Assembly: GCA_016930415.1 (NCBI GenBank)
Contig: JAFGGS010000003.1
Coordinates: forward strand, 6,691 to 70,690
Direction of reading: 5' to 3'
From: Candidatus Woesearchaeota archaeon
Lineage (GTDB): Archaea > Nanobdellota > Nanobdellia > Woesearchaeales > SM23-78
DNA length: 64,000 nucleotides
Under the pieces are notes generated by a model. It had not been told where the DNA came from, did no database searches, and saw nothing but the letters and a program-made list of their open reading frames with translations. Every line of letters starts with the position of its first letter. The stretch's first letter is position 1. Shown piece by piece: positions 1 through 64,000 of the stretch. The position numbers were made by a program, and so were the translations under genes.

Positions 1-1651
1 AGAAGAACGAGGAGGGGGGAGTCCAGGCGCTGCTTGATTCCCAACCAGTTCCGTTGTTAAGCCACGTTTCACGAACTGTTGTGCTGCTCAGGTAAGATGA
101 CCGCATTATGTCTATGAGCCCATCTCCGTTCACATCAAGCAATCTGGTTCCCTGGTCCACTCCGCTCGAATCCACGATCTCTGCAGGGATAATCCAGGAG
201 ACAGCGATCCAACCAGCCCCATTATTAAGATAGACTTGGTGAAAGCCAGTCTTTGATTTTACGATGTCATCTCTTCCGTCAGCGTTAACGTCGACTAACA
301 GCACGCCTTGATCCACTCCGCTGGAGCTTACGAAATCAGTCGGGATGCTCCAACCGCTCAGCTCCCATCCTTGTCCATCATCGTTAAGATAGACCTCGTG
401 GGTGCCGCTCGCTTTTGAAACCACCAAGTCAGTGAAGCCGTCCTTGTTGACGTCTCCGAAGCGCACGCCTTGGTCAACTCCGCTCGCATCAACAAAGGAT
501 ACTGGGATTGTCCTTGAACTATCGAGAGTCCAGCCCGCACTCTTGTTGTTGATCCAGACTGCACCGACTCCTGATTTATTCCTGATGATATCCAGGAACC
601 CATCATTATTCACGTCCAACAGCCTCACCCCGTAATCGATATGTGAAGAATCAGAAAATATCTCTGTCGGCTTCCAGATAGAAGTCTGATTGGTAAACCC
701 GGTTTCAGCATCATAGTATTCAAAATTGATGGTATGCAGAATGGAAGAATCATCCTCGCCGTAATAAACGATGCTCTCCAGAGCCGAGAGCGAATCAGCC
801 AGGATAGAGTAGGAAAAAGCATATCTCTTGACAAGGGCATCGTCTACAGAGACCATTATGTCAGAAAGCCTTCTTGACTCTTCCAACAGATTGCCTTGTT
901 CGTACACTCTCCTTCGGTCTGGCCTGACGCTTGTTTCATAGCTAAAATCTATCGTTCGTTTCCTGTCAGAATTGTACTCTATCCTATCCAGATAGACCGC
1001 GCCTTCATCCTCTGCGTTTGGATCTTGAGAGTAGCTGTAGAATATCCTGTTTCCATGGGTGTCCCCTACCTCGTCAAGGAACCATTTTAGAGAGTATGAC
1101 CTGCCGGTGTTGGAAGCCAGTCTTGACTCGGTGTTATGGCCAAAGCGGTATTTCTTACCGTCCTGCTTCGTGACCGTCCAGGAGTCGTCTGTCTCGTTCC
1201 TCTCGATCCTGAACCAGTAGTCTACTTCGGTATGATATAATCCTCCGGAATATATCAATTCGTAAAGGTCGTCCTCCAGGAAGAATATGAACTTGTCATC
1301 AGAAGTGTCGTCAGGCGTCGATTGCACATCCCTGTATATCAAGTCGTACTTGATGCCCCAGCCAGCGCCCATGACACTAGGTCTTTGCTTAACCCGCTGA
1401 CTGTTATAAAAAACAAATACTGAAGGGCTCAAACCATTTACTCCTGGTGGCGTATCGATCGTGTATGTGTAAGTTGCAGCTCCTGGGAAGAGGCTGGTCG
1501 CGTATTGGCCAAACATCCTGACAACAGGGCTATCAGGCACATTCGCCTTGTGCAGGTAAGGCTTGTAATCGTCAGCAGCAGAGCCCAGCCCTGCAAGAAG
1601 AAGGACGACGATGCACAATCCTAAGATTAACCTGTTGACAGACACTAACAT
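1..1651 (-). CDS. Large secreted SpvB/TcB-like N-terminal domain + FG-GAP (VCBS) repeat protein, probably RHS/YD family; 3' end runs off the window
   Basis: Absent from the ORF track (no stop in window). ATG at 1651 with SD GGGGTGA. Signal peptide MLVSVNRLILGLCIVVLLLAGLGSA, then SLFPGAATYTYTIDTPPGVNGLSPSVFVFYNSQ...MGAGWG (SpvB/TcB-type N-terminus) and at least 4 repeats of DxGVRxxDVNxDGxxD...W(I/L)N. Confidence 0.8.
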   Translation of the reverse strand, partial: MLVSVNRLILGLCIVVLLLAGLGSAADDYKPYLHKANVPDSPVVRMFGQYATSLFPGAATYTYTIDTPPGVNGLSPSVFVFYNSQRVKQRPSVMGAGWGIKYDLIYRDVQSTPDDTSDDKFIFFLEDDLYELIYSGGLYHTEVDYWFRIERNETDDSWTVTKQDGKKYRFGHNTESRLASNTGRSYSLKWFLDEVGDTHGNRIFYSYSQDPNAEDEGAVYLDRIEYNSDRKRTIDFSYETSVRPDRRRVYEQGNLLEESRRLSDIMVSVDDALVKRYAFSYSILADSLSALESIVYYGEDDSSILHTINFEYYDAETGFTNQTSIWKPTEIFSDSSHIDYGVRLLDVNNDGFLDIIRNKSGVGAVWINNKSAGWTLDSSRTIPVSFVDASGVDQGVRFGDVNKDGFTDLVVSKASGTHEVYLNDDGQGWELSGWSIPTDFVSSSGVDQGVLLVDVNADGRDDIVKSKTGFHQVYLNNGAGWIAVSWIIPAEIVDSSGVDQGTRLLDVNGDGLIDIMRSSYLSSTTVRETWLNNGTGWESSSAWTPPSSFF

Positions 1652-1667
1652 ATCACCCCTTCAAGCC

Positions 1668-3458
1668 CTAGTTAGTGCTGTCAATGAAGTTGTTAACTTC
1701 ATAGTACATGTCCAGATAGGACAGATTATATCTTTGCCACACATAAAATACGGGCGTTATGTTGTAGAATGGCAATGGGAAACTCGCACTGCTGTTCTGG
1801 TCGTAGTTGAAAGCCCATCGCTTGTTTCCGCTGGTCACGAACACGTCAAAAACACCGGTTTTCTGGGTCCCGTTCGCCAATCGGGTATATACTTGTTTGT
1901 CATAATAAGCAGTGTACGATCCTAGCTGTGCTTCTGCTGCAGAAGTAATGAGCGACCTAGCCAGGCTCTCATCAAGCACTTGCTTTTCCACAACAGTATC
2001 AAAAGAGGCATATCCCTTTTCGCCCTTGGCATTGTTATAATAGGTTGTGAGCTCGTTATCTGACAGTTTCCTACTCCAATAAGAGGCACCATCGCGATAC
2101 CCTATAAAGCCAGGATAATCGTAAGTATCTGCAAGGACATAACCCAGCCTGGTTACGGCGTAGGAGGATGCGGATAGAAGAGGTCCGGTTACATTGTTAA
2201 AGATCCCATCAGATACCACTTTTACGTTGGCAGTGCTTCCATCTACGGCGTTGTAGACGAAGCAGACAAGCTTCCATTGGTTTGCAGATGATGCTGAACC
2301 GGTAACCATGTGCCAGGACCCGCTAAAATAATACAGGTAGATGTTGGTTGTATTAACCTGGAACTGGATGTGAGAGCCTGAGGACGCAGTGTTCACTTTA
2401 TAGAAGATTCCTCTGTTCGTATTTGATAAACTCGTCACGTTTATGAACGTGCAGAAAGTCATGTTATCTGTCCGGCTGAGTGTCAAGGATGAGTAGTCCA
2501 GATAATCCGTGCTTGCATCAAAATACGCGCTTCCCTTTCCGCCGACTTTATTATTGCTGCTATAAGTGACGCTGCTGGAAGTTGCATTCTTTCCGTAGTC
2601 GCTCGTGTAAGCATCGTTTAGGAAGCCGGTGTAGAATGCCAGAGAGCTATGGTTGAAGATAGCCTCAGGATTATAAGAACTGACGTTACCGACACTTACA
2701 TAGTAAGGAACCTGACCTGTCGAATTGGCAATCGTGTAACTATCCCAGCCAAGATAATACACTCCAAAATCAGGGTCATTCTGGCAATTTATCAGGACAT
2801 GCTGTTGTCCGCCACCGATGTCAAATCCATTGGTGCCGTTGATGAACAGGTGCAAATCTGGGCTCGTGACGTTGCTGCAATTTATCACAAATCTATTTGG
2901 ATAGCTCGCGTTCCACCAGTCATATTCGGTGTACTCGAATTCGTTTAATGTCAGGATATTATCTATCGCTTCGCCTTTCTTTAAGGTTCCGGAAATCTTC
3001 ACTAGAAAGGTCGCTCCTTTAGTGGCGTTGGCATATTCTGCTCTGAAATCATCGAAGGTAATGAGCGAATAGTATTCCTTGGTTTTTTCCACAAGATTTG
3101 TTTTAACGTGGCAAATATCTTGGTATTGGACCTGTTCCTCTTCAGCAGTCTTGTTGCTGGTTACATTATAATACTTCGTGCAGGGTTCGTATATGTCTTC
3201 GGGTTCTACTGAATAATCGATGATTCTTTTCGAGACCTCGTATTCAGGTTCGACGAGGTTTCCTGAGGAATCCAGAAACTTAACTTCAAGCCTGGTCAAA
3301 GGAGCATCATCCGCTTTCGTGATCTTGTATATCGTGTGGCAGTCGAAACAGTAGTCCGTGTTTTCGACCATTTCGACGTAGTCGTGCTTGGTCGCTGCAA
3401 ATGCTGTCGATGTCAACAGAACACAGATTAGAATAGCAATTAAGACAAGTTTCCTCAT
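1668..3458 (-). CDS. Secreted LamG/concanavalin A-like lectin domain protein
   Basis: Signal peptide; GKGSAYFDASTDYL...MTFCTFIN...QWKLVCFVYN...GYRDGASYWSRKLS is a LamG_3-type pattern; many N-x-S/T sequons. Confidence 0.75.
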   Translation of the reverse strand: MRKLVLIAILICVLLTSTAFAATKHDYVEMVENTDYCFDCHTIYKITKADDAPLTRLEVKFLDSSGNLVEPEYEVSKRIIDYSVEPEDIYEPCTKYYNVTSNKTAEEEQVQYQDICHVKTNLVEKTKEYYSLITFDDFRAEYANATKGATFLVKISGTLKKGEAIDNILTLNEFEYTEYDWWNASYPNRFVINCSNVTSPDLHLFINGTNGFDIGGGQQHVLINCQNDPDFGVYYLGWDSYTIANSTGQVPYYVSVGNVSSYNPEAIFNHSSLAFYTGFLNDAYTSDYGKNATSSSVTYSSNNKVGGKGSAYFDASTDYLDYSSLTLSRTDNMTFCTFINVTSLSNTNRGIFYKVNTASSGSHIQFQVNTTNIYLYYFSGSWHMVTGSASSANQWKLVCFVYNAVDGSTANVKVVSDGIFNNVTGPLLSASSYAVTRLGYVLADTYDYPGFIGYRDGASYWSRKLSDNELTTYYNNAKGEKGYASFDTVVEKQVLDESLARSLITSAAEAQLGSYTAYYDKQVYTRLANGTQKTGVFDVFVTSGNKRWAFNYDQNSSASFPLPFYNITPVFYVWQRYNLSYLDMYYEVNNFIDSTN

Positions 3459-3562
3459 TTTTTGAACCCCCTTTTTGAAAAAGTATTTTTGAGGGGTATT
3501 TGGAGGAATTTATATATTTTTCTAAATCAGTCAGAGCTCTATCCTTATCAGAAAAAGTTTTT

Positions 3563-4876
3563 TCACAGTCTCTCGTATTCGTATCCTTTCTTTTTTGCTT
3601 CTTCTTTGTTGTGTTGTCCTTTTATGTCTATTAGTAGTTTCTTGTCTTTGTAGAGCGTGTCTAGTTCTGTGAGTGTCATCTTTGCGTATTCTTTGTGCGG
3701 GACTGCGAGTATTATCGCGTCTATCTTCTTTTTCAGGTCTTCAAGAGGGGTGTTTTTCACGTTGAATCCTTCGTTTTCTATTTCTTCTTGGCTTAGATGT
3801 GGTTCCCATGCGATTACGTCTGCGCCGTTCTTTTGCAGTTCCAGGATTACGTCTTTGGTCTTGCTGTTCCTCGCGTCTTTCACGTTCTCTTTGAATGTCA
3901 ATCCCAAGATAAGCACGCGCGAGCCTTTCACTGCTTTGCCTTGCCTTATCAGTCCTTTTATGGTCTTCTCTGCGACGTGCTTGGCCATGCCGTCGTTTAT
4001 CTCTCGTCCTGCTAGTATCACGCGCGGCTGGTATCCTAGCTCTTGGGCTTTAAAGGTAAGGTAGTATGGGTCTATTCCTATGCAGTGTCCGCCAACTAGT
4101 CCTGGCTTGTAGTTGTGGAAGTTCCACTTCGTGCCTGCGGCTCGTAGCACTTCTTGAGTGTCGATCCCTATCTTCTCGAATATGAGCGATAGCTCGTTCA
4201 TGAGGGCGATGTTTAGGTCTCGTTGTATGTTCTCTATCACCTTGGCTGCTTCTGCGACTTTTATGCTCTCTGCTTTGTGCACGGTAGTTACGCGTCCGTA
4301 CACGTATGCTGTTTTCTCCAGCGTTTCAAGATCCATTCCTGAGACTATCTTGGTTACGTGATCTATTGTGTGTTCCTTGTCGCCTGGGTTTATTCGTTCT
4401 GGGCTGTATCCTATCTTCCAGTCCTTCCCGCATTTCAGGCCTGATTCTCGCTCGATGATCGGCAGGGCGATCTCTTCAGTAACGCCGGGGTAGACTGTGC
4501 TTTCGAAGATCACGATTGTCCCTGCAGAGAGGTTCTTGCCTATTGTCTCTGAGGCTTTCTCGACCGGCGATAGATCTGGCGCATTAGTCTTTGTTATGGG
4601 TGTTGGCACTGCCGCGATTATGAAGTTGCTTTTCTTCAGGTCTGAGGCGTCGCTGCTATAGGTTATCTTGGCTTCTTTAAGCTCTGAAGGGCTAAGCTCT
4701 CCCATGGGGTCGACTCCTTTTTTCAGCGTCTCGACCTTGCGCTTGTTTATGTCGAACCCTAAGACAGAAAAGTGCTTTGAGAGCGCGGCTGCGAGCGGCA
4801 GGCCGACGTATCCTAGCCCTAGCACGCATATACTGAAGCTTTGCGCTTCAAGCCCTTCTTTTTGAGATCCACTCAT
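3563..4876 (-). CDS. UDP-N-acetylhexosamine 6-dehydrogenase (WbpO/TviB-like)
   Basis: GLGYVGLP, FESTVYPG, YSPERINPG, GGHCIGIDPYYL, LGLTFKEN motifs. Confidence 0.92.
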   Translation of the reverse strand: MSGSQKEGLEAQSFSICVLGLGYVGLPLAAALSKHFSVLGFDINKRKVETLKKGVDPMGELSPSELKEAKITYSSDASDLKKSNFIIAAVPTPITKTNAPDLSPVEKASETIGKNLSAGTIVIFESTVYPGVTEEIALPIIERESGLKCGKDWKIGYSPERINPGDKEHTIDHVTKIVSGMDLETLEKTAYVYGRVTTVHKAESIKVAEAAKVIENIQRDLNIALMNELSLIFEKIGIDTQEVLRAAGTKWNFHNYKPGLVGGHCIGIDPYYLTFKAQELGYQPRVILAGREINDGMAKHVAEKTIKGLIRQGKAVKGSRVLILGLTFKENVKDARNSKTKDVILELQKNGADVIAWEPHLSQEEIENEGFNVKNTPLEDLKKKIDAIILAVPHKEYAKMTLTELDTLYKDKKLLIDIKGQHNKEEAKKKGYEYERL

Positions 4877-5021
4877 TGGTTTGGATGCACGCGTTCCTGG
4901 TTTAAAAACTTTAGGAAATGAAGCTTCATCCCTTCGGGAAAGCTTTAAAAACAGCCCTTTTCTACGGTTTGGTTAAAGCCTTTTTTCAGTGGTTTTTAGC
5001 TTAATGTGAGCGTTTGTTAAT

Positions 5022-5930
5022 ATGACTGGTATTTTCGTCTTGAGTCTTGATGAGGAGCTTCTCTGGGGCGTGTCCTCAAGGAGTGATCGTGATTATTTCA
5101 AGTGGGGTGTTGATAAGGAGAGGAAGGTGTTCAAGCGCTTCCTGGACCTGCTTGACAAGCACGAGATCAAGGCTACCTTCGCGATAGTCGGACACATGAT
5201 GCTCCAGGGCAGGCGTGATTGCCCTGACAAGGGTTGCTTCTGCAAAGGGGTCGATGAGCGCTACGCCTTTGGCAGGGACGTCGTCAGGATGATCAGGGAG
5301 CGAGGCCATGAGATAGGAATACATGGCCACACCCACTCGTTCTTTGACGAGCTCTCAAAGAGAGAGGCTGACGAGGAGCTCTTCAAGGCAGTAGCTGCTG
5401 CAAGGAGCCTTGGGATAGAGGCCAAGAGCATGGTCTTCCCTCAGAACAGGGTCGCGCACCAGAAGAGCCTTTCGAGGCATGGCATCTCTGCTTATAGAGG
5501 CGCTGATGAGTGGTGGTTCTCTAAGTTCCCGGGCTTCGTGCAAAAGCCTCTTCATCTCCTGGATTACTTGTTCACAGTCACTCCGCCTGTCTACAAGGCG
5601 AGGAGGGAGAAGGCTGAGGGTGGAGTGTTATACAACTTGCCTGGCAGCATGTTTTATCTTGCAAGGGATGGATTCAGGAGATACGTCCCTATGGGCTGCA
5701 GGGTGAAAAAAGCCATCAAGGGAATGGATAAAGCTATAAATGAGGATAAGGTTTTCCACTTATGGTTCCATCCCTTCAACTTGTCGTGGGACAGCGGCGA
5801 GATGCTGAAGGGGCTTGATCAGATACTGGCCTACGCGGCTGAGAAGAGAAAAAGGGGCGAGCTTAGGACTATGACTATGCAGGAGGTTGTGAGATATGAG
5901 GATACTAGGCATAAGCGAGACAGACAATGA
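5022..5930 (+). CDS. Polysaccharide deacetylase (CE4/NodB-like)
   Basis: LSLDEEL, ATFAIVG, HEIGIHGHTH, VFPQN, FHLWFHPFN. Confidence 0.85.
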   Translation: MTGIFVLSLDEELLWGVSSRSDRDYFKWGVDKERKVFKRFLDLLDKHEIKATFAIVGHMMLQGRRDCPDKGCFCKGVDERYAFGRDVVRMIRERGHEIGIHGHTHSFFDELSKREADEELFKAVAAARSLGIEAKSMVFPQNRVAHQKSLSRHGISAYRGADEWWFSKFPGFVQKPLHLLDYLFTVTPPVYKARREKAEGGVLYNLPGSMFYLARDGFRRYVPMGCRVKKAIKGMDKAINEDKVFHLWFHPFNLSWDSGEMLKGLDQILAYAAEKRKRGELRTMTMQEVVRYEDTRHKRDRQ

Positions 5931-7608
5931 TTCTGGCGCAGCCCTTTTGATAGACGGCAAGATCGCCTTCGCGGCTAATGAGGAGCGCTTCAGCAGGGTA
6001 AAGAGGCACAGGGGTTTTCCTTACGAGACGATCAAGTGGATATTAAAGTCTTCTCGCCTCTCGCTTGACGACATCGACCAGTTCGTGATCGCAAAGGGCT
6101 CTAAGAGAAAAGAGATCAAGTCTTACGTCGGCGCGCTCACAAGCCACTTCATGAAGGAGAAGTTCACAGTCCCAAGGAGCAGGGTCCTCCTCGACCAGGG
6201 AGTGTGGTTTGGCAGGAACATTCCTCAGCTCATAAAAGATACCACCAGCCTTAATGGCGAGATCGAGAAGTGGTTCAAGGAGAGCAAGATCCCTGCGGAG
6301 AAAATCCACAGGGTAGACCATCACCCGGCCCACGCTGCCTGCGCTTATTACTTCTCAGGATTCGAGGACGCCCTCGTAGTCACTTGCGACGGCCAAGGGC
6401 TCGGAGTGACAGCGAGTGTGTGGGAGGTCGCGCACGGAAAGTTCAAGCTCATAAGCACGTCGAGGCTTCCTGACAGTCCCGGCAACTTCTACGGCTTGGT
6501 CACAAAGGTGTGCGGCTTTACGCCTAACAGGCACGAGGGCAAGATAACAGGCCTCGCAGCCCATGGCCACGAGGTGCTGGAGGTCCGCAAGTGCGTGGAT
6601 GAGATGCTTTTCTTCAGGAACGGCAAGATCCGGAGCAACGCGATCTATGGAAGCTACCTGCACGTCAAGAAGCTTCATAAGAGATATGGCCGCGAGAACC
6701 TAAGCTACGCTTTCCAGAAGAGGCTGGAGGAAGTGGTCACTGCTTATATCAATCATTATTGGAAGAAGAGGAAGCACTTGAAGAACATCGCGCTCGCAGG
6801 AGGGGTGTTCGCGAACGTGAGGCTCAACCAGGAAGTCATGGAGCTTCCAGGCGTGCAGCAGCTGTTCGTCTATCCTCACATGGCAGACGGAGGGCTCTGC
6901 GCAGGAGCAGCAGCCATGCTAGAGCCTGACATGAAGCCTTACCGCCTGCACGACGTCTACCTGGGCCCAGGATACTCGACGGCCGAGATGAAGAGGGCTC
7001 TTGACAAGTTCAGGGTCAAGTATAAGAGGCCGAAAAACCTTGCCAAGGAAGTGGCAAGGCTCCTTGCAAAGAACTTCGTCGTAGGAAGGTTTGACGGCCG
7101 CATGGAGTTCGGGCCAAGGGCCCTTGGCAACAGAACCATCATGTACCACACGACCGACCCTAAGGTGAACGAGTGGCTCAACAAGAACCTACACCGAAGC
7201 GAGTTCATGCCGTTCGCGCCCGTGACCTTGAAAGAGCACGCGTCCAGGTGCTACAAGGGATTCGAGAGGGGAGAGTACACGTCCGAGTTCATGACGGTAA
7301 CGTTTGACTGCACAGACGAGATGAAGAGGACGAGCCCTGCAGTCGTGCACATCGACGGCACGGCGAGGCCGCAGGTCGTGACGAAGGACATAAACCCTGG
7401 CTACTACGACATCGTGAGCGAGTACTACAAGCTCACAGGCATCCCGACCGTCGTCAACACCAGTTTCAACATGCATGAGGAGCCGATAGTGTGCAGCCCG
7501 CAAGACGCGATCAGGAGTTTCAAGCAGGGAAACCTGGACGCATTGATAGTCGGGCCTTTCCTAGTCATAAACCCGAGGCTTCGAAAAGAGCTCAGGAGCA
7601 AGAAATGA
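5896..7608 (+). CDS. Carbamoyltransferase (NodU/CmcH family)
   Basis: EERFSRVK, HHPAHA, EGKITGLA, LAGGVFANV, EFGPRALGNR, FMPFAP, NTSFNMHEEPIV. Confidence 0.93.
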   Translation: MRILGISETDNDSGAALLIDGKIAFAANEERFSRVKRHRGFPYETIKWILKSSRLSLDDIDQFVIAKGSKRKEIKSYVGALTSHFMKEKFTVPRSRVLLDQGVWFGRNIPQLIKDTTSLNGEIEKWFKESKIPAEKIHRVDHHPAHAACAYYFSGFEDALVVTCDGQGLGVTASVWEVAHGKFKLISTSRLPDSPGNFYGLVTKVCGFTPNRHEGKITGLAAHGHEVLEVRKCVDEMLFFRNGKIRSNAIYGSYLHVKKLHKRYGRENLSYAFQKRLEEVVTAYINHYWKKRKHLKNIALAGGVFANVRLNQEVMELPGVQQLFVYPHMADGGLCAGAAAMLEPDMKPYRLHDVYLGPGYSTAEMKRALDKFRVKYKRPKNLAKEVARLLAKNFVVGRFDGRMEFGPRALGNRTIMYHTTDPKVNEWLNKNLHRSEFMPFAPVTLKEHASRCYKGFERGEYTSEFMTVTFDCTDEMKRTSPAVVHIDGTARPQVVTKDINPGYYDIVSEYYKLTGIPTVVNTSFNMHEEPIVCSPQDAIRSFKQGNLDALIVGPFLVINPRLRKELRSKK

Positions 7609-8147
7609 ACGATAAGAACATAGAAGCAGAGGCGCGTAGCTTCATATCAGAAGAGAAATACTTTGAGCTCTTGTCTTTCTTCAAAGAGAACGCCAAGCTA
7701 TTGAAAGAGGACAACCAGGAAACCTTGTACTTCGACTGCGAACAGGATCTTCGCATACAAAAGAATGATTTCTACGCAAAGGTCTGGCTCAAGTCCGGGA
7801 AGGTCCACGATGATAGCAGGGAAGAGCTCGAGGTCAAGGCAGATAAGGAGGACTACGAGCTCTTAGAGAAGATATTCCTGAAAATAGGGTTCAAGGTCGA
7901 TATCAAGTGGTATCGTAAGAGGAGCGAATTCTCATGGAAAGGGATGACTGCCTGCCTGGACTGCACTCAAGGCTACGGCCACATAATCGAGCTGGAAGAG
8001 ATGACAAGCGAATCCGAGAAGGAGATAGTACACGAGAAGCTTGAGCGAGAGCTGAAAAAGCTAGGCGTGGACCTGACTCCCAGGGAAGAATTCGAGAAGA
8101 GATACAAGGAATACAAGAAGAACTGGCGGGAACTGACAAGGCGTTGA
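7605..8147 (+). CDS. CYTH-domain protein (class IV adenylate cyclase/triphosphate tunnel family)
   Basis: Start set at the ATGA overlap with the upstream stop; IEAEAR, DLRI, REELEV, KWYRKR, GHIIELE motifs. Confidence 0.85.
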   Translation: MNDKNIEAEARSFISEEKYFELLSFFKENAKLLKEDNQETLYFDCEQDLRIQKNDFYAKVWLKSGKVHDDSREELEVKADKEDYELLEKIFLKIGFKVDIKWYRKRSEFSWKGMTACLDCTQGYGHIIELEEMTSESEKEIVHEKLERELKKLGVDLTPREEFEKRYKEYKKNWRELTRR

Positions 8148-8315
8148 AGAATGGTTCCTTTTGAGAACGACTCTAACAAAACACAATACTACAATAAATA
8201 GGAAAATATATAGAATAAGAATACTTAAACTCAACCAGGAATAGAAAAACAACAAGCCTGTTTGGGAAATCCAGATGCTTGTTTCCAGTAATGACAAAAT
8301 CTGCACACACCGACC

Positions 8316-8330
8316 GTAACCTTTATAAAT
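8316..8330 (+). promoter_or_regulatory. Archaeal TATA promoter of 5S rRNA
   Basis: CTTTATAAAT at 8321-8330, about 22 nt upstream of the mature 5S start. Confidence 0.65.
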
Positions 8331-8351
8331 AACCCTATTTTCTGGCTGTTT

Positions 8352-8463
8352 GGACGGTCATAGCGGAGTGGTTACACCTGTTCCCGTTTCGAACACAGAA
8401 GTTAAGCACTCCTACGTTCCGGCGCGTACTGCATTTATGTGTGGGAGAACCGGAAAGCTGTCC
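8352..8463 (+). rRNA. rrf: 5S ribosomal RNA (stand-alone)
   Basis: GGACGG...CATAGCG...ACACCTGTTCCCGTTTCGAACACAGAAGTTAAG...GTACTG...GGGAGA...GCTGTCC; helix I ends pair (GGACGG/CTGTCC). Ends approximate. Confidence 0.92.
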
Positions 8464-8465
8464 TC

Positions 8466-8477
8466 CTTTATTTTTCT
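8466..8477 (+). terminator. U-rich archaeal terminator after 5S rRNA
   Basis: CTTTATTTTTCT immediately after the 5S 3' end. Confidence 0.55.
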
Positions 8478-8557
8478 CGCGGGTCATTTTCCGAACTGAC
8501 GAGCAGCGCAAACCATCATACCTCATCATAATTCTTGTTTTCTATTCCCTTCTTCCA

Positions 8558-8574
8558 CGCAAAGCTTTATATAA
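8558..8574 (+). promoter_or_regulatory. BRE/TATA promoter for the leader-ilvB transcript
   Basis: CGCAAAGC followed by TTTATATA (8566-8573), 25 nt before ATG 8599. Spacing is similar to other leaderless genes in the window. Confidence 0.7.
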
Positions 8575-8598
8575 TATGCTTGCGTATATGCCTTCATC

Positions 8599-8670
8599 AT
8601 GGAGAAGGCTACGACAATGGACTTGGCTGTCATTCTTCTAGTGCTAGTCGTCGTAGTCCTTACGCTATAG
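8599..8670 (+). CDS. Putative branched-chain amino acid leader peptide MEKATTMDLAVILLVLVVVVLTL
   Basis: 23 codons; 13 of the last 15 are L/V/I, including 11 in a row; lies between a TATA box and ilvB. Confidence 0.7.
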   Translation: MEKATTMDLAVILLVLVVVVLTL

Positions 8671-8767
8671 TTTTCTCCTGTTCTTCTTCAACACCAAAAG
8701 CGAAGGGGAACAGGGTGAGCGCTATCTACAACCTACATAGAGGAATATGAGGGGAGACAAAAAAAAA
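8671..8767 (+). promoter_or_regulatory. Putative attenuator/switch hairpin region upstream of ilvB
   Basis: 13-bp stem CCTGTTCTTCTTC (8677-8689) / GAAGGGGAACAGG (8702-8714). The same pyrimidine tract is also complementary to 8739-8747 and to the SD region 8752-8757. Confidence 0.55.
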
Positions 8768-10642
8768 ATGTATTCGGAAGCATTGAGAACGACACCCAGG
8801 ATTGGCGGCAGCGATAGTTTCATTGCGAGGGACTCGGTCGGCCTTGAGAAGAGCGTCGTCCTTAAGGGTTCTGAGGCTGTCGTCAAGATCCTTGAGAGGG
8901 AATTCAGAGACTATCAGGCTCCGCCTGTCGTCTTCGGCATCCAGGGCGGCAAGGTCATCTCGCTCTTCGACTCTCTGAGCAAGTCTGATATCAGGATTGT
9001 ATCCTGCGGCCAGGAGGGCGCTGCTGGCCACATGGCTGAGGGTTATGCTGAGTCTACTGGCAAGGTCGGCGTGGTCATCGCGACGTCTGGCCCTGGCGCG
9101 ACTAATCTTATGACGCCGGTCCTTGACGCGTTCATGGATTCTGTCCCGATCGTCGCTATCACGGGCCAGGTCCCGGCGAATGACCTTGGAAGCATGGCGT
9201 TCCAGGAGGGCCCGGTCTTCGAGATGATGAAGAGGATCACTAAGAAGAGCTACCTAGTCACTCATCCTGATGTCTTAGTGAATACTTTGAGAGAGGCTTT
9301 TGCAGTGGCCAGGAGCGGCAGGCCTGGTCCTGTCAGCGTTGATATAACGTCGAACGTGTGGGGCAAGGAGTTGCTCTACCATCCTGACAAGCCTTTTAGC
9401 TTTGAGCAGCCTGTCAAGGGCAGGGATAGGTTCAAGGAGGCGAGTGTCGAGGAGGTCTTGGAGGCGCTCTTGCAGTCTGAGAGGCCTATAATACAGGCTG
9501 GCGGCGGCGTCAAGGTCGCTGGCGCGCACAAGGAGCTCTTCGAGTTTGCAAGGAGGTACAACGTCCCGGTCATAACGACTCTCAAGGCGCTCGGCTGCTT
9601 CCCTAAAGACAGTGATCTTCATCTTGGAATGGCTGGCATGCATGGAGGGGCGTATGCTACTAATGCGTTGTTCAGCGCGGACTTCGTGTTGTTCATCGGC
9701 AGCAGAGTCGATGACCGAGTGATACCTGATCCTGACGAGTTCTTGGGGCACGGCAGGAACGGCAAGCCTAAGACGATCGCCCACGTCGACGTGGATCCTT
9801 ATGAGATCAATAAGAGGCTTGACCCTGAGAGGCGGGGTGGCGAGCGTTTCAGGAGCTTGCCTATCAACACTGATGCCAAGTCTTTCCTTGAGGAAGCCTT
9901 GAGGATAAATCCTTATGAGAGCAAGAGTTTCAGCGGGTGGCACGAGCAGATCAACGCTTGGAGAAGGGAGTATCCTCTTCCAAGGTTTTCCAGGATTATC
10001 GACGACGGCAAGGGTTATCCTGAGGGGCTTATCAAGCCTCAGTTCGTGCTTGAGACTCTTGATCGGCTGCTTCAGGAGTACAAGGGCGAGTTCATACTGA
10101 CGACTGGCGTAGGCCAACACCAGATGTTCGCCGCCCAATACATGACTCCAAGGGGGCCTAGGAAGTTCATAACCTCAGGCGGAGCCGGCACCATGGGCTT
10201 TGGCCTTCCGGCGGCTATCGGCGCCCAGCTCGCGAATCCCGACGCATTAGTCGTCAACATCGACGGAGATGGCAGCTTCAACATGAACTCCCAGGAGCTC
10301 AGGACCCTCTACGAGCAAGGCATCCCTGTGAAGACGGTCATATTGCACAACGGATCCCTTGGCATGGTGCGCCAGTGGCAGGACTTGATGTTCAAGGAGA
10401 ACCGAGTCGCGACGGCTATCGGCAGCAGCGCGCACCCTGATTTCGCGGCCGGCGCATTCGCCCAGTACGGGATGGAGTCTGCGCGCATATCAGAATACAG
10501 GCTTGTCGAGCCCGGCATCAGGCGCATGATGCAAAGCCAAGGCCCTTTCGTCCTCGACGTCGTCGTCGATCCTGACGAGCACGTGCTCCCCATGATCATG
10601 CCCGGGAAGCCTGTCAACGAGATGAGGACTCACAAGGGTTGA
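8768..10642 (+). CDS. ilvB: Acetolactate synthase large (catalytic) subunit, biosynthetic type
   Basis: EGAAGHMAEGYA, TSGPGATN, ITGQVP, GMAGMHG, DDRV, GVGQHQM, GTMGFGLPAAIGA, GDGSFNMN...LGMVRQWQ. Start 8768 preferred over 8747 on SD spacing. Confidence 0.93.
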   Translation: MYSEALRTTPRIGGSDSFIARDSVGLEKSVVLKGSEAVVKILEREFRDYQAPPVVFGIQGGKVISLFDSLSKSDIRIVSCGQEGAAGHMAEGYAESTGKVGVVIATSGPGATNLMTPVLDAFMDSVPIVAITGQVPANDLGSMAFQEGPVFEMMKRITKKSYLVTHPDVLVNTLREAFAVARSGRPGPVSVDITSNVWGKELLYHPDKPFSFEQPVKGRDRFKEASVEEVLEALLQSERPIIQAGGGVKVAGAHKELFEFARRYNVPVITTLKALGCFPKDSDLHLGMAGMHGGAYATNALFSADFVLFIGSRVDDRVIPDPDEFLGHGRNGKPKTIAHVDVDPYEINKRLDPERRGGERFRSLPINTDAKSFLEEALRINPYESKSFSGWHEQINAWRREYPLPRFSRIIDDGKGYPEGLIKPQFVLETLDRLLQEYKGEFILTTGVGQHQMFAAQYMTPRGPRKFITSGGAGTMGFGLPAAIGAQLANPDALVVNIDGDGSFNMNSQELRTLYEQGIPVKTVILHNGSLGMVRQWQDLMFKENRVATAIGSSAHPDFAAGAFAQYGMESARISEYRLVEPGIRRMMQSQGPFVLDVVVDPDEHVLPMIMPGKPVNEMRTHKG

Positions 10643-10692
10643 TTAAGAAAAAAAGTAAAAAAGTCATGGAAAATATTTTTTATCTTATCTTC

Positions 10693-11649
10693 TCATTTCA
10701 CATCGTAGAATTTCTTGTACCAGTCTATGAACTTGGGGATTCCTTCCTCGACTTGGGTCTTTGGGTCGAATCCCAGCATCTTTCGTGACTTGGTCAGGTC
10801 TGCCATGGTGATTGGCACGTCTCCTGGCTGCATCGGCATGTTGTTCCTCTTGGCTTTCCTGCCGATGGCTTTCTCTATGCACTCGATGTATTTCTCAAGC
10901 TCGACAGGGTGGTCTCCTCCGAGGTTGAATATCTCGTAGGGATATGCCTTGTCCAGGGCTGCGAGGACGCCTGCTGTTATGTCATCTATGTATGTGAAGT
11001 CTCTCTTCATCTTGCCGTGGTTGTAGACGTCTATCGGCTTGCCTTCTATTGTCGCCTTCGTGAACTTGAAGAGCGCCATGTCTGGCCTGCCCCAGGGACC
11101 ATACACTGTGAAGAATCGCAGGCCTGTGCAGTTGAGCCCGAAGAGGTGGTGGTAGGTGTAGGCCATCAGCTCGCACGTCTTCTTTGAAGCAGCGTATAAT
11201 GAGATCGGGTGGTCGACCGGGTCTTCTTCTGCGAACGGCACTTTCTTGTTGTTGCCGTAGACTGAGCTGCTGGAGGCGTATATGAAGTCTTTGACTCCGT
11301 GGTGCCTGCACATCTCAAGGAGGACTAGTGTTCCGTGGATGTTGGTGTGCTCGTAGGCGAACGGGTTTTCTAAGGAATACCTGACGCCTGCCTGGGCTGC
11401 CAAGTGGCATATCTTGTCTGGTTTGTGTTCCTTGAAGACCGCTTCCATGGCTTCCTTGTCTGCAAGGTCTTTCTCGACAAAGGCGAATCCTTTCTTTCCA
11501 AGGAGCTCTGTTAGCCTTGCTTTTTTGAGGTTTACGTCGTAGTAGTCGTTCAGGCTGTCTATCCCGACTACATCATCTCCTCTTGCGAGGAGCGCTTGCG
11601 AAACGTGGAATCCTATGAATCCGGCTGCGCCAGTCACGAGTATCTTCAT
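10693..11649 (-). CDS. NAD-dependent epimerase, UDP-glucuronate 4-epimerase type
   Basis: TGAAGFIGFH, HLAAQAGVRYS, YASSSSVYG, SLYAASKK, RFFTVYGPWGRPDMA. Confidence 0.92.
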   Translation of the reverse strand: MKILVTGAAGFIGFHVSQALLARGDDVVGIDSLNDYYDVNLKKARLTELLGKKGFAFVEKDLADKEAMEAVFKEHKPDKICHLAAQAGVRYSLENPFAYEHTNIHGTLVLLEMCRHHGVKDFIYASSSSVYGNNKKVPFAEEDPVDHPISLYAASKKTCELMAYTYHHLFGLNCTGLRFFTVYGPWGRPDMALFKFTKATIEGKPIDVYNHGKMKRDFTYIDDITAGVLAALDKAYPYEIFNLGGDHPVELEKYIECIEKAIGRKAKRNNMPMQPGDVPITMADLTKSRKMLGFDPKTQVEEGIPKFIDWYKKFYDVK

Positions 11650-11655
11650 CTTTTC

Positions 11656-12972
11656 TTATCTCCCTACTCCTTGGTATTTGATCCCTGTCTTCTTCATCTC
11701 TTCAGGGTCGAATACGTTCCTGCCGTCTATTATGATGTGCTCTTTCATGAGCTTCTTCACCTTGTTAAAGTCCGGCTCCCTGAACTCATCCCATTCTGTC
11801 ATGACCAGGAGCGCGTCGGCGCCGTCTATTGCGTCGTAGACGTCTTTCGTGAACTTGATCGCGTCTTCTTTCAAGAAGAGCTTCTTGCCGTTCTCCATGG
11901 CTTCTGGGTCGTAGATCCTTATGTTCGCGTCTTCCTTGAGCAGCTGCTCGATTACTGTCAGGGTGGCTGATTCCCTTATGTCGTCGGTCCTTGGCTTGAA
12001 TGAGAGCCCCCATATCGCGATCGTCTTCCCTTCAAGCTTCGGCAGGTATTTTTTGAGCTTTGGGATGATGCTTTTCTTCTGCCTCTCGTTGACGTAGTCG
12101 ACTGCTCTCATGATGTTTGATGAGAGCCCGTGGTGCTCCAGCATCTGTGCCAGCGCCTTCACGTCTTTTGGGAAGCACGAGCCTCCGTATCCGCAGCTTG
12201 CCTGCAGGAATCTTGATCCTATCCTCTTATCGAGCCCCATGCCTTTGGCCACTATTTTTATGTCTCCGCCTAGGGCTTCGCATAGGAATGATAGCTCGTT
12301 CATGAAGCTTATCCTCGTCGCGAGCATCGCGTTGCTAGCGTATTTTATGAGCTCTGCATTCTTCTCGCTCGTGAATATTATGGGCCTCTCTGCTCTTGCG
12401 AGCGGCTTGTAGAGCCGCCCCATGAGGTCGCTTGCTTTCTGGCTCGAGGAGCCGATCACGACCCTGTCAGGGTTCTGGAAGTCCTTGACTGCGGATCCTT
12501 CCTTTAGGAATTCCGGGTTGCTTACGACGTCGTATTCGATCTTGGCTTTCCTCTTCTTGAGCTCTTTTGAGATTATCTTGCTTACCTTGTCGGCCGTGCC
12601 TGCAGGGACTGTGCTCTTGTCCACTATGACTGTGTATCTCTCGATGTTCTTCCCGACTTCTTCTGCGACCGCGTAGACGTATCTGAGGTCTGCTTCGCCG
12701 TTCGCTTTCGAGGGCGTGCCTACGCATATGAATATCACTTCGGATTCCTTTATCGCCTTGGCGATGTCTGTCGTGAATGAGAGGCGGCCTCTCTCCACGC
12801 TCCTGTCGAAGAGGTCTTTTAGCCCCGGCTCGTATATTGTCATCTTCCCTTGTTTTAGGGCTTCTATCTTCTTCTCGTCGACGTCTGCGCATATGACGTC
12901 GTTTCCCAGGTCTGAGAAGCAGGTCCCGCTTACCAGGCCCACGTATCCTGCGCCTACGAATAATAGCTTCAT
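11656..12972 (-). CDS. ugd: UDP-glucose 6-dehydrogenase
   Basis: GAGYVGL, CVGTP, KSTVPAGT, SNPEFLKEG, GYGGSCFPKD, GLSFKPRTDDIRE. Confidence 0.93.
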   Translation of the reverse strand: MKLLFVGAGYVGLVSGTCFSDLGNDVICADVDEKKIEALKQGKMTIYEPGLKDLFDRSVERGRLSFTTDIAKAIKESEVIFICVGTPSKANGEADLRYVYAVAEEVGKNIERYTVIVDKSTVPAGTADKVSKIISKELKKRKAKIEYDVVSNPEFLKEGSAVKDFQNPDRVVIGSSSQKASDLMGRLYKPLARAERPIIFTSEKNAELIKYASNAMLATRISFMNELSFLCEALGGDIKIVAKGMGLDKRIGSRFLQASCGYGGSCFPKDVKALAQMLEHHGLSSNIMRAVDYVNERQKKSIIPKLKKYLPKLEGKTIAIWGLSFKPRTDDIRESATLTVIEQLLKEDANIRIYDPEAMENGKKLFLKEDAIKFTKDVYDAIDGADALLVMTEWDEFREPDFNKVKKLMKEHIIIDGRNVFDPEEMKKTGIKYQGVGR

Positions 12973-13157
12973 TTTTTCACCGTTTCTTGATTTTCAGAGC
13001 CTGTTTTTGTGTTTTATGATACTGGCTTCTGTATTCCGAGTATATTATGGCTCTTTTTGTCTGTAAGAAAAAGGAACCATTTATAAATGTTATGTAATCG
13101 GACAGTGATAACACAAAAGAGTTTTCTCTCTATAAAAAGAAAAAAAAGCCACTACAT

Positions 13158-13403
13158 TCAAGCAGTAGCCTTAACCCTCTTCAAGAGCTCAGAGCCCTCC
13201 TCGACCATGAGCTCATCCTCAGCGAGAGGCTCCTCAGTCACCTTCACGGTATTCGCGAGTATCGTCTTGTAATACTCGATCGGCTTCACGTTCGTGATGA
13301 TCGTCTGCTGTATCACGAAGCGTCCGTTCCTGCTGGCCTTTATCCTGCTCTGGATGATAGGCATCCTCTTGAGCTGCTGCTCTTTCTTGTCGCTAAGTCC
13401 CAT
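13158..13403 (-). CDS. Small hypothetical protein
   Basis: Strong SD GGAGGT, own TATA (~13447-13458), plausible codon usage. Confidence 0.75.
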   Translation of the reverse strand: MGLSDKKEQQLKRMPIIQSRIKASRNGRFVIQQTIITNVKPIEYYKTILANTVKVTEEPLAEDELMVEEGSELLKRVKATA

Positions 13404-13504
13404 TTTAAATGACCTCCATTAGTTGATGCAGCCAGCAGGCAGGAAGTGCTTAATATAATGCTAGGCCCCGCTTTTCGGAAAGAAAGAATGAAGACCAGAG
13501 GAAT

Positions 13505-14392
13505 TTACAGCTTCCTGATCTTCGCAATAAAGAACCCTTGGGTTCCTGTCTTGTGAGGCCATAGCCGCTTGCAAAGCGCGACGTTAGGGTTCAGCTTCCT
13601 GCCAAAGACCCCTGTCAAGCCTGGCTCGCCCACGTGAACACCTATCTTCTCAAGCTCGACATCCTCGTAACTCGATAACAGCCAGTCGATGTTCTCCTCA
13701 TTCTCCTCAGGCTCCAAGGAGCAGGTCGAGTACACCATGACGCCGCCCTTCTTGAGGACTGCAAGGCCTGCGTCGATTAGCTTCCTTTGGACCTTCACCA
13801 TCTCTTTCAGGTCTGAGACCTTCCTCTTGGCGAACCAATCCTTGTCTGTTGCGAAGTTGCCCGAGCAAGGCGCGTCGAGCAATACCTTGTCGAACTCGCG
13901 GCCCAACTCATCCGTAAAGTCCTCTGCAAATGCAGCGTCCTTCTTGTAGACAAGGCAGTTCGACACGCCGCACCTCTCGAGGTTGTTCTTGAGAGCTGGA
14001 AGCCTGGGATTACTCGCGTCGAGCGCGACTAGCACGCCCTTGTTCTCCATCATGGCGGCCATCTGAGTCGTCTTGCTGCCAGGAGCCGCTGCCATGTCAA
14101 GGACTAGCTCTCCAGGCCTAGGATCCAGGACTTCTGCAGGCAACTGGCTTGCGGCCTCCTGGATGTAGATGAGGCCCAGGAAGTGCTCTGGCATGGCGCC
14201 TACCGTGAAGCTTGACTTGAAATAGTAGCCGTGCGAGAGGAATGGTATCTTCTCAAGCTCAGCGTTGAGGCGCTTCTTTAAGGAGGAGTCATCGATCTTG
14301 AGAGTGTTCACGCGAAGGGCGTGAGGGACCACTATGCTCTTAGGGTCAAACATCTCCCCTAGCTTCTCGTACCTCTCAAGGAACTGGTTCAT
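13505..14392 (-). CDS. RsmB/NOP2/NSUN-family RNA m5C methyltransferase
   Basis: YIQEAASQ, VLDMAAAPGSKT, LLDAPCSG, YSTCSLEPEENE. Confidence 0.93.
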   Translation of the reverse strand: MNQFLERYEKLGEMFDPKSIVVPHALRVNTLKIDDSSLKKRLNAELEKIPFLSHGYYFKSSFTVGAMPEHFLGLIYIQEAASQLPAEVLDPRPGELVLDMAAAPGSKTTQMAAMMENKGVLVALDASNPRLPALKNNLERCGVSNCLVYKKDAAFAEDFTDELGREFDKVLLDAPCSGNFATDKDWFAKRKVSDLKEMVKVQRKLIDAGLAVLKKGGVMVYSTCSLEPEENEENIDWLLSSYEDVELEKIGVHVGEPGLTGVFGRKLNPNVALCKRLWPHKTGTQGFFIAKIRKL

Positions 14393-15519
14393 AATTCCAC
14401 CACTATCTTTCCTGCCTTGCTATCAATCTCCTTGACGAGCACGTGGCCCTCGTATCTCTTCTTGAGCTCGTCCCAACCCATCTTCTTGCGGCAGGAGTTC
14501 ATCAAGTCAAGGAGCTCTTTTATCTCGGCGTAGTGCTCATAGATCAGCTCTCCCTTGCGCTGGTTCTCGGAGATGCTCTTCTCAAGCTCTTTCAGACGCT
14601 CTTCCTGCTTTCTTATGATGAGCGTTATCTTCTTCTCCTTGGTCTGCTTCTCCTTTGTCTCGCGAGCATCTGACACGCTGATCATCTTGTCTGTGAGCTC
14701 CTCATCCAAAGCCTTGTTGAACGAAGAGTAGTCCTTCCTTGAAGGGCTGTTTGACTTGGCGGTCTCGAACGGGAAGACTTCTCCGTCTGAAGAATTCGCT
14801 TTTATCTGGAGATGAAACATTCCGCCAAGCTCAGTGTAGGCCTTATCCATCTCGTCGATCGAAAGTCTCTTCTTGTCCTTAGGTATCCCTGCGCGGCTGC
14901 ACAGTTCCTCTGCGTAGACGCCTCCAAGCCCCAGCTCGATCGCGAAGGTCTTGACTATGGAATCAAAGGCAGTGCTCGTTATTATCTTCTCGAACTCTGC
15001 CATGGTCAGCTTCGGCGTGTTGGCCTGGCCAGGCGGGTATTGGTACTTGGTCCCGCCCCTGATGGTCCTCGACTCCCAGTTCTGGCTTTCAAGAAGCCCT
15101 TTTATCTTGCCGTCTTTTTCCAGCAAGACCATGTTTCCCTTGCTGAAGAGCTCACACACGAGCGTCAACTCCGACAACTCCTCCCCCTTCTTCACCTCGA
15201 ACACGACCTCAAGTATCCTCTCAAAGGCGTGCTGGCGGACCTCTTTCACCCTTGAGTTATCAAGGTACTTCCTTAAGAAGACGCAGAATCCTGGCGGCCT
15301 CTCTGGAAACGAGGACTTATACTCAGTCAGGTAGGCTAGCCCTGGCAACTTGACCCGCAGCATCTGCTTGCCAGCGCCTTCGCCGATCTTGCGCAGCACG
15401 AACAAGAAGTCCTTCTTATCATCCTCCTGCTCGTACACCTTATCGACCCTCGCGCCCTCAAGGCTTTTTAGCTCTCTGACAAGAAAAAGCAGGTCAAGAG
15501 AGGTAAGTTCTGTCTTCAT
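14389..15519 (-). CDS. Rqc2/NFACT N-terminal half (NFACT-N, HhH, first coiled coil)
   Basis: PPGFCVFLRKYL, FERIL, ELFSKGNMVL, YQYPP, LGLGGVYAEELC; ends after the coiled coil, with no NFACT-R domain. Confidence 0.8.
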   Translation of the reverse strand: MKTELTSLDLLFLVRELKSLEGARVDKVYEQEDDKKDFLFVLRKIGEGAGKQMLRVKLPGLAYLTEYKSSFPERPPGFCVFLRKYLDNSRVKEVRQHAFERILEVVFEVKKGEELSELTLVCELFSKGNMVLLEKDGKIKGLLESQNWESRTIRGGTKYQYPPGQANTPKLTMAEFEKIITSTAFDSIVKTFAIELGLGGVYAEELCSRAGIPKDKKRLSIDEMDKAYTELGGMFHLQIKANSSDGEVFPFETAKSNSPSRKDYSSFNKALDEELTDKMISVSDARETKEKQTKEKKITLIIRKQEERLKELEKSISENQRKGELIYEHYAEIKELLDLMNSCRKKMGWDELKKRYEGHVLVKEIDSKAGKIVVEL

Positions 15520-15606
15520 GAGAGTATAGAATCAGGTGCCTTATTTAAATATATTTCACATCAGAATATATGAAGGCTAAGCATATAAAGGAATTTTGAC
15601 TTAAGG

Positions 15607-17064
15607 TCAGATAAGGCTGTTTCTGTTTATTATCTTCTCAGCCGCAGAAAATCCTGCCTCTATGCTGTCGTCTTGGTTGTTGTATCGGAACCTGCCTGAG
15701 CGGCCGATACAGGTCAGGTTTTCTACCTTATCAATGTATCCCATCACCAATTCAAGGTTTTTCTCAAAGCCAAGGTCATATAACGGATAGGCGTGGCTTA
15801 TCCTTATCACGTAATGGTTTCTTACATCCTCTTTTTTCAGGAAGCCAATCCTTTCCAGATGCGGGAGAGCATGATCAAGGAGCTGCTTTGAGCCCATTTT
15901 CCAGGTCGCATCGTTTTCATCGACAAAGAACTCTACTAGAAGAGAAGTTTTTCCTTCAGGGCTCATTTGCCTGCTGAAGTTCCTCATCTCAGATATCCTT
16001 CCGAAAGGGATTTCATTATCAGGGAAATACATCCAGTTATCCCTTGTAACTTGGCGCTTGTTCAATGTTAGGAACAAGTATATTTGGGACCTCCACTTAA
16101 GCCTTCCAGCGGCATCACGCACTTTTTTAGGCGGAAGAGGGGTTATGCGCTTGATTAGCTCTGTTATCGGAATGGAGCTGACTACGAAAGAAGGATTGCG
16201 CACAGCTTCAACACCACCTCCTTGATCGTTTCCGCCGCCCTTAAACTCGATTGAATAAATCTTTTTCCCAGCCATCTTTATCCTGGAAGGCTCTGCGTTG
16301 AGATGAAGCTTCCCGCCTTTCTTACTCACATGATCTAGCATTCGCGTGTATATCGATCCAATCCCATATCTTGGATAGTGGAACTCGTTCACGAGCGACT
16401 TAGGGGAAGAACCGGCAGCCTTATCTTTTTTACTCTCTTCATCCTCGTTCAGAACTGCATTCCTAATTACAGATAACAGGTTAAGGCCGGCTATCCTCTC
16501 GTTCGCCCAAACAGGATGGATTTTCTTGCAGGGAAACCCGATTATTTTCTCAGTGTAGTTAAGCATGCAAAAATCCCCAAGACTCTTCCCGAACTGGGAT
16601 TCTATGTGTTCCTCAAAATTGTTTGGTGATTTTCGGAGTATCCGATAATATGCTGCTGATTTCAGGTATGAGGCCAGCAGCAATCCCGCCCTAAAAAGTC
16701 CTATATTCATAAACGCTTGCACAGGCCTAATTGGATAATCATAGAATTTTCCTCTGATGAACTGGCGCGTGCTCCGCCTTACAGTAAGCAGCTCCTTTTC
16801 AAGCAGGGAGCGCACAGCCTCATAAGCTTGCTTGTTTCCTGACAAGAACCTGTGAGGACCAAGGTCAGTCCTGAAAACAAGGTTTCCTTCCTTAAAGGAG
16901 AGCGTCTTTGCTAGGCCACCAATCTGCGTGCTTTTCTCGTAAATTAAGGGCTTCTTGCCGGCCTCGCTTAGTTTCAGGGCGCATGCTAACCCTGCAGCGC
17001 CCGCTCCTAGCAAGATGACTTTTTCGCGATCTTTCATTATCTCATCATTTCTTGCTTCAGCCAT
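15607..17064 (-). CDS. FAD-dependent oxidoreductase (protoporphyrinogen oxidase/UDP-galactopyranose mutase-like)
   Basis: LGAGAAGL, IGGLAKT, DLGPHRF, FHYPRYG, AYPLY, GRSGRFRYNNQDDS. Confidence 0.8.
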   Translation of the reverse strand: MAEARNDEIMKDREKVILLGAGAAGLACALKLSEAGKKPLIYEKSTQIGGLAKTLSFKEGNLVFRTDLGPHRFLSGNKQAYEAVRSLLEKELLTVRRSTRQFIRGKFYDYPIRPVQAFMNIGLFRAGLLLASYLKSAAYYRILRKSPNNFEEHIESQFGKSLGDFCMLNYTEKIIGFPCKKIHPVWANERIAGLNLLSVIRNAVLNEDEESKKDKAAGSSPKSLVNEFHYPRYGIGSIYTRMLDHVSKKGGKLHLNAEPSRIKMAGKKIYSIEFKGGGNDQGGGVEAVRNPSFVVSSIPITELIKRITPLPPKKVRDAAGRLKWRSQIYLFLTLNKRQVTRDNWMYFPDNEIPFGRISEMRNFSRQMSPEGKTSLLVEFFVDENDATWKMGSKQLLDHALPHLERIGFLKKEDVRNHYVIRISHAYPLYDLGFEKNLELVMGYIDKVENLTCIGRSGRFRYNNQDDSIEAGFSAAEKIINRNSLI

Positions 17065-17239
17065 GTTTTTTTTCGCCGACAGTCCACCAGAACTAATCCT
17101 AATTCATAAGAGGAACAGATATTTCTTTTATATATATTTCTTTTGATGCGCACAAACAAAGTCTCTGTTAACGCGAGGTTTCATAATCCTGCACAGAGGA
17201 AACATAATATTTTTATATCAACAAAATAGTTTTCAGGTT

Positions 17240-18745
17240 ATGAGATTAAGATGGGCACTTCTTGGAATAATAATGCTTGGAACCTTCTTAAGCGTTTCTA
17301 ATATCAGCTCTGATTCCATGTGGCTCGACGAGGGACAAAGCGTGTTCTACGCCACGCGGTCGTTCACAAACCTGATTGGCCACGTCCTTCATGAGTTGCA
17401 GCAGCCAGGATATTTTATCCTGCTAAGAGGGTGGTTTTCTGTCTTTGGCGTCAGTGACCTCTCAGGAAAGCTTCTCTCAGCAGCATTCTGTCCTATCATA
17501 ATAATCCTGACTTACTTGCTGGGAAAGGAGCTTTTCAGCGAGAAGGTGGGAATATCTGCTGCGTTTTTCACAGCGATCTCCCCCTTGCTGATAGAGCAGT
17601 ACCAGCAAGTCAGGGACTACTCCCTTTTCGCCGCACTATGCCTAGCCTCGTTCTATTTCATGGTGCTGATGATGAAGACCGACTACAAGAAATACCGCTG
17701 GCATCACGCAGTCTGCACTACCTGTGCCTTGTACACTCATGATCTCGCCACGTGGTCCATCATATGCCAGAATGCGTGGGTCATCTGGAGAAAAAGATTC
17801 AGCAGGAAATGGCTCCTTCAGCAGGTCATGGTCGGTTTCTTATTCATACCCGGCGCGATCCTATTCGCGATACAATTCCTGACATTTTATCCGAGGCAGA
17901 CTGAAGCTATGGGCAAACTGTTTCATGAGGGATTCTGGAGCACGGTATGGGCTAATATAACGCAAGTCTTTGGCAACGCAATCATGCTTGTCAGTGTATT
18001 CATACTGCTGGCGACGATCATTGTTCTCAGGATAAGAAAGAAGATGAATATGGAGAGAAAAGAGGAGGAATCGCTGCAGCTGGTTCTCACGTGGGTCTTT
18101 GTACCATTAATCCTTGCCATCTGCCTCTCAGTGATATGGGCGCTCATCCATAAGAGATACTTGGTCTTTATAGTGCCCGGCATATCCATCCTGGCATCTT
18201 ATCTCATCTTCAAGGTTTTCACCAAGAGAAATATTGCCATCACAGCGATATTTATCCTGGCAGTTTCCATGGCTTTTAGCATCGCGGACAGATTCACGCA
18301 GCACTGGACTCCTGAATGGGAAGAGGTTGCCCAATTCATGCATGAGAATGCAGGCCCTAACGATACCATCATCATATATCCTGGCTGGGAGTATGCCATC
18401 TTCACATATTATATGACCCCCGCGTGTTTTTTACTCCCTCCGGAACAGGGTTTTCCTGACATAACAACATGCAATTTCAGGAATAACATATTCTTTCCTG
18501 ATTGGGATGAAGGGCGTTTATGGGATGACTTAAGAATTGATTCTGGGCGGGATGGCTTGAGAACAAATTCTGGTGAGAGATTCCTGACATTAGGAGAGCT
18601 CGCAGAAAAAGCGGATTGGCTCATCTTAATCAAGTACAGCGATGACTATCCCATACTGGACAATGCAACAAGCTATTTTAAGACAAAAAAAGATGTGACT
18701 GAAGCCAGAAAATTCACGAGCCTGATCGTGTATAAGCTTACTTAA
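17240..18745 (+). CDS. GT-C fold membrane glycosyltransferase (PMT/ArnT-like)
   Basis: SMWLDE after the first TM helix, QQPGYF, QQVRDYS, RYL; about 11 TM segments. Confidence 0.82.
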   Translation: MRLRWALLGIIMLGTFLSVSNISSDSMWLDEGQSVFYATRSFTNLIGHVLHELQQPGYFILLRGWFSVFGVSDLSGKLLSAAFCPIIIILTYLLGKELFSEKVGISAAFFTAISPLLIEQYQQVRDYSLFAALCLASFYFMVLMMKTDYKKYRWHHAVCTTCALYTHDLATWSIICQNAWVIWRKRFSRKWLLQQVMVGFLFIPGAILFAIQFLTFYPRQTEAMGKLFHEGFWSTVWANITQVFGNAIMLVSVFILLATIIVLRIRKKMNMERKEEESLQLVLTWVFVPLILAICLSVIWALIHKRYLVFIVPGISILASYLIFKVFTKRNIAITAIFILAVSMAFSIADRFTQHWTPEWEEVAQFMHENAGPNDTIIIYPGWEYAIFTYYMTPACFLLPPEQGFPDITTCNFRNNIFFPDWDEGRLWDDLRIDSGRDGLRTNSGERFLTLGELAEKADWLILIKYSDDYPILDNATSYFKTKKDVTEARKFTSLIVYKLT

Positions 18746-20486
18746 CAGTCACTGACTTCGCCAGGTTTCTTGGCTTGTCTATCTCTCTTCCAAGCGCGTC
18801 TGCCGCGTAGTATGCAAGCAGCTGTCCTGCGACGCATGCTAGTATCCCGAACTTTCCGTCGTTGTCCGTGTCTATGAAAACAACGTCTTTTATCTTGGCC
18901 TTCCCCTTCTTTCCTTGGTAATCAGGGTTGTTCGTGATGATTATCATCTTAGCGCCCCTTGCTTCGACTTCCTTGCTGTTCGAGATCATGTCCTCGTCCT
19001 TGCACCCGATCAGGCTTATGACTGGCGTGCCTTTCTCTATGAGGGCTATCGTGCCGTGCTTTAGCTCTCCACCCATCATTCCTTCTGCGTGGATGTAGGT
19101 TATCTCCTTGACCTTAAGCGCGATCTCCCTCGCGACCGGATAAGTTTGTCCTCTTCCCAGGATGTACGCGTCTTTTGACCTAGACATATCCTTGGCGATC
19201 CTTCTTATCTCATCTTTTTGCGCTATCAAGCCTTTTATCTTCTCAGCGAGGTTCGCGAGGTTCGCCTTGTAGCCAAACTCCTGGGCTAGCCTTAGGAGCA
19301 GCGCGGCTTGGTTGACGAAGGCTTTGGTGCTCGCGACAGCTACTTCCTGTCCTGCCATGATGCTTAGCGAGAGGGCGCTCATCCTCTGGATCGTCGAGTA
19401 GGGCACGTTCACAAGGCTTACTACCTTGGCTTTCTTCTCCTGAGCGTATTTGAGAGCGTCTATGACGTCCATAGTCTCTCCGCTCTGGCTTATCGCGATG
19501 ACTAAGGTGTCCGCATCGACGTTCGCGTAGTGCTTGAACTCAGAGGCTATCAGGGTCTGGGCTTCTATGCCTGTCGTGTGCAGGTAGAACGCTCCCAGGA
19601 GCGATGCGTGGTAGCTCGTGCCGCACGCCGCGAAGATTATCTTCCTGGACTTCTTGACCAGGGAAACGAGTCTTCTGAAAGCCTCTTTCTGCTCGTGCTC
19701 AAGCGAGAGCAGCATCCTGGCGACGACCAAGGGCTCTTCCTCTATCTCTTTTAGCATGAAGTGCTTGTAGGCTCTCTTTTCAGAGTCTTCCTGCTGCCAG
19801 GTGAAGGACGTCACGTCTTTCCTGATCCTCTTCCCGTCTTTGGCGTAGAACTCGTATGACCCTTTCTTGATGACTGCGTACTCGTCATTCTCGAAGAAGA
19901 TGGCCTTGGTAGTGATATCTGAGAACGCGTAGATGTCAGATGCCAGGATGAGCTTGTCCTCGCACATGCCAAGGACCAGCGGCGAGTCCCTCTTGATGGC
20001 GTAGATTGAGTCATCGCCCTTTATCATCATCAGTATCGCGAATGTGCCATGGGCTTCCTTTAGGAAGTCCGAGATTGCCCTCTTCACGTCTTTCTTCTCT
20101 TTCAGCTTCTCCTCGAAGTAGTGCGCGACGACCTCAGAGTCCGTCTCTGAAGAGAACTCGTGGCCCTTCTTCTCAAGCATCACTTTCAGGTCCTTGTAGT
20201 TCTCGATTATGCCGTTGTGAGCGATGACGACCTCGTCGTCGCAGCCCATGTGCGGGTGCGCGTTCTCGCTCGTGACTCCGCCGTGAGTCGCCCATCTCGT
20301 GTGCGCAATCCCAATCCTCGTCTTGCCTTCGCCTGCAACGATTATCTCTCCAAGGTTCCTCTTCAGGGACGTCGAGTCGTAGTAGCCGTAAGAATCATAG
20401 CCGCGGTACTCAAGCCGCTTCAGCCTTTCAAGAAGGAACCTTGAGGGAAATTCATCTCTTGAGACCACACCTATTATTCCACACAA
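18738..20486 (-). CDS. glmS: Glutamine--fructose-6-phosphate aminotransferase
   Basis: TTG start with SD GAGGGTGA; CGIIG, LEYRGYDS, HTRWATHG, SQSGET, ELKHG, PRNLAKSVTV. Confidence 0.96.
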   Translation of the reverse strand: MCGIIGVVSRDEFPSRFLLERLKRLEYRGYDSYGYYDSTSLKRNLGEIIVAGEGKTRIGIAHTRWATHGGVTSENAHPHMGCDDEVVIAHNGIIENYKDLKVMLEKKGHEFSSETDSEVVAHYFEEKLKEKKDVKRAISDFLKEAHGTFAILMMIKGDDSIYAIKRDSPLVLGMCEDKLILASDIYAFSDITTKAIFFENDEYAVIKKGSYEFYAKDGKRIRKDVTSFTWQQEDSEKRAYKHFMLKEIEEEPLVVARMLLSLEHEQKEAFRRLVSLVKKSRKIIFAACGTSYHASLLGAFYLHTTGIEAQTLIASEFKHYANVDADTLVIAISQSGETMDVIDALKYAQEKKAKVVSLVNVPYSTIQRMSALSLSIMAGQEVAVASTKAFVNQAALLLRLAQEFGYKANLANLAEKIKGLIAQKDEIRRIAKDMSRSKDAYILGRGQTYPVAREIALKVKEITYIHAEGMMGGELKHGTIALIEKGTPVISLIGCKDEDMISNSKEVEARGAKMIIITNNPDYQGKKGKAKIKDVVFIDTDNDGKFGILACVAGQLLAYYAADALGREIDKPRNLAKSVTVK

Positions 20487-20498
20487 AAAAGATCACCC

Positions 20499-21122
20499 TC
20501 AGTATCTTGCGATTATGCCTTTGAGCTCTGCTAAGCCTTTTATCTTATGATCATAGTTGCCTTCCCTCATGCCCTCGTGCCTCAGTATCTGGACAGATAC
20601 TATTCCGAGGTTCTTCGCCCCTATCAGCTCGGAGTCAGGGTTGTCGCCCACCACCACGACCTCGCCTGGCTTGAGGGATTTCTCCTTCATGAGCCTCTCG
20701 AATATTATCTCCTTGTTCTTCGGGCTGCTCGAGTCGTCTATTATTACCTCTTCGAAGTAATCCCTTATGCCTAGCAGGTCTACCTTCTCCTGCTGGACTT
20801 TTGGAATCCCTGACGTCACGAGTATCTTCTCTCCAGGCAGCTCTAGCAGCAGCTTTGCGTCATCATAAGGCTTGATGTGCCTCATGTCCATGAACTCGTA
20901 AGCCTCCATCCCTACCATGACGACGTCTGGATTGAGTCCTAGCTGGTCTGCGAGTATCTTAAAACCAGTGTAGGCGTATCTCTCCCTGAGTGCTTTCTCC
21001 TGCTCTGGCGTCATGCCAGCAGCCCTCATCCTCTGGAACATGTCTCCCAGCACAGGCTTGCTCAGTTGGTTATAAGTGTCAAAGAGCGTGTTGTCCAGGT
21101 CGAATATTATCAGTTTTATCAT
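20499..21122 (-). CDS. HAD-superfamily hydrolase (subfamily IA)
   Basis: IFDLDNTLFD, LVTSG, VGDNPDSEL. Confidence 0.88.
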   Translation of the reverse strand: MIKLIIFDLDNTLFDTYNQLSKPVLGDMFQRMRAAGMTPEQEKALRERYAYTGFKILADQLGLNPDVVMVGMEAYEFMDMRHIKPYDDAKLLLELPGEKILVTSGIPKVQQEKVDLLGIRDYFEEVIIDDSSSPKNKEIIFERLMKEKSLKPGEVVVVGDNPDSELIGAKNLGIVSVQILRHEGMREGNYDHKIKGLAELKGIIARY

Positions 21123-21151
21123 CTTGTTCTCCAATGCTTGTCTTTGATTCC

Positions 21152-22096
21152 TTAGATGTTTATTATCGTTTTTGCGAGCTTGTCTGAGTCGTGCCTTGCG
21201 AGGTTGCCGTAATCCAAGAGGTCTGTCTTGATGACTTTAACTCTCCTGGCAGCCAGGTCAGGCGCTATGAACCTGGACCCCTCGCTCTCATAAGGCTTGA
21301 GCGTCTTTGCAGCCGGCTTCTTGTTGTTCAATAAGACGTAGCCTATCACTCCTTTTCCGACGTATTTCTCGGCTTCCTTCAGGAAGTCGCTCGCCTTGAA
21401 GTCTGTCGTCTCGCCGTACTTGTTCATGATGTTGCACACGAATATCTTCTTGGCCTTAGAGTCTGACAGCGCTTTCTTTATGCCGCCGACCAGGATGTTT
21501 GCGAGCACGCTCGTGTACAAGTCGCCTGGTCCGATTATTATCTTATCAGCTTTCAGGATCGCTTTTATTGCTTCAGGGTTCGCCTTTGCCTTGGGCACTA
21601 TGAATAGTTTCTTAATCTTCAGGTCAGGGTTGTGCCTTGGGATGTCTATGTTGGTCTCGCTCACGACTACTTGGCCGTTCTCAAGGACTGCTCCGATGTG
21701 CGCGTTAGTCAGCGTGACTGGGACGACGCGGCCTTTTATGTTGAGGAGCTTCGAGGCTTCCTCCACAGCGTCCTTCTCGTTCCCTGCAATGTCCCTTATG
21801 GCTGTCAGGAGGAGGTTTCCTAAGTTGTGCCCTCCAACCCCTCCTTTCTCGAACCGGTACTCGAATAGCTTTCGCAGGAAAGATGAGTCCTCGCTTAAAG
21901 CGATAAGGCACCTTCTGGTGTCTCCTTGAGGCAGGTAGCCGTACTCGTCACGGAGTTTGCCTGCGCTCCCCCCAGAATCCATCATCGAGACGACGGCTGT
22001 TATCTCGACGTCGTGCTTCTTGAGTCCTCGAAGGACAATGTAAGAGCCAGTGCCACCACCGATGACTACAATCTTCTGCTTCTTTGACTTCGCCAT
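21152..22096 (-). CDS. YvcK/GlmR family protein (UPF0052, UDP-GlcNAc binding)
   Basis: GGGTG, DSGGSAGKLR, GHNLGNL, GPGDLYTSV, GET, RHD motifs. Confidence 0.88.
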   Translation of the reverse strand: MAKSKKQKIVVIGGGTGSYIVLRGLKKHDVEITAVVSMMDSGGSAGKLRDEYGYLPQGDTRRCLIALSEDSSFLRKLFEYRFEKGGVGGHNLGNLLLTAIRDIAGNEKDAVEEASKLLNIKGRVVPVTLTNAHIGAVLENGQVVVSETNIDIPRHNPDLKIKKLFIVPKAKANPEAIKAILKADKIIIGPGDLYTSVLANILVGGIKKALSDSKAKKIFVCNIMNKYGETTDFKASDFLKEAEKYVGKGVIGYVLLNNKKPAAKTLKPYESEGSRFIAPDLAARRVKVIKTDLLDYGNLARHDSDKLAKTIINI

Positions 22097-22172
22097 TGGA
22101 GAAGAGAGTGGACTGGCAGGTTTATATGTTTAATGAAAAGCAGATTCAGTAAGAATTATGCTAAGACTGAGG

Positions 22173-22451
22173 CTACAGTCCGAACGTCTTCTCGAACTCT
22201 CTCATCTGGTTGAATTGGTTGATGAACGCTATCCCCTTGTCGGTTATCGTCAGCACCTTGCGCGCTTCCTTCCCTTCCGTGTCTTCGGCGACCAGTCCTT
22301 TCGATGACAGCTCTTCCAGGTATTGTTTCATCTGGTTGTGGCTTAGGTTCGCCTTGTACATGAGGTGCGTGGGCTTGATCCTGCCGCCTTTCCTGTTTAT
22401 GGTCAGGAGCATGTCGTATATTATCTCTATCCTACTTCTTTTTCCTTGCAT
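22173..22451 (-). CDS. Archaeal winged-helix transcriptional regulator
   Basis: KRSRIEIIYDML...KPTHLMYKANLS...YLEEL...ITDKG. Confidence 0.85.
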   Translation of the reverse strand: MQGKRSRIEIIYDMLLTINRKGGRIKPTHLMYKANLSHNQMKQYLEELSSKGLVAEDTEGKEARKVLTITDKGIAFINQFNQMREFEKTFGL

Positions 22452-23100
22452 TTTTCAGTACCATGATGAAGGTGTATAGGAGGAAGCAGTATCCTAGCAG
22501 TTGGATGGCTTCGGCGGCGACGTACACCCACCTGTCGGTGTATGTGAATGTGAAGAATACTTGGCTGAGCGTTATTATCGAGAAGCTTATGGCTAGGAGT
22601 TTCGTGTTCTTGTACTTGTGCTCCTTGTATGCCAGGACGTATCGCCTGGTCGAGGCCAGGAGGAAGATGACTGCCGTGACGTGGAACCAGTGGTAGTTGA
22701 ACCTGGCGAAGTATGCTAGTATGAGTATGAAGTAGGCCATGATCACGTAGTTCATGGTCAGGTCGTCTTTCGATGTCAGGGCGTATAGTATGTAGAACCC
22801 GAACAGGGTGAGGAATAGATGGGCTAGGAATCCTGCTGCCAGGTATTGGTGGTATAGCGTGGGCGCGCTCTCGCTGTGCGTGAGTACGTTCGTGGCTATC
22901 TTGACTAGGAAGCTTGCAGCCAATACCAGGAAGGCTGATGATAACAATAGCTGCTTCTTGCTTCGCTTGTCCAGCAGGAAGTTCTTGAAGCAGAAGAATC
23001 CTATCAGGAGGACTACGAGTGCGCTCACGACGTCTATCGCGATGTCTTTCCCGTAGAAGCCTGGCGGGCTTAAGGTTACGAAGTCAAGCCAGTAGACCAT
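22432..23100 (-). CDS. Polytopic (~7 TM) membrane protein overlapping the wHTH gene
   Basis: Seven hydrophobic segments; TATA at ~23128-23135 gives a leaderless start; 20-nt overlap with the downstream regulator. Confidence 0.8.
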   Translation of the reverse strand: MVYWLDFVTLSPPGFYGKDIAIDVVSALVVLLIGFFCFKNFLLDKRSKKQLLLSSAFLVLAASFLVKIATNVLTHSESAPTLYHQYLAAGFLAHLFLTLFGFYILYALTSKDDLTMNYVIMAYFILILAYFARFNYHWFHVTAVIFLLASTRRYVLAYKEHKYKNTKLLAISFSIITLSQVFFTFTYTDRWVYVAAEAIQLLGYCFLLYTFIMVLKNARKKK

Positions 23101-23203
23101 TATAGAGTAAATAAATAGCCTGGGCGGTTTAAAAATCTTGTGGAACGGTTTTCAGGTTTTTCCCTTCACAGGGTATTTATTAATGCTTTCCCAGGGTATT
23201 CTT

Positions 23204-23476
23204 ATGAGAACAGCTTTTCCCTCGGAAGATGGCTGGTGCGGTTGCACTGGCAAAGCTTTTGGCCTAGGCCTTGATGGCTTGGGAGAGAAGGATCCTTCCA
23301 AGAGGCTTTTTCATGATGACTGCTGTCTAAACTTTTTCTCAACCTCCGTTGCAGACAGTCCTGTGGCTCGCGAGGCTGAGGATGCGGCTGACCCTGCATT
23401 TGCTGGGTTGTCTGACTTCGAGATCAGCTTTCTCGAGAACAAGAGAAGGCGCAGTAGGAGAACAGTGTTAGGTTAG
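23204..23476 (+). CDS. Possible hypothetical protein
   Basis: TATA-like TATTTATTAA about 20-30 nt upstream of the ATG; no recognisable motif. Confidence 0.35.
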   Translation: MRTAFPSEDGWCGCTGKAFGLGLDGLGEKDPSKRLFHDDCCLNFFSTSVADSPVAREAEDAADPAFAGLSDFEISFLENKRRRSRRTVLG

Positions 23477-23521
23477 CCCCCTAAGTGCTTTTCGCTTCGA
23501 AGATCAGGCTTCAAGAGCCCC

Positions 23522-23926
23522 TCAGCCCCGCAGTATCAGGCTTATCGTGAACTTGTAGAGCATGATCGCCAGGAAGACGTATACTAGCGAGCTGTGCACT
23601 CCGAACATGACCAGTATGAAGTAGAGTCCTGCTATGAAGTCCAGGACTGATAAGAAGCTCCCTCTGAAGAGTATCCCTTTCCCCATCCAGAAGAATGCGC
23701 CTCCAAGGGCTGCTCTCCAGCTGTGCAGCACGCCTAGGTGGGTGAGCAACATGAGGATTGCGAAGGTCACGTCGGCTGCTACCAGGAACAGTAAAAATAC
23801 CATTTGTTTCTCTCTCTTCGTTGTTTTCTCGTCTGCTCTAGGGTACTGCGCTTGCGCTTTTATGTCTTTAGGTGGCGTATGAGGCTCTTTGCTTCTGGCA
23901 CGCAGCCAAACCCAATCAAAAACCAT
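23522..23926 (-). CDS. Hypothetical membrane protein (~4 TM)
   Basis: Hydrophobic C-terminal two-thirds; TATA at 23951-23958 suggests a leaderless start at 23926. Confidence 0.7.
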   Translation of the reverse strand: MVFDWVWLRARSKEPHTPPKDIKAQAQYPRADEKTTKREKQMVFLLFLVAADVTFAILMLLTHLGVLHSWRAALGGAFFWMGKGILFRGSFLSVLDFIAGLYFILVMFGVHSSLVYVFLAIMLYKFTISLILRG

Positions 23927-24025
23927 TATTGAGTGGTAACTACAGAAAGATTTAAAAAATAGCCTGTCATCGCCTAAGGGAAGGAGCGGCCAAGGCCGCA
24001 AGATTCAATCGGAGGAGAAGACAAT

Positions 24026-24400
24026 ATGTATGAGAAGGCGACAACTGGTTATCAACTAGTAAGAGGCGAAAGGATAGGGCGAGCGGATATTGGCAAGGTA
24101 CTTGGAGCGATCCCGAGCGACGCAGAGGGAACCTTCAGGCCAATCAATAAGGAGAGTAGACCCATAACTCCGAAGGAGGCCAGCGAGTACCTCCGCAATC
24201 TAATGCCAAACCCATCGCTCAACGAGCCCAGTGCATTCTACCAAGTCATCAAGGGACCGGACGTAGAGAGACACATCCTTGACGTGACAGAGAGACGAGC
24301 CCAGAGCAAGTTCGGAAGGGTCGTTGGTGTCAAAGACATCCACCACGGCACACTTGACTTCGTAGTCCAAAGGGCAGTCAGGGAAGTCAAGGACAACTAA
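24026..24400 (+). CDS. Hypothetical protein
   Basis: SD GGAGGAG, 124-aa ORF. Confidence 0.7.
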   Translation: MYEKATTGYQLVRGERIGRADIGKVLGAIPSDAEGTFRPINKESRPITPKEASEYLRNLMPNPSLNEPSAFYQVIKGPDVERHILDVTERRAQSKFGRVVGVKDIHHGTLDFVVQRAVREVKDN

Positions 24401-24472
24401 GACCACGCAATTACAGGCTGGCAAATTATTTCCAAAATATCACTCAGCTATCAACATGAGGAGAGATGAAGA

Positions 24473-24880
24473 ATGCTTTCAAGACAATTACTCAGCTTAC
24501 TCTCCGGCAGGAGGAGGGCAATCTCGCACGAGATATCCTTTTCTGAAGCGCTGTCGCTGATACACTCCAGGAGCAGCGGATTGGTGAACATAGTCGGTCT
24601 GGATTCAGAAACACACGACCCATTGATAGGTGAGATGCGAAGGGAGCGCGCCATCTACGGTCTTGAGGGAGCCTTCAACAAGCCGGCAGGGGAATACCTC
24701 TCGGTGAAGCATGAGATCTACGTCCCGAAGAATCCTGAGAAAAGCAAGCCAGCATGGCACTTCATCGACTTTGCGCAAGGAAGGCTCAAGACAGTAGATG
24801 ATAAGCCTGTAAGGGAGAAGCCTTACCTCACAGTCACAGTCGACTTCTACGAGAAGCCAAGAGCAGACAATCGATCATAG
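24473..24880 (+). CDS. Hypothetical protein
   Basis: SD GAGGAG, 135-aa ORF. Confidence 0.65.
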   Translation: MLSRQLLSLLSGRRRAISHEISFSEALSLIHSRSSGLVNIVGLDSETHDPLIGEMRRERAIYGLEGAFNKPAGEYLSVKHEIYVPKNPEKSKPAWHFIDFAQGRLKTVDDKPVREKPYLTVTVDFYEKPRADNRS

Positions 24881-24885
24881 ACGCA

Positions 24886-25407
24886 TCAATACTCTATCCC
24901 CTTCCTCGCCAGCACCCCCTCATCGTATGGGTGGCGTATCTTGTTCACTTCGCTTATGTAGTCTGCGATTGCGAGCACTTCTTCTGGGAAGTTCCTGCCT
25001 GTCATGACTAGCTCCAGGCTTTCAGGCTTATCTTTAACGAGTGCCAGGACAACGTTTGACTCTATCATCCCTGCGGCGAGCGCTGGCCCTAACTCGTCGA
25101 TTATGAACAAGCCATGATATCCGTTCTTTGCTTCAAGAAAAGCGTCTTTCACAAATGCAGTGCAGGCAGCCGCCTTGCCTTTCATCTTAGCCTCAGTCTC
25201 ATTCACGAAGTAAGGATGCTTTGATGAGAATCCAAGATATGTTATGCCGAGTTTCTTCATGCCCTCGACCTCGCAAGCCTCTTCCTTGAAGAGTTGCGCA
25301 TATAATACTTTTGTGCCGAAGCCAGCGGCCCTGACAGCCAGGCCTACAGATGCAGTAGTCTTCCCCTTGCCATCGCCAGTTATGACGTGGATGAGTCCCT
25401 TCTTCAT
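24886..25407 (-). CDS. cobO: Cob(I)alamin adenosyltransferase (CobA/CobO/BtuR)
   Basis: KGLIHVITGDGKGKTTASVG, QLFK, IIDE, ELVMTGR, ADYISE, HPYDEG...ARKGIEY; SD GGAGGA before ATG 25407. Confidence 0.92.
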   Translation of the reverse strand: MKKGLIHVITGDGKGKTTASVGLAVRAAGFGTKVLYAQLFKEEACEVEGMKKLGITYLGFSSKHPYFVNETEAKMKGKAAACTAFVKDAFLEAKNGYHGLFIIDELGPALAAGMIESNVVLALVKDKPESLELVMTGRNFPEEVLAIADYISEVNKIRHPYDEGVLARKGIEY

Positions 25408-25483
25408 GCGTATCCTCCGGAGCGGCATCGAGCAAAGATGAGACTTAGCGACGCCTGAAACCAAAAAGGCTTTCTAAAAAGAT

Positions 25484-25500
25484 AAATGAAAAAAAATAAA
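25484..25500 (-). terminator. U-rich tract (candidate terminator) between the structured RNA and cobO
   Basis: Minus strand TTTATTTTTTTTCATTT directly after the closing stem. Confidence 0.55.
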
Positions 25501-25658
25501 GTAGTATGGGCGGATTTCTCACGAAATCCAGTCGATGCACTCCAGCATCAGCTGCACTTGCTGTAGCTGCAGTCAAAACAGGTAGGCTCCAACCATTTAC
25601 GCTCAGTTGACGCGCATATGCGACTCCTAGCCTTCGGCCGGAGTCCCATCCTAACTAC
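25501..25658 (-). ncRNA. Unassigned multi-hairpin structured RNA in the nrdJ 3' region
   Basis: Closing stem GTAGT..ATGG / CCAT-ACTAC encloses stems at 25622-25645, 25572-25611, 25550-25568, 25534-25549 and 25512-25529 (GGATTTC-GTGA-GAAATCC, GNRA loop). Strand not certain. Confidence 0.55.
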
Positions 25659-28212
25659 ACTTCGAATACCCGCAGTCAAAGCAGGTTGGCTCTGAGCATC
25701 CGCTGACCATCTCGACGTTGGTCGAGAAGCACTTGGGGCAGAACAGGCTGTCTTTCTTCTTCTCCTCAGAGTGTTCTGCGTGGATTGGCATCAGGGTCTC
25801 CTGGGTTGCGCTGCCGTTAGCCAGTAACACTGTCTGGCCGTTCATGCCTTCGAACTTGCCTGTCGCGACTAGGTGCTCTTTGAGCGCCTTGGACACTCCG
25901 TGAGGGATAGAGTCCACCCTCTTGGGTCCGAATCCGAATGGCTTGTCTCCTTTGATGCTGTTCAGGTGCTTGAGCAAGCGGTTCGCGTTTCCTCCCTGCT
26001 CGAAGTACTTCGATATCAGTATCCCGATTGCCGTAGTCATTCCTGATATCTCAGTCCCTGTAGGGCTTAGGTTCGCGAACATCTGCAATGGCCCTATGTC
26101 GTCGTAGTTGATGTGGATGTGAAGCGGCCCTTGTCCTGTGTTTATCAGGTAGTAGCTGCTCTTGTCAGGCATCCTCTCCTTCTCTTCCTGAACCGCTTCT
26201 TTCTTCTCGTCCTTCTTCGAACTGATGTTAAGGATCTGGAACTGCTTGCTGCCGTCCCTGTAGATGGTCACGCCTTTTGCTCCGAACTCGTAAGCCTTCA
26301 AGTATATCTCACGGACCTCCGCCACAGTGGCCTCGTTCTTCAGGTTCACGGTCTTTGACACCGCGTTGTTCGTGTACTTCTGGAACGCGACTTGCATCTT
26401 CAAGTGGTTTATCGGCTTTATGTCGTGGCTCGTCAGGAAGAGGTTCTGTATCTTCTCAGGGATCTCCTTGATGCCTATCAGGCTCTTGTGGTTCTGCTCG
26501 ACCTTCTTGTAGAGCTCGTTCTCCTTGAGTCCGAAGAAGCTGTTCTCAATTGCCATCTTCTTGAAGAGCGGGTTGACCTCGAAAAAGGTGTCCTTCTCAA
26601 GCGGAGTCTCTCCTTTCTTGAGCGCGTCGATACCCGCGGCGTTATACCTGGTATAAGCCACTGCGAAGAACGGCTCGATGCCGGCTCCCTGTAGACCTGC
26701 GGCGATCCCTATGGTGCCTGTCGGGGCTATCGTGGTTATCGCGCTGTTCCTAGGCCTACTCTCCTTTCCCTTGTAGTGCTTGCTCTTAGTGTCGTAGATG
26801 CTTCCTTTCCAGCTGGGGAAGAGTCCTCTCTTCTTGGCCAGCTCCTCGCTAGCCCTCCTTGACTCCGAGTCTATGTACTTCATGACCTCCTCTGCCTTCC
26901 TGAAAGCGAGTTCAGACTCGTATGGGAGCCCTAGGGCTACCAGGCTCTCTGCCCACCCCATGACTCCAAGGCCTATCCTTCGGCCAAGCTTCGCCATGTA
27001 CTCTATCTTCGGTAGAGGATAGTTGTTCACGTCTATCACGTTGTCCAGGAAGTAGACTGAGTTATGCACGCACACCTTGAGGCGTTCCCAGTCAAAGTCT
27101 TTCTTCTTCTCGTCCACGAACCTGAACAGGTTGATGCTTCCCAGGTTGCAAGGCTCGTATGGCAGGAGCGGCTGCTCTCCGCAGGGGTTCGTTGACTCGA
27201 TCATCCCCTGCTCCGGCGTAGGGTTGCTCTCAGTCTCGTTTATCCTGTCGATTATTATTATCCCTGGGTCGCCGCTCTTCCACGCGCTCTCGACTATCTC
27301 GTCAAAGAGCTCTTTCGCGTTCAGCTTGCCGGTCACGCCGTTGTCGCGCGGGTTTATGAGCTCTATCTCTGTCCCTGCGGCCGCAGCGTCCATGAACTTC
27401 TTGTCTATCGCCACGCTTATGTTGAAGTTCTCGAAGGCGTTGTTCCCGTCCTTGCAGTGGATGAAGTCTCTGATGTTTGGGTGGTCGTATCGCAGGATGC
27501 CCATGTTGGCCCCTCGCCTGGTCCCTCCTTGCTTGACTACGTCTGTCGACTTGTCGAAGAGGCTCATGAATGATATGGGTCCTGAGGATATCCCTTTTGT
27601 CGTCTTCACGTGGTCCTTGGTCGGCCTTAGCCTTGAGAACGAGAAGCCAGTCCCACCTCCGCTCTTGTGCACGAGCGCCATGCTCTTGACTGCGTCATAT
27701 ATCTCCTCTATGGAGTCGCCTACTGGCAGCACGTAGCATGCTGACAGCTGTTGGAGGGCTCGTCCTGAGTTCATGAGAGTCGGGCTATTGGGCAGGAACT
27801 CGAAGGATGACATCATAGTGTAGAATACCTTGGCCAGCTTCTCAATCCTCTCCCTTGCAGAAGGGTTCTTGTCCAGGACTGCGTTCAGGTTCTTTATGAA
27901 GCGCTTGAAGTTCTCGTCCCGGGCGTTATAGTGGGAGATCTCCTTGTGCAGGAGGAGCATCTCGGTCTTTTGCCCGGCGTCTGTCTCGTGGGTCTCGTAC
28001 GAGTATTTCACGCCTTCGAACAAGTCTTCCTTGCGGACGTCTTTCATGTATAAGAGCTCTGAGAGCGCTATGTTGGTCGCGATGTTCCACAGCCAGCTTT
28101 CCGGGCTCGGCGCGTCCTTCATGTACTTGTCAGCTATCACTTTCGACTGGTTCTCAGTAAGCCTTATCTTCGGAAGCTCTTCCGGCAGCTTCCTCCCATT
28201 GTATTCAATCAT
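25651..28212 (-). CDS. nrdJ: Class II adenosylcobalamin-dependent ribonucleotide reductase with C-terminal TSCPD-like and Zn-ribbon domains
   Basis: FLPNSPTLMN, QLSACYVL, GGTRRGANM, TNPCGEQPL, CNLGSINL, TIAPTGT, AVSKTVN, KGVTIYRDGS, CPKC...CFDCGYSKC. Confidence 0.95.
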   Translation of the reverse strand: MIEYNGRKLPEELPKIRLTENQSKVIADKYMKDAPSPESWLWNIATNIALSELLYMKDVRKEDLFEGVKYSYETHETDAGQKTEMLLLHKEISHYNARDENFKRFIKNLNAVLDKNPSARERIEKLAKVFYTMMSSFEFLPNSPTLMNSGRALQQLSACYVLPVGDSIEEIYDAVKSMALVHKSGGGTGFSFSRLRPTKDHVKTTKGISSGPISFMSLFDKSTDVVKQGGTRRGANMGILRYDHPNIRDFIHCKDGNNAFENFNISVAIDKKFMDAAAAGTEIELINPRDNGVTGKLNAKELFDEIVESAWKSGDPGIIIIDRINETESNPTPEQGMIESTNPCGEQPLLPYEPCNLGSINLFRFVDEKKKDFDWERLKVCVHNSVYFLDNVIDVNNYPLPKIEYMAKLGRRIGLGVMGWAESLVALGLPYESELAFRKAEEVMKYIDSESRRASEELAKKRGLFPSWKGSIYDTKSKHYKGKESRPRNSAITTIAPTGTIGIAAGLQGAGIEPFFAVAYTRYNAAGIDALKKGETPLEKDTFFEVNPLFKKMAIENSFFGLKENELYKKVEQNHKSLIGIKEIPEKIQNLFLTSHDIKPINHLKMQVAFQKYTNNAVSKTVNLKNEATVAEVREIYLKAYEFGAKGVTIYRDGSKQFQILNISSKKDEKKEAVQEEKERMPDKSSYYLINTGQGPLHIHINYDDIGPLQMFANLSPTGTEISGMTTAIGILISKYFEQGGNANRLLKHLNSIKGDKPFGFGPKRVDSIPHGVSKALKEHLVATGKFEGMNGQTVLLANGSATQETLMPIHAEHSEEKKKDSLFCPKCFSTNVEMVSGCSEPTCFDCGYSKCS

Positions 28213-28699
28213 TCACATCTCCTCCTATCTTGTTTTTTTGCCGATTGTTAGATTTCGTGTCCATCTGGCCCAGGGCTTTCTTGAAGTCCTCGAGGTCTTC
28301 GAACTTCTTGTATACTGAGGCGAACCGTATGTAGGCGACTGCGTCGAGCTTGCGAAGCTTCTGCATGGCGAGGGCTCCTATCTCTGAGCTCTTGGCTTCT
28401 GGTTTGCCTTTGCTTCTTAGCTTGCGTTCTATGTCGTCCAGCAGCTCTTCTATCTGGTTTGTCGTGACCGGCCGCTTCTCGCAGGCTTTCAAAAATCCGC
28501 GCTTGAGCTTGTCGCGGTCGAATAGTTCCCTGTTACCGTCTTGCTTTATGACTCGCAAGTGGACTTGTTCCTGGCGTTCATAGGTGGTGAATCTCTTCTT
28601 GCATCTGGTGCATTCGCGCCTCCGTCTGGTTACGTCTTCTGCAGTCTCCCGAGTCTCCATGACCTGGGTGTCGTCGTTTGCGCAAAATGGGCATTTCAA
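28205..28699 (-). CDS. nrdR: Transcriptional repressor NrdR (Zn ribbon + ATP cone)
   Basis: TTG start with SD GAGGTGA; KCPFC, TRRRRECTRCKKRFTTYE, VIKQDG..E.FDRDKL, VAYIRFASVY. Confidence 0.95.
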   Translation of the reverse strand: MKCPFCANDDTQVMETRETAEDVTRRRRECTRCKKRFTTYERQEQVHLRVIKQDGNRELFDRDKLKRGFLKACEKRPVTTNQIEELLDDIERKLRSKGKPEAKSSEIGALAMQKLRKLDAVAYIRFASVYKKFEDLEDFKKALGQMDTKSNNRQKNKIGGDVND

Positions 28700-28734
28700 T
28701 GCAATATTCACCTCGTCGGACATAATGACCCAAA

Positions 28735-28782
28735 ACACTAGTGGTAGTGTCTAGAAGCCACCCCTAACACCACATATTGCGT
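28735..28782. promoter_or_regulatory. Tandem NrdR boxes
   Basis: ACACTAGTGGTAGTGT (28735-28750) and ACACCACATATTGCGT (28767-28782) are 16-bp quasi-palindromes resembling the acaCwAtATaTwGtgt consensus, with starts 32 bp apart. Confidence 0.8.
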
Positions 28783-28800
28783 ATGATGAGAATAGTACGA

Positions 28801-28814
28801 TTTATAAAGTTTCC
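28801..28814 (-). promoter_or_regulatory. BRE/TATA promoter of nrdR-nrdJ
   Basis: Minus strand GGAAAC-TTTATAAA; the predicted TSS (~28775) falls inside the upstream NrdR box. Confidence 0.65.
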
Positions 28815-28904
28815 TGTAATGCAACATATAATTTGCAAAAAAACCTTTGCAAAAACTGCAAAGAAAAGCAACCATTCAAGGCCCTAATAAATAAACAGGC
28901 CCAC

Positions 28905-29906
28905 CTACTCCTTCGCGATCAAGAGCGAGAGGAGAGACATCCTCACGAACAAGCCGCACTGCGCCTGCTCAAAATACCGTGCCCTAGAATCCTCATCCAC
29001 ATCAGGCGCAATCTCATCAATGCGCGGCAAGGGATGCATGATGATGGCAGAAGCCTTCATCGAAGCGGCCTTCTTGGCGTCAAGGACATACACGCCCTTG
29101 CAAGCCAAGTACTCCTTCTCGCTGGCAAAACGCTCCTTCTGGACGCGAGTCATGTAAAGTACATCAACCAAAGGAAGCACATCCTCAAGCTTCTCAGTCT
29201 CAGAATACTTGAAACCCTTACGCTTCAGAAGATCCTTGATGTCATCCTTCATAGCCAAAGCCTTAGGAGCCACGAAGAAAAGCTCTACACCCTTGAAATG
29301 CACCAAGAGCTGAGCCAAGGAACGCACAGTCCTGCCGTTCTTCAAGTCGCCCACAAAGGCTACCTTCTTGCCCTCAACCTCTCCGAACTCCCGCTTGATC
29401 GTGTACAAGTCAAGAAGCGCCTGGGTAGGATGCTCACCAGGACCATCCCCTGCGTTGAGCACAGGCACCCTAGAGACTCCAGCCGCGGTCCTAGCAGCCC
29501 CCTTCTCGTCATGACGCATTACTATCACGTCGCAATACCCATTCAAGATGCGGATGGTATCCTGCAAGGTCTCGCCCTTGGAGACGCTTGAGAACTCACG
29601 CGCATTCTCAGTGCCGACTACGCAGCCACCCAAGCGAAGCATCGAAGACTCAAAAGACAGCCTGGTCCTGGTAGACGCCTCGTAGAAGAGAGTCGCCATG
29701 ACCTTGCCTTTCAGTATCGAAGAGCCGCCGCTAGTCTTGACCAGCTTCTCCATCTCAGCAGCCTTTGAGAGCACGACGTCCAGATCAACCCTCTCAAACT
29801 GGGAAGCGCTGATGATATGGGAGAAACGCTTTGAAAAACCTGAGAAATCAATACGACTACAAGGGACAGAACGAGATTGATCATGACCCTTAGAGGCCTT
29901 CTTCAA
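28905..29906 (-). CDS. pyrB: Aspartate carbamoyltransferase catalytic subunit
   Basis: FYEASTRTRLSFE, KGETLQDT, MRH, NAGDG..EHPTQALLD, GDLKNGRT, RVQKER, MHPLPR. Confidence 0.95.
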   Translation of the reverse strand: MKKASKGHDQSRSVPCSRIDFSGFSKRFSHIISASQFERVDLDVVLSKAAEMEKLVKTSGGSSILKGKVMATLFYEASTRTRLSFESSMLRLGGCVVGTENAREFSSVSKGETLQDTIRILNGYCDVIVMRHDEKGAARTAAGVSRVPVLNAGDGPGEHPTQALLDLYTIKREFGEVEGKKVAFVGDLKNGRTVRSLAQLLVHFKGVELFFVAPKALAMKDDIKDLLKRKGFKYSETEKLEDVLPLVDVLYMTRVQKERFASEKEYLACKGVYVLDAKKAASMKASAIIMHPLPRIDEIAPDVDEDSRARYFEQAQCGLFVRMSLLSLLIAKE

Positions 29907-29966
29907 ATGACTCCCCTCCAAAGCCTGGATGCGGCTTCAAACCGGACACTTTCCAAGAGAAAAGCA

Positions 29967-30191
29967 TCACGCCAATTTATTTCCCGAATCATCAACAAGG
30001 CGTATGGCATTCACAGGGCAGACCTCTGCAGCGTTCTTCGCGCCCTCAAGGTCCTCAGTCTCTGCCTTCTTCGCGACCGCCTTATGACCTTTGTCAGTCT
30101 CCTTTATATCAAAGAGATCAGGGCAAGTCGCGGCGCAGGCGCCGCAGCCAATGCAAGCCTCGGCATCCACTGATAACTTATATTTCGCCAT
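29967..30191 (-). CDS. Ferredoxin (single 4Fe-4S cluster type)
   Basis: CIGCGACAATCP ... CPVNAI; leaderless start after TATA at ~30219-30226. Confidence 0.9.
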   Translation of the reverse strand: MAKYKLSVDAEACIGCGACAATCPDLFDIKETDKGHKAVAKKAETEDLEGAKNAAEVCPVNAIRLVDDSGNKLA

Positions 30192-30254
30192 TATCAAGCA
30201 ATCCTGGATTCCTTCAAGTTTATAAATTTTTGCACGAAAATAACAGCATACCAA

Positions 30255-30620
30255 TCAATCCTTCGCGTCCTTGGAAGCCTTCATCTCACTCTGCGCGGCC
30301 TCGTTAAGCTCCCCTACAAGCTTGTCAATCTCCTCTTCGCTCATGCCGTGCGCAGAGCAACCCTGCTCGATGGTTTCGAAGGCCATCATGCCGCAGCCAA
30401 GGCAATGAAGCCCGTATGAGAACATTATCTCAGGCGCGGCGCCGCTAGTCCTGGCAGCCTCGCCGATAGGCATATCCCTCGCGACCACGCATTCCTTTGG
30501 AGCAACCTGCTCCTTTGCAGCCTTGTCATGAGAATGCTTCTTCTCAGCAGGCGCCTTAGACGCCTCTTTCTCTATCTTCTTCTCCTGAGACTTCTTCTTG
30601 AGTTTTGAAAACATCAGCAT
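30255..30620 (-). CDS. DUF1858-like (hybrid-cluster-associated) protein
   Basis: DMPIGE...YGLHCLGCGMMAFETIEQGC..HG motif. Confidence 0.8.
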   Translation of the reverse strand: MLMFSKLKKKSQEKKIEKEASKAPAEKKHSHDKAAKEQVAPKECVVARDMPIGEAARTSGAAPEIMFSYGLHCLGCGMMAFETIEQGCSAHGMSEEEIDKLVGELNEAAQSEMKASKDAKD

Positions 30621-30707
30621 CACCTGTCCTTGAAGGACGGACCGTCTTTTTATAAATGTTTCATAAAGGGATAAAAACAATATTTTGAGTGAACAAACCA
30701 AAGAGCA

Positions 30708-31307
30708 TCATTTCTTCATGTAAGCCTTGACTATCACGACGTCCTGGACAGGCCAGTTCTGATGAGGAGGCCTGTTGCCGGTCGCGACGCTCTCGATCTT
30801 CTGGACGACGTCCATGCCCAAGACTACTTTGCCGAAGACCGCATAACCCGGGTTTCCAGGCGCGAAGTCGAGGAACGAGTTGTCGACCGTGCTTATGAAG
30901 AACTGGCTCGTCGCGCTGTCAGGCACGTTGGTCCTGGCCATGGCGATCGTCCCTGCCTTGTTCTTCAGGCCGTTTGACGACTCTAGCTTGATAGGATCAG
31001 CAGGCTCTTTCTGGACGCCATCAGGAGAGAATCCTCCGCCCTGGATCATGAAGCCCTTCATCACCCTGTGGAATATCAATCCGTCGTAGAACCCGCTGTT
31101 CACGTAAGAGACAAAGTTCTCTACAGTCACAGGAGACGCGCTCCTGTTAAGCTCTATCTCTATGTTACCCATGCTGGTCTCTAAGACCGCTACCTCTCCC
31201 ATTGAAGCACCTCCTTCTGGCTTGCAGCCCTGCAAAACAAGGGCTGATACGATTGACAAGACAAGAAACAAAGCGAACAAGACACCGCTATGCTTACATC
31301 CCCTCAA
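30708..31307 (-). CDS. Cyclophilin-type peptidyl-prolyl isomerase, probably lipid-anchored
   Basis: Hydrophobic N-terminus ending LQGC; FHRVMKGFMIQGGG, IAMART, SATSQFFI, GYAVFGKV. Confidence 0.93.
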   Translation of the reverse strand: MRGCKHSGVLFALFLVLSIVSALVLQGCKPEGGASMGEVAVLETSMGNIEIELNRSASPVTVENFVSYVNSGFYDGLIFHRVMKGFMIQGGGFSPDGVQKEPADPIKLESSNGLKNKAGTIAMARTNVPDSATSQFFISTVDNSFLDFAPGNPGYAVFGKVVLGMDVVQKIESVATGNRPPHQNWPVQDVVIVKAYMKK

Positions 31308-31405
31308 AAAAACCACCTCGATTAATATGAAGGCTTGCGCAGGGATTTATAAAAATTGCCCTTGTTTCATCAAATATTTAAACTCGAAGCATCGATTGTC
31401 ATCTC

Positions 31406-32335
31406 ATGAAGGTCCTAGTCACCGGCGGGTGCGGCTTTGTCGGAAGCCATGTTGTCGATGCATTGATTGCTAAGGGTCATGAGGTTCTTATCTTTGACAA
31501 TTTGTCTACGGGAAAGAAGGATTACATCCCGAAGAGCGCAACGCTCTACAAGGGGGACATAACCAAGTTCAAGAACCTCGACAAGGCATTCTCCAGGTTC
31601 AAGCCCGAAGTAGTCGTCCACACCGCAGCCCAGGTGATGCTGAGAAGAAGCCTTGAAGACCCTGTGTTCGATGCAAGGGTCAATTTCATCGGCACCTTGA
31701 ACGTCATGGAGGCTTGCCAGAAACATAAGGACAGCGTCAAGAAAGTCATATATACTGGTACTGGAGGAGCGGCTTACGGAGACCCGAAGAAGCTCCCCGT
31801 GGCAGAAGAAGCCGAGAAGATCCCGCTCTCGCCTTATGGCTGCTCAAAGGTCTCTGCAGAGTTCTACGTCAGGTCTTACTCGATCAACAATGGTTTTGAT
31901 CACTTGATATTCAGGTTCGGGAACGTATACGGGCCAAGGGATGACGCGGGTACCAAGCGAGTGATTCCTGTGTTCGTGGAAGGGCTTACCAAGGGGAAGG
32001 AGTTCTCGATCTTCGGAGACGGCAAGCAGACAAGGGATTTCTTGTTCGTGAAGGACATATCAAAGCTCGTGGCTGATAACGTGGACAAGAAGACCGGGGG
32101 CAAGACTTACAACTTAGCGTCTGGCGAGGGCATATCTGTTAATGATGTGTACAAGGTTGTGGCCAAGGCATTAGGGATCGATAAGGATGCTCCTCACAAG
32201 GAAGCCATCAAAGGCGAGGTAAGGTTCATCTTCTTGGATATCAAGAAGGCAAGAAGAGAGCTTGGCTTCAAGCCCACTAGTTTCGAGGATGGGATGAAGG
32301 AGACTGTCGAGTGGTTCAAGGGCTTGAAGAAGTGA
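31406..32335 (+). CDS. NAD-dependent epimerase/dehydratase (GalE-like)
   Basis: TGGCGFVGSH, SPYGCSK, GNVYGPR, GDGKQTRDF. Confidence 0.9.
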   Translation: MKVLVTGGCGFVGSHVVDALIAKGHEVLIFDNLSTGKKDYIPKSATLYKGDITKFKNLDKAFSRFKPEVVVHTAAQVMLRRSLEDPVFDARVNFIGTLNVMEACQKHKDSVKKVIYTGTGGAAYGDPKKLPVAEEAEKIPLSPYGCSKVSAEFYVRSYSINNGFDHLIFRFGNVYGPRDDAGTKRVIPVFVEGLTKGKEFSIFGDGKQTRDFLFVKDISKLVADNVDKKTGGKTYNLASGEGISVNDVYKVVAKALGIDKDAPHKEAIKGEVRFIFLDIKKARRELGFKPTSFEDGMKETVEWFKGLKK

Positions 32336-32430
32336 AAACAGTTATATACTGCTTCTGACATACTATACTCACGGGTTTTTCCGGCTTTTCGGGATTGCTC
32401 ATCTGAAAACAATTTGGGAGGATTGGTATT

Positions 32431-33516
32431 ATGAGAAAACTACGTGCTGGCGTGCTCGCAGCGACTGGTGCTGTGGGTCAGAATTATGTGCATCTGCTCA
32501 GGGATCATCCTTGGTTTGAAATCACTTTCTTGGCAGCGTCTAAGGATTCTAAATCTTTCGAGGAGGCGGTGTCTGCAAGGGGTTGGTTCATGGGTCAGGA
32601 CATCCCTGCTGATGTCAGGAAGCTTCGCGTCTTTGAAGCGTCTAACCTCGAGGCTGCTTTGGATGGGTGTGACTTTGTCTTCAGCGCGCTTGACAAAGAT
32701 GTGGCTAAGGATCTTGAGATGAAGTATGCCAAGGCAGGCCTTCCTGTAGTGTCAAACGCATCTGCTTATAGAGGAGATCCTTTTGTCCCCATGCTCATGC
32801 CTGAAATCAACGCAGACCATATAAGAGTCATACCTGCGCAGCAGAGAAGATATGGCTTTAAGGATGGGTTCATAGTAGTGAAGCCTAACTGTTCCCTTCA
32901 ATCTTATATGAAGCCGATCCACGCGCTTATGGCAGCGGGCTATAATGTTGACAGGCTTATCGTGCACACCCAGCAGGCTGCGAGCGGCGCAGGCAGGCCT
33001 GGCGTGTCTGCCCTGGATCTCATCGATAATGTGGTGCCCTTCATCTCAGGGGAGGAGGAGAAGTCCGAAAGAGAGCCCTTGAAGATACTTGGAAGCGTTG
33101 ACAATGACAAAGGAATTGTTGATTATGAAGGATTAGCAATATCTGCTACGTGCACTAGAGTTCCAGTGCGTGACGGCCACTTGGCTTCAGTCAACATCTC
33201 GTTCAGAGGCAAGAAGCCCTCTGCTGACCAGATACGCTTGGCCTGGGCGTTGTATAGGCGCGAGCCTCAGGAGCTTGGCTTGCTTTTCGCACCAGACCAG
33301 CCAATCATTTATAGGGATGAGCCAAACAGGCCTCAGCCAGTGCTTGACAGGGACTCTGGCAACGGTATGGCCGTGACTGCAGGTAGGCTTCGAGAGTGCC
33401 CTGTGTTCGATTACAAGTTCGTATGCCTAAGCCACAACACGGTGAGAGGGGCTGCTGGTGGAGGCATCCTTAATGCAGAACTGTTGTATGCCAAGGATTG
33501 TCTGAAGCCGAGATAG
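32431..33516 (+). CDS. asd: Aspartate-semialdehyde dehydrogenase (archaeal/fungal type)
   Basis: ATGAVGQ, SNASAYR, PEINADH, PNCS, QAASGAG, CTRVPVRDGH, HNTVRGAAGG. Confidence 0.94.
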   Translation: MRKLRAGVLAATGAVGQNYVHLLRDHPWFEITFLAASKDSKSFEEAVSARGWFMGQDIPADVRKLRVFEASNLEAALDGCDFVFSALDKDVAKDLEMKYAKAGLPVVSNASAYRGDPFVPMLMPEINADHIRVIPAQQRRYGFKDGFIVVKPNCSLQSYMKPIHALMAAGYNVDRLIVHTQQAASGAGRPGVSALDLIDNVVPFISGEEEKSEREPLKILGSVDNDKGIVDYEGLAISATCTRVPVRDGHLASVNISFRGKKPSADQIRLAWALYRREPQELGLLFAPDQPIIYRDEPNRPQPVLDRDSGNGMAVTAGRLRECPVFDYKFVCLSHNTVRGAAGGGILNAELLYAKDCLKPR

Positions 33517-33567
33517 AAAGCAAAACTTGTATTAACAGAGAAAAGGCAGGCTAGGACGACAAGAGTC

Positions 33568-34116
33568 TCAGAACTTCTTCACGAAGTAGACTTCTTTAGT
33601 CTTTCCTTTATCTATCCTCTTGATGAATCCTCGCTTCTCAAGGTTTGCTAGCATAAGCGAGAGTCCTGTCTTTGAGGTGTCTGTCCTGTAACGCAAAGTG
33701 GATTGTTTTATGCCGTCTTGCTCATGCACGGCTTTCAATACTTTCTGCTCGTCCGACGTGAAGCCTGCGAGGAAGGCCTTGAACTCGTCTTTTTCGCGCT
33801 CTTCTTTCTTGGCGGACTCAAGAGCCTTTGCGACTGTCTTGTGATGCTTCTCCATCTCTTCCTGGGTCTTGTCGATGAACGAGAGGTATATTCCAAGGAA
33901 CAATAGCGCTGCAGACACTGCGCCTCCGACCAGGTACATCCAGAGGTTGGCGTTCTCCTCGTCATGGAGGCATGTGCCGTCTGACAAGTAGCATGAGCCG
34001 GTCTCTCCTATGATGCTGTTTATGTAGTAGCCTTCACGCACCTTGAAGCCGATGACGGTCAGGCCTATGATTATCGCGATGCCGATTATTATCAATCCGA
34101 GCTTCTTTTGTTTCAT
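33568..34116 (-). CDS. Membrane-anchored winged-HTH regulator with Cys/His loop
   Basis: Two TM helices flank CYLSDGTCLH; C-terminal DEQKVL...GIKQSTLR...SKTGLS..L..LEKRG.I.R HTH. Confidence 0.8.
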   Translation of the reverse strand: MKQKKLGLIIIGIAIIIGLTVIGFKVREGYYINSIIGETGSCYLSDGTCLHDEENANLWMYLVGGAVSAALLFLGIYLSFIDKTQEEMEKHHKTVAKALESAKKEEREKDEFKAFLAGFTSDEQKVLKAVHEQDGIKQSTLRYRTDTSKTGLSLMLANLEKRGFIKRIDKGKTKEVYFVKKF

Positions 34117-34194
34117 CAAGGCCTTGAGTGCGCTTCAGCATATATAAATCTTGTTTTGCCTGCAAAAGAAAACCTTGCGCTTAGAAAACCTCTT

Positions 34195-34234
34195 TTAAAC
34201 GTTAAAAAAAGCATATTTACAGGAATTAAACGTT
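34195..34234. promoter_or_regulatory. Candidate operator repeats upstream of the copper operon
   Basis: TTAAACGTT at 34195-34203 and 34226-34234 (31-bp spacing). Confidence 0.4.
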
Positions 34235-34335
34235 CTTAGCTCAATGGAGAATGGGGAAAGGTAGTAATAAAACTCAGCACATCTGGGTCTGAAGAAAGAA
34301 AAATGTCTTGTAAAGGAAAGGAGGATTGGTTTTGT

Positions 34336-34539
34336 ATGAAGAAGGTCACGATCAGCATCAAGGGGATGCATTGCAGGAGCTGCGAGGAGCTCATCAAGGA
34401 CGCGCTTGGAGAGCAGAAAGGGATCAAGAGCGTGAAGGTCTCACATGAGGAGGGAAGCGCAGTCGTCGAGTTTGATGATACAAAGTCTGATGAGAAGACC
34501 ATCAGGGATATCATCAGGAAAGAGGGCTACGAGACCTAA
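34336..34539 (+). CDS. copZ: Copper chaperone (HMA domain)
   Basis: KGMHCRSC; SD GGAGGA. Confidence 0.88.
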   Translation: MKKVTISIKGMHCRSCEELIKDALGEQKGIKSVKVSHEEGSAVVEFDDTKSDEKTIRDIIRKEGYET

Positions 34540-34580
34540 GAAGAGCAGATGATGCTAAGAAGCAGGAGAGGTTGATTCAC

Positions 34581-36080
34581 ATGGCGATTATAAGACAAGG
34601 ATTCATTGCGAAAGGCACGACGTGCGAGAGCTGCGCTAAGATAATAGAGCGGCAGGCCTTGAAGGTCAAGGGGGTTGAAGATGTCAGTTTCGACTATCCG
34701 TCCGAGACTGGCGTCGTCACGTTTGACAGCAAGAAGACTGATATTGACACGATACTCTACAGGATCGAGAAGAAGGGTTACACCTGCCTGATCCTTGACG
34801 ATTCAAAAGCAGGCCCTGACGCTGGCGGGGCGAATAACAACTGGCTTGGCTGGACCTTTGCAGTCATAGGGATACTTATCGCAGGATACTTCCTACTGAA
34901 CCTAGTGGACAGCATCTCTCTTCCGACAATAAGCCAGAACATGGGCTACGGCCTCTTGTTCATCGTGGGCCTCCTCACTGGCTTCCACTGCATCGCGATG
35001 TGCGGCGGATTCGTCGTAGGCTACACTGCAAAGGACGCGCAGGAAGGCAGGAGCTCTCATAAGTCTCATTTATTATACGGCGTAGGAAAGACCTTGTCCT
35101 ACACTATCATAGGAGCCGCGTTTGGTCTCTTAGGGTCTATCATAGCGTTCACTCCTGGGATGAGGGGCACGATCGGCCTGCTCGCAGGATTATTCCTGGT
35201 CCTGTTCGGCCTGAAGATGCTAAACGTCTTCCCTGCCTTGAGAAAGATCCAGTTCAAGACACCTGCATTTGTTTCAAGGTTCGTGGGCAAGAGCTCAAAG
35301 CAGACCAAGAGCCCCCTAGTTATTGGGCTGCTTAACGGGCTCATGATTGCCTGCGGACCTTTGCAGGCGATCTACGTCATGGCAGCAGGCACAGGCAGCA
35401 TGATCGAGGGTGCGAAGATCCTCTTCGTCTTCGGCCTAGGGACTTTGCCTGTCATGCTCGGCTTCGGCTACTTCGCAAGCTACATCTCCAGCAGGGCGAC
35501 CCAGAAGATACTGAAGGCATCTGGCGTCGTAGTGATAATACTTGGCCTCGTCATGATGAACAACGGCCTGGTCTTGACAGGCAGCGGCTACGACGCGCAG
35601 TCAATAGTACAGCTCGTGACTGCGACCCGATCCTCAGGAGGGATTTCAGGCGCAGCGAGCGCATCAGCAGGAAGCGAAGATACAGTAGTGATGAAGGACG
35701 GCTATCAGGAGATAAGGATGGACGTCCTCAGGTCTGGCTGGAGCCCAGACACCTTTGTCCTGAAGAAGGGCGTGCCTGTCAAGTGGATCGTGAACGGCAA
35801 GGAGATAACCGGGTGCAACAACGCGATCCAAGTCCCAAAGTATGGGCTCAATTTCAAGATAACGCCTGGAGAGCAGACTATCGAGTTCACGCCTGACGAG
35901 TCCGGCGTCGTTCGCTGGAGCTGCTGGATGGGAATGATTCCAGGCACGTTCATAGTCAAGGACGACATCGACTTGTCAGACACTGAAGCGGTCCAGAAGG
36001 AGATTGCAAGCATACCTGCCTCCAAGCCTGCAGGAACCTGTGGTGCGGGCGCTGGCGGCGGATGCGGATGCGGTGGATGA
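34581..36080 (+). CDS. HMA + DsbD_2/TauE-like membrane domain + cupredoxin-like domain protein
   Basis: GTTCESC; GFHCIAMCGG; GLLNGLMIACGPLQ; FGLGTLP; WSCWMGM; C-terminal CGAGAGGGCGCGG. Confidence 0.85.
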   Translation: MAIIRQGFIAKGTTCESCAKIIERQALKVKGVEDVSFDYPSETGVVTFDSKKTDIDTILYRIEKKGYTCLILDDSKAGPDAGGANNNWLGWTFAVIGILIAGYFLLNLVDSISLPTISQNMGYGLLFIVGLLTGFHCIAMCGGFVVGYTAKDAQEGRSSHKSHLLYGVGKTLSYTIIGAAFGLLGSIIAFTPGMRGTIGLLAGLFLVLFGLKMLNVFPALRKIQFKTPAFVSRFVGKSSKQTKSPLVIGLLNGLMIACGPLQAIYVMAAGTGSMIEGAKILFVFGLGTLPVMLGFGYFASYISSRATQKILKASGVVVIILGLVMMNNGLVLTGSGYDAQSIVQLVTATRSSGGISGAASASAGSEDTVVMKDGYQEIRMDVLRSGWSPDTFVLKKGVPVKWIVNGKEITGCNNAIQVPKYGLNFKITPGEQTIEFTPDESGVVRWSCWMGMIPGTFIVKDDIDLSDTEAVQKEIASIPASKPAGTCGAGAGGGCGCGG

Positions 36081-36436
36081 AGATGAGAAGGATATTGATT
36101 CTAGCGTTAGTGGTGTTGTCAGCAGCGGCAGTGCTCGCGCTATCAGGATGCTCGCAGCAGTCGATAAACCTGCAGCCGTTCGCGCAGTGCCTCACCGAGA
36201 AGGACGTCACCATGTTCGGCACCACGTGGTGCTCTCACTGCCAGGCCCAGAAGGAGCTCTTTGGAAGCTCATTCGAGGAGGTGCACTTCGTGGATTGCGA
36301 TGCAAGGCCTGGCGAATGCCAGCAGAACGGCGTAGAGGCGTATCCTACCTGGAAGATCAACAACACAAGCTACTTGGGAGAGCAGTCCTTGGAGAGGTTG
36401 GCGTTCCTTAGCGGGTGCAACCTGCCGGCACAATGA
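36077..36436 (+). CDS. Thioredoxin/glutaredoxin-like lipoprotein
   Basis: Lipobox LSGC; WCSHC; YPTW cis-Pro motif. Confidence 0.82.
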   Translation: MKMRRILILALVVLSAAAVLALSGCSQQSINLQPFAQCLTEKDVTMFGTTWCSHCQAQKELFGSSFEEVHFVDCDARPGECQQNGVEAYPTWKINNTSYLGEQSLERLAFLSGCNLPAQ

Positions 36437-36516
36437 ACGCTTTAACGGTTTGATGATTGGATTTTCCAAAAATTAAAAAACAGCAGTATCAAAGGAGATA
36501 GAGGAGAGGTGTAAGC

Positions 36517-38676
36517 ATGAAGAAAGTGGTCTTGGACGTCAAGGGGATGCATTGCGCTAGCTGCTCGACCCTGCTTGACAGGACCTTGAGCCGGATCGAC
36601 GGCGTCAAGGCGGCGAACGTCAACCTGACGACTGAGAAAGCCACTGTGGAGTTCGAGGAGGGCAAGGCTCATGTGTCCCAGTTCATCAAGGCCATAGAGT
36701 CAAAGGGCTACGGCGCGAGCGAATCCGCTAATGGGATGAAGTCTGGGATGCTTGACAAGCACGCGGAGCTTGATTCCTTGAAGAAGAAGCTCTTGATCGG
36801 ATTGTTCTTTGCAGTGCCCGCGTTCATCATCGGGATGTTCATAATGGGCGAGCAGCTCCCTTACAAGAGCCTGATTCTTCTCGTGCTGGCAACTCCAGTC
36901 CAGTTCTACCTCGGGTTTGACATGTATAGGTCTGCGTTCCAGGCCTTGAAGGGCTTTAGCGCCAACATGGACTCGCTAATAGTCCTTGGCACGAGCGCGG
37001 CGTATTTCTACAGCGTATACGTAGTCATCACAGGCGGGATGCACACCTACTTCGAGGCGAGCGCGGTCCTGATAACAATAGTCATATTCGGAAGATACCT
37101 TGAGGCAAAGGCCAAGGGCAAGACCACGGACGCCATAAAGAAACTTATAGGCTTGAAGCCTAAGACTGCGTGCGTGATCCGCGAAGACCAGGAGGTCAGG
37201 ATACCTGTTGATGACGTGAAGGTCGGGGACCTTATACTGGTCCGACCTGGCGAGAAGATCCCTGTCGACGGAGTTATCGGCGAGGGTCATTCATCTGTCG
37301 ATGAGAGCATGATAACTGGCGAGTCCATTCCTGTCGAGAAGAAGGAAGGGGACCAGGTCATAGGCGCGACCATCAACAAGACGGGCGCGTTCCAGTTCAA
37401 GGCTTCGAAGGTCGGGGCAAAGACCACTCTTGCAAGGATAATAAAGCTGGTCGAGGACGCTCAAGGCAGCAAGGCGCCGATTCAGCGTTTCGCAGACGAG
37501 GTTTCAGCTTATTTCGTGCCTGTCGTGCTCCTAATCGCGATTGTCACTTTTACGACGTGGATGATTGTAAAAGGCGACCTTAGCTTTGCTCTCGTCGCAG
37601 CGATTTCAGTCCTTGTAATCGCGTGTCCGTGCGCGCTTGGCCTTGCGACTCCGACCGCGATAATGGTCGGCACAGGCAAGGGCGCAAGCAACGGAGTCCT
37701 GATCAAGGGCGGAGAGGCTCTTGAGACTGCTCACAGGATAAAGCACGTCGTCCTGGACAAGACAGGCACGATCACTGAAGGCAAGCCAAGCCTGACTGAT
37801 ATAGAGTCAGACATGGATAGTGGCAAGTTCCTGCACGTCGCGGCTTCCCTTGAGAAGATGAGCGAGCACCCGCTCGCAGAGGCTATCGTCAAGGCTCACA
37901 AGGGCAGCTTCGAGAAGGTCGAGGGTTTCAAGGCCATCCCAGGCCACGGAGTCCATGGGAATATCCGTCATAAAGAGTATTTTCTTGGCAACAAGAAGCT
38001 GATGGATGACTTTGGCATCCCGATCGCTGACTACGAGAGCCAGGCGAGTAGGCTGGAGTCAGAGGGAAAAACAGTGATGTTCCTTGCTGAAGGGAAGAGT
38101 CTCTTAGGAGTCGTGGCTGTCGCTGACAGGATAAAGGAGAGCTCTAAGCGCGCAGTCCAGGAGCTGATGGACCTAGGCATCACTCCTCACATGATAACAG
38201 GCGACAACGAGCGGACGGCAAAAGCGATAGCGTCGCAAGTCGGCATCAAGGATTACTTCGCAGAGGTCTTGCCAGAGGACAAGGCAGGCCACGTGAAGGA
38301 GCTGCAGAAGCATGGCAAGGTAGCCATGGTCGGTGATGGCATAAACGACGCGCCCGCGCTTGCCCAGGCAGACATAGGCATCGCCATGGGTTCAGGCACT
38401 GACGTCGCGATGGAGACTGGTAACGTCGTGCTCATGAAAGATGATCTTCTGGATGTCGCAAAGGCGATTCGCCTGAGCAGAGCAACCATGAGCAAGATCC
38501 GGCAGAACATGTTCTGGGCCCTAGCCTACAACGTGGCAGGGATCCCGATCGCCGCGGGAGTGTTCTACGTCTGGACTGGCTGGCTCTTGAATCCCATGAT
38601 AGCCGGAGGCGCGATGGCCTTGAGCAGCGTGAGCGTGGTCAGCAACAGCCTGCTGTTGAAGATGAAGAGGATATGA
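36517..38676 (+). CDS. copA: Cu(I)-exporting P1B-type ATPase
   Basis: [42 protein letters not shown] and MALSS motifs. Confidence 0.96.
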
Positions 38677-38756
38677 AATAAAAAAAAAGGAGTAAAAGCC
38701 AGCGCAGAATCGCATCCTCAATAGATTTCGCGCTGGGTTGATTGATAAAAGAAAAC

Positions 38757-40142
38757 TCAAACAATCCTCTTATACAGCCACTCCTTCCTCTTGAAGTAGA
38801 AGTACAAGACCAATCCTAAAGAGACTATGTTAGAGATTGGATAGGCCGCCCAGATCCCCATCTCTCCTATCTTCAGAACAAAGACAAGCACTGAGCTGAT
38901 TATTATCAGGGCTCCTGCCTGGAAGACTGCTTGCATCATGGCTTGGGTTGTCTTGCCAGCTGCCTTGAGCGCGCCCATTATCGCCATCTGCATGCCTATG
39001 AGCCCGAATGTGAGCGCCATCCACCTGATAAAGGTGGTCGATAATGCTATCACCTTATCTTCCCCAGGGACAAAGAAGGTGTTTATCGGCTCTGCAAATA
39101 TGAATATGACGGCACCTAAAGCCAGAAGGGTCCAGAATCCTATCTTCATGCCAGTTCCAAGTATCTTGTCTGCTCGCTCGTATTGCTTGGCTCCGATGTT
39201 GTTTCCTACAAGGGCGGTGGTCCCGATCGAGAAACCCACTGCTGGGATGATGATAAAGCTTAGCATCCGAGCTCCGATGCCATAAGCCGCGACAACCGTC
39301 GTTCCTAGCGTCGAGACGACGAATATCATGGCGAACATGCCAAAGGACCTTGATGAAAACTCCAGCGAGGATGGGACTCCTAGCCTGAAGAGTTGTTTCA
39401 TCCAGGGTGCCTTGAGCTTCAGGTAGCCCATTCTCAGCTTTATGCCGTGCGTGCCGAGCCATAGGGAGAAGAGCCCTATCAGTGCCGAAAGAGATGCCGT
39501 CACGAACGTCGCCCATGCGACGCCAGCCACTCCCATCGCAGGGATGAACTTCCATCCGAACATGAACAAGGGGTCTAGGAAGAAGTTGAGTATAACTGTC
39601 GCCAATATGACTATCATCGGGAACTTAACCTCACCCACTCCTCTTAAGGATGATTGGAAGACCATGTAGATGAACATGGCGACGACGGTGAGGAACGATA
39701 TCTGAAGGTAAGACGTCGCATTTGGCAGTACTGCAGGGTCGCTTGTAAGCAGCGAGAGGAGCGGGCCTGACAGGAAGTAACCTGCCGTGCTCATCACAAG
39801 CGATATCAACGTGACAAGGGAGAGGGTCTGCCCTGTAGATAAGGAGACTCCTTTCTCGTCCCCTTTGCCGTTGTACTGCGCTACAAGGATGGCGCCTGCC
39901 ATGGTGAATCCTGTCGCGAAGGAGATTATGAAGAACAGTATGGGAAAACTAAGCGAGACCGCGGCTACTGCTGCTTCTCCGAGGCGCCCTACCCAGAAAG
40001 TATCGATTAGCTGGTAGAGTGTCTGGAGGATGTTCGCGAATATTACAGGGATCGATATCTTGAAGATTGACTTGATCACAGAGCCTTCCAGCAGGTGATG
40101 GCTGCGGCCGCGAGGCTTTTTTGATTGTTCGCGTCTAGGCAT
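38757..40142 (-). CDS. MATE family efflux transporter
   Basis: IDTFWVGRLG, NFFLDPLF, MGVAGVAWAT, 12 TM helices. Confidence 0.92.
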   Translation of the reverse strand: MPRREQSKKPRGRSHHLLEGSVIKSIFKISIPVIFANILQTLYQLIDTFWVGRLGEAAVAAVSLSFPILFFIISFATGFTMAGAILVAQYNGKGDEKGVSLSTGQTLSLVTLISLVMSTAGYFLSGPLLSLLTSDPAVLPNATSYLQISFLTVVAMFIYMVFQSSLRGVGEVKFPMIVILATVILNFFLDPLFMFGWKFIPAMGVAGVAWATFVTASLSALIGLFSLWLGTHGIKLRMGYLKLKAPWMKQLFRLGVPSSLEFSSRSFGMFAMIFVVSTLGTTVVAAYGIGARMLSFIIIPAVGFSIGTTALVGNNIGAKQYERADKILGTGMKIGFWTLLALGAVIFIFAEPINTFFVPGEDKVIALSTTFIRWMALTFGLIGMQMAIMGALKAAGKTTQAMMQAVFQAGALIIISSVLVFVLKIGEMGIWAAYPISNIVSLGLVLYFYFKRKEWLYKRIV

Positions 40143-40147
40143 GAGAG

Positions 40148-40163
40148 CATTGGGACGCCAATG
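40148..40163. promoter_or_regulatory. Inverted repeat (candidate operator) between the TATA box and the MATE start
   Basis: CATTGG-GACG-CCAATG, adjacent to a TATA at ~40164-40173. Confidence 0.4.
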
Positions 40164-40323
40164 TTTTAAAAAATGATTGCTTGATGCTCAAACCTGTTGC
40201 TATAGAATGCGGTGTCAGGATGCGAGGGCTACATTTGGAAGGAAAGGGGAGGTAAGTGAAAAACAGAGAGGACGTTAAGCCTAAGAATCTTTAATGCTCC
40301 TGTTTTCTTTCCCCGATAGGAGT

Positions 40324-40584
40324 TCAAGCCTTTGGCAACAGCTTCTTCACGTCTTCAGGCCAGCCGTCGCCTTTTGTGCCTATCATCGCTTGGCCGTTTG
40401 GCAACAGGTTGACTGGTACGCTTTCTTGGCCTAGGCTATCGGCCACTTTCTTTCTTATGCACTTGGCTTGGCTTGGCCCTTTGCAGTAGAGGTTTGAGAA
40501 TATGAATAATGGGGCTTCTTTTGTCTTGTCGTTGGCGTATTCCTTGAACATGTTGCAAGTGGTGTAGTATGGGCAGTCTGACAT
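40324..40584 (-). CDS. Small Cys-rich hypothetical protein
   Basis: SD GAGGTG; CPYYTTC...YCKG....CIR...VPVNLLPNG. Confidence 0.75.
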   Translation of the reverse strand: MSDCPYYTTCNMFKEYANDKTKEAPLFIFSNLYCKGPSQAKCIRKKVADSLGQESVPVNLLPNGQAMIGTKGDGWPEDVKKLLPKA

Positions 40585-40736
40585 TTTGCACCTCAAGTGA
40601 TGAGTTTTCAGTGAAAATCATTTTTTGCTAAGCCGAAACTGTAGCTTTACCATTTATAAATATATCTAGAAATATTTTTAAAATTTAAAACAAATAGTTT
40701 ATAAAATAAACAATAAACACAGATGGCAGAGGAGAA

Positions 40737-41312
40737 ATGGACAAGTATGACAGCATAGACCTGGACATTCTGCAGGAGCTTAACAGCGATTTCAAGAAGA
40801 GCCTCGCAGAGGTCGGGAAAAAAGTGGGCCTGTCCCACGCGGCAGTCAAGTACAGGATCGACCAGATGAGGAGTAAAGACCTCATCTCAAGATCATACAA
40901 CCTGAACATAAACAAGCTCAACCTCCAGTTCTTCTGCCTGATAATGCACGTTAACGAGAAGGAAAGGCTGAAGGAAGAGTTCTCCAACTGCCCTAAAGTC
41001 ATGGCATACTACGATACCATAGGAGATTATAACCTGATGATACTTCTGCTTGTCGAGAACCTGCAGACTGCAGAAGCGATGCTCAGCCACTGCCCGCTAT
41101 TCTCAGGATGGAGCATACAGAAGAAGGTGCTCCTGCCGCTGCTCAACTACTCAAGGAAGTACAGGCAGATAAACCTTAGCTATCGCGAGAAGGGGAAGAA
41201 GAACCCCTGCAAGAAGATGGACAGCAAGTTCTGCCTCAAATGCGAGGCCTACAAGCAAGGTAGGTGCTGCGGCTGCCCGACGATGCCAGGATACAAGGGC
41301 AACTTCAAATGA
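40737..41312 (+). CDS. Lrp/AsnC regulator with C-terminal Cys cluster
   Basis: DSIDLDILQEL...SLAEVGKKVGLSHAAVKYRI HTH; TIGDYNL; tail PCKKMDSKFCLKCEAYKQGRCCGCP. Confidence 0.87.
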   Translation: MDKYDSIDLDILQELNSDFKKSLAEVGKKVGLSHAAVKYRIDQMRSKDLISRSYNLNINKLNLQFFCLIMHVNEKERLKEEFSNCPKVMAYYDTIGDYNLMILLLVENLQTAEAMLSHCPLFSGWSIQKKVLLPLLNYSRKYRQINLSYREKGKKNPCKKMDSKFCLKCEAYKQGRCCGCPTMPGYKGNFK

Positions 41313-41314
41313 AG

Positions 41315-43321
41315 TCACGCCCTAGACTTCACCCACACTACTTCGTAAGGCTTGAGCCTCATCGTGAAATCGTGCAGCACGATCCTTGGCTTGGTGAGGG
41401 GCTTGTCTTTTATTATGTTGTAGAGGGTCTTCGGATTTAGCCCTAATTCTTGGCAGTTCACCCTGAACTCCTGGTCCTTGTCAGTGACGTTGACTAGGGC
41501 CAATATCTTCTCCTTTCCATCAATGCTCGTCCGCAGGACTGAGAAGACCTGGTCGTTCGGTATGAGCACCTGCTGCCCTCCTAAAGGGTGGAATGCCTTC
41601 TCATCAGCCCTCACCCTGAGCAGATGGTTGAACTTCTTAAATATCATTGAAGGAAGGGAGTCTTCTGAGAGCATCTTATCTATCTCTCTAGCGTTGAAGT
41701 TCTTCCTGTTGATATCCCTGTTTATATTGGTCCTGGAAAATGTTTCCATGTCGTTCTTGGTGCCGAACAGGCTGTGGAAGTATACGCCAGACACTCCTTT
41801 AAGCGAGAGGGCGATTGCCCTTGACGCCAGGTAGCGCACGACCTGGAACGGCTCGCTTGGCAGGTTTACCGCGTTCCACCAAGTGATGTTCAGTTCGTAC
41901 GGCACTTCTTTCTCTAGCCCCACCTTCTTCTTCTGGACCAGGCTTCCGTGCTTCTTCGCCTCTGCTATCAGGAAGTCTACTTCGCTCTTCGGGAGGATCC
42001 TGCTTGCCGGCGTTAGTCCTATGCCGTCGTGGCTTGCCAGGAAGTTGAAATAAGTCCCGTGCGCAGGGTACTTGAGCTTTGTCGCCCATTTGCTTATGTG
42101 CCTACAGCTTCCCTTGTATATGGTATAAAGGACTAGGGGTGGAAGTGTGAAATTGTAGACCATCTGAGCTTCTCTTGAGCTCGAGCCGCTGTTTCCGAAG
42201 TAGCTTATGTTCTTTGCGTGCGGCACGTTAGTCTCTGATATCAGCGAGACGCTCGGGGCCACTATGTCAAGCACGTCCCTGAAGAGCTGTATTATCACGT
42301 GCGCCTGGCGAAGGTGAGTGCAGCTAGTCCCTAGCTCCTTCCACAAATAGTTCACCGCGTCCAGGCGTATCATGTTCGCGCCGTGATGCACGTATAATAA
42401 CAGGGTCTCTATGATCTCAAGGAGCACCCTTGGCTCCTTGTAGTTTAAGTCTACCTGGTCCTTGCTGAAGGTTGTCCAAACATAGGTCTTCACGTGCGCC
42501 TTGCCTTCCTTTCTCAAGTATTCGGTCAAGAGGTCGCTCGTCCTTGGCCTGACTATCTTCCTCATCTGCTCTGGAGTTATGGAGCTCTTCGAAGGATAGT
42601 GGATGAAGTAGTTCTCGTACTCTGGATCCCCCTGCAGGAAACCCTTGAACCACCTGCTCTGGCTCGAGACATGGTTTATCACTCCGTCTAACATGAGGTT
42701 GAAGTTCTCTCCTAAGTCCTCGACGTCGTCCCAGGTGCCGAAGTTTTGCTTTACCATCGCGTAGTTCTTCACTGAGAATCCCCTATCAGACGAGTAAGGA
42801 TAGAACGGCAGGACGTGTATCGTGCTTATGACTCCCCTGAGGTGCTTGTCCGAGAACCTCTTGAGAGTCTTTAACGTGTCTGTGTCTGGCGACCGCACAG
42901 TATCAGGATATGTTATGAGAATCGCGTCCTTCTCTGTGAAGCGGTTCAAGGGCTTGAAGGATGAGTCTAGTTTTTTCAGCTTCGAAGGCTTGTGCTTCAC
43001 GAAGTGCTGCATGAGTATTTGAAGCTGCGAGAAAACGCGCTTACCCTCTTCTGGTCCGTAGAGAAGCGTGAGTTTCGACAACATAGCTTTCTGCTTGTCC
43101 CGAAAAGCCACGCGGACGTGCTTCGGGGCGGGCTTTTTCCTGCCGATGGTCCTCTTCAGTCCCTTGCTTATGCCTTTTCCGATGCCTCTGCTCTTCCCAA
43201 GGCCTCTGCTAATGCCCTCACCCACTCCTCTACCTAAGTTTCCTGTAAGTTGGTCTGTTATGCGGTACCATCTCTTCGCTTCCTGAGTAAAGAAATCAAA
43301 AGGCTTGGTTATCATTGGCAT
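41315..43321 (-). CDS. GH13_18 sugar phosphorylase (likely glucosylglycerate phosphorylase)
   Basis: LITYPD, HVLPFYPYSSDRGF, NHVS, WTTFSKDQVDLN, RLDAV, SETNVP, NFLASHDGIG, PYELN. Confidence 0.85.
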   Translation of the reverse strand: MPMITKPFDFFTQEAKRWYRITDQLTGNLGRGVGEGISRGLGKSRGIGKGISKGLKRTIGRKKPAPKHVRVAFRDKQKAMLSKLTLLYGPEEGKRVFSQLQILMQHFVKHKPSKLKKLDSSFKPLNRFTEKDAILITYPDTVRSPDTDTLKTLKRFSDKHLRGVISTIHVLPFYPYSSDRGFSVKNYAMVKQNFGTWDDVEDLGENFNLMLDGVINHVSSQSRWFKGFLQGDPEYENYFIHYPSKSSITPEQMRKIVRPRTSDLLTEYLRKEGKAHVKTYVWTTFSKDQVDLNYKEPRVLLEIIETLLLYVHHGANMIRLDAVNYLWKELGTSCTHLRQAHVIIQLFRDVLDIVAPSVSLISETNVPHAKNISYFGNSGSSSREAQMVYNFTLPPLVLYTIYKGSCRHISKWATKLKYPAHGTYFNFLASHDGIGLTPASRILPKSEVDFLIAEAKKHGSLVQKKKVGLEKEVPYELNITWWNAVNLPSEPFQVVRYLASRAIALSLKGVSGVYFHSLFGTKNDMETFSRTNINRDINRKNFNAREIDKMLSEDSLPSMIFKKFNHLLRVRADEKAFHPLGGQQVLIPNDQVFSVLRTSIDGKEKILALVNVTDKDQEFRVNCQELGLNPKTLYNIIKDKPLTKPRIVLHDFTMRLKPYEVVWVKSRA

Positions 43322-43445
43322 TCTAAGTGGGGTCTTGGGGATTATAATATAAAAAACTTCTGGGAAACGCGGTTTTTTTGTGACAATTTAATGACGAAAA
43401 CAGCTCAAAAAAGTATTTAAACCTGGCATCGTTGACAATAATAAG

Positions 43446-45047
43446 ATGGCGGGGAGCGGATCAAGAGCAAGAGTTTCCTCAACCAAGCGCAGCAACAGGC
43501 GAAGGCCTGCAAAAGGCGACCTTCCTGGCCTGAGCGCAGAAGAATTCTTCTTGAAGGAAGGAAGCGGAAAAGGATACTCGTTTGACGACTTCAACATACT
43601 GGACAGCATAGAGACAGAGATCGGCCTCGACCAGATAAGCCTTGAGACCGACCTGGGTAAAGGAGTCAAGCTATACATCCCTGTAGTCGCAGCTCCAATG
43701 GACACTGTCTCCGAAGCGAATCTCAGCATCGCGATAGCACAGCAAGGAGGGATCTCGGTTATCCATCATAACCAGAGGGATGCGGACAACAGGTTCTTGC
43801 TGGAAGAGCAGATAAGCGAAATCGAGAAGGTAAAGCGCCACCAGAGTGGGTTCATATCCCAACCCATGACAGTCGCTCCAGGCATGACCATCGGAGAGGC
43901 TCGCGAGAAGGGCAAGAGATTCATGGTGAGCAGCGAGAGAAGGCCTAGCGGCTCAGGCATCATAGACACGTTTCCAGTCACAAGGGACGGCACGCTAGAC
44001 AGCGAGCTTGTAGGATTTCTTACAAGAGACTGCTATTTTGAGGATAGCGACCTAGACCTCAAGGTAGGCGCCAAGATGTACTCCCTTGACGAGCTGCTAA
44101 GGAATGGCATGGTCATCCGGAAAAGCAACGTGACAGAGAAACAGGCAAGAAGACAGATGGCCGATAGGAGGATCAGGCACCTCCTGGCGATTACAAGAGC
44201 TGGAAAGATAAACTATCTGGTCACGAGAAAGGATATGGTCAAGAACGCTAGGTTCCCGCACGCAACAAGGGATGATAAGGGAAGGCTTCGGGTGCTCTTC
44301 AGCGTGGACACCAAGGATTTTGTAGAGCCGCTCGAGCGAGGATTCGCAGCAGGCGCAGACGGAGTCGTGGTGGATACGTCTCAAGGCCTCACAATGTATG
44401 CCAAGAAGACCATGAGGTTCATTAAGAATCATTATTCTGACAAGCTCATAATCGGAGGCAACATAAGCACTTCAGCAGCTGCTCGTAAGCTTGAGAAGTA
44501 CGGCATGGATGCTTACAGGTGCGGCCAGGGAGTTGGCTCTATCTGCACGACGCAGGACACCATAGGCGTCGGAAGGGCAGGAGCGACTGCAATATATGAT
44601 TGTGCAAGAGCCTCAAGACTGGCAGTCATAGCGGACGGCGGCATAAGGGGCGGCGGAGACATCGTGAAGGCATTGGCTCTCGGAGCGCACGCAGTCATGC
44701 TAGGAAACCTGCTTGCAAGAACCGATGAGAGCCCTGGAGAGCTGGTCGAGACCGCCAGTGGGGAGCGCATGAAGAAATACAGGGGAATGGGATCACTTGA
44801 AGCGATGGGCGGCCGCAGCATAAGGGATTACGGGGTGCAAGCCCAGGGAGTGACTGGCTATGTGAGGAGCAAGGGAAGCGTGCACTCGTTCGTTCCAGGG
44901 CTTGTCAATAGCGTCATGAAAGGGCTTCAGGCGCTCAACTGCAGGAACTTAAGGGAACTGCATGATTATATGAGGAAGGGGCTCATAAGGTTTGAGAGCC
45001 GCGAGCCAGGTGCGCTTGTCGAGAGCAAGCCTCACAGCCTCAATTGA
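43446..45047 (+). CDS. guaB: IMP dehydrogenase (IMPDH/GMPR family) with CBS region
   Basis: AAPMDTVSE, GSICTT, IADGGI, VMLGNLL, YRGMGS, AQGV; adjacent to purA. Confidence 0.88.
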   Translation: MAGSGSRARVSSTKRSNRRRPAKGDLPGLSAEEFFLKEGSGKGYSFDDFNILDSIETEIGLDQISLETDLGKGVKLYIPVVAAPMDTVSEANLSIAIAQQGGISVIHHNQRDADNRFLLEEQISEIEKVKRHQSGFISQPMTVAPGMTIGEAREKGKRFMVSSERRPSGSGIIDTFPVTRDGTLDSELVGFLTRDCYFEDSDLDLKVGAKMYSLDELLRNGMVIRKSNVTEKQARRQMADRRIRHLLAITRAGKINYLVTRKDMVKNARFPHATRDDKGRLRVLFSVDTKDFVEPLERGFAAGADGVVVDTSQGLTMYAKKTMRFIKNHYSDKLIIGGNISTSAAARKLEKYGMDAYRCGQGVGSICTTQDTIGVGRAGATAIYDCARASRLAVIADGGIRGGGDIVKALALGAHAVMLGNLLARTDESPGELVETASGERMKKYRGMGSLEAMGGRSIRDYGVQAQGVTGYVRSKGSVHSFVPGLVNSVMKGLQALNCRNLRELHDYMRKGLIRFESREPGALVESKPHSLN

Positions 45048-45095
45048 TCTTGGTTTTTGATTCATTAAATATAACGTTAAGGGGAGTGATGTGCA

Positions 45096-46886
45096 ATGTT
45101 GGATCTGAGGGAGATTACTGAACAAGAGTGGAAGATTCTCAGGGCTATCGATCCAAAGACGATTCCTGAGCTGTCTTGCGCGGCCGAGAACATTTACATC
45201 GTAGCCTCGATAGATGAGATCCTTAATCCTATAATAAGGAAGAACGATGTCATAGTTGTCTGCGGAGCGTTCTTCGGTGACGAAGGCAAGGGCAAGATAG
45301 TGGATGCCATCGCGAATCATCCTGATATTAGGGTGATTGCGAGGGTGAATAGCGGCGAGAACGCAGGCCACACTGTCTGGCATGATGGCAGGAAATACGT
45401 CTTCCACTTGGCGCCTAGCGGCCTTCTCATCCCTGGCAAGACCAATGTGATCGGTCCTGAGTGCGTCATGGACCCTGTGAGCTTCATGGAAGATGAGCTA
45501 AGCCAGGTCCTAAGGGACGACATCACTCCTGATCTTGTTGTCGGCAACGTCCACATAGTGGCTCCTTATCACAAGCTTGCTGACCTTGCAAGGAATGGCA
45601 GGAGCAACAGCTCCACACTCAAGGGCATGAGCCCTGTGCATGCTAGCAAGGCTGTAAAGGCTTGTGTGCGGCTTGACCAGTTGTTTGGCTCAAGAGATAA
45701 GCTAACCAGGGCAATCAGGAGGGATTTGGAGTTCTCTTACAATCCTATCATGCAGATCACGAGCGAAGAAGAGCTGCTTGAGAGATGCGCTGAGATCAAT
45801 GAGCGTGCAAAAAAGCGAGACACCCCTGGGATTCCGAGTCATCTGATAGGTTTCCTTGAGGCGCCCACTGGAGAGAAGGCGGATTACCTTATCGACCTTT
45901 ACTTGCAGACAGTCATGAACAAGCAGTTCCCGAAGAGAGGGGATGCGCTCAGGATTATAGATACTGCTTTAAGACAAAACGAGAAAGTCCTTCTTGAAGC
46001 TGCGCAGGCATACTACCTCTCAAACGGGGTCGAGACTCACTTCGGAAGCTCGACTAGCGCAAACACTACAAGCGCAGGCACAAAAGCAGCCGCTGGCTAC
46101 AACCAGGAAAAGTATCGTTCAGCCACGATCAACGTCACGAAGTTTCCGCCTTCAAGAGTTGGCAGAGGCGCTAATCCCTGCGGCCTCGTGCCTCAGACGT
46201 TCTTCTCTGACAGGAAGTATAACAGCCTTGATGACCTCGCTGGCGTTTGCGAAGACTTTGATGGGATCCAGGCAGCGTTCTGGAAGAGCATAGGAGAGAA
46301 CGGCATCCTCAAGAAAGAGTATTACACTGATGCTGATGGCAAACATTACTTGCTCTGCGAGACTATGGCCATCTCGAGTTCAAGAAAGCACGGTGAATGC
46401 GGTGCGACTACCAAGAAGCCAAGAGTCCTTGGAATAATGGATTGCGTAGCCCAGCACCACGTGAACCAGAAGCAAGGACCATATCTCTCTATCTCAGCCC
46501 TTGACAGGGGGGATGAGTACGACAAGATCGGACTAGTCGTGGCTTATGTTGTGCTTCGAGAGGGCGAGTCTAATGGCGCGACTTACATGCCTGGCCAGAT
46601 CATCAGGCCTGGCGACCAGCTCCCTAACGAGCAGGTGCTCGAGAACTGCCTGCCGGTGATCAAGGTCATGGATGGATGGAAAGATGATCCTATCGGCGGC
46701 CGAAAGTTCCAGCCTGGCAAGGATCTTCCAAGAGCATTAAATAATTTCATCGGGGTTTACGCTAAGATTACGGGAAGCAATGTAATAAACTTCGGGAACG
46801 GCCAGGATACCAAAGCCTTAGTCTACATCCAGAAGAGCGAACCTGACATTCTCACCTGCTGCGATTATGGAGAGGAATTGGATTAG
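45096..46886 (+). CDS. purA: Adenylosuccinate synthetase, long form
   Basis: FGDEGKGK, NAGHTV, ECGATTKKPR, GNG; 596 aa. Confidence 0.9.
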   Translation: MLDLREITEQEWKILRAIDPKTIPELSCAAENIYIVASIDEILNPIIRKNDVIVVCGAFFGDEGKGKIVDAIANHPDIRVIARVNSGENAGHTVWHDGRKYVFHLAPSGLLIPGKTNVIGPECVMDPVSFMEDELSQVLRDDITPDLVVGNVHIVAPYHKLADLARNGRSNSSTLKGMSPVHASKAVKACVRLDQLFGSRDKLTRAIRRDLEFSYNPIMQITSEEELLERCAEINERAKKRDTPGIPSHLIGFLEAPTGEKADYLIDLYLQTVMNKQFPKRGDALRIIDTALRQNEKVLLEAAQAYYLSNGVETHFGSSTSANTTSAGTKAAAGYNQEKYRSATINVTKFPPSRVGRGANPCGLVPQTFFSDRKYNSLDDLAGVCEDFDGIQAAFWKSIGENGILKKEYYTDADGKHYLLCETMAISSSRKHGECGATTKKPRVLGIMDCVAQHHVNQKQGPYLSISALDRGDEYDKIGLVVAYVVLREGESNGATYMPGQIIRPGDQLPNEQVLENCLPVIKVMDGWKDDPIGGRKFQPGKDLPRALNNFIGVYAKITGSNVINFGNGQDTKALVYIQKSEPDILTCCDYGEELD

Positions 46887-46901
46887 CAGGGCAGGAGACT
46901 A

Positions 46902-47411
46902 TCAGGAGAATTCCAACTCGTACCTGTCCACTGTCTTGTTGTCGCTTTTCCAGTGGAACGCTGCGCGCGCTATCCTCTTGCCTTGAAGCAGCGGCGTAAG
47001 CCAGGTCTTGTCAGAATCCCACATCCGGTCGTATGGCAGTGCGCTCGCCCTGAACCACTCAGCCCTCGCCATCTCATCTGTCTCAGTCGGCTCGCCAGTC
47101 CACTTCCTTGCGAAGTAGACGTACACGCGCTGGTTCCACTCAGGCTTGCTGGGAAAATAGAACTTAAGGCATCCCTTGTATTCAAGGTCGTTCACGTCCA
47201 CCTTCAGCCCTGACTCTTCATTGATCTCCCTGACTGCAGTATCCTCGAACGTTTCATCCTTTGAGATGTCATACTTCCCTCCAAAGCCATTGTAGTTGCC
47301 GTCTCCCTGGCCGATTTTCTTGCGGCTAAGCAGCACCTCTAGAAGCGCATCAGACCCTCTAAGAAGAAAACTCAAGGTCCTATCGGTCCTGATCTCGAGG
47401 TCAGCCGGCAT
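46902..47411 (-). CDS. NUDIX hydrolase (MutT/MTH1-like)
   Basis: NGFGGK...AVREINEESGL, ETDEM..WF...LPYDRMW.SD..W. Confidence 0.88.
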   Translation of the reverse strand: MPADLEIRTDRTLSFLLRGSDALLEVLLSRKKIGQGDGNYNGFGGKYDISKDETFEDTAVREINEESGLKVDVNDLEYKGCLKFYFPSKPEWNQRVYVYFARKWTGEPTETDEMARAEWFRASALPYDRMWDSDKTWLTPLLQGKRIARAAFHWKSDNKTVDRYELEFS

Positions 47412-47452
47412 TTGAAAATGAAAAGATACTCTTAAGGGCGGAACGTCGTTAT

Positions 47453-48190
47453 TTAGTCGTTGTCAACTCTTGGCGCGAGTATGAACACTAGCTGGACTGC
47501 GTCCTTGACGACGTATTCAAGCCTTAAGGGATAGTCTTTTGAGAACTGTATCTTGACCTTGTCGCTGAGCTTTGCGCCTGATATCATCTTCTTCAGGTAC
47601 TCAATCGAATACTTCGCCCTTGCCTTGTCCTTGACGTCCATCTCAGTCCCCTTGCCAGGGTCGACTTCTATGACTAGCTTGTTGTTGTCGCCCGAGGCTT
47701 GGATTGTGAGCTTTTTTGGCTCTGCCTCGAAGCTGACTGACTCTGCGACTATGTCCGCGTCTTCTATCGCGTCGTTCAATAGGCTTGAATCAGCGATTAT
47801 GGTCGCATTGAACTTCAGGTCTGGCTCTTTCTTGTCAGACTCCTCTGCCGGCAGGAGAGGAAGCTGGAAGGTCCTCTTAGTGGTGCCCTGGAACGTGACT
47901 TTCAGCTTGTTCTTCTCCACCTCGAGTGTTATCTGGTCATTCGCCTTGGCCCTCTTGAGCACCTGCTTTAGGTTATTCAAGTTGATTCCGATGGTGACTG
48001 GCTCCTTCACGTCGTACTCAGTGAAGGTGGATCCCATCAGCTTGTAGATGACCATGGCGACGTTGGCCGGGTCCATGGCTGTCAGCTCTATAGAGTCAGG
48101 CGTTATCTTGAAGTTGACCTCTACAACGAGGTCAGAGATGACTGCAATGCTATCCTTAAAGTATTTTGCATCAGCAAGAGTAAGCTTCAT
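47453..48190 (-). CDS. pcn: DNA polymerase sliding clamp PCNA
   Basis: AMDPANVAM, KYSIEYLKK, DYPLRL, FILAPRV. Confidence 0.95.
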   Translation of the reverse strand: MKLTLADAKYFKDSIAVISDLVVEVNFKITPDSIELTAMDPANVAMVIYKLMGSTFTEYDVKEPVTIGINLNNLKQVLKRAKANDQITLEVEKNKLKVTFQGTTKRTFQLPLLPAEESDKKEPDLKFNATIIADSSLLNDAIEDADIVAESVSFEAEPKKLTIQASGDNNKLVIEVDPGKGTEMDVKDKARAKYSIEYLKKMISGAKLSDKVKIQFSKDYPLRLEYVVKDAVQLVFILAPRVDND

Positions 48191-48335
48191 ATTTACATCC
48201 CCCACATGAATTATTCTTGAGTATGCTTATGAATAACAAGGTCTAATATTTAAGGTTTATGCTGGAAAAAGGGTTTTTGCCCTGATTCTGCAAGAACTCC
48301 CAAGACGACGGATGCTAGCAGGACTCTCTTTTGTC

Positions 48336-49679
48336 TTAGAGCGTTATCCGCTCCCCGTTCTTGAGTATCTTCACGTCTTCTGACTTGTAGCCTAGTTCCA
48401 TGGCTAGTTCTCTGGTGAGCGCTAGCTTCTCTGCTGGCGCGTGCGTAGGGATTATTATTTTTGGCCTGAGGAGCTTAATCATCTCCCGGTGGTCTTCCCT
48501 GTAGGCGTGTCCTGAGACGTGGACGTCTGTGAATATCCTCACTTTCATCTTCTTGAGCTCTGCGTCGAGCCTTTCACGGTTCCTCACGTTGCTCTCTACA
48601 GGGATTACGCTGCATGAGAATATCACGTTGTCCTCTTCCTTGAACTTGAAGAGGTGGCTAAACACCATCCTTGGCAGGATGCTGCCCGGCTCTGCCTGGT
48701 GTCCTGTCACGACGAAGAGGCACTTCTCAGGGTTCTTGACCTTTCCGAAGTACTTCTTGACTTGGCTTCCGTACTTGACCATCTCGACCTTCCTGGTCAG
48801 GTCTGCCACGCCGGCCTTCTTCGCGGCTGTGACGTACTTGTCAAAGCTCCTGCCTATGAGTATCACTCTTCGCTTGAGCTTGCGCCCCAAGTCGATTATG
48901 GTATTAAGCCTTGCGATGTGGCTTGCGAACGTGGTCACGACTATCGCGTTGCCTTTCGAGTTCACTCCTAGGAGAACGTCTTTTAGCATCTCCCGCGCTA
49001 TGCTCTCTGATGGCGTCTTGCTGTTCTTATGCGCGTAGAGCGTGTCCATGATCAGGACTTTTACTCCTTTCTTGCCGATCTCAGTCAGTCTCTGATAATC
49101 TGGCTTCTCTCCTAGGACTGGCGCGTTGTCTAGCTTGAAGTCAAGCACGTATGCCACTGTCCCTTCTGGCGTGTGAACCATTATTGACGCGGTCTGCGGG
49201 ACTGAGTGCGTCATCCTGACGAACTCTATTGACATGTCCTTTGATATCTTGAATCTCGAGCTTTCATTGTGCGCGTGGAACTTGTTCTTGAGCCTTGTCC
49301 TGTCGCTTATCAGCATCTGCTTCAACACTTCTATCGTGTATTTTGTCCCGTGGATGCCTGCGTTAGGGAACTTGTTTGCGAGGAACGGCACCGCTCCAAG
49401 GTGGTCCAGGTGCGCGTGGCTTATGCAGATCGCCTTGACTTTCGGGATCAGTTCCTTTATCTGGTTGATGTCCGGGACTGCTCCTGCTTTCATCAGCGCT
49501 TCCGCGCTCATGTCCGGCTTCTCGCCAAGATCGTCTCTTTCGTCATCGTCTGTGTAGGCGATGTAGTTGTCCATGTGGAGGCCCAGGTCCAGGATGACTG
49601 CGTCATCCCCATATTTTACCAGGGTGCTGTTTCTGCCCACTTCGGAGAATCCTCCGATCGGGATAATTTCTAATTTCAT
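48336..49679 (-). CDS. rnj: Archaeal RNase J (beta-CASP metallo-beta-lactamase)
   Basis: GGFSEVGRN, SHAHLDHLG, THSVP, DFKLD, TTFASH, HVSGHA, IPTH. Confidence 0.92.
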   Translation of the reverse strand: MKLEIIPIGGFSEVGRNSTLVKYGDDAVILDLGLHMDNYIAYTDDDERDDLGEKPDMSAEALMKAGAVPDINQIKELIPKVKAICISHAHLDHLGAVPFLANKFPNAGIHGTKYTIEVLKQMLISDRTRLKNKFHAHNESSRFKISKDMSIEFVRMTHSVPQTASIMVHTPEGTVAYVLDFKLDNAPVLGEKPDYQRLTEIGKKGVKVLIMDTLYAHKNSKTPSESIAREMLKDVLLGVNSKGNAIVVTTFASHIARLNTIIDLGRKLKRRVILIGRSFDKYVTAAKKAGVADLTRKVEMVKYGSQVKKYFGKVKNPEKCLFVVTGHQAEPGSILPRMVFSHLFKFKEEDNVIFSCSVIPVESNVRNRERLDAELKKMKVRIFTDVHVSGHAYREDHREMIKLLRPKIIIPTHAPAEKLALTRELAMELGYKSEDVKILKNGERITL

Positions 49680-49989
49680 TTTGTTTTTTACCTCTATTAA
49701 TCTGTAATCTGTCTTATTCATCCAGATTATAAACTTATCTTTTTGTTTGTTTTATTCTTGTTTTTTTCGAGAAAGAAATCGTATTTTTTCACTCAAGAGT
49801 TTGGGTTCAAAATTTTAATTCTTATCTCTGTTTTAGCATATGAAAAAATCTGCATTTATAAAGGTTTCGATTTTAATCACTCTTTAATAGCGAACGCGAG
49901 CGAAGCCTGCTTAAAGGGCTTCAAACCAAGATTTAAATACCACCAAGCCAACACAAACCCCAAACAGACGCACAAGGGGGTGCAGACAG

Positions 49990-50358
49990 ATGGGTTTCAT
50001 GAGTGAGTTCAAGGAGTTCGCAGTGAAAGGCAACGCAGTCGACCTCGCGATAGGAGTAGTCATAGGCGCGGCCTTCGGAAAGATAGTGAATAGCATAGTC
50101 GAGGACATAATCATGCCTCCGATAGGGTTGCTATTAGGAGGGGTTGACTTCATAAACCTCTACATCCCGCTAAAACCAGTCGCTGCAGGCACGACACTCG
50201 CGGCAGCAAGGGAAGCGGCGATACCCGTGATCGCCTACGGAAATTTCCTAAACATCGTGATAAACTTCGCGATCATCGCGCTCACGATCTTCATCGTCGT
50301 GAAGCAGATAAACCGCTTGAGGAAAGGAAAAGCCGCTCCTGAAGCCAAGAAGAAGTGA
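49990..50358 (+). CDS. mscL: Large-conductance mechanosensitive channel
   Basis: [29 protein letters not shown]. Confidence 0.95.
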
Positions 50359-50391
50359 AGCCTGAGGAGAATAAGGCCGACAAATTATTTC

Positions 50392-50976
50392 TTATTTCTT
50401 ACCAACCCTATCCTTTAGTACACCTATCTTCAGGAAGTCAATGACCTCCGCTGCGTGCGTCGCAGGGTTGACCTTGTCAAACACCTTCAGAATCTTCCGA
50501 TCCTTGTCAAGTATGAAAGTCACCCTGGAAATCCCTTTATAGGCCCGGCCCATGAACTTCTTCTCTCCATAGACGCCGTACTTGGCTGAGGCTGAGAAGT
50601 CCGAGTCTGAGAGTAAGAGGAGGTTCAATCCGTGCTTCTCACAGAAACTCTTCTTGGACTTCTCATTTCCTCCAGATACGCCGACGACAGACACGCCGAG
50701 CTTATGAAGCACGGATAAGGCCTTGTTAAACTCCAAAGCCTCTATCGTGCACCCAGGAGTATTATCTTTAGGGTAGAAATAAAGAACGGCGTAAGTCGTC
50801 GTTATGTCTTTCAAGGAATACTGTTTGCCGTCCTTGTCCTTGAGCATGAAATCAGGCGCTGGGGAACCTTCAATTCCTGGCGCCGGAAAAAACAAGGTTT
50901 TTCTGGCGCGAAGAGCTTTGCTCTTCTGCGCGAGAAATCTCGGATTTCCCTGTGCTTTTGAACCCTCCCCGATCAT
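50392..50976 (-). CDS. bcp: Peroxiredoxin, BCP/PrxQ family (start uncertain)
   Basis: LYFYPKDNTPGCTIEA, FCEKH, RVTFIL. Confidence 0.9.
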   Translation of the reverse strand: MIGEGSKAQGNPRFLAQKSKALRARKTLFFPAPGIEGSPAPDFMLKDKDGKQYSLKDITTTYAVLYFYPKDNTPGCTIEALEFNKALSVLHKLGVSVVGVSGGNEKSKKSFCEKHGLNLLLLSDSDFSASAKYGVYGEKKFMGRAYKGISRVTFILDKDRKILKVFDKVNPATHAAEVIDFLKIGVLKDRVGKK

Positions 50977-51056
50977 GATAATCGCCTCAGTGCTATAATA
51001 CCCTTAAGAAAAAGCAGCGTAGCTAAATGACTTGTCTTTAACACTAAAAACGCGTT

Positions 51057-51620
51057 TTAAGGCGCCGGCCTGAAGACCAGTTCAGGCCGCCTATCAAAGT
51101 ACCTGGTCACTTCTAGAGGATGAAACTTGAATCTTGCGTAGCTTATCGAATAATAGCTCATCACAGAATCATGAGAAGGAAGTGGATGAGGATAATCTTT
51201 CTTCATCCCCAAGACCAGGTCTTGCCATGAAGAGAATCCTCCCTTCTTAAGCTCTTCTTGCGTGAAATCAACGGGATGGGCGATGACAAGCCTGTCAATG
51301 TTCAGAAGACCTCTTGGAAAGGGTTCAAGTCCGCCCTCACTCCCAGCATTGTAGGCGTAGACAGGGATAATCCTATACTTAGGGATCAGCAAGCGCTCAT
51401 CCAGGAACCTGAAAACCCCTCTTCTTCTCGCCCCAGTCGCATAGGGGGCAAAATCCAAGCCTGAAGGTTCAAAGCTTGCAGGAGGAAAGTTTAAAAGATC
51501 ATCTACGAATATCCTCAAGTCAAGCGCCTCTGCTCGCTTTCCTAAAGCAACCTTTACCGCAGGCTCTACCAGACCAAGAGAATCCTGCTCACACTTCATC
51601 AAATCGAATTCTTGTCTCAC
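51057..51620 (-). CDS. Hypothetical protein with an ASCH/PUA-like C-terminal signature
   Basis: GTG start with SD GAGGTG; DFTQEELKKGGFSSWQDL...YP...VMSYY resembles the ASCH C-terminal motif. Confidence 0.5.
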   Translation of the reverse strand: MRQEFDLMKCEQDSLGLVEPAVKVALGKRAEALDLRIFVDDLLNFPPASFEPSGLDFAPYATGARRRGVFRFLDERLLIPKYRIIPVYAYNAGSEGGLEPFPRGLLNIDRLVIAHPVDFTQEELKKGGFSSWQDLVLGMKKDYPHPLPSHDSVMSYYSISYARFKFHPLEVTRYFDRRPELVFRPAP

Positions 51621-51793
51621 AGCAAAACCACCTCGATAACATCGGTGAAAGAGTCTAAGGATAAAAAATCTACAGATAGACAGAACTGCAAAAAAAACAG
51701 TTCTGAATCCACAGTTTACTGCGCAAGCGGAAAACAGAAAACAAAAAAACGTTTTCTGAATCCGCATCTCCGTTTTGCTCTGCAAAACTCCGC

Positions 51794-51877
51794 TGCGGAT
51801 GACAGGATTTGAACCTGTGTAGGCACTAAGCCGACAGATCTTGAGTCTGTTCCGTTTGACCGCTCCGGCACATCCGC
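51794..51877 (-). tRNA. tRNA-Leu(CAA), no intron, CCA not encoded
   Basis: GCGGATG/CATCCGC acceptor stem, ACAGA-CTCAAGA-TCTGT anticodon arm, long variable arm, GGTTCAAATCC T-arm; upstream TATA at ~51910-51917. Confidence 0.96.
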
Positions 51878-51940
51878 AATAAAGTATTCTCTCTAGAACA
51901 AGGATTTTCTTTATAAGTTTTATTCTTTAGAAATGCGTTT

Positions 51941-52591
51941 TCACAGGTCTTTTAGCTTCTTGTGTATGCTCTTGAGGGTATCTCCTATTTCCCGTCCTAG
52001 TTCCTTGGTCTGCCTCTTAGGCATCGCGTGCTTTTCCTCTCTTAGCTCTTCCTTAGGCTCTTCTCTCTCCTCTTTGACTTTCGTGTTCGTGATGTTCTCC
52101 ATCTTGTCCTCTACGTCCTCGAGTTTCACTGTGAGCCTTTCGATCTCGCTCCTCGCGCGTTCTGGAGCAGGAGACTCTTTCCTCTTGGGGCTTGGAGCAG
52201 GCTCTTCTTCCTTCCTCTCCTTCCTGCGTGTCCTAGGCTCAAGGTCTAGTGCTGGGAAGTACTTGGCGGTCTCGTGCTTTGCGTAGTGAGGCAGGTATTC
52301 CTCTATCTTCTGTATGAGTAGACGTATCTCTTTGATCTCCCTGTTCAGCTCTGAGAGCTTGCCCAGCTTCCTGTGCCGAAGCTCTTTTAGCGTGTATAAT
52401 CCCTTCAGCACTCCAAGGGTCGACTTCGAGGCTTCCAAGAGGTTCCTCCTGAAGAGCACTGGCCGCTCTATCCTCATGAAGAACTCCTTGTCGGGCATGA
52501 ATTCGTGCTTCAGGGCGTGGTGAGGGTGGCTGGGCTCTGCCTGGCCTTCCTCGTTCGTTCTCCTTATGTGCTTCTTGCGATACTTAGGCAT
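51941..52591 (-). CDS. Hypothetical coiled-coil protein
   Basis: FFMRIERPVLFRRNLLE followed by heptad-rich charged helices; third gene of an operon. Confidence 0.75.
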   Translation of the reverse strand: MPKYRKKHIRRTNEEGQAEPSHPHHALKHEFMPDKEFFMRIERPVLFRRNLLEASKSTLGVLKGLYTLKELRHRKLGKLSELNREIKEIRLLIQKIEEYLPHYAKHETAKYFPALDLEPRTRRKERKEEEPAPSPKRKESPAPERARSEIERLTVKLEDVEDKMENITNTKVKEEREEPKEELREEKHAMPKRQTKELGREIGDTLKSIHKKLKDL

Positions 52592-52605
52592 CAGTATATC
52601 CCTTT

Positions 52606-52827
52606 CTACTCGTTCATCTCGTCCTTTATGACATCCATCTTGTGGGTTATGTCATCGATATTCTTCTGCCACAAGGCGATCTCTTCGTCTTCCTTGTGCT
52701 TGAGCTCTTCTATCTCTGAGAGGACGTCCTTCGCCCCTTCAAGCTTCTTGTCTATGGCGTCGATTATCTCTAGGATGTCCTTGTACTTCTCTATCTTCAC
52801 GAAAACAGGATTTGAGTCGCTTATCAA
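52606..52827 (-). CDS. Small hypothetical coiled-coil protein
   Basis: TTG with SD GAGGTGA; PVFVKIEKYKDIL + helical hairpin. Confidence 0.8.
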   Translation of the reverse strand: MISDSNPVFVKIEKYKDILEIIDAIDKKLEGAKDVLSEIEELKHKEDEEIALWQKNIDDITHKMDVIKDEMNE

Positions 52828-52846
52828 TCTGGTTCACCTCGAAAAG

Positions 52847-53551
52847 CTAGTTCTCGAACAGTTTGTTGTCGATAATCATCAGTTTGTCCTGGATCGCGTT
52901 CAGCTCCGCAGAGAGCATGTTATACCTCTCAAGCCTTCCCTTGTAGGTCTCTTCCATCGTGCTCTCCTCTGTGCGTCTGGTCATGATCCGAGCCTTGCTT
53001 AGCTCTTCCTTCGCCCTGAAGAAATTCCTTATGTCAAGGTACTTTTCCTTAGGGTAGCTTGATTCCGGCCTGGTACGCCTTGGCTCTGGTATGAAGTTTG
53101 TCTGTACCTCGTCTGCTTGCTCGCTGTACTTCGTGCCTGGGTCGATCGTCCACTTTGCAGGCACCGGAGCTTCTTTCGGGGCTGGCCTGGCTTCCAGGGA
53201 CTTTATCTCATCCTCGTCAAAGTCTGGCAGCTCGAACTCCGCGTCTTCTCCAGTGGATTGCGGCGGAGGGATCGGCACTTGCTGAGAGGGAGGTGCTTGC
53301 GCCGGGGGCGTAGGCACGTCAAAAGCCGGCAGGTTCTTTTGCACCGTGCCAGGCAAAGGTTGCTGGTCCATGGGAGGAACGCCTGGTTGGGGAGGTGGCA
53401 GCATTCCAAGTATCCCTGCTTGTCCTGGCGGCGGTATGTCCAGGCTCGGCGGCGGTCCTGGAGGGGCTTGAAGCAAGGTATTGAAGTCAGGAACCTTAGA
53501 ATTTGACGGCTCTGCCTGCGACGAGTCTTTCTTCTTAGCAAACAGCCCCAT
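52847..53551 (-). CDS. Proline-rich protein with a C-terminal coiled coil
   Basis: SD GAGGTGG; MGLF N-terminus, poly-Pro tracts, C-terminal YLDIRNFFRAKEEL...KLMIIDNKLF. Confidence 0.8.
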   Translation of the reverse strand: MGLFAKKKDSSQAEPSNSKVPDFNTLLQAPPGPPPSLDIPPPGQAGILGMLPPPQPGVPPMDQQPLPGTVQKNLPAFDVPTPPAQAPPSQQVPIPPPQSTGEDAEFELPDFDEDEIKSLEARPAPKEAPVPAKWTIDPGTKYSEQADEVQTNFIPEPRRTRPESSYPKEKYLDIRNFFRAKEELSKARIMTRRTEESTMEETYKGRLERYNMLSAELNAIQDKLMIIDNKLFEN

Positions 53552-53687
53552 TCTCCACCTCTTTTCCGAGTGTTATTTAATTGATACTATTTAAATCTTA
53601 CTGTATCAAAAGAACTGACTCTTCCCAGCCGATAAGCTGCTTCAGAAGAAATTTATTGGAAGCAACACATTATTCGCGGCTTGGCGA

Positions 53688-54455
53688 TCAGCATCTCATC
53701 TCAATCCCTGCCTTTTCTGCGAGGCTTCCAAGTGACAGCTCTCTCTTCTCATCCCAGGGTATTGATGGCGTAAGCTCTGGCCTTAGGGTGTCTTGGTGTA
53801 TTACTGGCGAGAACAGGCAAAGCTCTCTTATCGTGCGCACGTCCTCATCCCTGTTTTCAAGGAGTATATTCTCGATCGTGGTCTTGAGGCATAGGCCTGC
53901 GTATGCGCCTCCGATGTAGAGTTTTCTTCCTGGGAATCCGGATAAGTCTTTCAGGTCAAGCACTTGTCCTGACCTGCTCTCTGTGAAGATGACAAGATCC
54001 ACCAGGCCTTGCTCTAAGAGGAGGCTTGTCGCGGCCGCGTATTGTTGAACCGAGTCTATCAGCACGACGCTGGCTCCTGCACGAGTATCTCTTCGTCTCA
54101 GGAGCGAGAAGAGCCTGTCAAGGTATTGGTCTGCGTCTCTCCTGGTGTCTTGGTTGAGGTGATGTGCATGTCTCAGATGAAGGTATAGCGGGTGGGTGAG
54201 CAAGACCAGGTTTGCGAGCAAGTACTTCTTTGAATGCTCTCTGACGTGCTCTTTGCACTTTGCATACAGTTCTGCTTCTTCTCCTTGCTCGTATCTGCTG
54301 TTCCTTCCATCATTTGCCAGAACGCCTGTTATGTGTTCTCTCCAAGCCTCAAACCTCGGATTGAAGATTGGCCCTTTATGGGAGGCTTGCCGGTCTGCCA
54401 TGGAAATCCCTGGCTTTAGATAATGCTCTATTCTCAGGTCGTAGTGCAAGCCCAT
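53688..54455 (-). CDS. Hypothetical protein (weak isochorismatase-like pattern)
   Basis: 255-aa ORF after a TATA; YIGGAYAGLCL. Confidence 0.65.
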   Translation of the reverse strand: MGLHYDLRIEHYLKPGISMADRQASHKGPIFNPRFEAWREHITGVLANDGRNSRYEQGEEAELYAKCKEHVREHSKKYLLANLVLLTHPLYLHLRHAHHLNQDTRRDADQYLDRLFSLLRRRDTRAGASVVLIDSVQQYAAATSLLLEQGLVDLVIFTESRSGQVLDLKDLSGFPGRKLYIGGAYAGLCLKTTIENILLENRDEDVRTIRELCLFSPVIHQDTLRPELTPSIPWDEKRELSLGSLAEKAGIEMRC

Positions 54456-54611
54456 GGTGCCTTTCAGGAAAGAGGGTGTGATTTAAAAGAGTTACTGGAG
54501 GGAAACGCATGAAAGCGACCGATCCATCCTTATATTGGCCTTTGGCTCATAACATTTAATAAAAACAGCATATCAACTGTTATGAGAGGAGTGTCTTGAG
54601 AGGCGTTTTAA

Positions 54612-55631
54612 ATGGAAAAAGAGACTATGTATTGCAGGAAGCTAAAAGAGGGAGCTGTCCAGTGCTTGCTCTGCCCTCACGAGTGCATAGTCCAGCCTGA
54701 TGCTAGGGGCGCGTGCGGTGTCCGGGCTAACAGGGCTGGCACGCTCTTCTCGCTCGTCTTTGGCCGTCCTTGCGCGATAAACGTCGATCCTATCGAGAAG
54801 AAGCCTCTTTTTCATTTCTTGCCTGGCGAGTCTACTTTGAGCATCGCGACTGTCGGCTGCAACTTCTCGTGCAGTTTTTGCCAGAACTGGCAGATCAGCA
54901 AGGAGTTCGGGCCCTTTGATAACATCTTCGAGGAGTATCCTGAGGTGAGCCCTGAAAGAGTCGTGTCTTTATGCAGGCAGAACGCGTCTAAGATCATCAG
55001 CTACACCTACACCGAACCGACCATCTTCTATGAGTACATGATCGAGACTGCGAGACTTGCCAGGGAGGCTGGCTTGAAGAACGTGATCGTGTCTAATGGC
55101 TTCATAAACGAGGCTCCCTTGCGCGAGCTTTGCAAGGTGTTAGACGCGGCCAACATCGACTTGAAGGCGTTTGATGACAAGTTCTACAGGAAGAACTGCA
55201 AGGGAAGGCTCGCGCCCGTGCTTAAGGCCTTGAAGATATTGAAGGAGGAAGGTGTGTGGCTTGAAGTGACAAATCTCATAGTCCCGGGGGAGAACGATGG
55301 CTTAGAAGAGATCGAGAAGATGTGCGAGTGGATATCAAAAGAGCTCGGGCGGGGCGTGCCGCTCCACTTCTCAAGGGCTCACCCGGATTACAAGATGGAA
55401 GGATTCGAACCGACACCCCTAAAGACCCTGGAAGAGGCCAAGAAGATAGCAGAGAAACACCTTGACTTCGTCTATCTGGGGAACGTCCACAGCGATTCAG
55501 GCGCATCCACTAAGTGCCCTGAGTGCAGGAGAATCCTTGTCGAGCGGAGCATGATGAGCGTCAAGAAGAACATGATCAGGGATGGCAAGTGCCCAGAGTG
55601 CGGTGAGACAATCTCTGGAGTCTGGAAGTGA
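54612..55631 (+). CDS. amrS: AmmeMemoRadiSam system radical SAM enzyme
   Basis: CLLCPHEC, DPIEKKPLFHFLPG, GCNFSCSFCQNWQIS, YTYTEP, NIDLK, PLHFSR, C-terminal CPEC pairs. Confidence 0.92.
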   Translation: MEKETMYCRKLKEGAVQCLLCPHECIVQPDARGACGVRANRAGTLFSLVFGRPCAINVDPIEKKPLFHFLPGESTLSIATVGCNFSCSFCQNWQISKEFGPFDNIFEEYPEVSPERVVSLCRQNASKIISYTYTEPTIFYEYMIETARLAREAGLKNVIVSNGFINEAPLRELCKVLDAANIDLKAFDDKFYRKNCKGRLAPVLKALKILKEEGVWLEVTNLIVPGENDGLEEIEKMCEWISKELGRGVPLHFSRAHPDYKMEGFEPTPLKTLEEAKKIAEKHLDFVYLGNVHSDSGASTKCPECRRILVERSMMSVKKNMIRDGKCPECGETISGVWK

Positions 55632-55632
55632 C

Positions 55633-56571
55633 TCACTTGATCTTTGCGTAGGCTGTTCTTGCAACGAGGCGCAGGCTCTTCTCAGGCTCAGTCCATCTTC
55701 CGAGAATAAGACTTGCTGCGTTCCCAAGATATCGCTTCACATCCCTGCACTCATCCCTTCTAAGCCAGTATGGTCCGCTCTCACCGACAAGGCTTAGCGC
55801 GCGCACTCTCGCATCCATCTCTCGCTGGCCTGCTCTTGAGACTGAGAACAGGTAGTTTATAGTTGTCCCGGGGAGAGAGCCCAACCAAGCATCTATGGGC
55901 TTGGGAGAATCAGGTGAGGCCGGATCGAAGCAGAATAACCCTTCGAATACAGGCTCGCCAGGGCCGCCTTTCTCAATAAGATGCTCAGCCAAGGTTATCA
56001 CGCCCTTATCGACAGCAAGTGAACGCGAGGAGGCATTGCCAGGGGCGATCTCAACCTTGTTGTTCGTGTTCAAATCATGATAGGACTGTTCTAGGATTGT
56101 CTTGAAAATCCCCGACTTCACTCCAGAGTCCTGCAGGTCATCCAGCAGGAAATCTGCTACCCTTGCAAGTGGCAGGCCAATGACTGCATATGCGCAACTT
56201 GGAGAATATAGCAGTTCCATTAGTCTTCGCTCGGTATCTTGATCCATATGACTTCTTAGTTTCACTGCAGCATGGAACTTGATGTACTCGTTACGCTGAG
56301 GGGATTCGATTAGTTGCAAGAGGGCAGGCGTCGCTCTTGAGCCGTGAACTTGCAATACCATATCAAGGTCATAGCGGGAAAGGCAAGATTCTGATTGCAC
56401 AAAGTCCACTGGAGTTTTTTCCCGAACTCTCCGTTCCAGGTCCAGGGCTCTCTCCTTGGCCAGTCTCTCCTCTTCCAAGCGACGGGCTTCAGAGTCATCC
56501 TCCCGAGTACCGTCCCGGGTATCATCCCAGATCTCCTCAACGCTATATCCGCCATCTAAAAAACGTCCCAT
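55633..56571 (-). CDS. Hypothetical protein (possible HEAT-like helices)
   Basis: 312-aa ORF with SD GGGGGAG. Confidence 0.65.
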   Translation of the reverse strand: MGRFLDGGYSVEEIWDDTRDGTREDDSEARRLEEERLAKERALDLERRVREKTPVDFVQSESCLSRYDLDMVLQVHGSRATPALLQLIESPQRNEYIKFHAAVKLRSHMDQDTERRLMELLYSPSCAYAVIGLPLARVADFLLDDLQDSGVKSGIFKTILEQSYHDLNTNNKVEIAPGNASSRSLAVDKGVITLAEHLIEKGGPGEPVFEGLFCFDPASPDSPKPIDAWLGSLPGTTINYLFSVSRAGQREMDARVRALSLVGESGPYWLRRDECRDVKRYLGNAASLILGRWTEPEKSLRLVARTAYAKIK

Positions 56572-56853
56572 TTTCAGTCTCCCCCTGTGGCTTCAACCGA
56601 GTGTGGTATGGAAATATCTGTCTGTATCTGAGAATCGCGTGTTCTAAGGTCTTCCAAATCTTTGGTCGGTGAAGACATCAAAAAATAGGGAAAGCAGGCG
56701 TGATTTATAAAAGTTCTGGGGTGACAGTTACAGGAGGGTGAATTAACAGATAATCGGAATGGAAGATTTTAGAAATCATCGCGGAATCATCGTACGTTTT
56801 TCCGCTTTCCCTCGGGTAAGTTTTTTATTGCACCATCTTGCGCACCACAATCC

Positions 56854-58734
56854 ATGGATTCGAGGTTGTTCGCATTAGGGTTGTTCATGCTATTGTCAGG
56901 CGCGCCAGTCTCTGGCGCGGTCTTGATAAGCGAGATCATGTATAATCCCATGGGAAACGATAACAACCTCGAGTTCATCGAAGTTTTGGGGACGGACGAT
57001 CTCACCAGCTACGTCTTCGGGGATTCCTCCTCGAATGACTCCCTTGAAACCTTGAAGTTCGTCCCTGGAAACTTCTCTCTCATAGTCGAGGAGGGATTCG
57101 ATCATTCAGGCATCAATGCGAGCGTATTCTCTGCAGGCGCTACTATCGGCAATAACCTGAACAACGACGCAGACGAGGTCTTCTTATACCTGGGTAGCGT
57201 GGTGGCCGCGTCTGCAGGCTATGATGGCGGCCTGGCGAATGGCAACGGTTACTCTCTGGAGCTGGTCAATGGCGAGTGGCTTGAGTCCTGCGTGGTCGGC
57301 GGCAGCCCTGGCAGCGAGAACTGTGCAGAGGAGCCTCCTTTAGAAGAGGATGAAGGAGATTTAGAAGAGGATGAAGAAGGTGATGAGGCGGGTGAGGATG
57401 AGGAGCATCCTGACGTGAACGCGTCGTCTCCTGCCGTTAAGCTCGAAATCGTCCTTCCTGACGAGATATACTTGGGGTTGATCTATGATTCCTTGTTCAA
57501 GGTCACGAACCTGAACCACACGTCGGGTGTTGAGTCTTTCCTGAACGTGACTGTCTTCTACAACGTGACCAGGGATGGGGAGCTCGTGGTCGAGGGTGTG
57601 TTCTCGAAGATCATAAACGCGTATTCTGCTTCAAGGACTGGAGAGCTCTTCGTAGACTCTCTTGGCAGCTACACTCTCTGCGGATGGACCATGGACTTGA
57701 AGGCTGCTTGCAAGACTGTCAACGCGACAGACCCCTCGATGGTCCCTTGCTTTGTCGAGCTGGGCCTCGCGCTTGATAAGGAGCGCTATGAAGACGGGGA
57801 TCGAGTCCGTATTAAGAATTCTCTTGTAAGCTGGAGTGTGAACCATAGCGGTGCTGGTGATGACAGGGTCGTGCTGGGCGACGAGACTGAGGAGTTCCCG
57901 TTCCTCATAGAGTACTGGGTCGAGGACTTGTTCGGTGACGAAGCTAAGAAGAGGGTGAGCACGGCGAACACCGCTGAGAAGAGCTGGACTCCCAGGATCG
58001 ATGAGCGTGACAGGGTTTTTGTCGCGCATAACAGGCTCGTGTTTGTCGCGTGCAACAACTCGAACAGCAAAGTCTCTAACGAGGTCTTGTTCATCGTCAG
58101 GAATCCTGGCTGGAAGCCTGTCAAGGCGAGCCTTGTCAAGAACGTGACTGCCCAGAAGCACGGCCAGATAAGCTCTTTCTACACGAGGACCAGGAATTGG
58201 CGCGAGACCATAAGCCTTTATGCCAACGTCAAGGGGAGCGGGAGCATGACTGCCTTGCTCAGGAGCAAGGAGAAGGACATCGCGAGGGCTGTGAATGAAT
58301 CTGAGAAGTTCTCAGTGGAGGCGCCTGCCGAGCCTGGGAAAAACCTTTACCTGCTAGAGCTTTATGAGAAGGACAAGCTAGTCGACGCGAAGAGCCTTGT
58401 AGTGGAGCTTAAGGGCGGGCCTGCGCAGAACGAGAGTGGGGAGCCTGAAGAGGTTGTTCTTGAGAACAAGAGCTTCGGTGCGAGCGAGGAAGTGCTCTTT
58501 GCAAAGGGAGTGTTGGAGAGTAATGATAATAAGAGCCTGGCTTCTGCAGGAGAACCATTTGAGGAGGTAACAGGCGACGTCTTGTATGAGTCTTCAGGCG
58601 CAAAGCTCAGCGGCATGACTGGCTATTTCTCAGTTGCGGCCGTGATTCTGGTGATTTTAGGATTGTTCTTCATGAAGAAAAACAACACGACAGAAGACCA
58701 TTCTGTAGTGGTGAAGAAAAAGAAAGATTCATAA
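56854..58734 (+). CDS. Lamin-tail-domain surface glycoprotein with a C-terminal TM anchor
   Basis: Signal peptide; ISEIMYNP...EFIE...LNNDADEV...GYSLE...GSPGSEN; C-terminal TM + basic tail. Confidence 0.82.
   Translation: MDSRLFALGLFMLLSGAPVSGAVLISEIMYNPMGNDNNLEFIEVLGTDDLTSYVFGDSSSNDSLETLKFVPGNFSLIVEEGFDHSGINASVFSAGATIGNNLNNDADEVFLYLGSVVAASAGYDGGLANGNGYSLELVNGEWLESCVVGGSPGSENCAEEPPLEEDEGDLEEDEEGDEAGEDEEHPDVNASSPAVKLEIVLPDEIYLGLIYDSLFKVTNLNHTSGVESFLNVTVFYNVTRDGELVVEGVFSKIINAYSASRTGELFVDSLGSYTLCGWTMDLKAACKTVNATDPSMVPCFVELGLALDKERYEDGDRVRIKNSLVSWSVNHSGAGDDRVVLGDETEEFPFLIEYWVEDLFGDEAKKRVSTANTAEKSWTPRIDERDRVFVAHNRLVFVACNNSNSKVSNEVLFIVRNPGWKPVKASLVKNVTAQKHGQISSFYTRTRNWRETISLYANVKGSGSMTALLRSKEKDIARAVNESEKFSVEAPAEPGKNLYLLELYEKDKLVDAKSLVVELKGGPAQNESGEPEEVVLENKSFGASEEVLFAKGVLESNDNKSLASAGEPFEEVTGDVLYESSGAKLSGMTGYFSVAAVILVILGLFFMKKNNTTEDHSVVVKKKKDS
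57340..57381 (+). repeat. 21-nt tandem duplication in an acidic linker
   Basis: TTAGAAGAGGATGAAGGAGAT / TTAGAAGAGGATGAAGAAGGT (LEEDEGD/LEEDEEG). Confidence 0.6.
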
Positions 58735-58782
58735 TGTCTCTGTCGCTCCTTTTTGGCTTCAAAAAACCAAGAGGAAATAACT

Positions 58783-59136
58783 ATGGGAACTGATTACCAC
58801 AAGGTAAACGCGCAACCACCGAGAGAATATGTTGAAGCGGCTAAGTATTGCAAGCTGGAAGGCGTCAAGAGGCTCGTGACTGACGGCTACAAGGGCTTGG
58901 CCATGACTACTGACGAGAATGGCGAGACAGTCTTAGTATCACCTCATCCAGGACGAAGGAAAGTCGCGGTGTTGAGAGTGGGTGAAAGCGGAGTCCCTAC
59001 GCAGTTCACAGAACAGACTTGGAATAAGTTCTACGCCCAACGGAATAAGGGAGAGAAACCTGTCGACTCATCTTCATTATGCCTTGATCGGCTCGTGCAG
59101 ACTATGGAGAGATTGGAGAGGTCAAAGGGCAATTAG
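58783..59136 (+). CDS. Hypothetical protein
   Basis: SD GAGGA before ATG 58783. Confidence 0.65.
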   Translation: MGTDYHKVNAQPPREYVEAAKYCKLEGVKRLVTDGYKGLAMTTDENGETVLVSPHPGRRKVAVLRVGESGVPTQFTEQTWNKFYAQRNKGEKPVDSSSLCLDRLVQTMERLERSKGN

Positions 59137-59230
59137 GAAGGTTCCTTGGCAAACTAGTTCACAAAATTCTTTTCGATCTCTTGTTCTCGGGCGATAAATT
59201 TAAATAATGTCCACCCTTCTCGCTTGACTC

Positions 59231-59824
59231 ATGGACGAGAGAGAAATAGATGCGAAACTCAAGAAGGGCGGAGTATTGGCCCAGGTGTCTTTCGAGGTCA
59301 TAGGCAGCCCTAAGGAGCACGTCGACAAGGCCATAAGGGATTACCTGACCAACATCAAGAAGGACTTCCAGATCCACGTGCTTGGTGAGGAGTTCGGAGA
59401 GGCTGAGGAGGTCGAGGGCGGCTTGTTCAGTACTTTCGTGGACGCTGAGATCCTTGTGGAGAGCCTTGACAAGTTCAATTGGCTCTGCGTCAACTTCATG
59501 CCTTCCAACATCGACATCATCGCTCCTGAGGAGCTCAAGTTCAAGGATAAGGACTTGACTAACTGGTTCAACGACCTCCTGGCTAAGCTTCACGAGGTAT
59601 CGACTGGCTACAGGCAGCTCTCCACCAAGGAGGACGTCTATGTCAAGAGCATGAACGCAATGATCCATAACGCAGTGCTTCTCGCAGCCGAGCATTACCA
59701 TGACCCGACTGAGATCAGCGCTAAGCTAGGCATTGATTCTGAGAACCTCAAGCACTTCCTGGAGACTAACGTCAAGAAGGACAAGCTTGAGGAGCGGGAC
59801 GGCAAGTTTTACCGCAAGAAATAA
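59231..59824 (+). CDS. Hypothetical protein, co-transcribed with scpB
   Basis: Leaderless after TATA (~59197-59205); FEVIGSPKEHV, FSTFVDAE, FMPSNIDII; C-terminal HTH-like segment. Confidence 0.8.
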   Translation: MDEREIDAKLKKGGVLAQVSFEVIGSPKEHVDKAIRDYLTNIKKDFQIHVLGEEFGEAEEVEGGLFSTFVDAEILVESLDKFNWLCVNFMPSNIDIIAPEELKFKDKDLTNWFNDLLAKLHEVSTGYRQLSTKEDVYVKSMNAMIHNAVLLAAEHYHDPTEISAKLGIDSENLKHFLETNVKKDKLEERDGKFYRKK

Positions 59825-59854
59825 AAACTCCTTGAGTCTAGGGTGGGTTTGAGA

Positions 59855-60832
59855 ATGGTTGATGTCAAGAAAGAAGTCGAATCCTTATTGTTCTCCTCCG
59901 GCAGGGTGATGACTGAGGATGACCTGGCGGATCTTACTGGTTCTTCTAAGAAAGACGTCAGGAAGGCCTTGGAGTCGTTGAAGAAGGAGTATGATGAGCG
60001 GGATACTAGTCTCGCCTTGATGGAGTCTGGCGAGGGCTGGAAGCTAAACGTCAGGGAACAGTACGTAAACCTAGTAACTAAGATCGTGGCTGACACAGAG
60101 CTTCCTTTCCCCATCCTTGAGACGTTGTCCATCGTCGCTTACAAGGCGCCTGTGACGCAAGCAGAGGTGGTGAGAGCGAGGGGCACTAATGCTTACGAGC
60201 ACATCCAGGCCTTGATCGACGCTGGTTTTATCGAGCGCAAGAAGAAGGGCCGAAGCTTCCAGGTCGGATTGACTCAGAAGTTCTTCGAGTATTTTGACGT
60301 TCCTGGCGAGAAGAGCTTGAAGCAGCTCTTGAAGGATGTCAAGCCAGGCGAACCAGCGCCTTCCAGGAGGAAGAAGCTTGGCAAGCTTGACGTGGTCGAA
60401 TTGCCTGAAGGGTCAAAGGACGAGCAGAAGAGCCTCGTGAAAGGAAAAGAGGGCAGTCCTCACCTTGGAGAGTTCGAGGTCGTGGACGTGGCTCCTGAGA
60501 AGCCCAAAGAGGCTCTTGGCAGGGATGGTCTTGCGCCTGATGATGATTTCCTGAAGGACATCGACGCGAAGATCGGCCAGCTCTCGCAGAGGAATGACGA
60601 GCTTGACCAGGATGAGAGTTTCAAGAGGCCGGATCTTGATGCAGAGGCAGGGGTTGAGGCTGAAGGCTCAGATGATGCGTCTCAGGAACTTGTTGCAGCA
60701 GATGACAAGGCTGCGCCTGTAAAATCACGTTCCAAAGACATCTTCGGCGACGGAGATGACGGTGATGAGGAAGAGGAGAAGGACAAGCCTAAGGATCCTC
60801 TTGCAGAGGATGAGGATAAGCTCGAGATATAA
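59855..60832 (+). CDS. scpB: SMC-Scp complex subunit ScpB with a long acidic tail
   Basis: VESLLFSS, LETLSIVAYKAPVTQAE...RG, T.KFFEYF. Confidence 0.9.
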   Translation: MVDVKKEVESLLFSSGRVMTEDDLADLTGSSKKDVRKALESLKKEYDERDTSLALMESGEGWKLNVREQYVNLVTKIVADTELPFPILETLSIVAYKAPVTQAEVVRARGTNAYEHIQALIDAGFIERKKKGRSFQVGLTQKFFEYFDVPGEKSLKQLLKDVKPGEPAPSRRKKLGKLDVVELPEGSKDEQKSLVKGKEGSPHLGEFEVVDVAPEKPKEALGRDGLAPDDDFLKDIDAKIGQLSQRNDELDQDESFKRPDLDAEAGVEAEGSDDASQELVAADDKAAPVKSRSKDIFGDGDDGDEEEEKDKPKDPLAEDEDKLEI

Positions 60833-60878
60833 GGTTTAGATGATTAGGATTCTAGAGTGCTCAGGAGATGCTTATCGT

Positions 60879-61139
60879 CTAATTCCAGCCGTAGCCGCAG
60901 CCTTCCTTTGTTATGTGCTCCCGGTCTGTTCTCGGGTATTTTCGGCAGTTTAGAGGGCGAACCTTATGGATGGCACATGATGCCAGTCCTTGCTCGTCGT
61001 ATCTTAGGAACGCGCATTTGGTCGGCAGCTTGCAGCACTCGCCGCACCGCCTGCATTCACCGACTCTGCTATCGCTCACAGGCAACGGAGACGTCATTGT
61101 CCTTATCACCTTCGCAATCCAGTCGTTCCTCATGATCAT
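60879..61139 (-). CDS. Small CxxCxxCC (YkgJ-like) metal/Fe-S protein
   Basis: CRRCGECC...CAFL...CAIHKVRPLNCRKYP. Confidence 0.82.
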   Translation of the reverse strand: MIMRNDWIAKVIRTMTSPLPVSDSRVGECRRCGECCKLPTKCAFLRYDEQGLASCAIHKVRPLNCRKYPRTDREHITKEGCGYGWN

Positions 61140-61202
61140 TGGTAGAATCAGGTTTTATTTATAATTCTTTATGACCTCTCGCTGGTTAAGAAAAAGAACA
61201 AG

Positions 61203-61229
61203 CCACTGGACAAGGATTCCCACTGGACA
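61203..61229. repeat. 10-bp direct repeat in a divergent promoter region
   Basis: CCACTGGACA at 61203-61212 and 61220-61229. Confidence 0.5.
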
Positions 61230-61273
61230 CGTCCCCGCAGGGCTTTTAAACCTGTTGCTCCTTGTTTTCTTGC

Positions 61274-61423
61274 ATGCTCCTAGTGATGTGTCCTAAGTGC
61301 GGTGGCCGGCAGAAGACGAATCCGAAGCAGGTTTCGGGCAGCGTGAAGCGTTGCGTGTTTTGCGGCAAGTCTTTCGTCATCCATAGCCTGCAGAAGGATC
61401 GGATTGTCTCTGTCGTCGCTTGA
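61274..61423 (+). CDS. 49-aa zinc-ribbon microprotein
   Basis: Below the ORF-track cutoff: MLLVMCPKCGGRQKTNPKQVSGSVKRCVFCGKSFVIHSLQKDRIVSVVA; TATA at 61243-61250. Confidence 0.75.
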   Translation: MLLVMCPKCGGRQKTNPKQVSGSVKRCVFCGKSFVIHSLQKDRIVSVVA

Positions 61424-61508
61424 AGGGTAAAAGCGTGATTCCCTCACTTCCTCGACGCGTTTCTTTCAGCAGGGTTTTTAAATCCGCAGGCATTTCCTTC
61501 CTCGTAAG

Positions 61509-62048
61509 ATGGTTGATGAGATTATGCGTCAGGTGCAGGAGCTTGCTCGTAGTTCCATGATCAATCCTGGCCTTCGTGATCATGGCTGGCCTCACATCAT
61601 CAGAGTTTTTAGGTATAGTGGCCGGATCGGCCTGGCTGAGTTCGGGGATGATATTTTGCTGCAGAGGGATTGCCATGTCGCCGCGCTGTTTCATGACGTG
61701 AGCAGAGAATATGATGAGTATGATGATGAGCATGGAGAGCGGAGCGCCAGGATCTTTGAATCGTTGCAGACCCGCCTTCCTGTGAGGGATGCTCCTTCCA
61801 TTGCTTTCGCAATAAGGCATCATTGCGAGCGAGAGGCTCCTAACGGCGGCTTTCCAGTGGTTGAAAATTTCGCTGCCATTGATTCTATTGACAAGCGCAT
61901 CGCTGCTTGCCTGTGGGATGCTGACAGGTTGGATCTCCTGCGCGTGCATTCTCGCGTGGATCCTGCTTACTTGAGTCTCGGGTTCTCCAGGGCTTTTGCT
62001 AATTCGCAGGAGCATCGAGCATCGTATTCGGGCTTGAGGAGTTATTAA
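61509..62048 (+). CDS. HD-domain phosphohydrolase
   Basis: HGWPHIIRV, ALFHD, HG, CLWDADRLDL.R. Confidence 0.85.
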   Translation: MVDEIMRQVQELARSSMINPGLRDHGWPHIIRVFRYSGRIGLAEFGDDILLQRDCHVAALFHDVSREYDEYDDEHGERSARIFESLQTRLPVRDAPSIAFAIRHHCEREAPNGGFPVVENFAAIDSIDKRIAACLWDADRLDLLRVHSRVDPAYLSLGFSRAFANSQEHRASYSGLRSY

Positions 62049-62164
62049 CAGGTCTTGTTTCTCTGCTGGCGAAGCGGCCTTTCAAAAACCACATTTCTTT
62101 TCACTATTGAAAACAAATGCTCTTAATAACAACACTTATAAACCCACAAATCTTCCGTTTTATC

Positions 62165-62224
62165 GTCGGAAAAACGAAGTTTTTTCTGCACTAGAAATCT
62201 CTGATTTCTCGTGTCGGAAAAACG
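62165..62224 (+). repeat. 12-bp direct repeat in the gyrA leader
   Basis: GTCGGAAAAACG at 62165-62176 and 62213-62224, downstream of a TATA at ~62135-62142. Confidence 0.5.
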
Positions 62225-62255
62225 CATAAAATCATGTTCATGGAAAGGTGCATAA

Positions 62256-64000
62256 TTGAGCCCTGAAAAACATTCTGGAAAACAAGAGGAAAACGCATCG
62301 CCCGCCAGCCAAGGCAGGGTTGTAAGCGCAGTCATAGACGACGAGATGCGCGCATCATACCTGGACTACGCGATGAGCGTCATAATAGGCCGCGCCCTGC
62401 CAGACGTAAGAGACGGCCTCAAGCCAGTCCACAGAAGGATACTCTACGCAATGAACGATATGGGCATAAAACACAACACCCCCTTCAAGAAGTGCGCGAG
62501 GATCGTCGGAGAAGTGCTAGGAAAATACCACCCCCACGGCGACACAGCAGTATACGACTCGCTCGTTCGCATGGCTCAAGACTTCTCGCTAAGATACCCC
62601 CTCATAAAAGGACAAGGAAACTTCGGCAGCGTCGACGGAGACAACGCAGCAGCCATGAGGTACACTGAAGCAAAGCTCGCTAGGATATCAGACGAGATGC
62701 TCACTGACATCGAGAAGGAGACTGTGCCATTCGTAGAGAACTTCGACGGAAGCCTGAAAGAGCCCATAGTCCTGCCAAGCAAGCTGCCGAACCTGCTCAT
62801 CAACGGAAGCAGCGGAATCGCGGTCGGAATGGCGACGAACATACCACCCCACAACGTGAAGGAAGTATGCAAAGCAGTAGTCAAGATAATCGATAACCCG
62901 GAAGTAGACATAAAAGACCTGCTCGAAGTCGTGCGAGGACCAGACTTTCCCACGGGCGGCATAATCTGCGGCAGGAATGGCATAACAGAGGCTTATCTCT
63001 ACGGCCGCGGAAGCATAGATGTCAAAGGAAAGATTGAAGTCGAGGACAGGAAGGATCGGCAAAACCTCATAATCACAGAGATACCATACCAGGTCAACAA
63101 GTCCCAGCTGATAGAGCAGATGGCTGAGGGCGTGAACAACAAAGTCATCGAGGGCGTGAGCGACATAAGGGATGAGAGCGACAGGAACGGCATGCGCATC
63201 GTCTTGGAGCTCAAGAGAGGCGCTAACAACGAGGTCGTGAAGAACCAGCTCTTGAAGCACACCAGGCTCCAGACCAGCTTTGGCGCCATTATGATCGCGC
63301 TCGTCGACAACCAGCCCAAGACCATGAACCTGAAGACCATCCTGGTCCACTTCTTGAACCACAGACGCATAGTCGTGCGCAAGAAGACAGAGTACGACCT
63401 GAGGAAAGCTGAGGAGAAAGCGCACCTTCTCGAGGGCTTGCTGATAGCACTCGCGCACCTCGACCCTGTGATTGCGCTCATCAAGTCATCAAAAGATCCT
63501 GTGCTCGCAAAGAAAGGATTGATGGACCGCTACAAGCTAACAGAGGTCCAGAGCCAGGCCATCCTTGACATGAGGCTCCAGCGCCTGACAGGACTTGAGC
63601 AGCAGAAGATAAGGGATGAGCACAAGAGCCTAGTAGAACTCATAAGGAAGCTGAAGAGCATCTTATCAGACGAGAAGGAGATCCTGAGCATAATCAAAGG
63701 CGAGATGCACGACCTCTCAGAGAAGTACGGCGACGAGCGCAGGACAGAGATCGATGAGAGCGCAGGAGACGCGCTTGACTTCGAAGACCTGATAAAGCCA
63801 GAGGACTGCGTGATCACAGTAAGCCAGGAAGGCTATGTCAAGCGCCAATCGCTCGACGTGTACAAGACCCAGAAGAGGGGCGGGCGGGGAGTCATAGGCG
63901 CGACCACCAAGGAAGAGGACGTGATAGAGCACTTGTTCGTCGCTAACACTCATGATTACGTGCTCGTATTCACTGACAAGGGCAGGGTCCACTGGCTTAA
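62256..64000 (+). CDS. gyrA: DNA gyrase subunit A (partial, runs off window)
   Basis: TTG start with SD AAGGTG; SYLDYAMSVI, RDGLKPVHRR, GKYHPHGD, AAMRYTE (catalytic Tyr), GyrA-box QKRGGRG. Confidence 0.96.
   Translation, partial: MSPEKHSGKQEENASPASQGRVVSAVIDDEMRASYLDYAMSVIIGRALPDVRDGLKPVHRRILYAMNDMGIKHNTPFKKCARIVGEVLGKYHPHGDTAVYDSLVRMAQDFSLRYPLIKGQGNFGSVDGDNAAAMRYTEAKLARISDEMLTDIEKETVPFVENFDGSLKEPIVLPSKLPNLLINGSSGIAVGMATNIPPHNVKEVCKAVVKIIDNPEVDIKDLLEVVRGPDFPTGGIICGRNGITEAYLYGRGSIDVKGKIEVEDRKDRQNLIITEIPYQVNKSQLIEQMAEGVNNKVIEGVSDIRDESDRNGMRIVLELKRGANNEVVKNQLLKHTRLQTSFGAIMIALVDNQPKTMNLKTILVHFLNHRRIVVRKKTEYDLRKAEEKAHLLEGLLIALAHLDPVIALIKSSKDPVLAKKGLMDRYKLTEVQSQAILDMRLQRLTGLEQQKIRDEHKSLVELIRKLKSILSDEKEILSIIKGEMHDLSEKYGDERRTEIDESAGDALDFEDLIKPEDCVITVSQEGYVKRQSLDVYKTQKRGGRGVIGATTKEEDVIEHLFVANTHDYVLVFTDKGRVHWL

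What the first reader, a model, noticed from the sequence alone, without database searches (positions are those of the whole stretch)
8558..8770. Candidate branched-chain amino acid leader-peptide attenuator on an archaeal promoter (upstream of ilvB)
Seen: BRE/TATA (8558-8573), then 25 nt later a 23-codon ORF MEKATTMDLAVILLVLVVVVLTL*, ending 97 nt before acetolactate synthase. It has 6 Leu, 6 Val and 1 Ile in the last 15 codons, 11 of them consecutive. Three Leu codons are CTA, and there are three Thr codons (Thr is the Ile precursor). Known: bacterial ilvBN and ilvGMEDA operons are controlled by Val/Leu/Ile-rich leader peptides (ivbL, ilvL), and E. coli leuL uses CUA control codons. Ribosome-mediated attenuation is not, to my knowledge, established in archaea. 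Inference: a leaderless uORF senses charged BCAA-tRNA levels and gates ilvB expression, which would be an undescribed archaeal attenuation system.
Basis: partly seen in the sequence, partly recalled or inferred. Interest (0 to 1): 0.92.

Follow-up and report, generated by a model that had tools for sequence, protein, structure and literature searches.

The report
Archaeal valine-sensing leader peptide
A tiny valine/leucine-rich reading frame at the very start of the acetolactate synthase transcript belongs to a conserved family of such frames in small-genome archaea, each rich in the amino acid of the pathway whose gene follows it, which points to ribosome sensing of amino-acid supply, known from bacteria, in archaea.

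Summary
A TATA box (8566-8573) lies 25 nt before a 23-codon ORF (8599-8670, MEKATTMDLAVILLVLVVVVLTL), which ends 97 nt before an acetolactate synthase (ALS) gene. It is not chance. The same layout stands before the closest ALS genes in two other genomes, one from another family. In 19 of 20 related genomes with a leuA-ilvB operon, a leaderless uORF with an almost pure Leu/Val tail precedes leuA. Where the operon is split, ALS has a Val run and LeuA a Leu run. In the window's own genome, an Ile-run uORF precedes threonine deaminase and a Phe/Tyr/Trp-rich uORF precedes DAHP synthase. This match between run and enzyme is the signature of leader-peptide attenuation. Seven full-text searches found no archaeal case. 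Two hairpins are conserved: one pairs the codon run with the head of the uORF, the other starts 0-3 nt after the stop. The output step is unresolved. There is no hairpin-plus-U terminator, and folding shows no consistent masking of the Shine-Dalgarno site. The window's genome (91% complete) lacks the rest of the branched-chain and aromatic pathways, so its ALS is an orphan. There are no expression data.

The parts
8558..8573 (+). Archaeal promoter: purine-rich BRE-like stretch plus TATA box TTTATATA (8566-8573). The 5' edge of the TATA box lies 33 nt before the uORF ATG.
   Evidence: A TATA-like motif sits at the same distance (5' edge within -36..-22) in 26 of 28 leaders of the family. The genome encodes TBP. 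A TSS at or next to A8599 is inferred from this geometry and has not been mapped.
8599..8670 (+). Leaderless 23-codon leader ORF, MEKATTMDLAVILLVLVVVVLTL*.
   Evidence: The reading frame, the stop position and the Val run are kept in G011 (MEIATTHHMTSMVILLVVVVVVVL*), and the indels between the two are 6 and 3 nt. G043 has MKSAITQILVLVVVVVFI*.
8629..8667 (+). Sensor run, codons 11-23 (VILLVLVVVVLTL): 6 Val, 5 Leu, 1 Ile.
   Evidence: Over the last 12 residues, the three ALS-type leaders hold V19/L10, the LeuA-type leaders L20/V0, and the operon-type leaders L123/V69.
8604..8662 (+). Hairpin 1: the head of the uORF (8604-8615, including GCTACGAC of codons 4-6) pairs with the Val codons (8650-8662). 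An inner helix joins 8620-8627 and 8643-8649.
   Evidence: In G043 the stem is GCUAUCAC/GUGGUAGU, with one G-C to C-G swap and one C-G to U-G change. A head:run stem appears in most family members, but the synonymous-recoding test gives only a modest signal (mean z -0.73; 10 of 24 with z < -1).
8669..8723 (+). Hairpin 2: a pyrimidine-rich 5' arm (core 8673-8689) and a purine-rich 3' arm (core 8702-8719), starting 2 nt after the stop codon. A T4 run (8671-8674) lies at its foot.
   Evidence: dG is -20.3 kcal/mol and z is -3.9. The sequence is nearly identical in G011. G043 has a different sequence but the same fold and position. A stop-adjacent hairpin occurs in 15 of 23 leaders against 17 of 400 control stops.
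8721..8725 (+). GCTAT motif just 3' of hairpin 2, complementary to GUAGU of the Val run. It is an alternative partner for the run.
   Evidence: The motif is invariant in the three ALS-type leaders, and RNAalifold pairs it with the run. When the uORF head is masked, 52% of the run nucleotides pair downstream. Its function is inferred.
8751..8756 (+). Shine-Dalgarno-like GGGGAG, 11 nt before the ALS ATG.
   Evidence: GAGGAG (G011) and GGAGG (G043) lie before their ALS starts. An SD-like motif lies within -16..-4 of the main start in 19 of 26 leaders.
8768..10642 (+). Acetolactate synthase large-subunit gene, monocistronic. An in-frame ATG also lies at 8747.
   Evidence: The next gene is convergent (10693-11649, minus strand). 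No ilvN was found in the genome.

Best explanation
The ORF at 8599-8670 is a cis-acting leader peptide. It is translated from the first bases of the ALS transcript, and its only job is to let a ribosome read the supply of charged Val-tRNA and Leu-tRNA. Shown by sequence and comparison: (a) a TATA box at leaderless distance; (b) a run of cognate codons in the last 13 codons; (c) the run is base-paired with the head of the uORF in the free RNA (hairpin 1); (d) a strong hairpin starts 2 nt after the stop codon (hairpin 2); (e) the run has a second possible partner (GCUAU) just behind hairpin 2; (f) an SD-led ALS gene follows, with no promoter-like motif in between. Inferred working: a ribosome short of Val/Leu-tRNA stops over the run. 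It sits at least four to five codons before the stop, so it opens hairpin 1 but leaves hairpin 2 folded. A well-supplied ribosome runs to the stop codon, where its footprint (about 12-13 nt 3' of the A site) pulls the 5' arm of hairpin 2 apart. Ribosome position is thus converted into one of two RNA states, and these set how much ALS is made. By analogy with bacterial biosynthetic leaders I expect more ALS on starvation. My rough odds for the output step are as follows. About 40%: conditional 3'-end formation or termination between uORF and gene in an archaeal manner (factor- or U/C-tract-dependent, with the hairpin hiding the pyrimidine tract). About 25%: control of ALS translation. About 20%: stabilisation of the mRNA by a ribosome parked near its 5' end. 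About 15%: something else. The element is one member of a set: the same genome has an Ile leader before ilvA and an aromatic leader before DAHP synthase.
For: (1) Conservation with the gene. In G011 (same genus, ALS 72-79% identical) the order 5S rRNA, TATA, uORF, hairpin, ALS is kept. The Val run plus hairpin are near 100% identical in DNA, while the flanks have diverged. G043 (another family, ALS 47% identical) has TATA, a Val-run uORF, a hairpin of different sequence, GGAGG and ALS. Of 30 ALS loci scanned, only these 3 have such a uORF directly upstream; there was 1 chance hit, TTG-started and inside a gene. (2) In the other genomes ALS follows leuA, and 19 of 20 fetched loci carry a leaderless 20-41-aa uORF with a Leu/Val tail before leuA (15 by criterion, 4 more by eye; G066 has none). 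LeuA identity: NF002086 at 703-721 bits against a cut-off of 532. (3) The run matches the enzyme. An 11-Leu run and a 9-of-11-Leu run precede the stand-alone LeuA genes of G011 and G043. IIIGIIIIII precedes IlvA (NF006390, 569 against 421) and FSFFFCFFYW precedes DAHP synthase (TIGR00034, 329 against 173) in the window's own genome. This is repeated in G025 (MSALSTIIIISRI before IlvA) and G011 (...FFGSFSFGFFYYFYW before DAHPS). (4) Tail composition: L153, V88, I15, S12, F5, A3, G3, M0 of 288 residues. (5) TATA geometry holds in 26 of 28 leaders, and the window's spacer has no TATA-like motif. (6) A stop-adjacent hairpin occurs in 15 of 23 leaders against 17 of 400 control stops. In an alignment of 9 hairpins, 6 of 11 pairs show a compensatory change. 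(7) Specificity. Of 86 TATA-plus-ATG sORFs in the genome, 9 have a residue run, and the 3 with the full layout are exactly those before ALS, IlvA and DAHPS. A scan without the TATA rule gave 44 run-sORFs and no further case.
Against: There are no expression, TSS, ribosome or starvation data of any kind. No mechanism is established. The constrained folds keep hairpin 2 in every stalled state. The unpaired probability of the ALS SD is 0.62-0.68 in all states. Across the family, stalling raises SD accessibility in 8 leaders and lowers it in 6 of 23. The spacer has no T run of 5 or more, and its T4 lies 5' of the hairpin, so there is no bacterial-type terminator and at best a weak archaeal one. 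The simplest reading of the geometry, in which stalling lets the hairpin fold, would give less read-through on starvation if the hairpin were a terminator. That is the wrong sign for a biosynthetic gene. The genome is 91% complete and shows no KARI, DHAD, ilvN, class-IV aminotransferase, LeuA, LeuB or chorismate synthase, so the benefit of inducing ALS on Val starvation is unclear. All leaders found encode hydrophobic runs, so a membrane-peptide role cannot be excluded by hydrophobicity alone. The genomes are related, so counts across them are not independent. Six AT-rich genomes have a second TATA-like box at leaderless distance from leuA, so co-transcription is not certain everywhere.
Confidence: 0.8

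Rival explanations
1. The uORFs encode real small hydrophobic proteins, such as membrane micropeptides or type-I-toxin-like peptides. They act as peptides and merely sit next to these genes.
For: All leaders found end in 11-15 hydrophobic residues. In six AT-rich genomes, a hairpin followed by T runs and then a second TATA-like box would fit a separate small transcription unit.
Against: The composition is not that of membrane helices: L+V make 241 of 288 tail residues, and A+F+G+M make 11. The dominant residue changes with the enzyme downstream in five classes. The hydrophobic stretch is short, runs to the C-terminus with no flanking anchor, and the heads vary freely. In 18 of 26 leaders the spacer holds no TATA-like motif, and some spacers are only 44-64 nt.
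Confidence: 0.06
2. The conserved element is a structured RNA, bound by a protein or a metabolite, and the reading frame is incidental.
For: DNA identity between the window and G011 is near 100% across the Val run and hairpin 2, including third codon positions. Both hairpins are conserved, and the leaders fold better than shuffles (z -2.7 to -3.1).
Against: The frame, an ATG at TATA distance and a stop just before the hairpin are kept in 28 leaders whose sequences otherwise differ. Indels between the window and G011 are multiples of three. The encoded residue tracks the enzyme. No Rfam family matches. The intra-uORF stem is only modestly better than synonymous recodings.
Confidence: 0.05
3. 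The family is a real regulatory device, but in this genome it is a leftover with no current role: an orphan ALS carrying an inherited leader.
For: The rest of the pathway was not found in the window's genome, nor in G011 and (apart from KARI) G043.
Against: The leader and ALS are intact, and the leader is under strong constraint between G000 and G011. The run has specialised to Val in the stand-alone ALS genes and to Leu in the stand-alone LeuA genes, which argues for continued selection. Three orphan committed-step enzymes in one genome each keep a cognate leader.
Confidence: 0.05
4. It is a chance ORF in a T/C-rich intergenic region.
For: Short ORFs are plentiful: 159 ORFs of at least 20 aa lie in 5000-16000.
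Against: Only about 0.003 such ORFs are expected per upstream stretch, yet the uORF recurs in three genomes before the same gene and in 19 of 20 before leuA.
Confidence: 0.01

Closest known systems
Enterobacterial leader-peptide transcription attenuators of BCAA and aromatic operons (ilvBN/ivbL, ilvGMEDA/ilvL, leu/leuL, pheA/pheL). These names and their properties are recalled from general knowledge, not from a call.
   Same: A short ORF lies in the 5' leader of a biosynthetic gene and is rich in codons for the pathway's end products. The ribosome acts as sensor. The codon run takes part in RNA pairing, with alternative partners. Several operons follow the same logic.
   Different: The promoter is archaeal (TATA/TBP). 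The uORF is leaderless rather than SD-led. The run lies at the very C-terminal end, next to the stop. The conserved hairpin is not followed by a U run and is not displaced in stalled-state folds. The controlled genes here are single committed-step enzymes, in a genome that lacks the rest of the pathways.
Actinobacterial candidate leader peptides before ilvB and the LEU element before leuA (Seliverstov et al. 2005, PMC1262725; I read the abstract and passages).
   Same: Short ORFs with Ile/Val/Leu runs lie before ilvB, and a Leu-run ORF lies before leuA. In that paper too, some attenuator parts are missing and the exact mode of control is stated to be unclear.
   Different: In Actinobacteria the runs overlap candidate terminator hairpins followed by poly-U, or the Leu run pairs with the leuA SD within a pseudoknot. 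Here the run pairs with the head of its own ORF, the hairpin follows the stop, and run:SD pairing is predicted only in a subset.
Mycobacterial poly-Cys leaderless short ORFs, the 'ribulon' (Canestrari et al. 2020, bioRxiv 10.1101/834739; I read the abstract and outline only).
   Same: Leaderless sORFs carry a run of one amino acid and act as sensors before genes of that amino acid's metabolism. Several loci per genome give a ribosome-directed regulon.
   Different: There, the stalled ribosome blocks a duplex that sequesters the RBS of the next gene. For the window, folding shows no such sequestration (SD unpaired 0.62-0.68 in all states). The domain of life, the promoter and the translation machinery also differ.

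Membership tests
Classical ribosome-mediated transcription attenuator (bacterial ilv/leu/phe leader type) | A short ORF lies in the transcribed leader of an amino-acid biosynthetic gene. | tested here: met
   The uORF 8599-8670 lies 97 nt before ALS. The spacer has no TATA-like motif, and the ALS start has an SD-like site. Co-transcription is inferred, not shown.
Classical ribosome-mediated transcription attenuator (bacterial ilv/leu/phe leader type) | The leader ORF is enriched in codons for the pathway's end product(s). | tested here: met
   The last 13 codons hold 6 Val, 5 Leu and 1 Ile. The run tracks the downstream enzyme in five classes across 28 leaders.
Classical ribosome-mediated transcription attenuator (bacterial ilv/leu/phe leader type) | Ribosome position selects between mutually exclusive terminator and antiterminator pairings. 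| tested here: inconclusive
   The run can pair with the uORF head or with GCUAU behind hairpin 2. However, hairpin 2 persists in all stalled-state folds and is opened only by a ribosome at the stop.
Classical ribosome-mediated transcription attenuator (bacterial ilv/leu/phe leader type) | An intrinsic terminator (G+C-rich hairpin directly followed by a U run) lies before the structural gene. | tested here: not met
   No T run of 5 or more lies in 8671-8767, and the T4 lies 5' of the hairpin. A T run of 5 or more occurs in the spacer of only 7 of 26 leaders.
Classical ribosome-mediated transcription attenuator (bacterial ilv/leu/phe leader type) | Expression is derepressed when the cognate charged tRNA is scarce. 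| not testable with these tools
   No RNA run holds the locus. Laid contigs cover only the 5S gene and conserved ALS pieces from other organisms.
Leaderless sORF translational attenuators (mycobacterial poly-Cys type) | The sORF begins at the 5' end of the transcript. | tested here: inconclusive
   The 5' edge of the TATA box lies 33 nt before the ATG, and within -36..-22 in 26 of 28 leaders. This predicts a TSS at the ATG, but no TSS has been mapped.
Leaderless sORF translational attenuators (mycobacterial poly-Cys type) | A ribosome stalled in the run prevents a duplex that sequesters the RBS of the next gene. | tested here: not met
   In the window the SD/start unpaired probability is 0.63 free, 0.62-0.68 stalled and 0.67 at the stop. 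Across the family it goes up in 8 and down in 6 of 23. The prediction holds for G011 leuA (0.12, then 0.37-0.65, then 0.08).
Leaderless sORF translational attenuators (mycobacterial poly-Cys type) | Several loci in one genome share the design (a regulon read by the ribosome). | tested here: met
   The window's genome has three: Val/Leu before ALS, Ile before IlvA, and Phe/Tyr/Trp before DAHPS.
Small hydrophobic membrane proteins / type I toxins | A membrane-helix-like mix of hydrophobic residues, with no link to the neighbouring gene's function. | tested here: not met
   L+V make 84% of tail residues and A+F+G+M 3.8%. The dominant residue follows the neighbouring enzyme.

The most novel reading that the evidence does not exclude
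Small-genome archaea run a ribosome-read amino-acid regulon. Leaderless cognate-run uORFs, each with a hairpin at the stop codon, control expression through an output step specific to archaea, for example by shielding a pyrimidine tract from the archaeal termination/cleavage factor or from a 5'-3' exonuclease. In genomes such as this one, the regulon governs only stand-alone committed-step enzymes (ALS, IlvA, DAHP synthase, LeuA) while the rest of each pathway is missing. When starved, the cell would make first-step intermediates to push a partner's pathways past their feedback-controlled entry points.
Probability: 0.15. Interest if true: 0.95.

Novelty: new variant of a known kind. Interest (0 to 1): 0.9.

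Why it matters
Sensing amino-acid supply through ribosome stalling on a leader peptide is a textbook bacterial mechanism. Its transcriptional output depends on hairpin-plus-U terminators, a signal that archaeal RNA polymerase is not known to use (recalled, not from a call). Seven full-text searches found no archaeal case. Here 28 leaders in 23 genomes show the sensing half of the mechanism, with five different matches between run and enzyme, on archaeal TATA promoters and leaderless transcripts. If the sensing is real, it makes an old question directly testable: do archaea, which couple transcription and translation, use that coupling for regulation? It also supplies a defined, compact RNA of about 170 nt to test it with. 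The output step must differ from the bacterial one, so a new way of turning ribosome position into gene expression may be found. The finding also flags an unexplained pattern: host-dependent-sized genomes that keep only regulated first enzymes of amino-acid pathways.

Tried and rejected
SD-sequestration model. Partition-function folds with a 29-nt ribosome footprint at four stall positions and at the stop, for 23 leaders, gave no consistent change. The model is therefore rejected as the general mechanism, although it is predicted for G011 leuA.

Bacterial-type terminator. None is present.

A second mini-ORF. A GUG at 8716 opens an 11-codon frame whose TGA overlaps the ATG at 8747. It would be unmasked when hairpin 2 opens. 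It is not conserved in G011 or G043, so I dropped it.

GCTAT as a weak second TATA box. GCTAT lies 25-27 nt before the in-frame ATGs in the three ALS leaders. The motif is not A/T-rich and an SD lies downstream of it, so I judged a pairing role more likely. This remains open.

DNA-level search with 8595-8725 in 401 genomes of the order. Only G011 was significant; 16 other genomes gave 18-34-nt matches at E 0.0008-0.009, which I take as chance.

Genome-contig scan with an ALS alignment. It returned only bacterial ALS at 37-42% identity (80 loci kept of 598).

Metagenome-contig scan with the ALS. It returned 5 loci at 36-39% identity and no close relative.

Phylum-level sample. It added no further close ALS (7 of 401 genomes with a hit, all from the same order).

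G043's family. It holds one genome.

Synonymous-recoding test of the intra-uORF stem. The result was modest: mean z -0.73, none below -2.

Rfam. Nothing matched beyond the 5S rRNA and a tRNA; two hits at E 6.8 and 8.5 are chance.

Sequencing runs. No RNA holder is listed. Laying X2, X3, X19 and X20 covered only the 5S gene and short conserved ALS stretches from other organisms, and nothing over 8476-9019.

KARI. The weak KARI_N hits are SAH hydrolase and a 2-hydroxyacid dehydrogenase.

Negative case. A Val-rich 14-aa sORF before Nop5/fibrillarin (C10:23838-23882) has no stop-adjacent hairpin and no cognate gene downstream. I counted it as not a leader.

Not done. I did not build an ALS phylogeny, so the origin of the orphan ALS clade is not addressed. 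Supplementary files of the papers were not opened.

Unpublished genomes. G148 (L135) and G223 (L138) were among the 30 ALS loci, and both were negative. No positive claim rests on them. G225 and G386 appear only in listings.


Full report
WHAT IS THERE. TTTATATA lies at 8566-8573. The ATG at 8599 follows 25 nt later. A 23-codon ORF, MEKATTMDLAVILLVLVVVVLTL, ends at 8670. A further 97 nt lead to the ATG at 8768 of a 624-aa ThDP enzyme; an in-frame ATG also lies at 8747.

The enzyme has the three TPP-enzyme domains. It passes the NCBIfam equivalog for the biosynthetic acetolactate synthase large subunit, narrowly: 559 bits against a cut-off of 538. Its closest solved relatives are plant, yeast and E. 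coli AHAS catalytic subunits.

A 5S rRNA gene (8350-8466, 73 bits) lies upstream and ends in a T run. The gene downstream of ALS is convergent, so ALS is monocistronic. Its neighbours are sugar-modifying genes.

The genome has 1,300,433 bases in 22 contigs and is 91% complete. It encodes TBP, a family that rang only in the four archaeal control genomes.

IS IT CHANCE? No. In all six frames of the genome, 43 of 21,172 sORFs of 10-60 aa meet VIL >= 7 of 8 with V >= 5. That is about 0.003 per 200-nt upstream stretch.

Among 61 relatives, 11 genomes (the window's included) have an ALS at E <= 1e-50. Among 401 genomes of the order, 38 have one at E <= 1e-90. I scanned 650 nt upstream of 30 of these ALS genes. 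Only three carry a Val-rich uORF directly upstream: the window, G011 and G043. One further hit was TTG-started and lay inside the upstream gene. Those three are also each other's closest ALS relatives.

In G011 (same genus, ALS 72-79% identical) the whole order 5S rRNA, TATA, uORF (MEIATTHHMTSMVILLVVVVVVVL), hairpin, ALS is kept. The stretch from the Val run through the hairpin is almost identical in DNA, while the 5S-promoter spacer and the ALS N-terminus have diverged. The two indels inside the uORF are 6 and 3 nt.

In G043 (another family, ALS 47% identical) a TATA box lies 31 nt before MKSAITQILVLVVVVVFI. Then come T6, a hairpin of different sequence (CTCTCCTTCC/GGGAGGAGAG), GGAGG and ALS.

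THE FAMILY. In the other genomes ALS follows another gene. I fetched 5 kb upstream of ALS in 20 of them. In 19, the gene before ALS is a 2-isopropylmalate synthase. Three were checked against NCBIfam and scored 703-721 bits against a cut-off of 532. That gene is itself preceded by an intergenic ATG-started uORF of 20-41 aa. Fifteen were found by criterion and four more by eye. G066, where a 1434-aa ORF lies upstream, has none.

Examples are MIKNSTITLSVVLVLVLVLL, MKRTNSFKSFTFLLVLLLLVLVL and MESASKIGLLNVLLVLVVLLVLV.

Over 24 leaders, the last 12 residues hold L153, V88, I15, S12, F5, A3, G3 and M0 of 288. The heads are Ser/Lys/Thr-rich and variable.

THE MATCH BETWEEN RUN AND ENZYME. In G011 and G043 the operon is split. 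Their stand-alone LeuA genes pass NF002086 narrowly (577 and 543 bits). They are preceded by MTADSLRKNSAKCAGSLSLLLLLLLLLLLS and MNSAKTIKSELLLLALLLLLA. Their stand-alone ALS genes carry the Val runs. Tail counts are V19/L10 for the ALS type and V0/L20 for the LeuA type. Fisher's p is 2e-6, but the genomes are related.

I then scanned the window's own genome for a TATA box at -36..-22 plus an ATG sORF of 10-45 aa. This gave 86 candidates, 9 of them with at least 5 identical residues in 8. Besides the ALS leader, two have the full layout.
- MKANDDFARPGMVSGMLSSTASIIIGIIIIIIMA lies directly before threonine ammonia-lyase IlvA (NF006390, 569 bits against 421).
- MKVNACEDNAFALASFSFKPFSFFFCFFYW lies before DAHP synthase (TIGR00034, 329 bits against 173).

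Both matches recur elsewhere. G025 (another family, IlvA 50% identical) has MSALSTIIIISRI. G011 has ...FFGSFSFGFFYYFYW before its DAHP synthase. In G057, IlvA follows another gene and has no uORF. In G011, IlvA lies at a contig start, so its upstream region cannot be read.

A scan without the TATA rule gave 44 run-sORFs with a downstream gene and no further case. The Val-rich one before Nop5/fibrillarin has no stop-adjacent hairpin.

There are thus five classes of run, and each matches the committed-step enzyme behind it. I regard this as the decisive evidence. A membrane peptide or an incidental ORF does not predict it.

ANATOMY SHARED BY THE FAMILY.
(a) A TATA-like box has its 5' edge 30-34 nt before the uORF ATG in 26 of 28 leaders. 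This predicts a leaderless transcript.
(b) The run occupies the last codons.
(c) In the free RNA the run pairs with codons of about 3-6 of the same ORF. The window has GCUACGAC/GUCGUAGU. G043 has GCUAUCAC/GUGGUAGU, with a G-C to C-G swap. Many operon-type leaders have ACUAG/CUAGU, and the Ile leader has GAUGAU/AUCAUC. Against synonymous recodings the stem is only modestly favoured (mean z -0.73; 10 of 24 below -1, none below -2).
(d) A hairpin starts 0-3 nt after the stop. By one strict test this holds for 15 of 23 leaders against 17 of 400 stops of long ORFs. In the 55-nt folds, the window (offset 2) and G011 (offset 1) qualify as well. The hairpin sequences differ widely. In an alignment of nine, 6 of 11 pairs show a compensatory change.
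(e) An SD-like motif lies before the main start in 19 of 26 leaders. A TATA-like motif occurs anywhere in the spacer in only 8 of 26, and not in the window.

HOW IT MAY WORK. The geometry gives one firm inference. A ribosome held on the run leaves the stop-adjacent hairpin folded and opens the head:run stem. A ribosome at the stop codon must unwind the 5' arm of the hairpin.

The run also has a second partner downstream. In the three ALS leaders this is an invariant GCUAU just behind the hairpin. With the head masked, the share of run nucleotides paired downstream rises from 0.28 to 0.52 on average. So alternative pairings exist.

I could not derive the output step. The window has no hairpin-plus-U terminator. 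SD accessibility does not shift consistently: in the window it is 0.62-0.68 throughout, and across the family it goes up in 8 and down in 6 of 23. If the hairpin were a terminator, the sign would be wrong for a biosynthetic gene.

My working model is that the hairpin protects or hides the pyrimidine-rich tract after the stop, and that starvation therefore favours full-length, translatable mRNA. This is inference. The rival outputs are translation control and stabilisation of the 5' end by a stalled ribosome. An RNase J-like gene lies in this window.

THE ODD CONTEXT. The window's genome shows no KARI, DHAD, ilvN, class-IV aminotransferase, LeuA, LeuB or chorismate synthase. Every one of these searches rang in 13 or 14 of the 14 control genomes. 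G011 likewise lacks KARI_C, DHAD, LeuB and the aminotransferase. G043 lacks all of these but KARI. These genomes are 86-91% complete, so absence is not proven, but three genomes agree. The operon-type genomes that I checked do have DHAD (G120, G264, G040), and G264 and G040 have KARI. So the window's ALS is one of several orphan committed-step enzymes that keep a specialised leader. What they are for is unexplained.

WHAT IS KNOWN. The sensing principle is that of bacterial leader-peptide attenuation. The nearest described relatives are two.
- Actinobacterial candidate leaders before ilvB and leuA (Seliverstov 2005; abstract and passages read).
- Leaderless poly-Cys sORFs of mycobacteria, which unmask an RBS (Canestrari 2020; abstract and outline read).

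Seven full-text searches combining archaea with leader peptide, attenuation, uORF, leaderless, leuA/ilvB or DPANN/acetolactate synthase returned no archaeal case. That library omits most subscription journals. My own recollection, likewise, holds no established example. No Rfam family matches.

LIMITS. No RNA data exist for this locus. All structures are predictions. The genomes are related and unnamed. Both collection scans returned only distant ALS genes, so the family's reach beyond this order is unknown.

VERDICT. The mechanism downstream of sensing, and the purpose of regulating orphan first enzymes, are open.

Noticed in passing
G000:C7:59893-59997 (L172:194-298) and L172:360-1706: An Ile-run leaderless uORF, MKANDDFARPGMVSGMLSSTASIIIGIIIIIIMA, has a promoter almost identical to the ALS leader's. 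A hairpin lies right after its stop, followed by GGTGA and threonine ammonia-lyase IlvA.
   Followed up: yes
G000:C18:32811-32903 (L173:212-304) and L173:473-1606: An aromatic-rich leaderless uORF ending FSFFFCFFYW lies 168 nt before a DAHP synthase gene. G011 has a counterpart ending FFYYFYW.
   Followed up: yes
whole genome G000 (also G011, G043): The genome keeps the committed-step enzymes ALS, IlvA and DAHP synthase. No KARI, DHAD, ilvN, class-IV aminotransferase, LeuA, LeuB or chorismate synthase was found. This set of orphan first enzymes is unexplained.
   Followed up: partly
window 8350-8478: A stand-alone 5S rRNA gene ending in a T-rich run lies directly upstream of the leader's promoter. 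The order 5S, leader, ALS is kept in G011.
   Followed up: partly
window 8716-8750: A GUG-started 11-codon frame begins just after hairpin 2. Its TGA overlaps the in-frame ATG at 8747 of the ALS frame (ATGA). It is not conserved in G011 or G043.
   Followed up: partly
window 8768-8880: The ALS has about 30-38 residues before the point where the family model begins (residue 40 of the 631-aa frame). G011 has a comparable extension that is poorly conserved.
   Followed up: no
L156, L159, L163, L164, L165, L169 (G135, G215, G353, G389, G281, G273): In six AT-rich genomes, the spacer between the uORF hairpin and leuA holds a second box, (G)ATTTATAAAA, at leaderless distance from the leuA ATG, upstream of a conserved GGTGA or GGAGG. 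In four of the six (G353, G389, G281, G273), T runs of 5 or more precede it. This may be a second promoter or part of a terminator region.
   Followed up: partly
L149:8433-8720 (G043): A 95-aa ORF with its own GGAGG lies between the Leu leader and LeuA and overlaps the LeuA start by 17 nt. Downstream come an NAD-kinase-like gene and leucyl-tRNA synthetase.
   Followed up: no
window 48336-49721 (-): An RNase J-like beta-CASP nuclease gene (461 aa). It is relevant only as a candidate player if the leader acts through mRNA 5' stability.
   Followed up: no
window 5022-8147 and 10693-12972: ALS sits among sugar-modifying genes: a polysaccharide deacetylase, a carbamoyltransferase, an NAD-dependent epimerase and UDP-glucose dehydrogenase. 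A weak CYTH/CyaB-like ORF also lies there. This is not a BCAA context.
   Followed up: no
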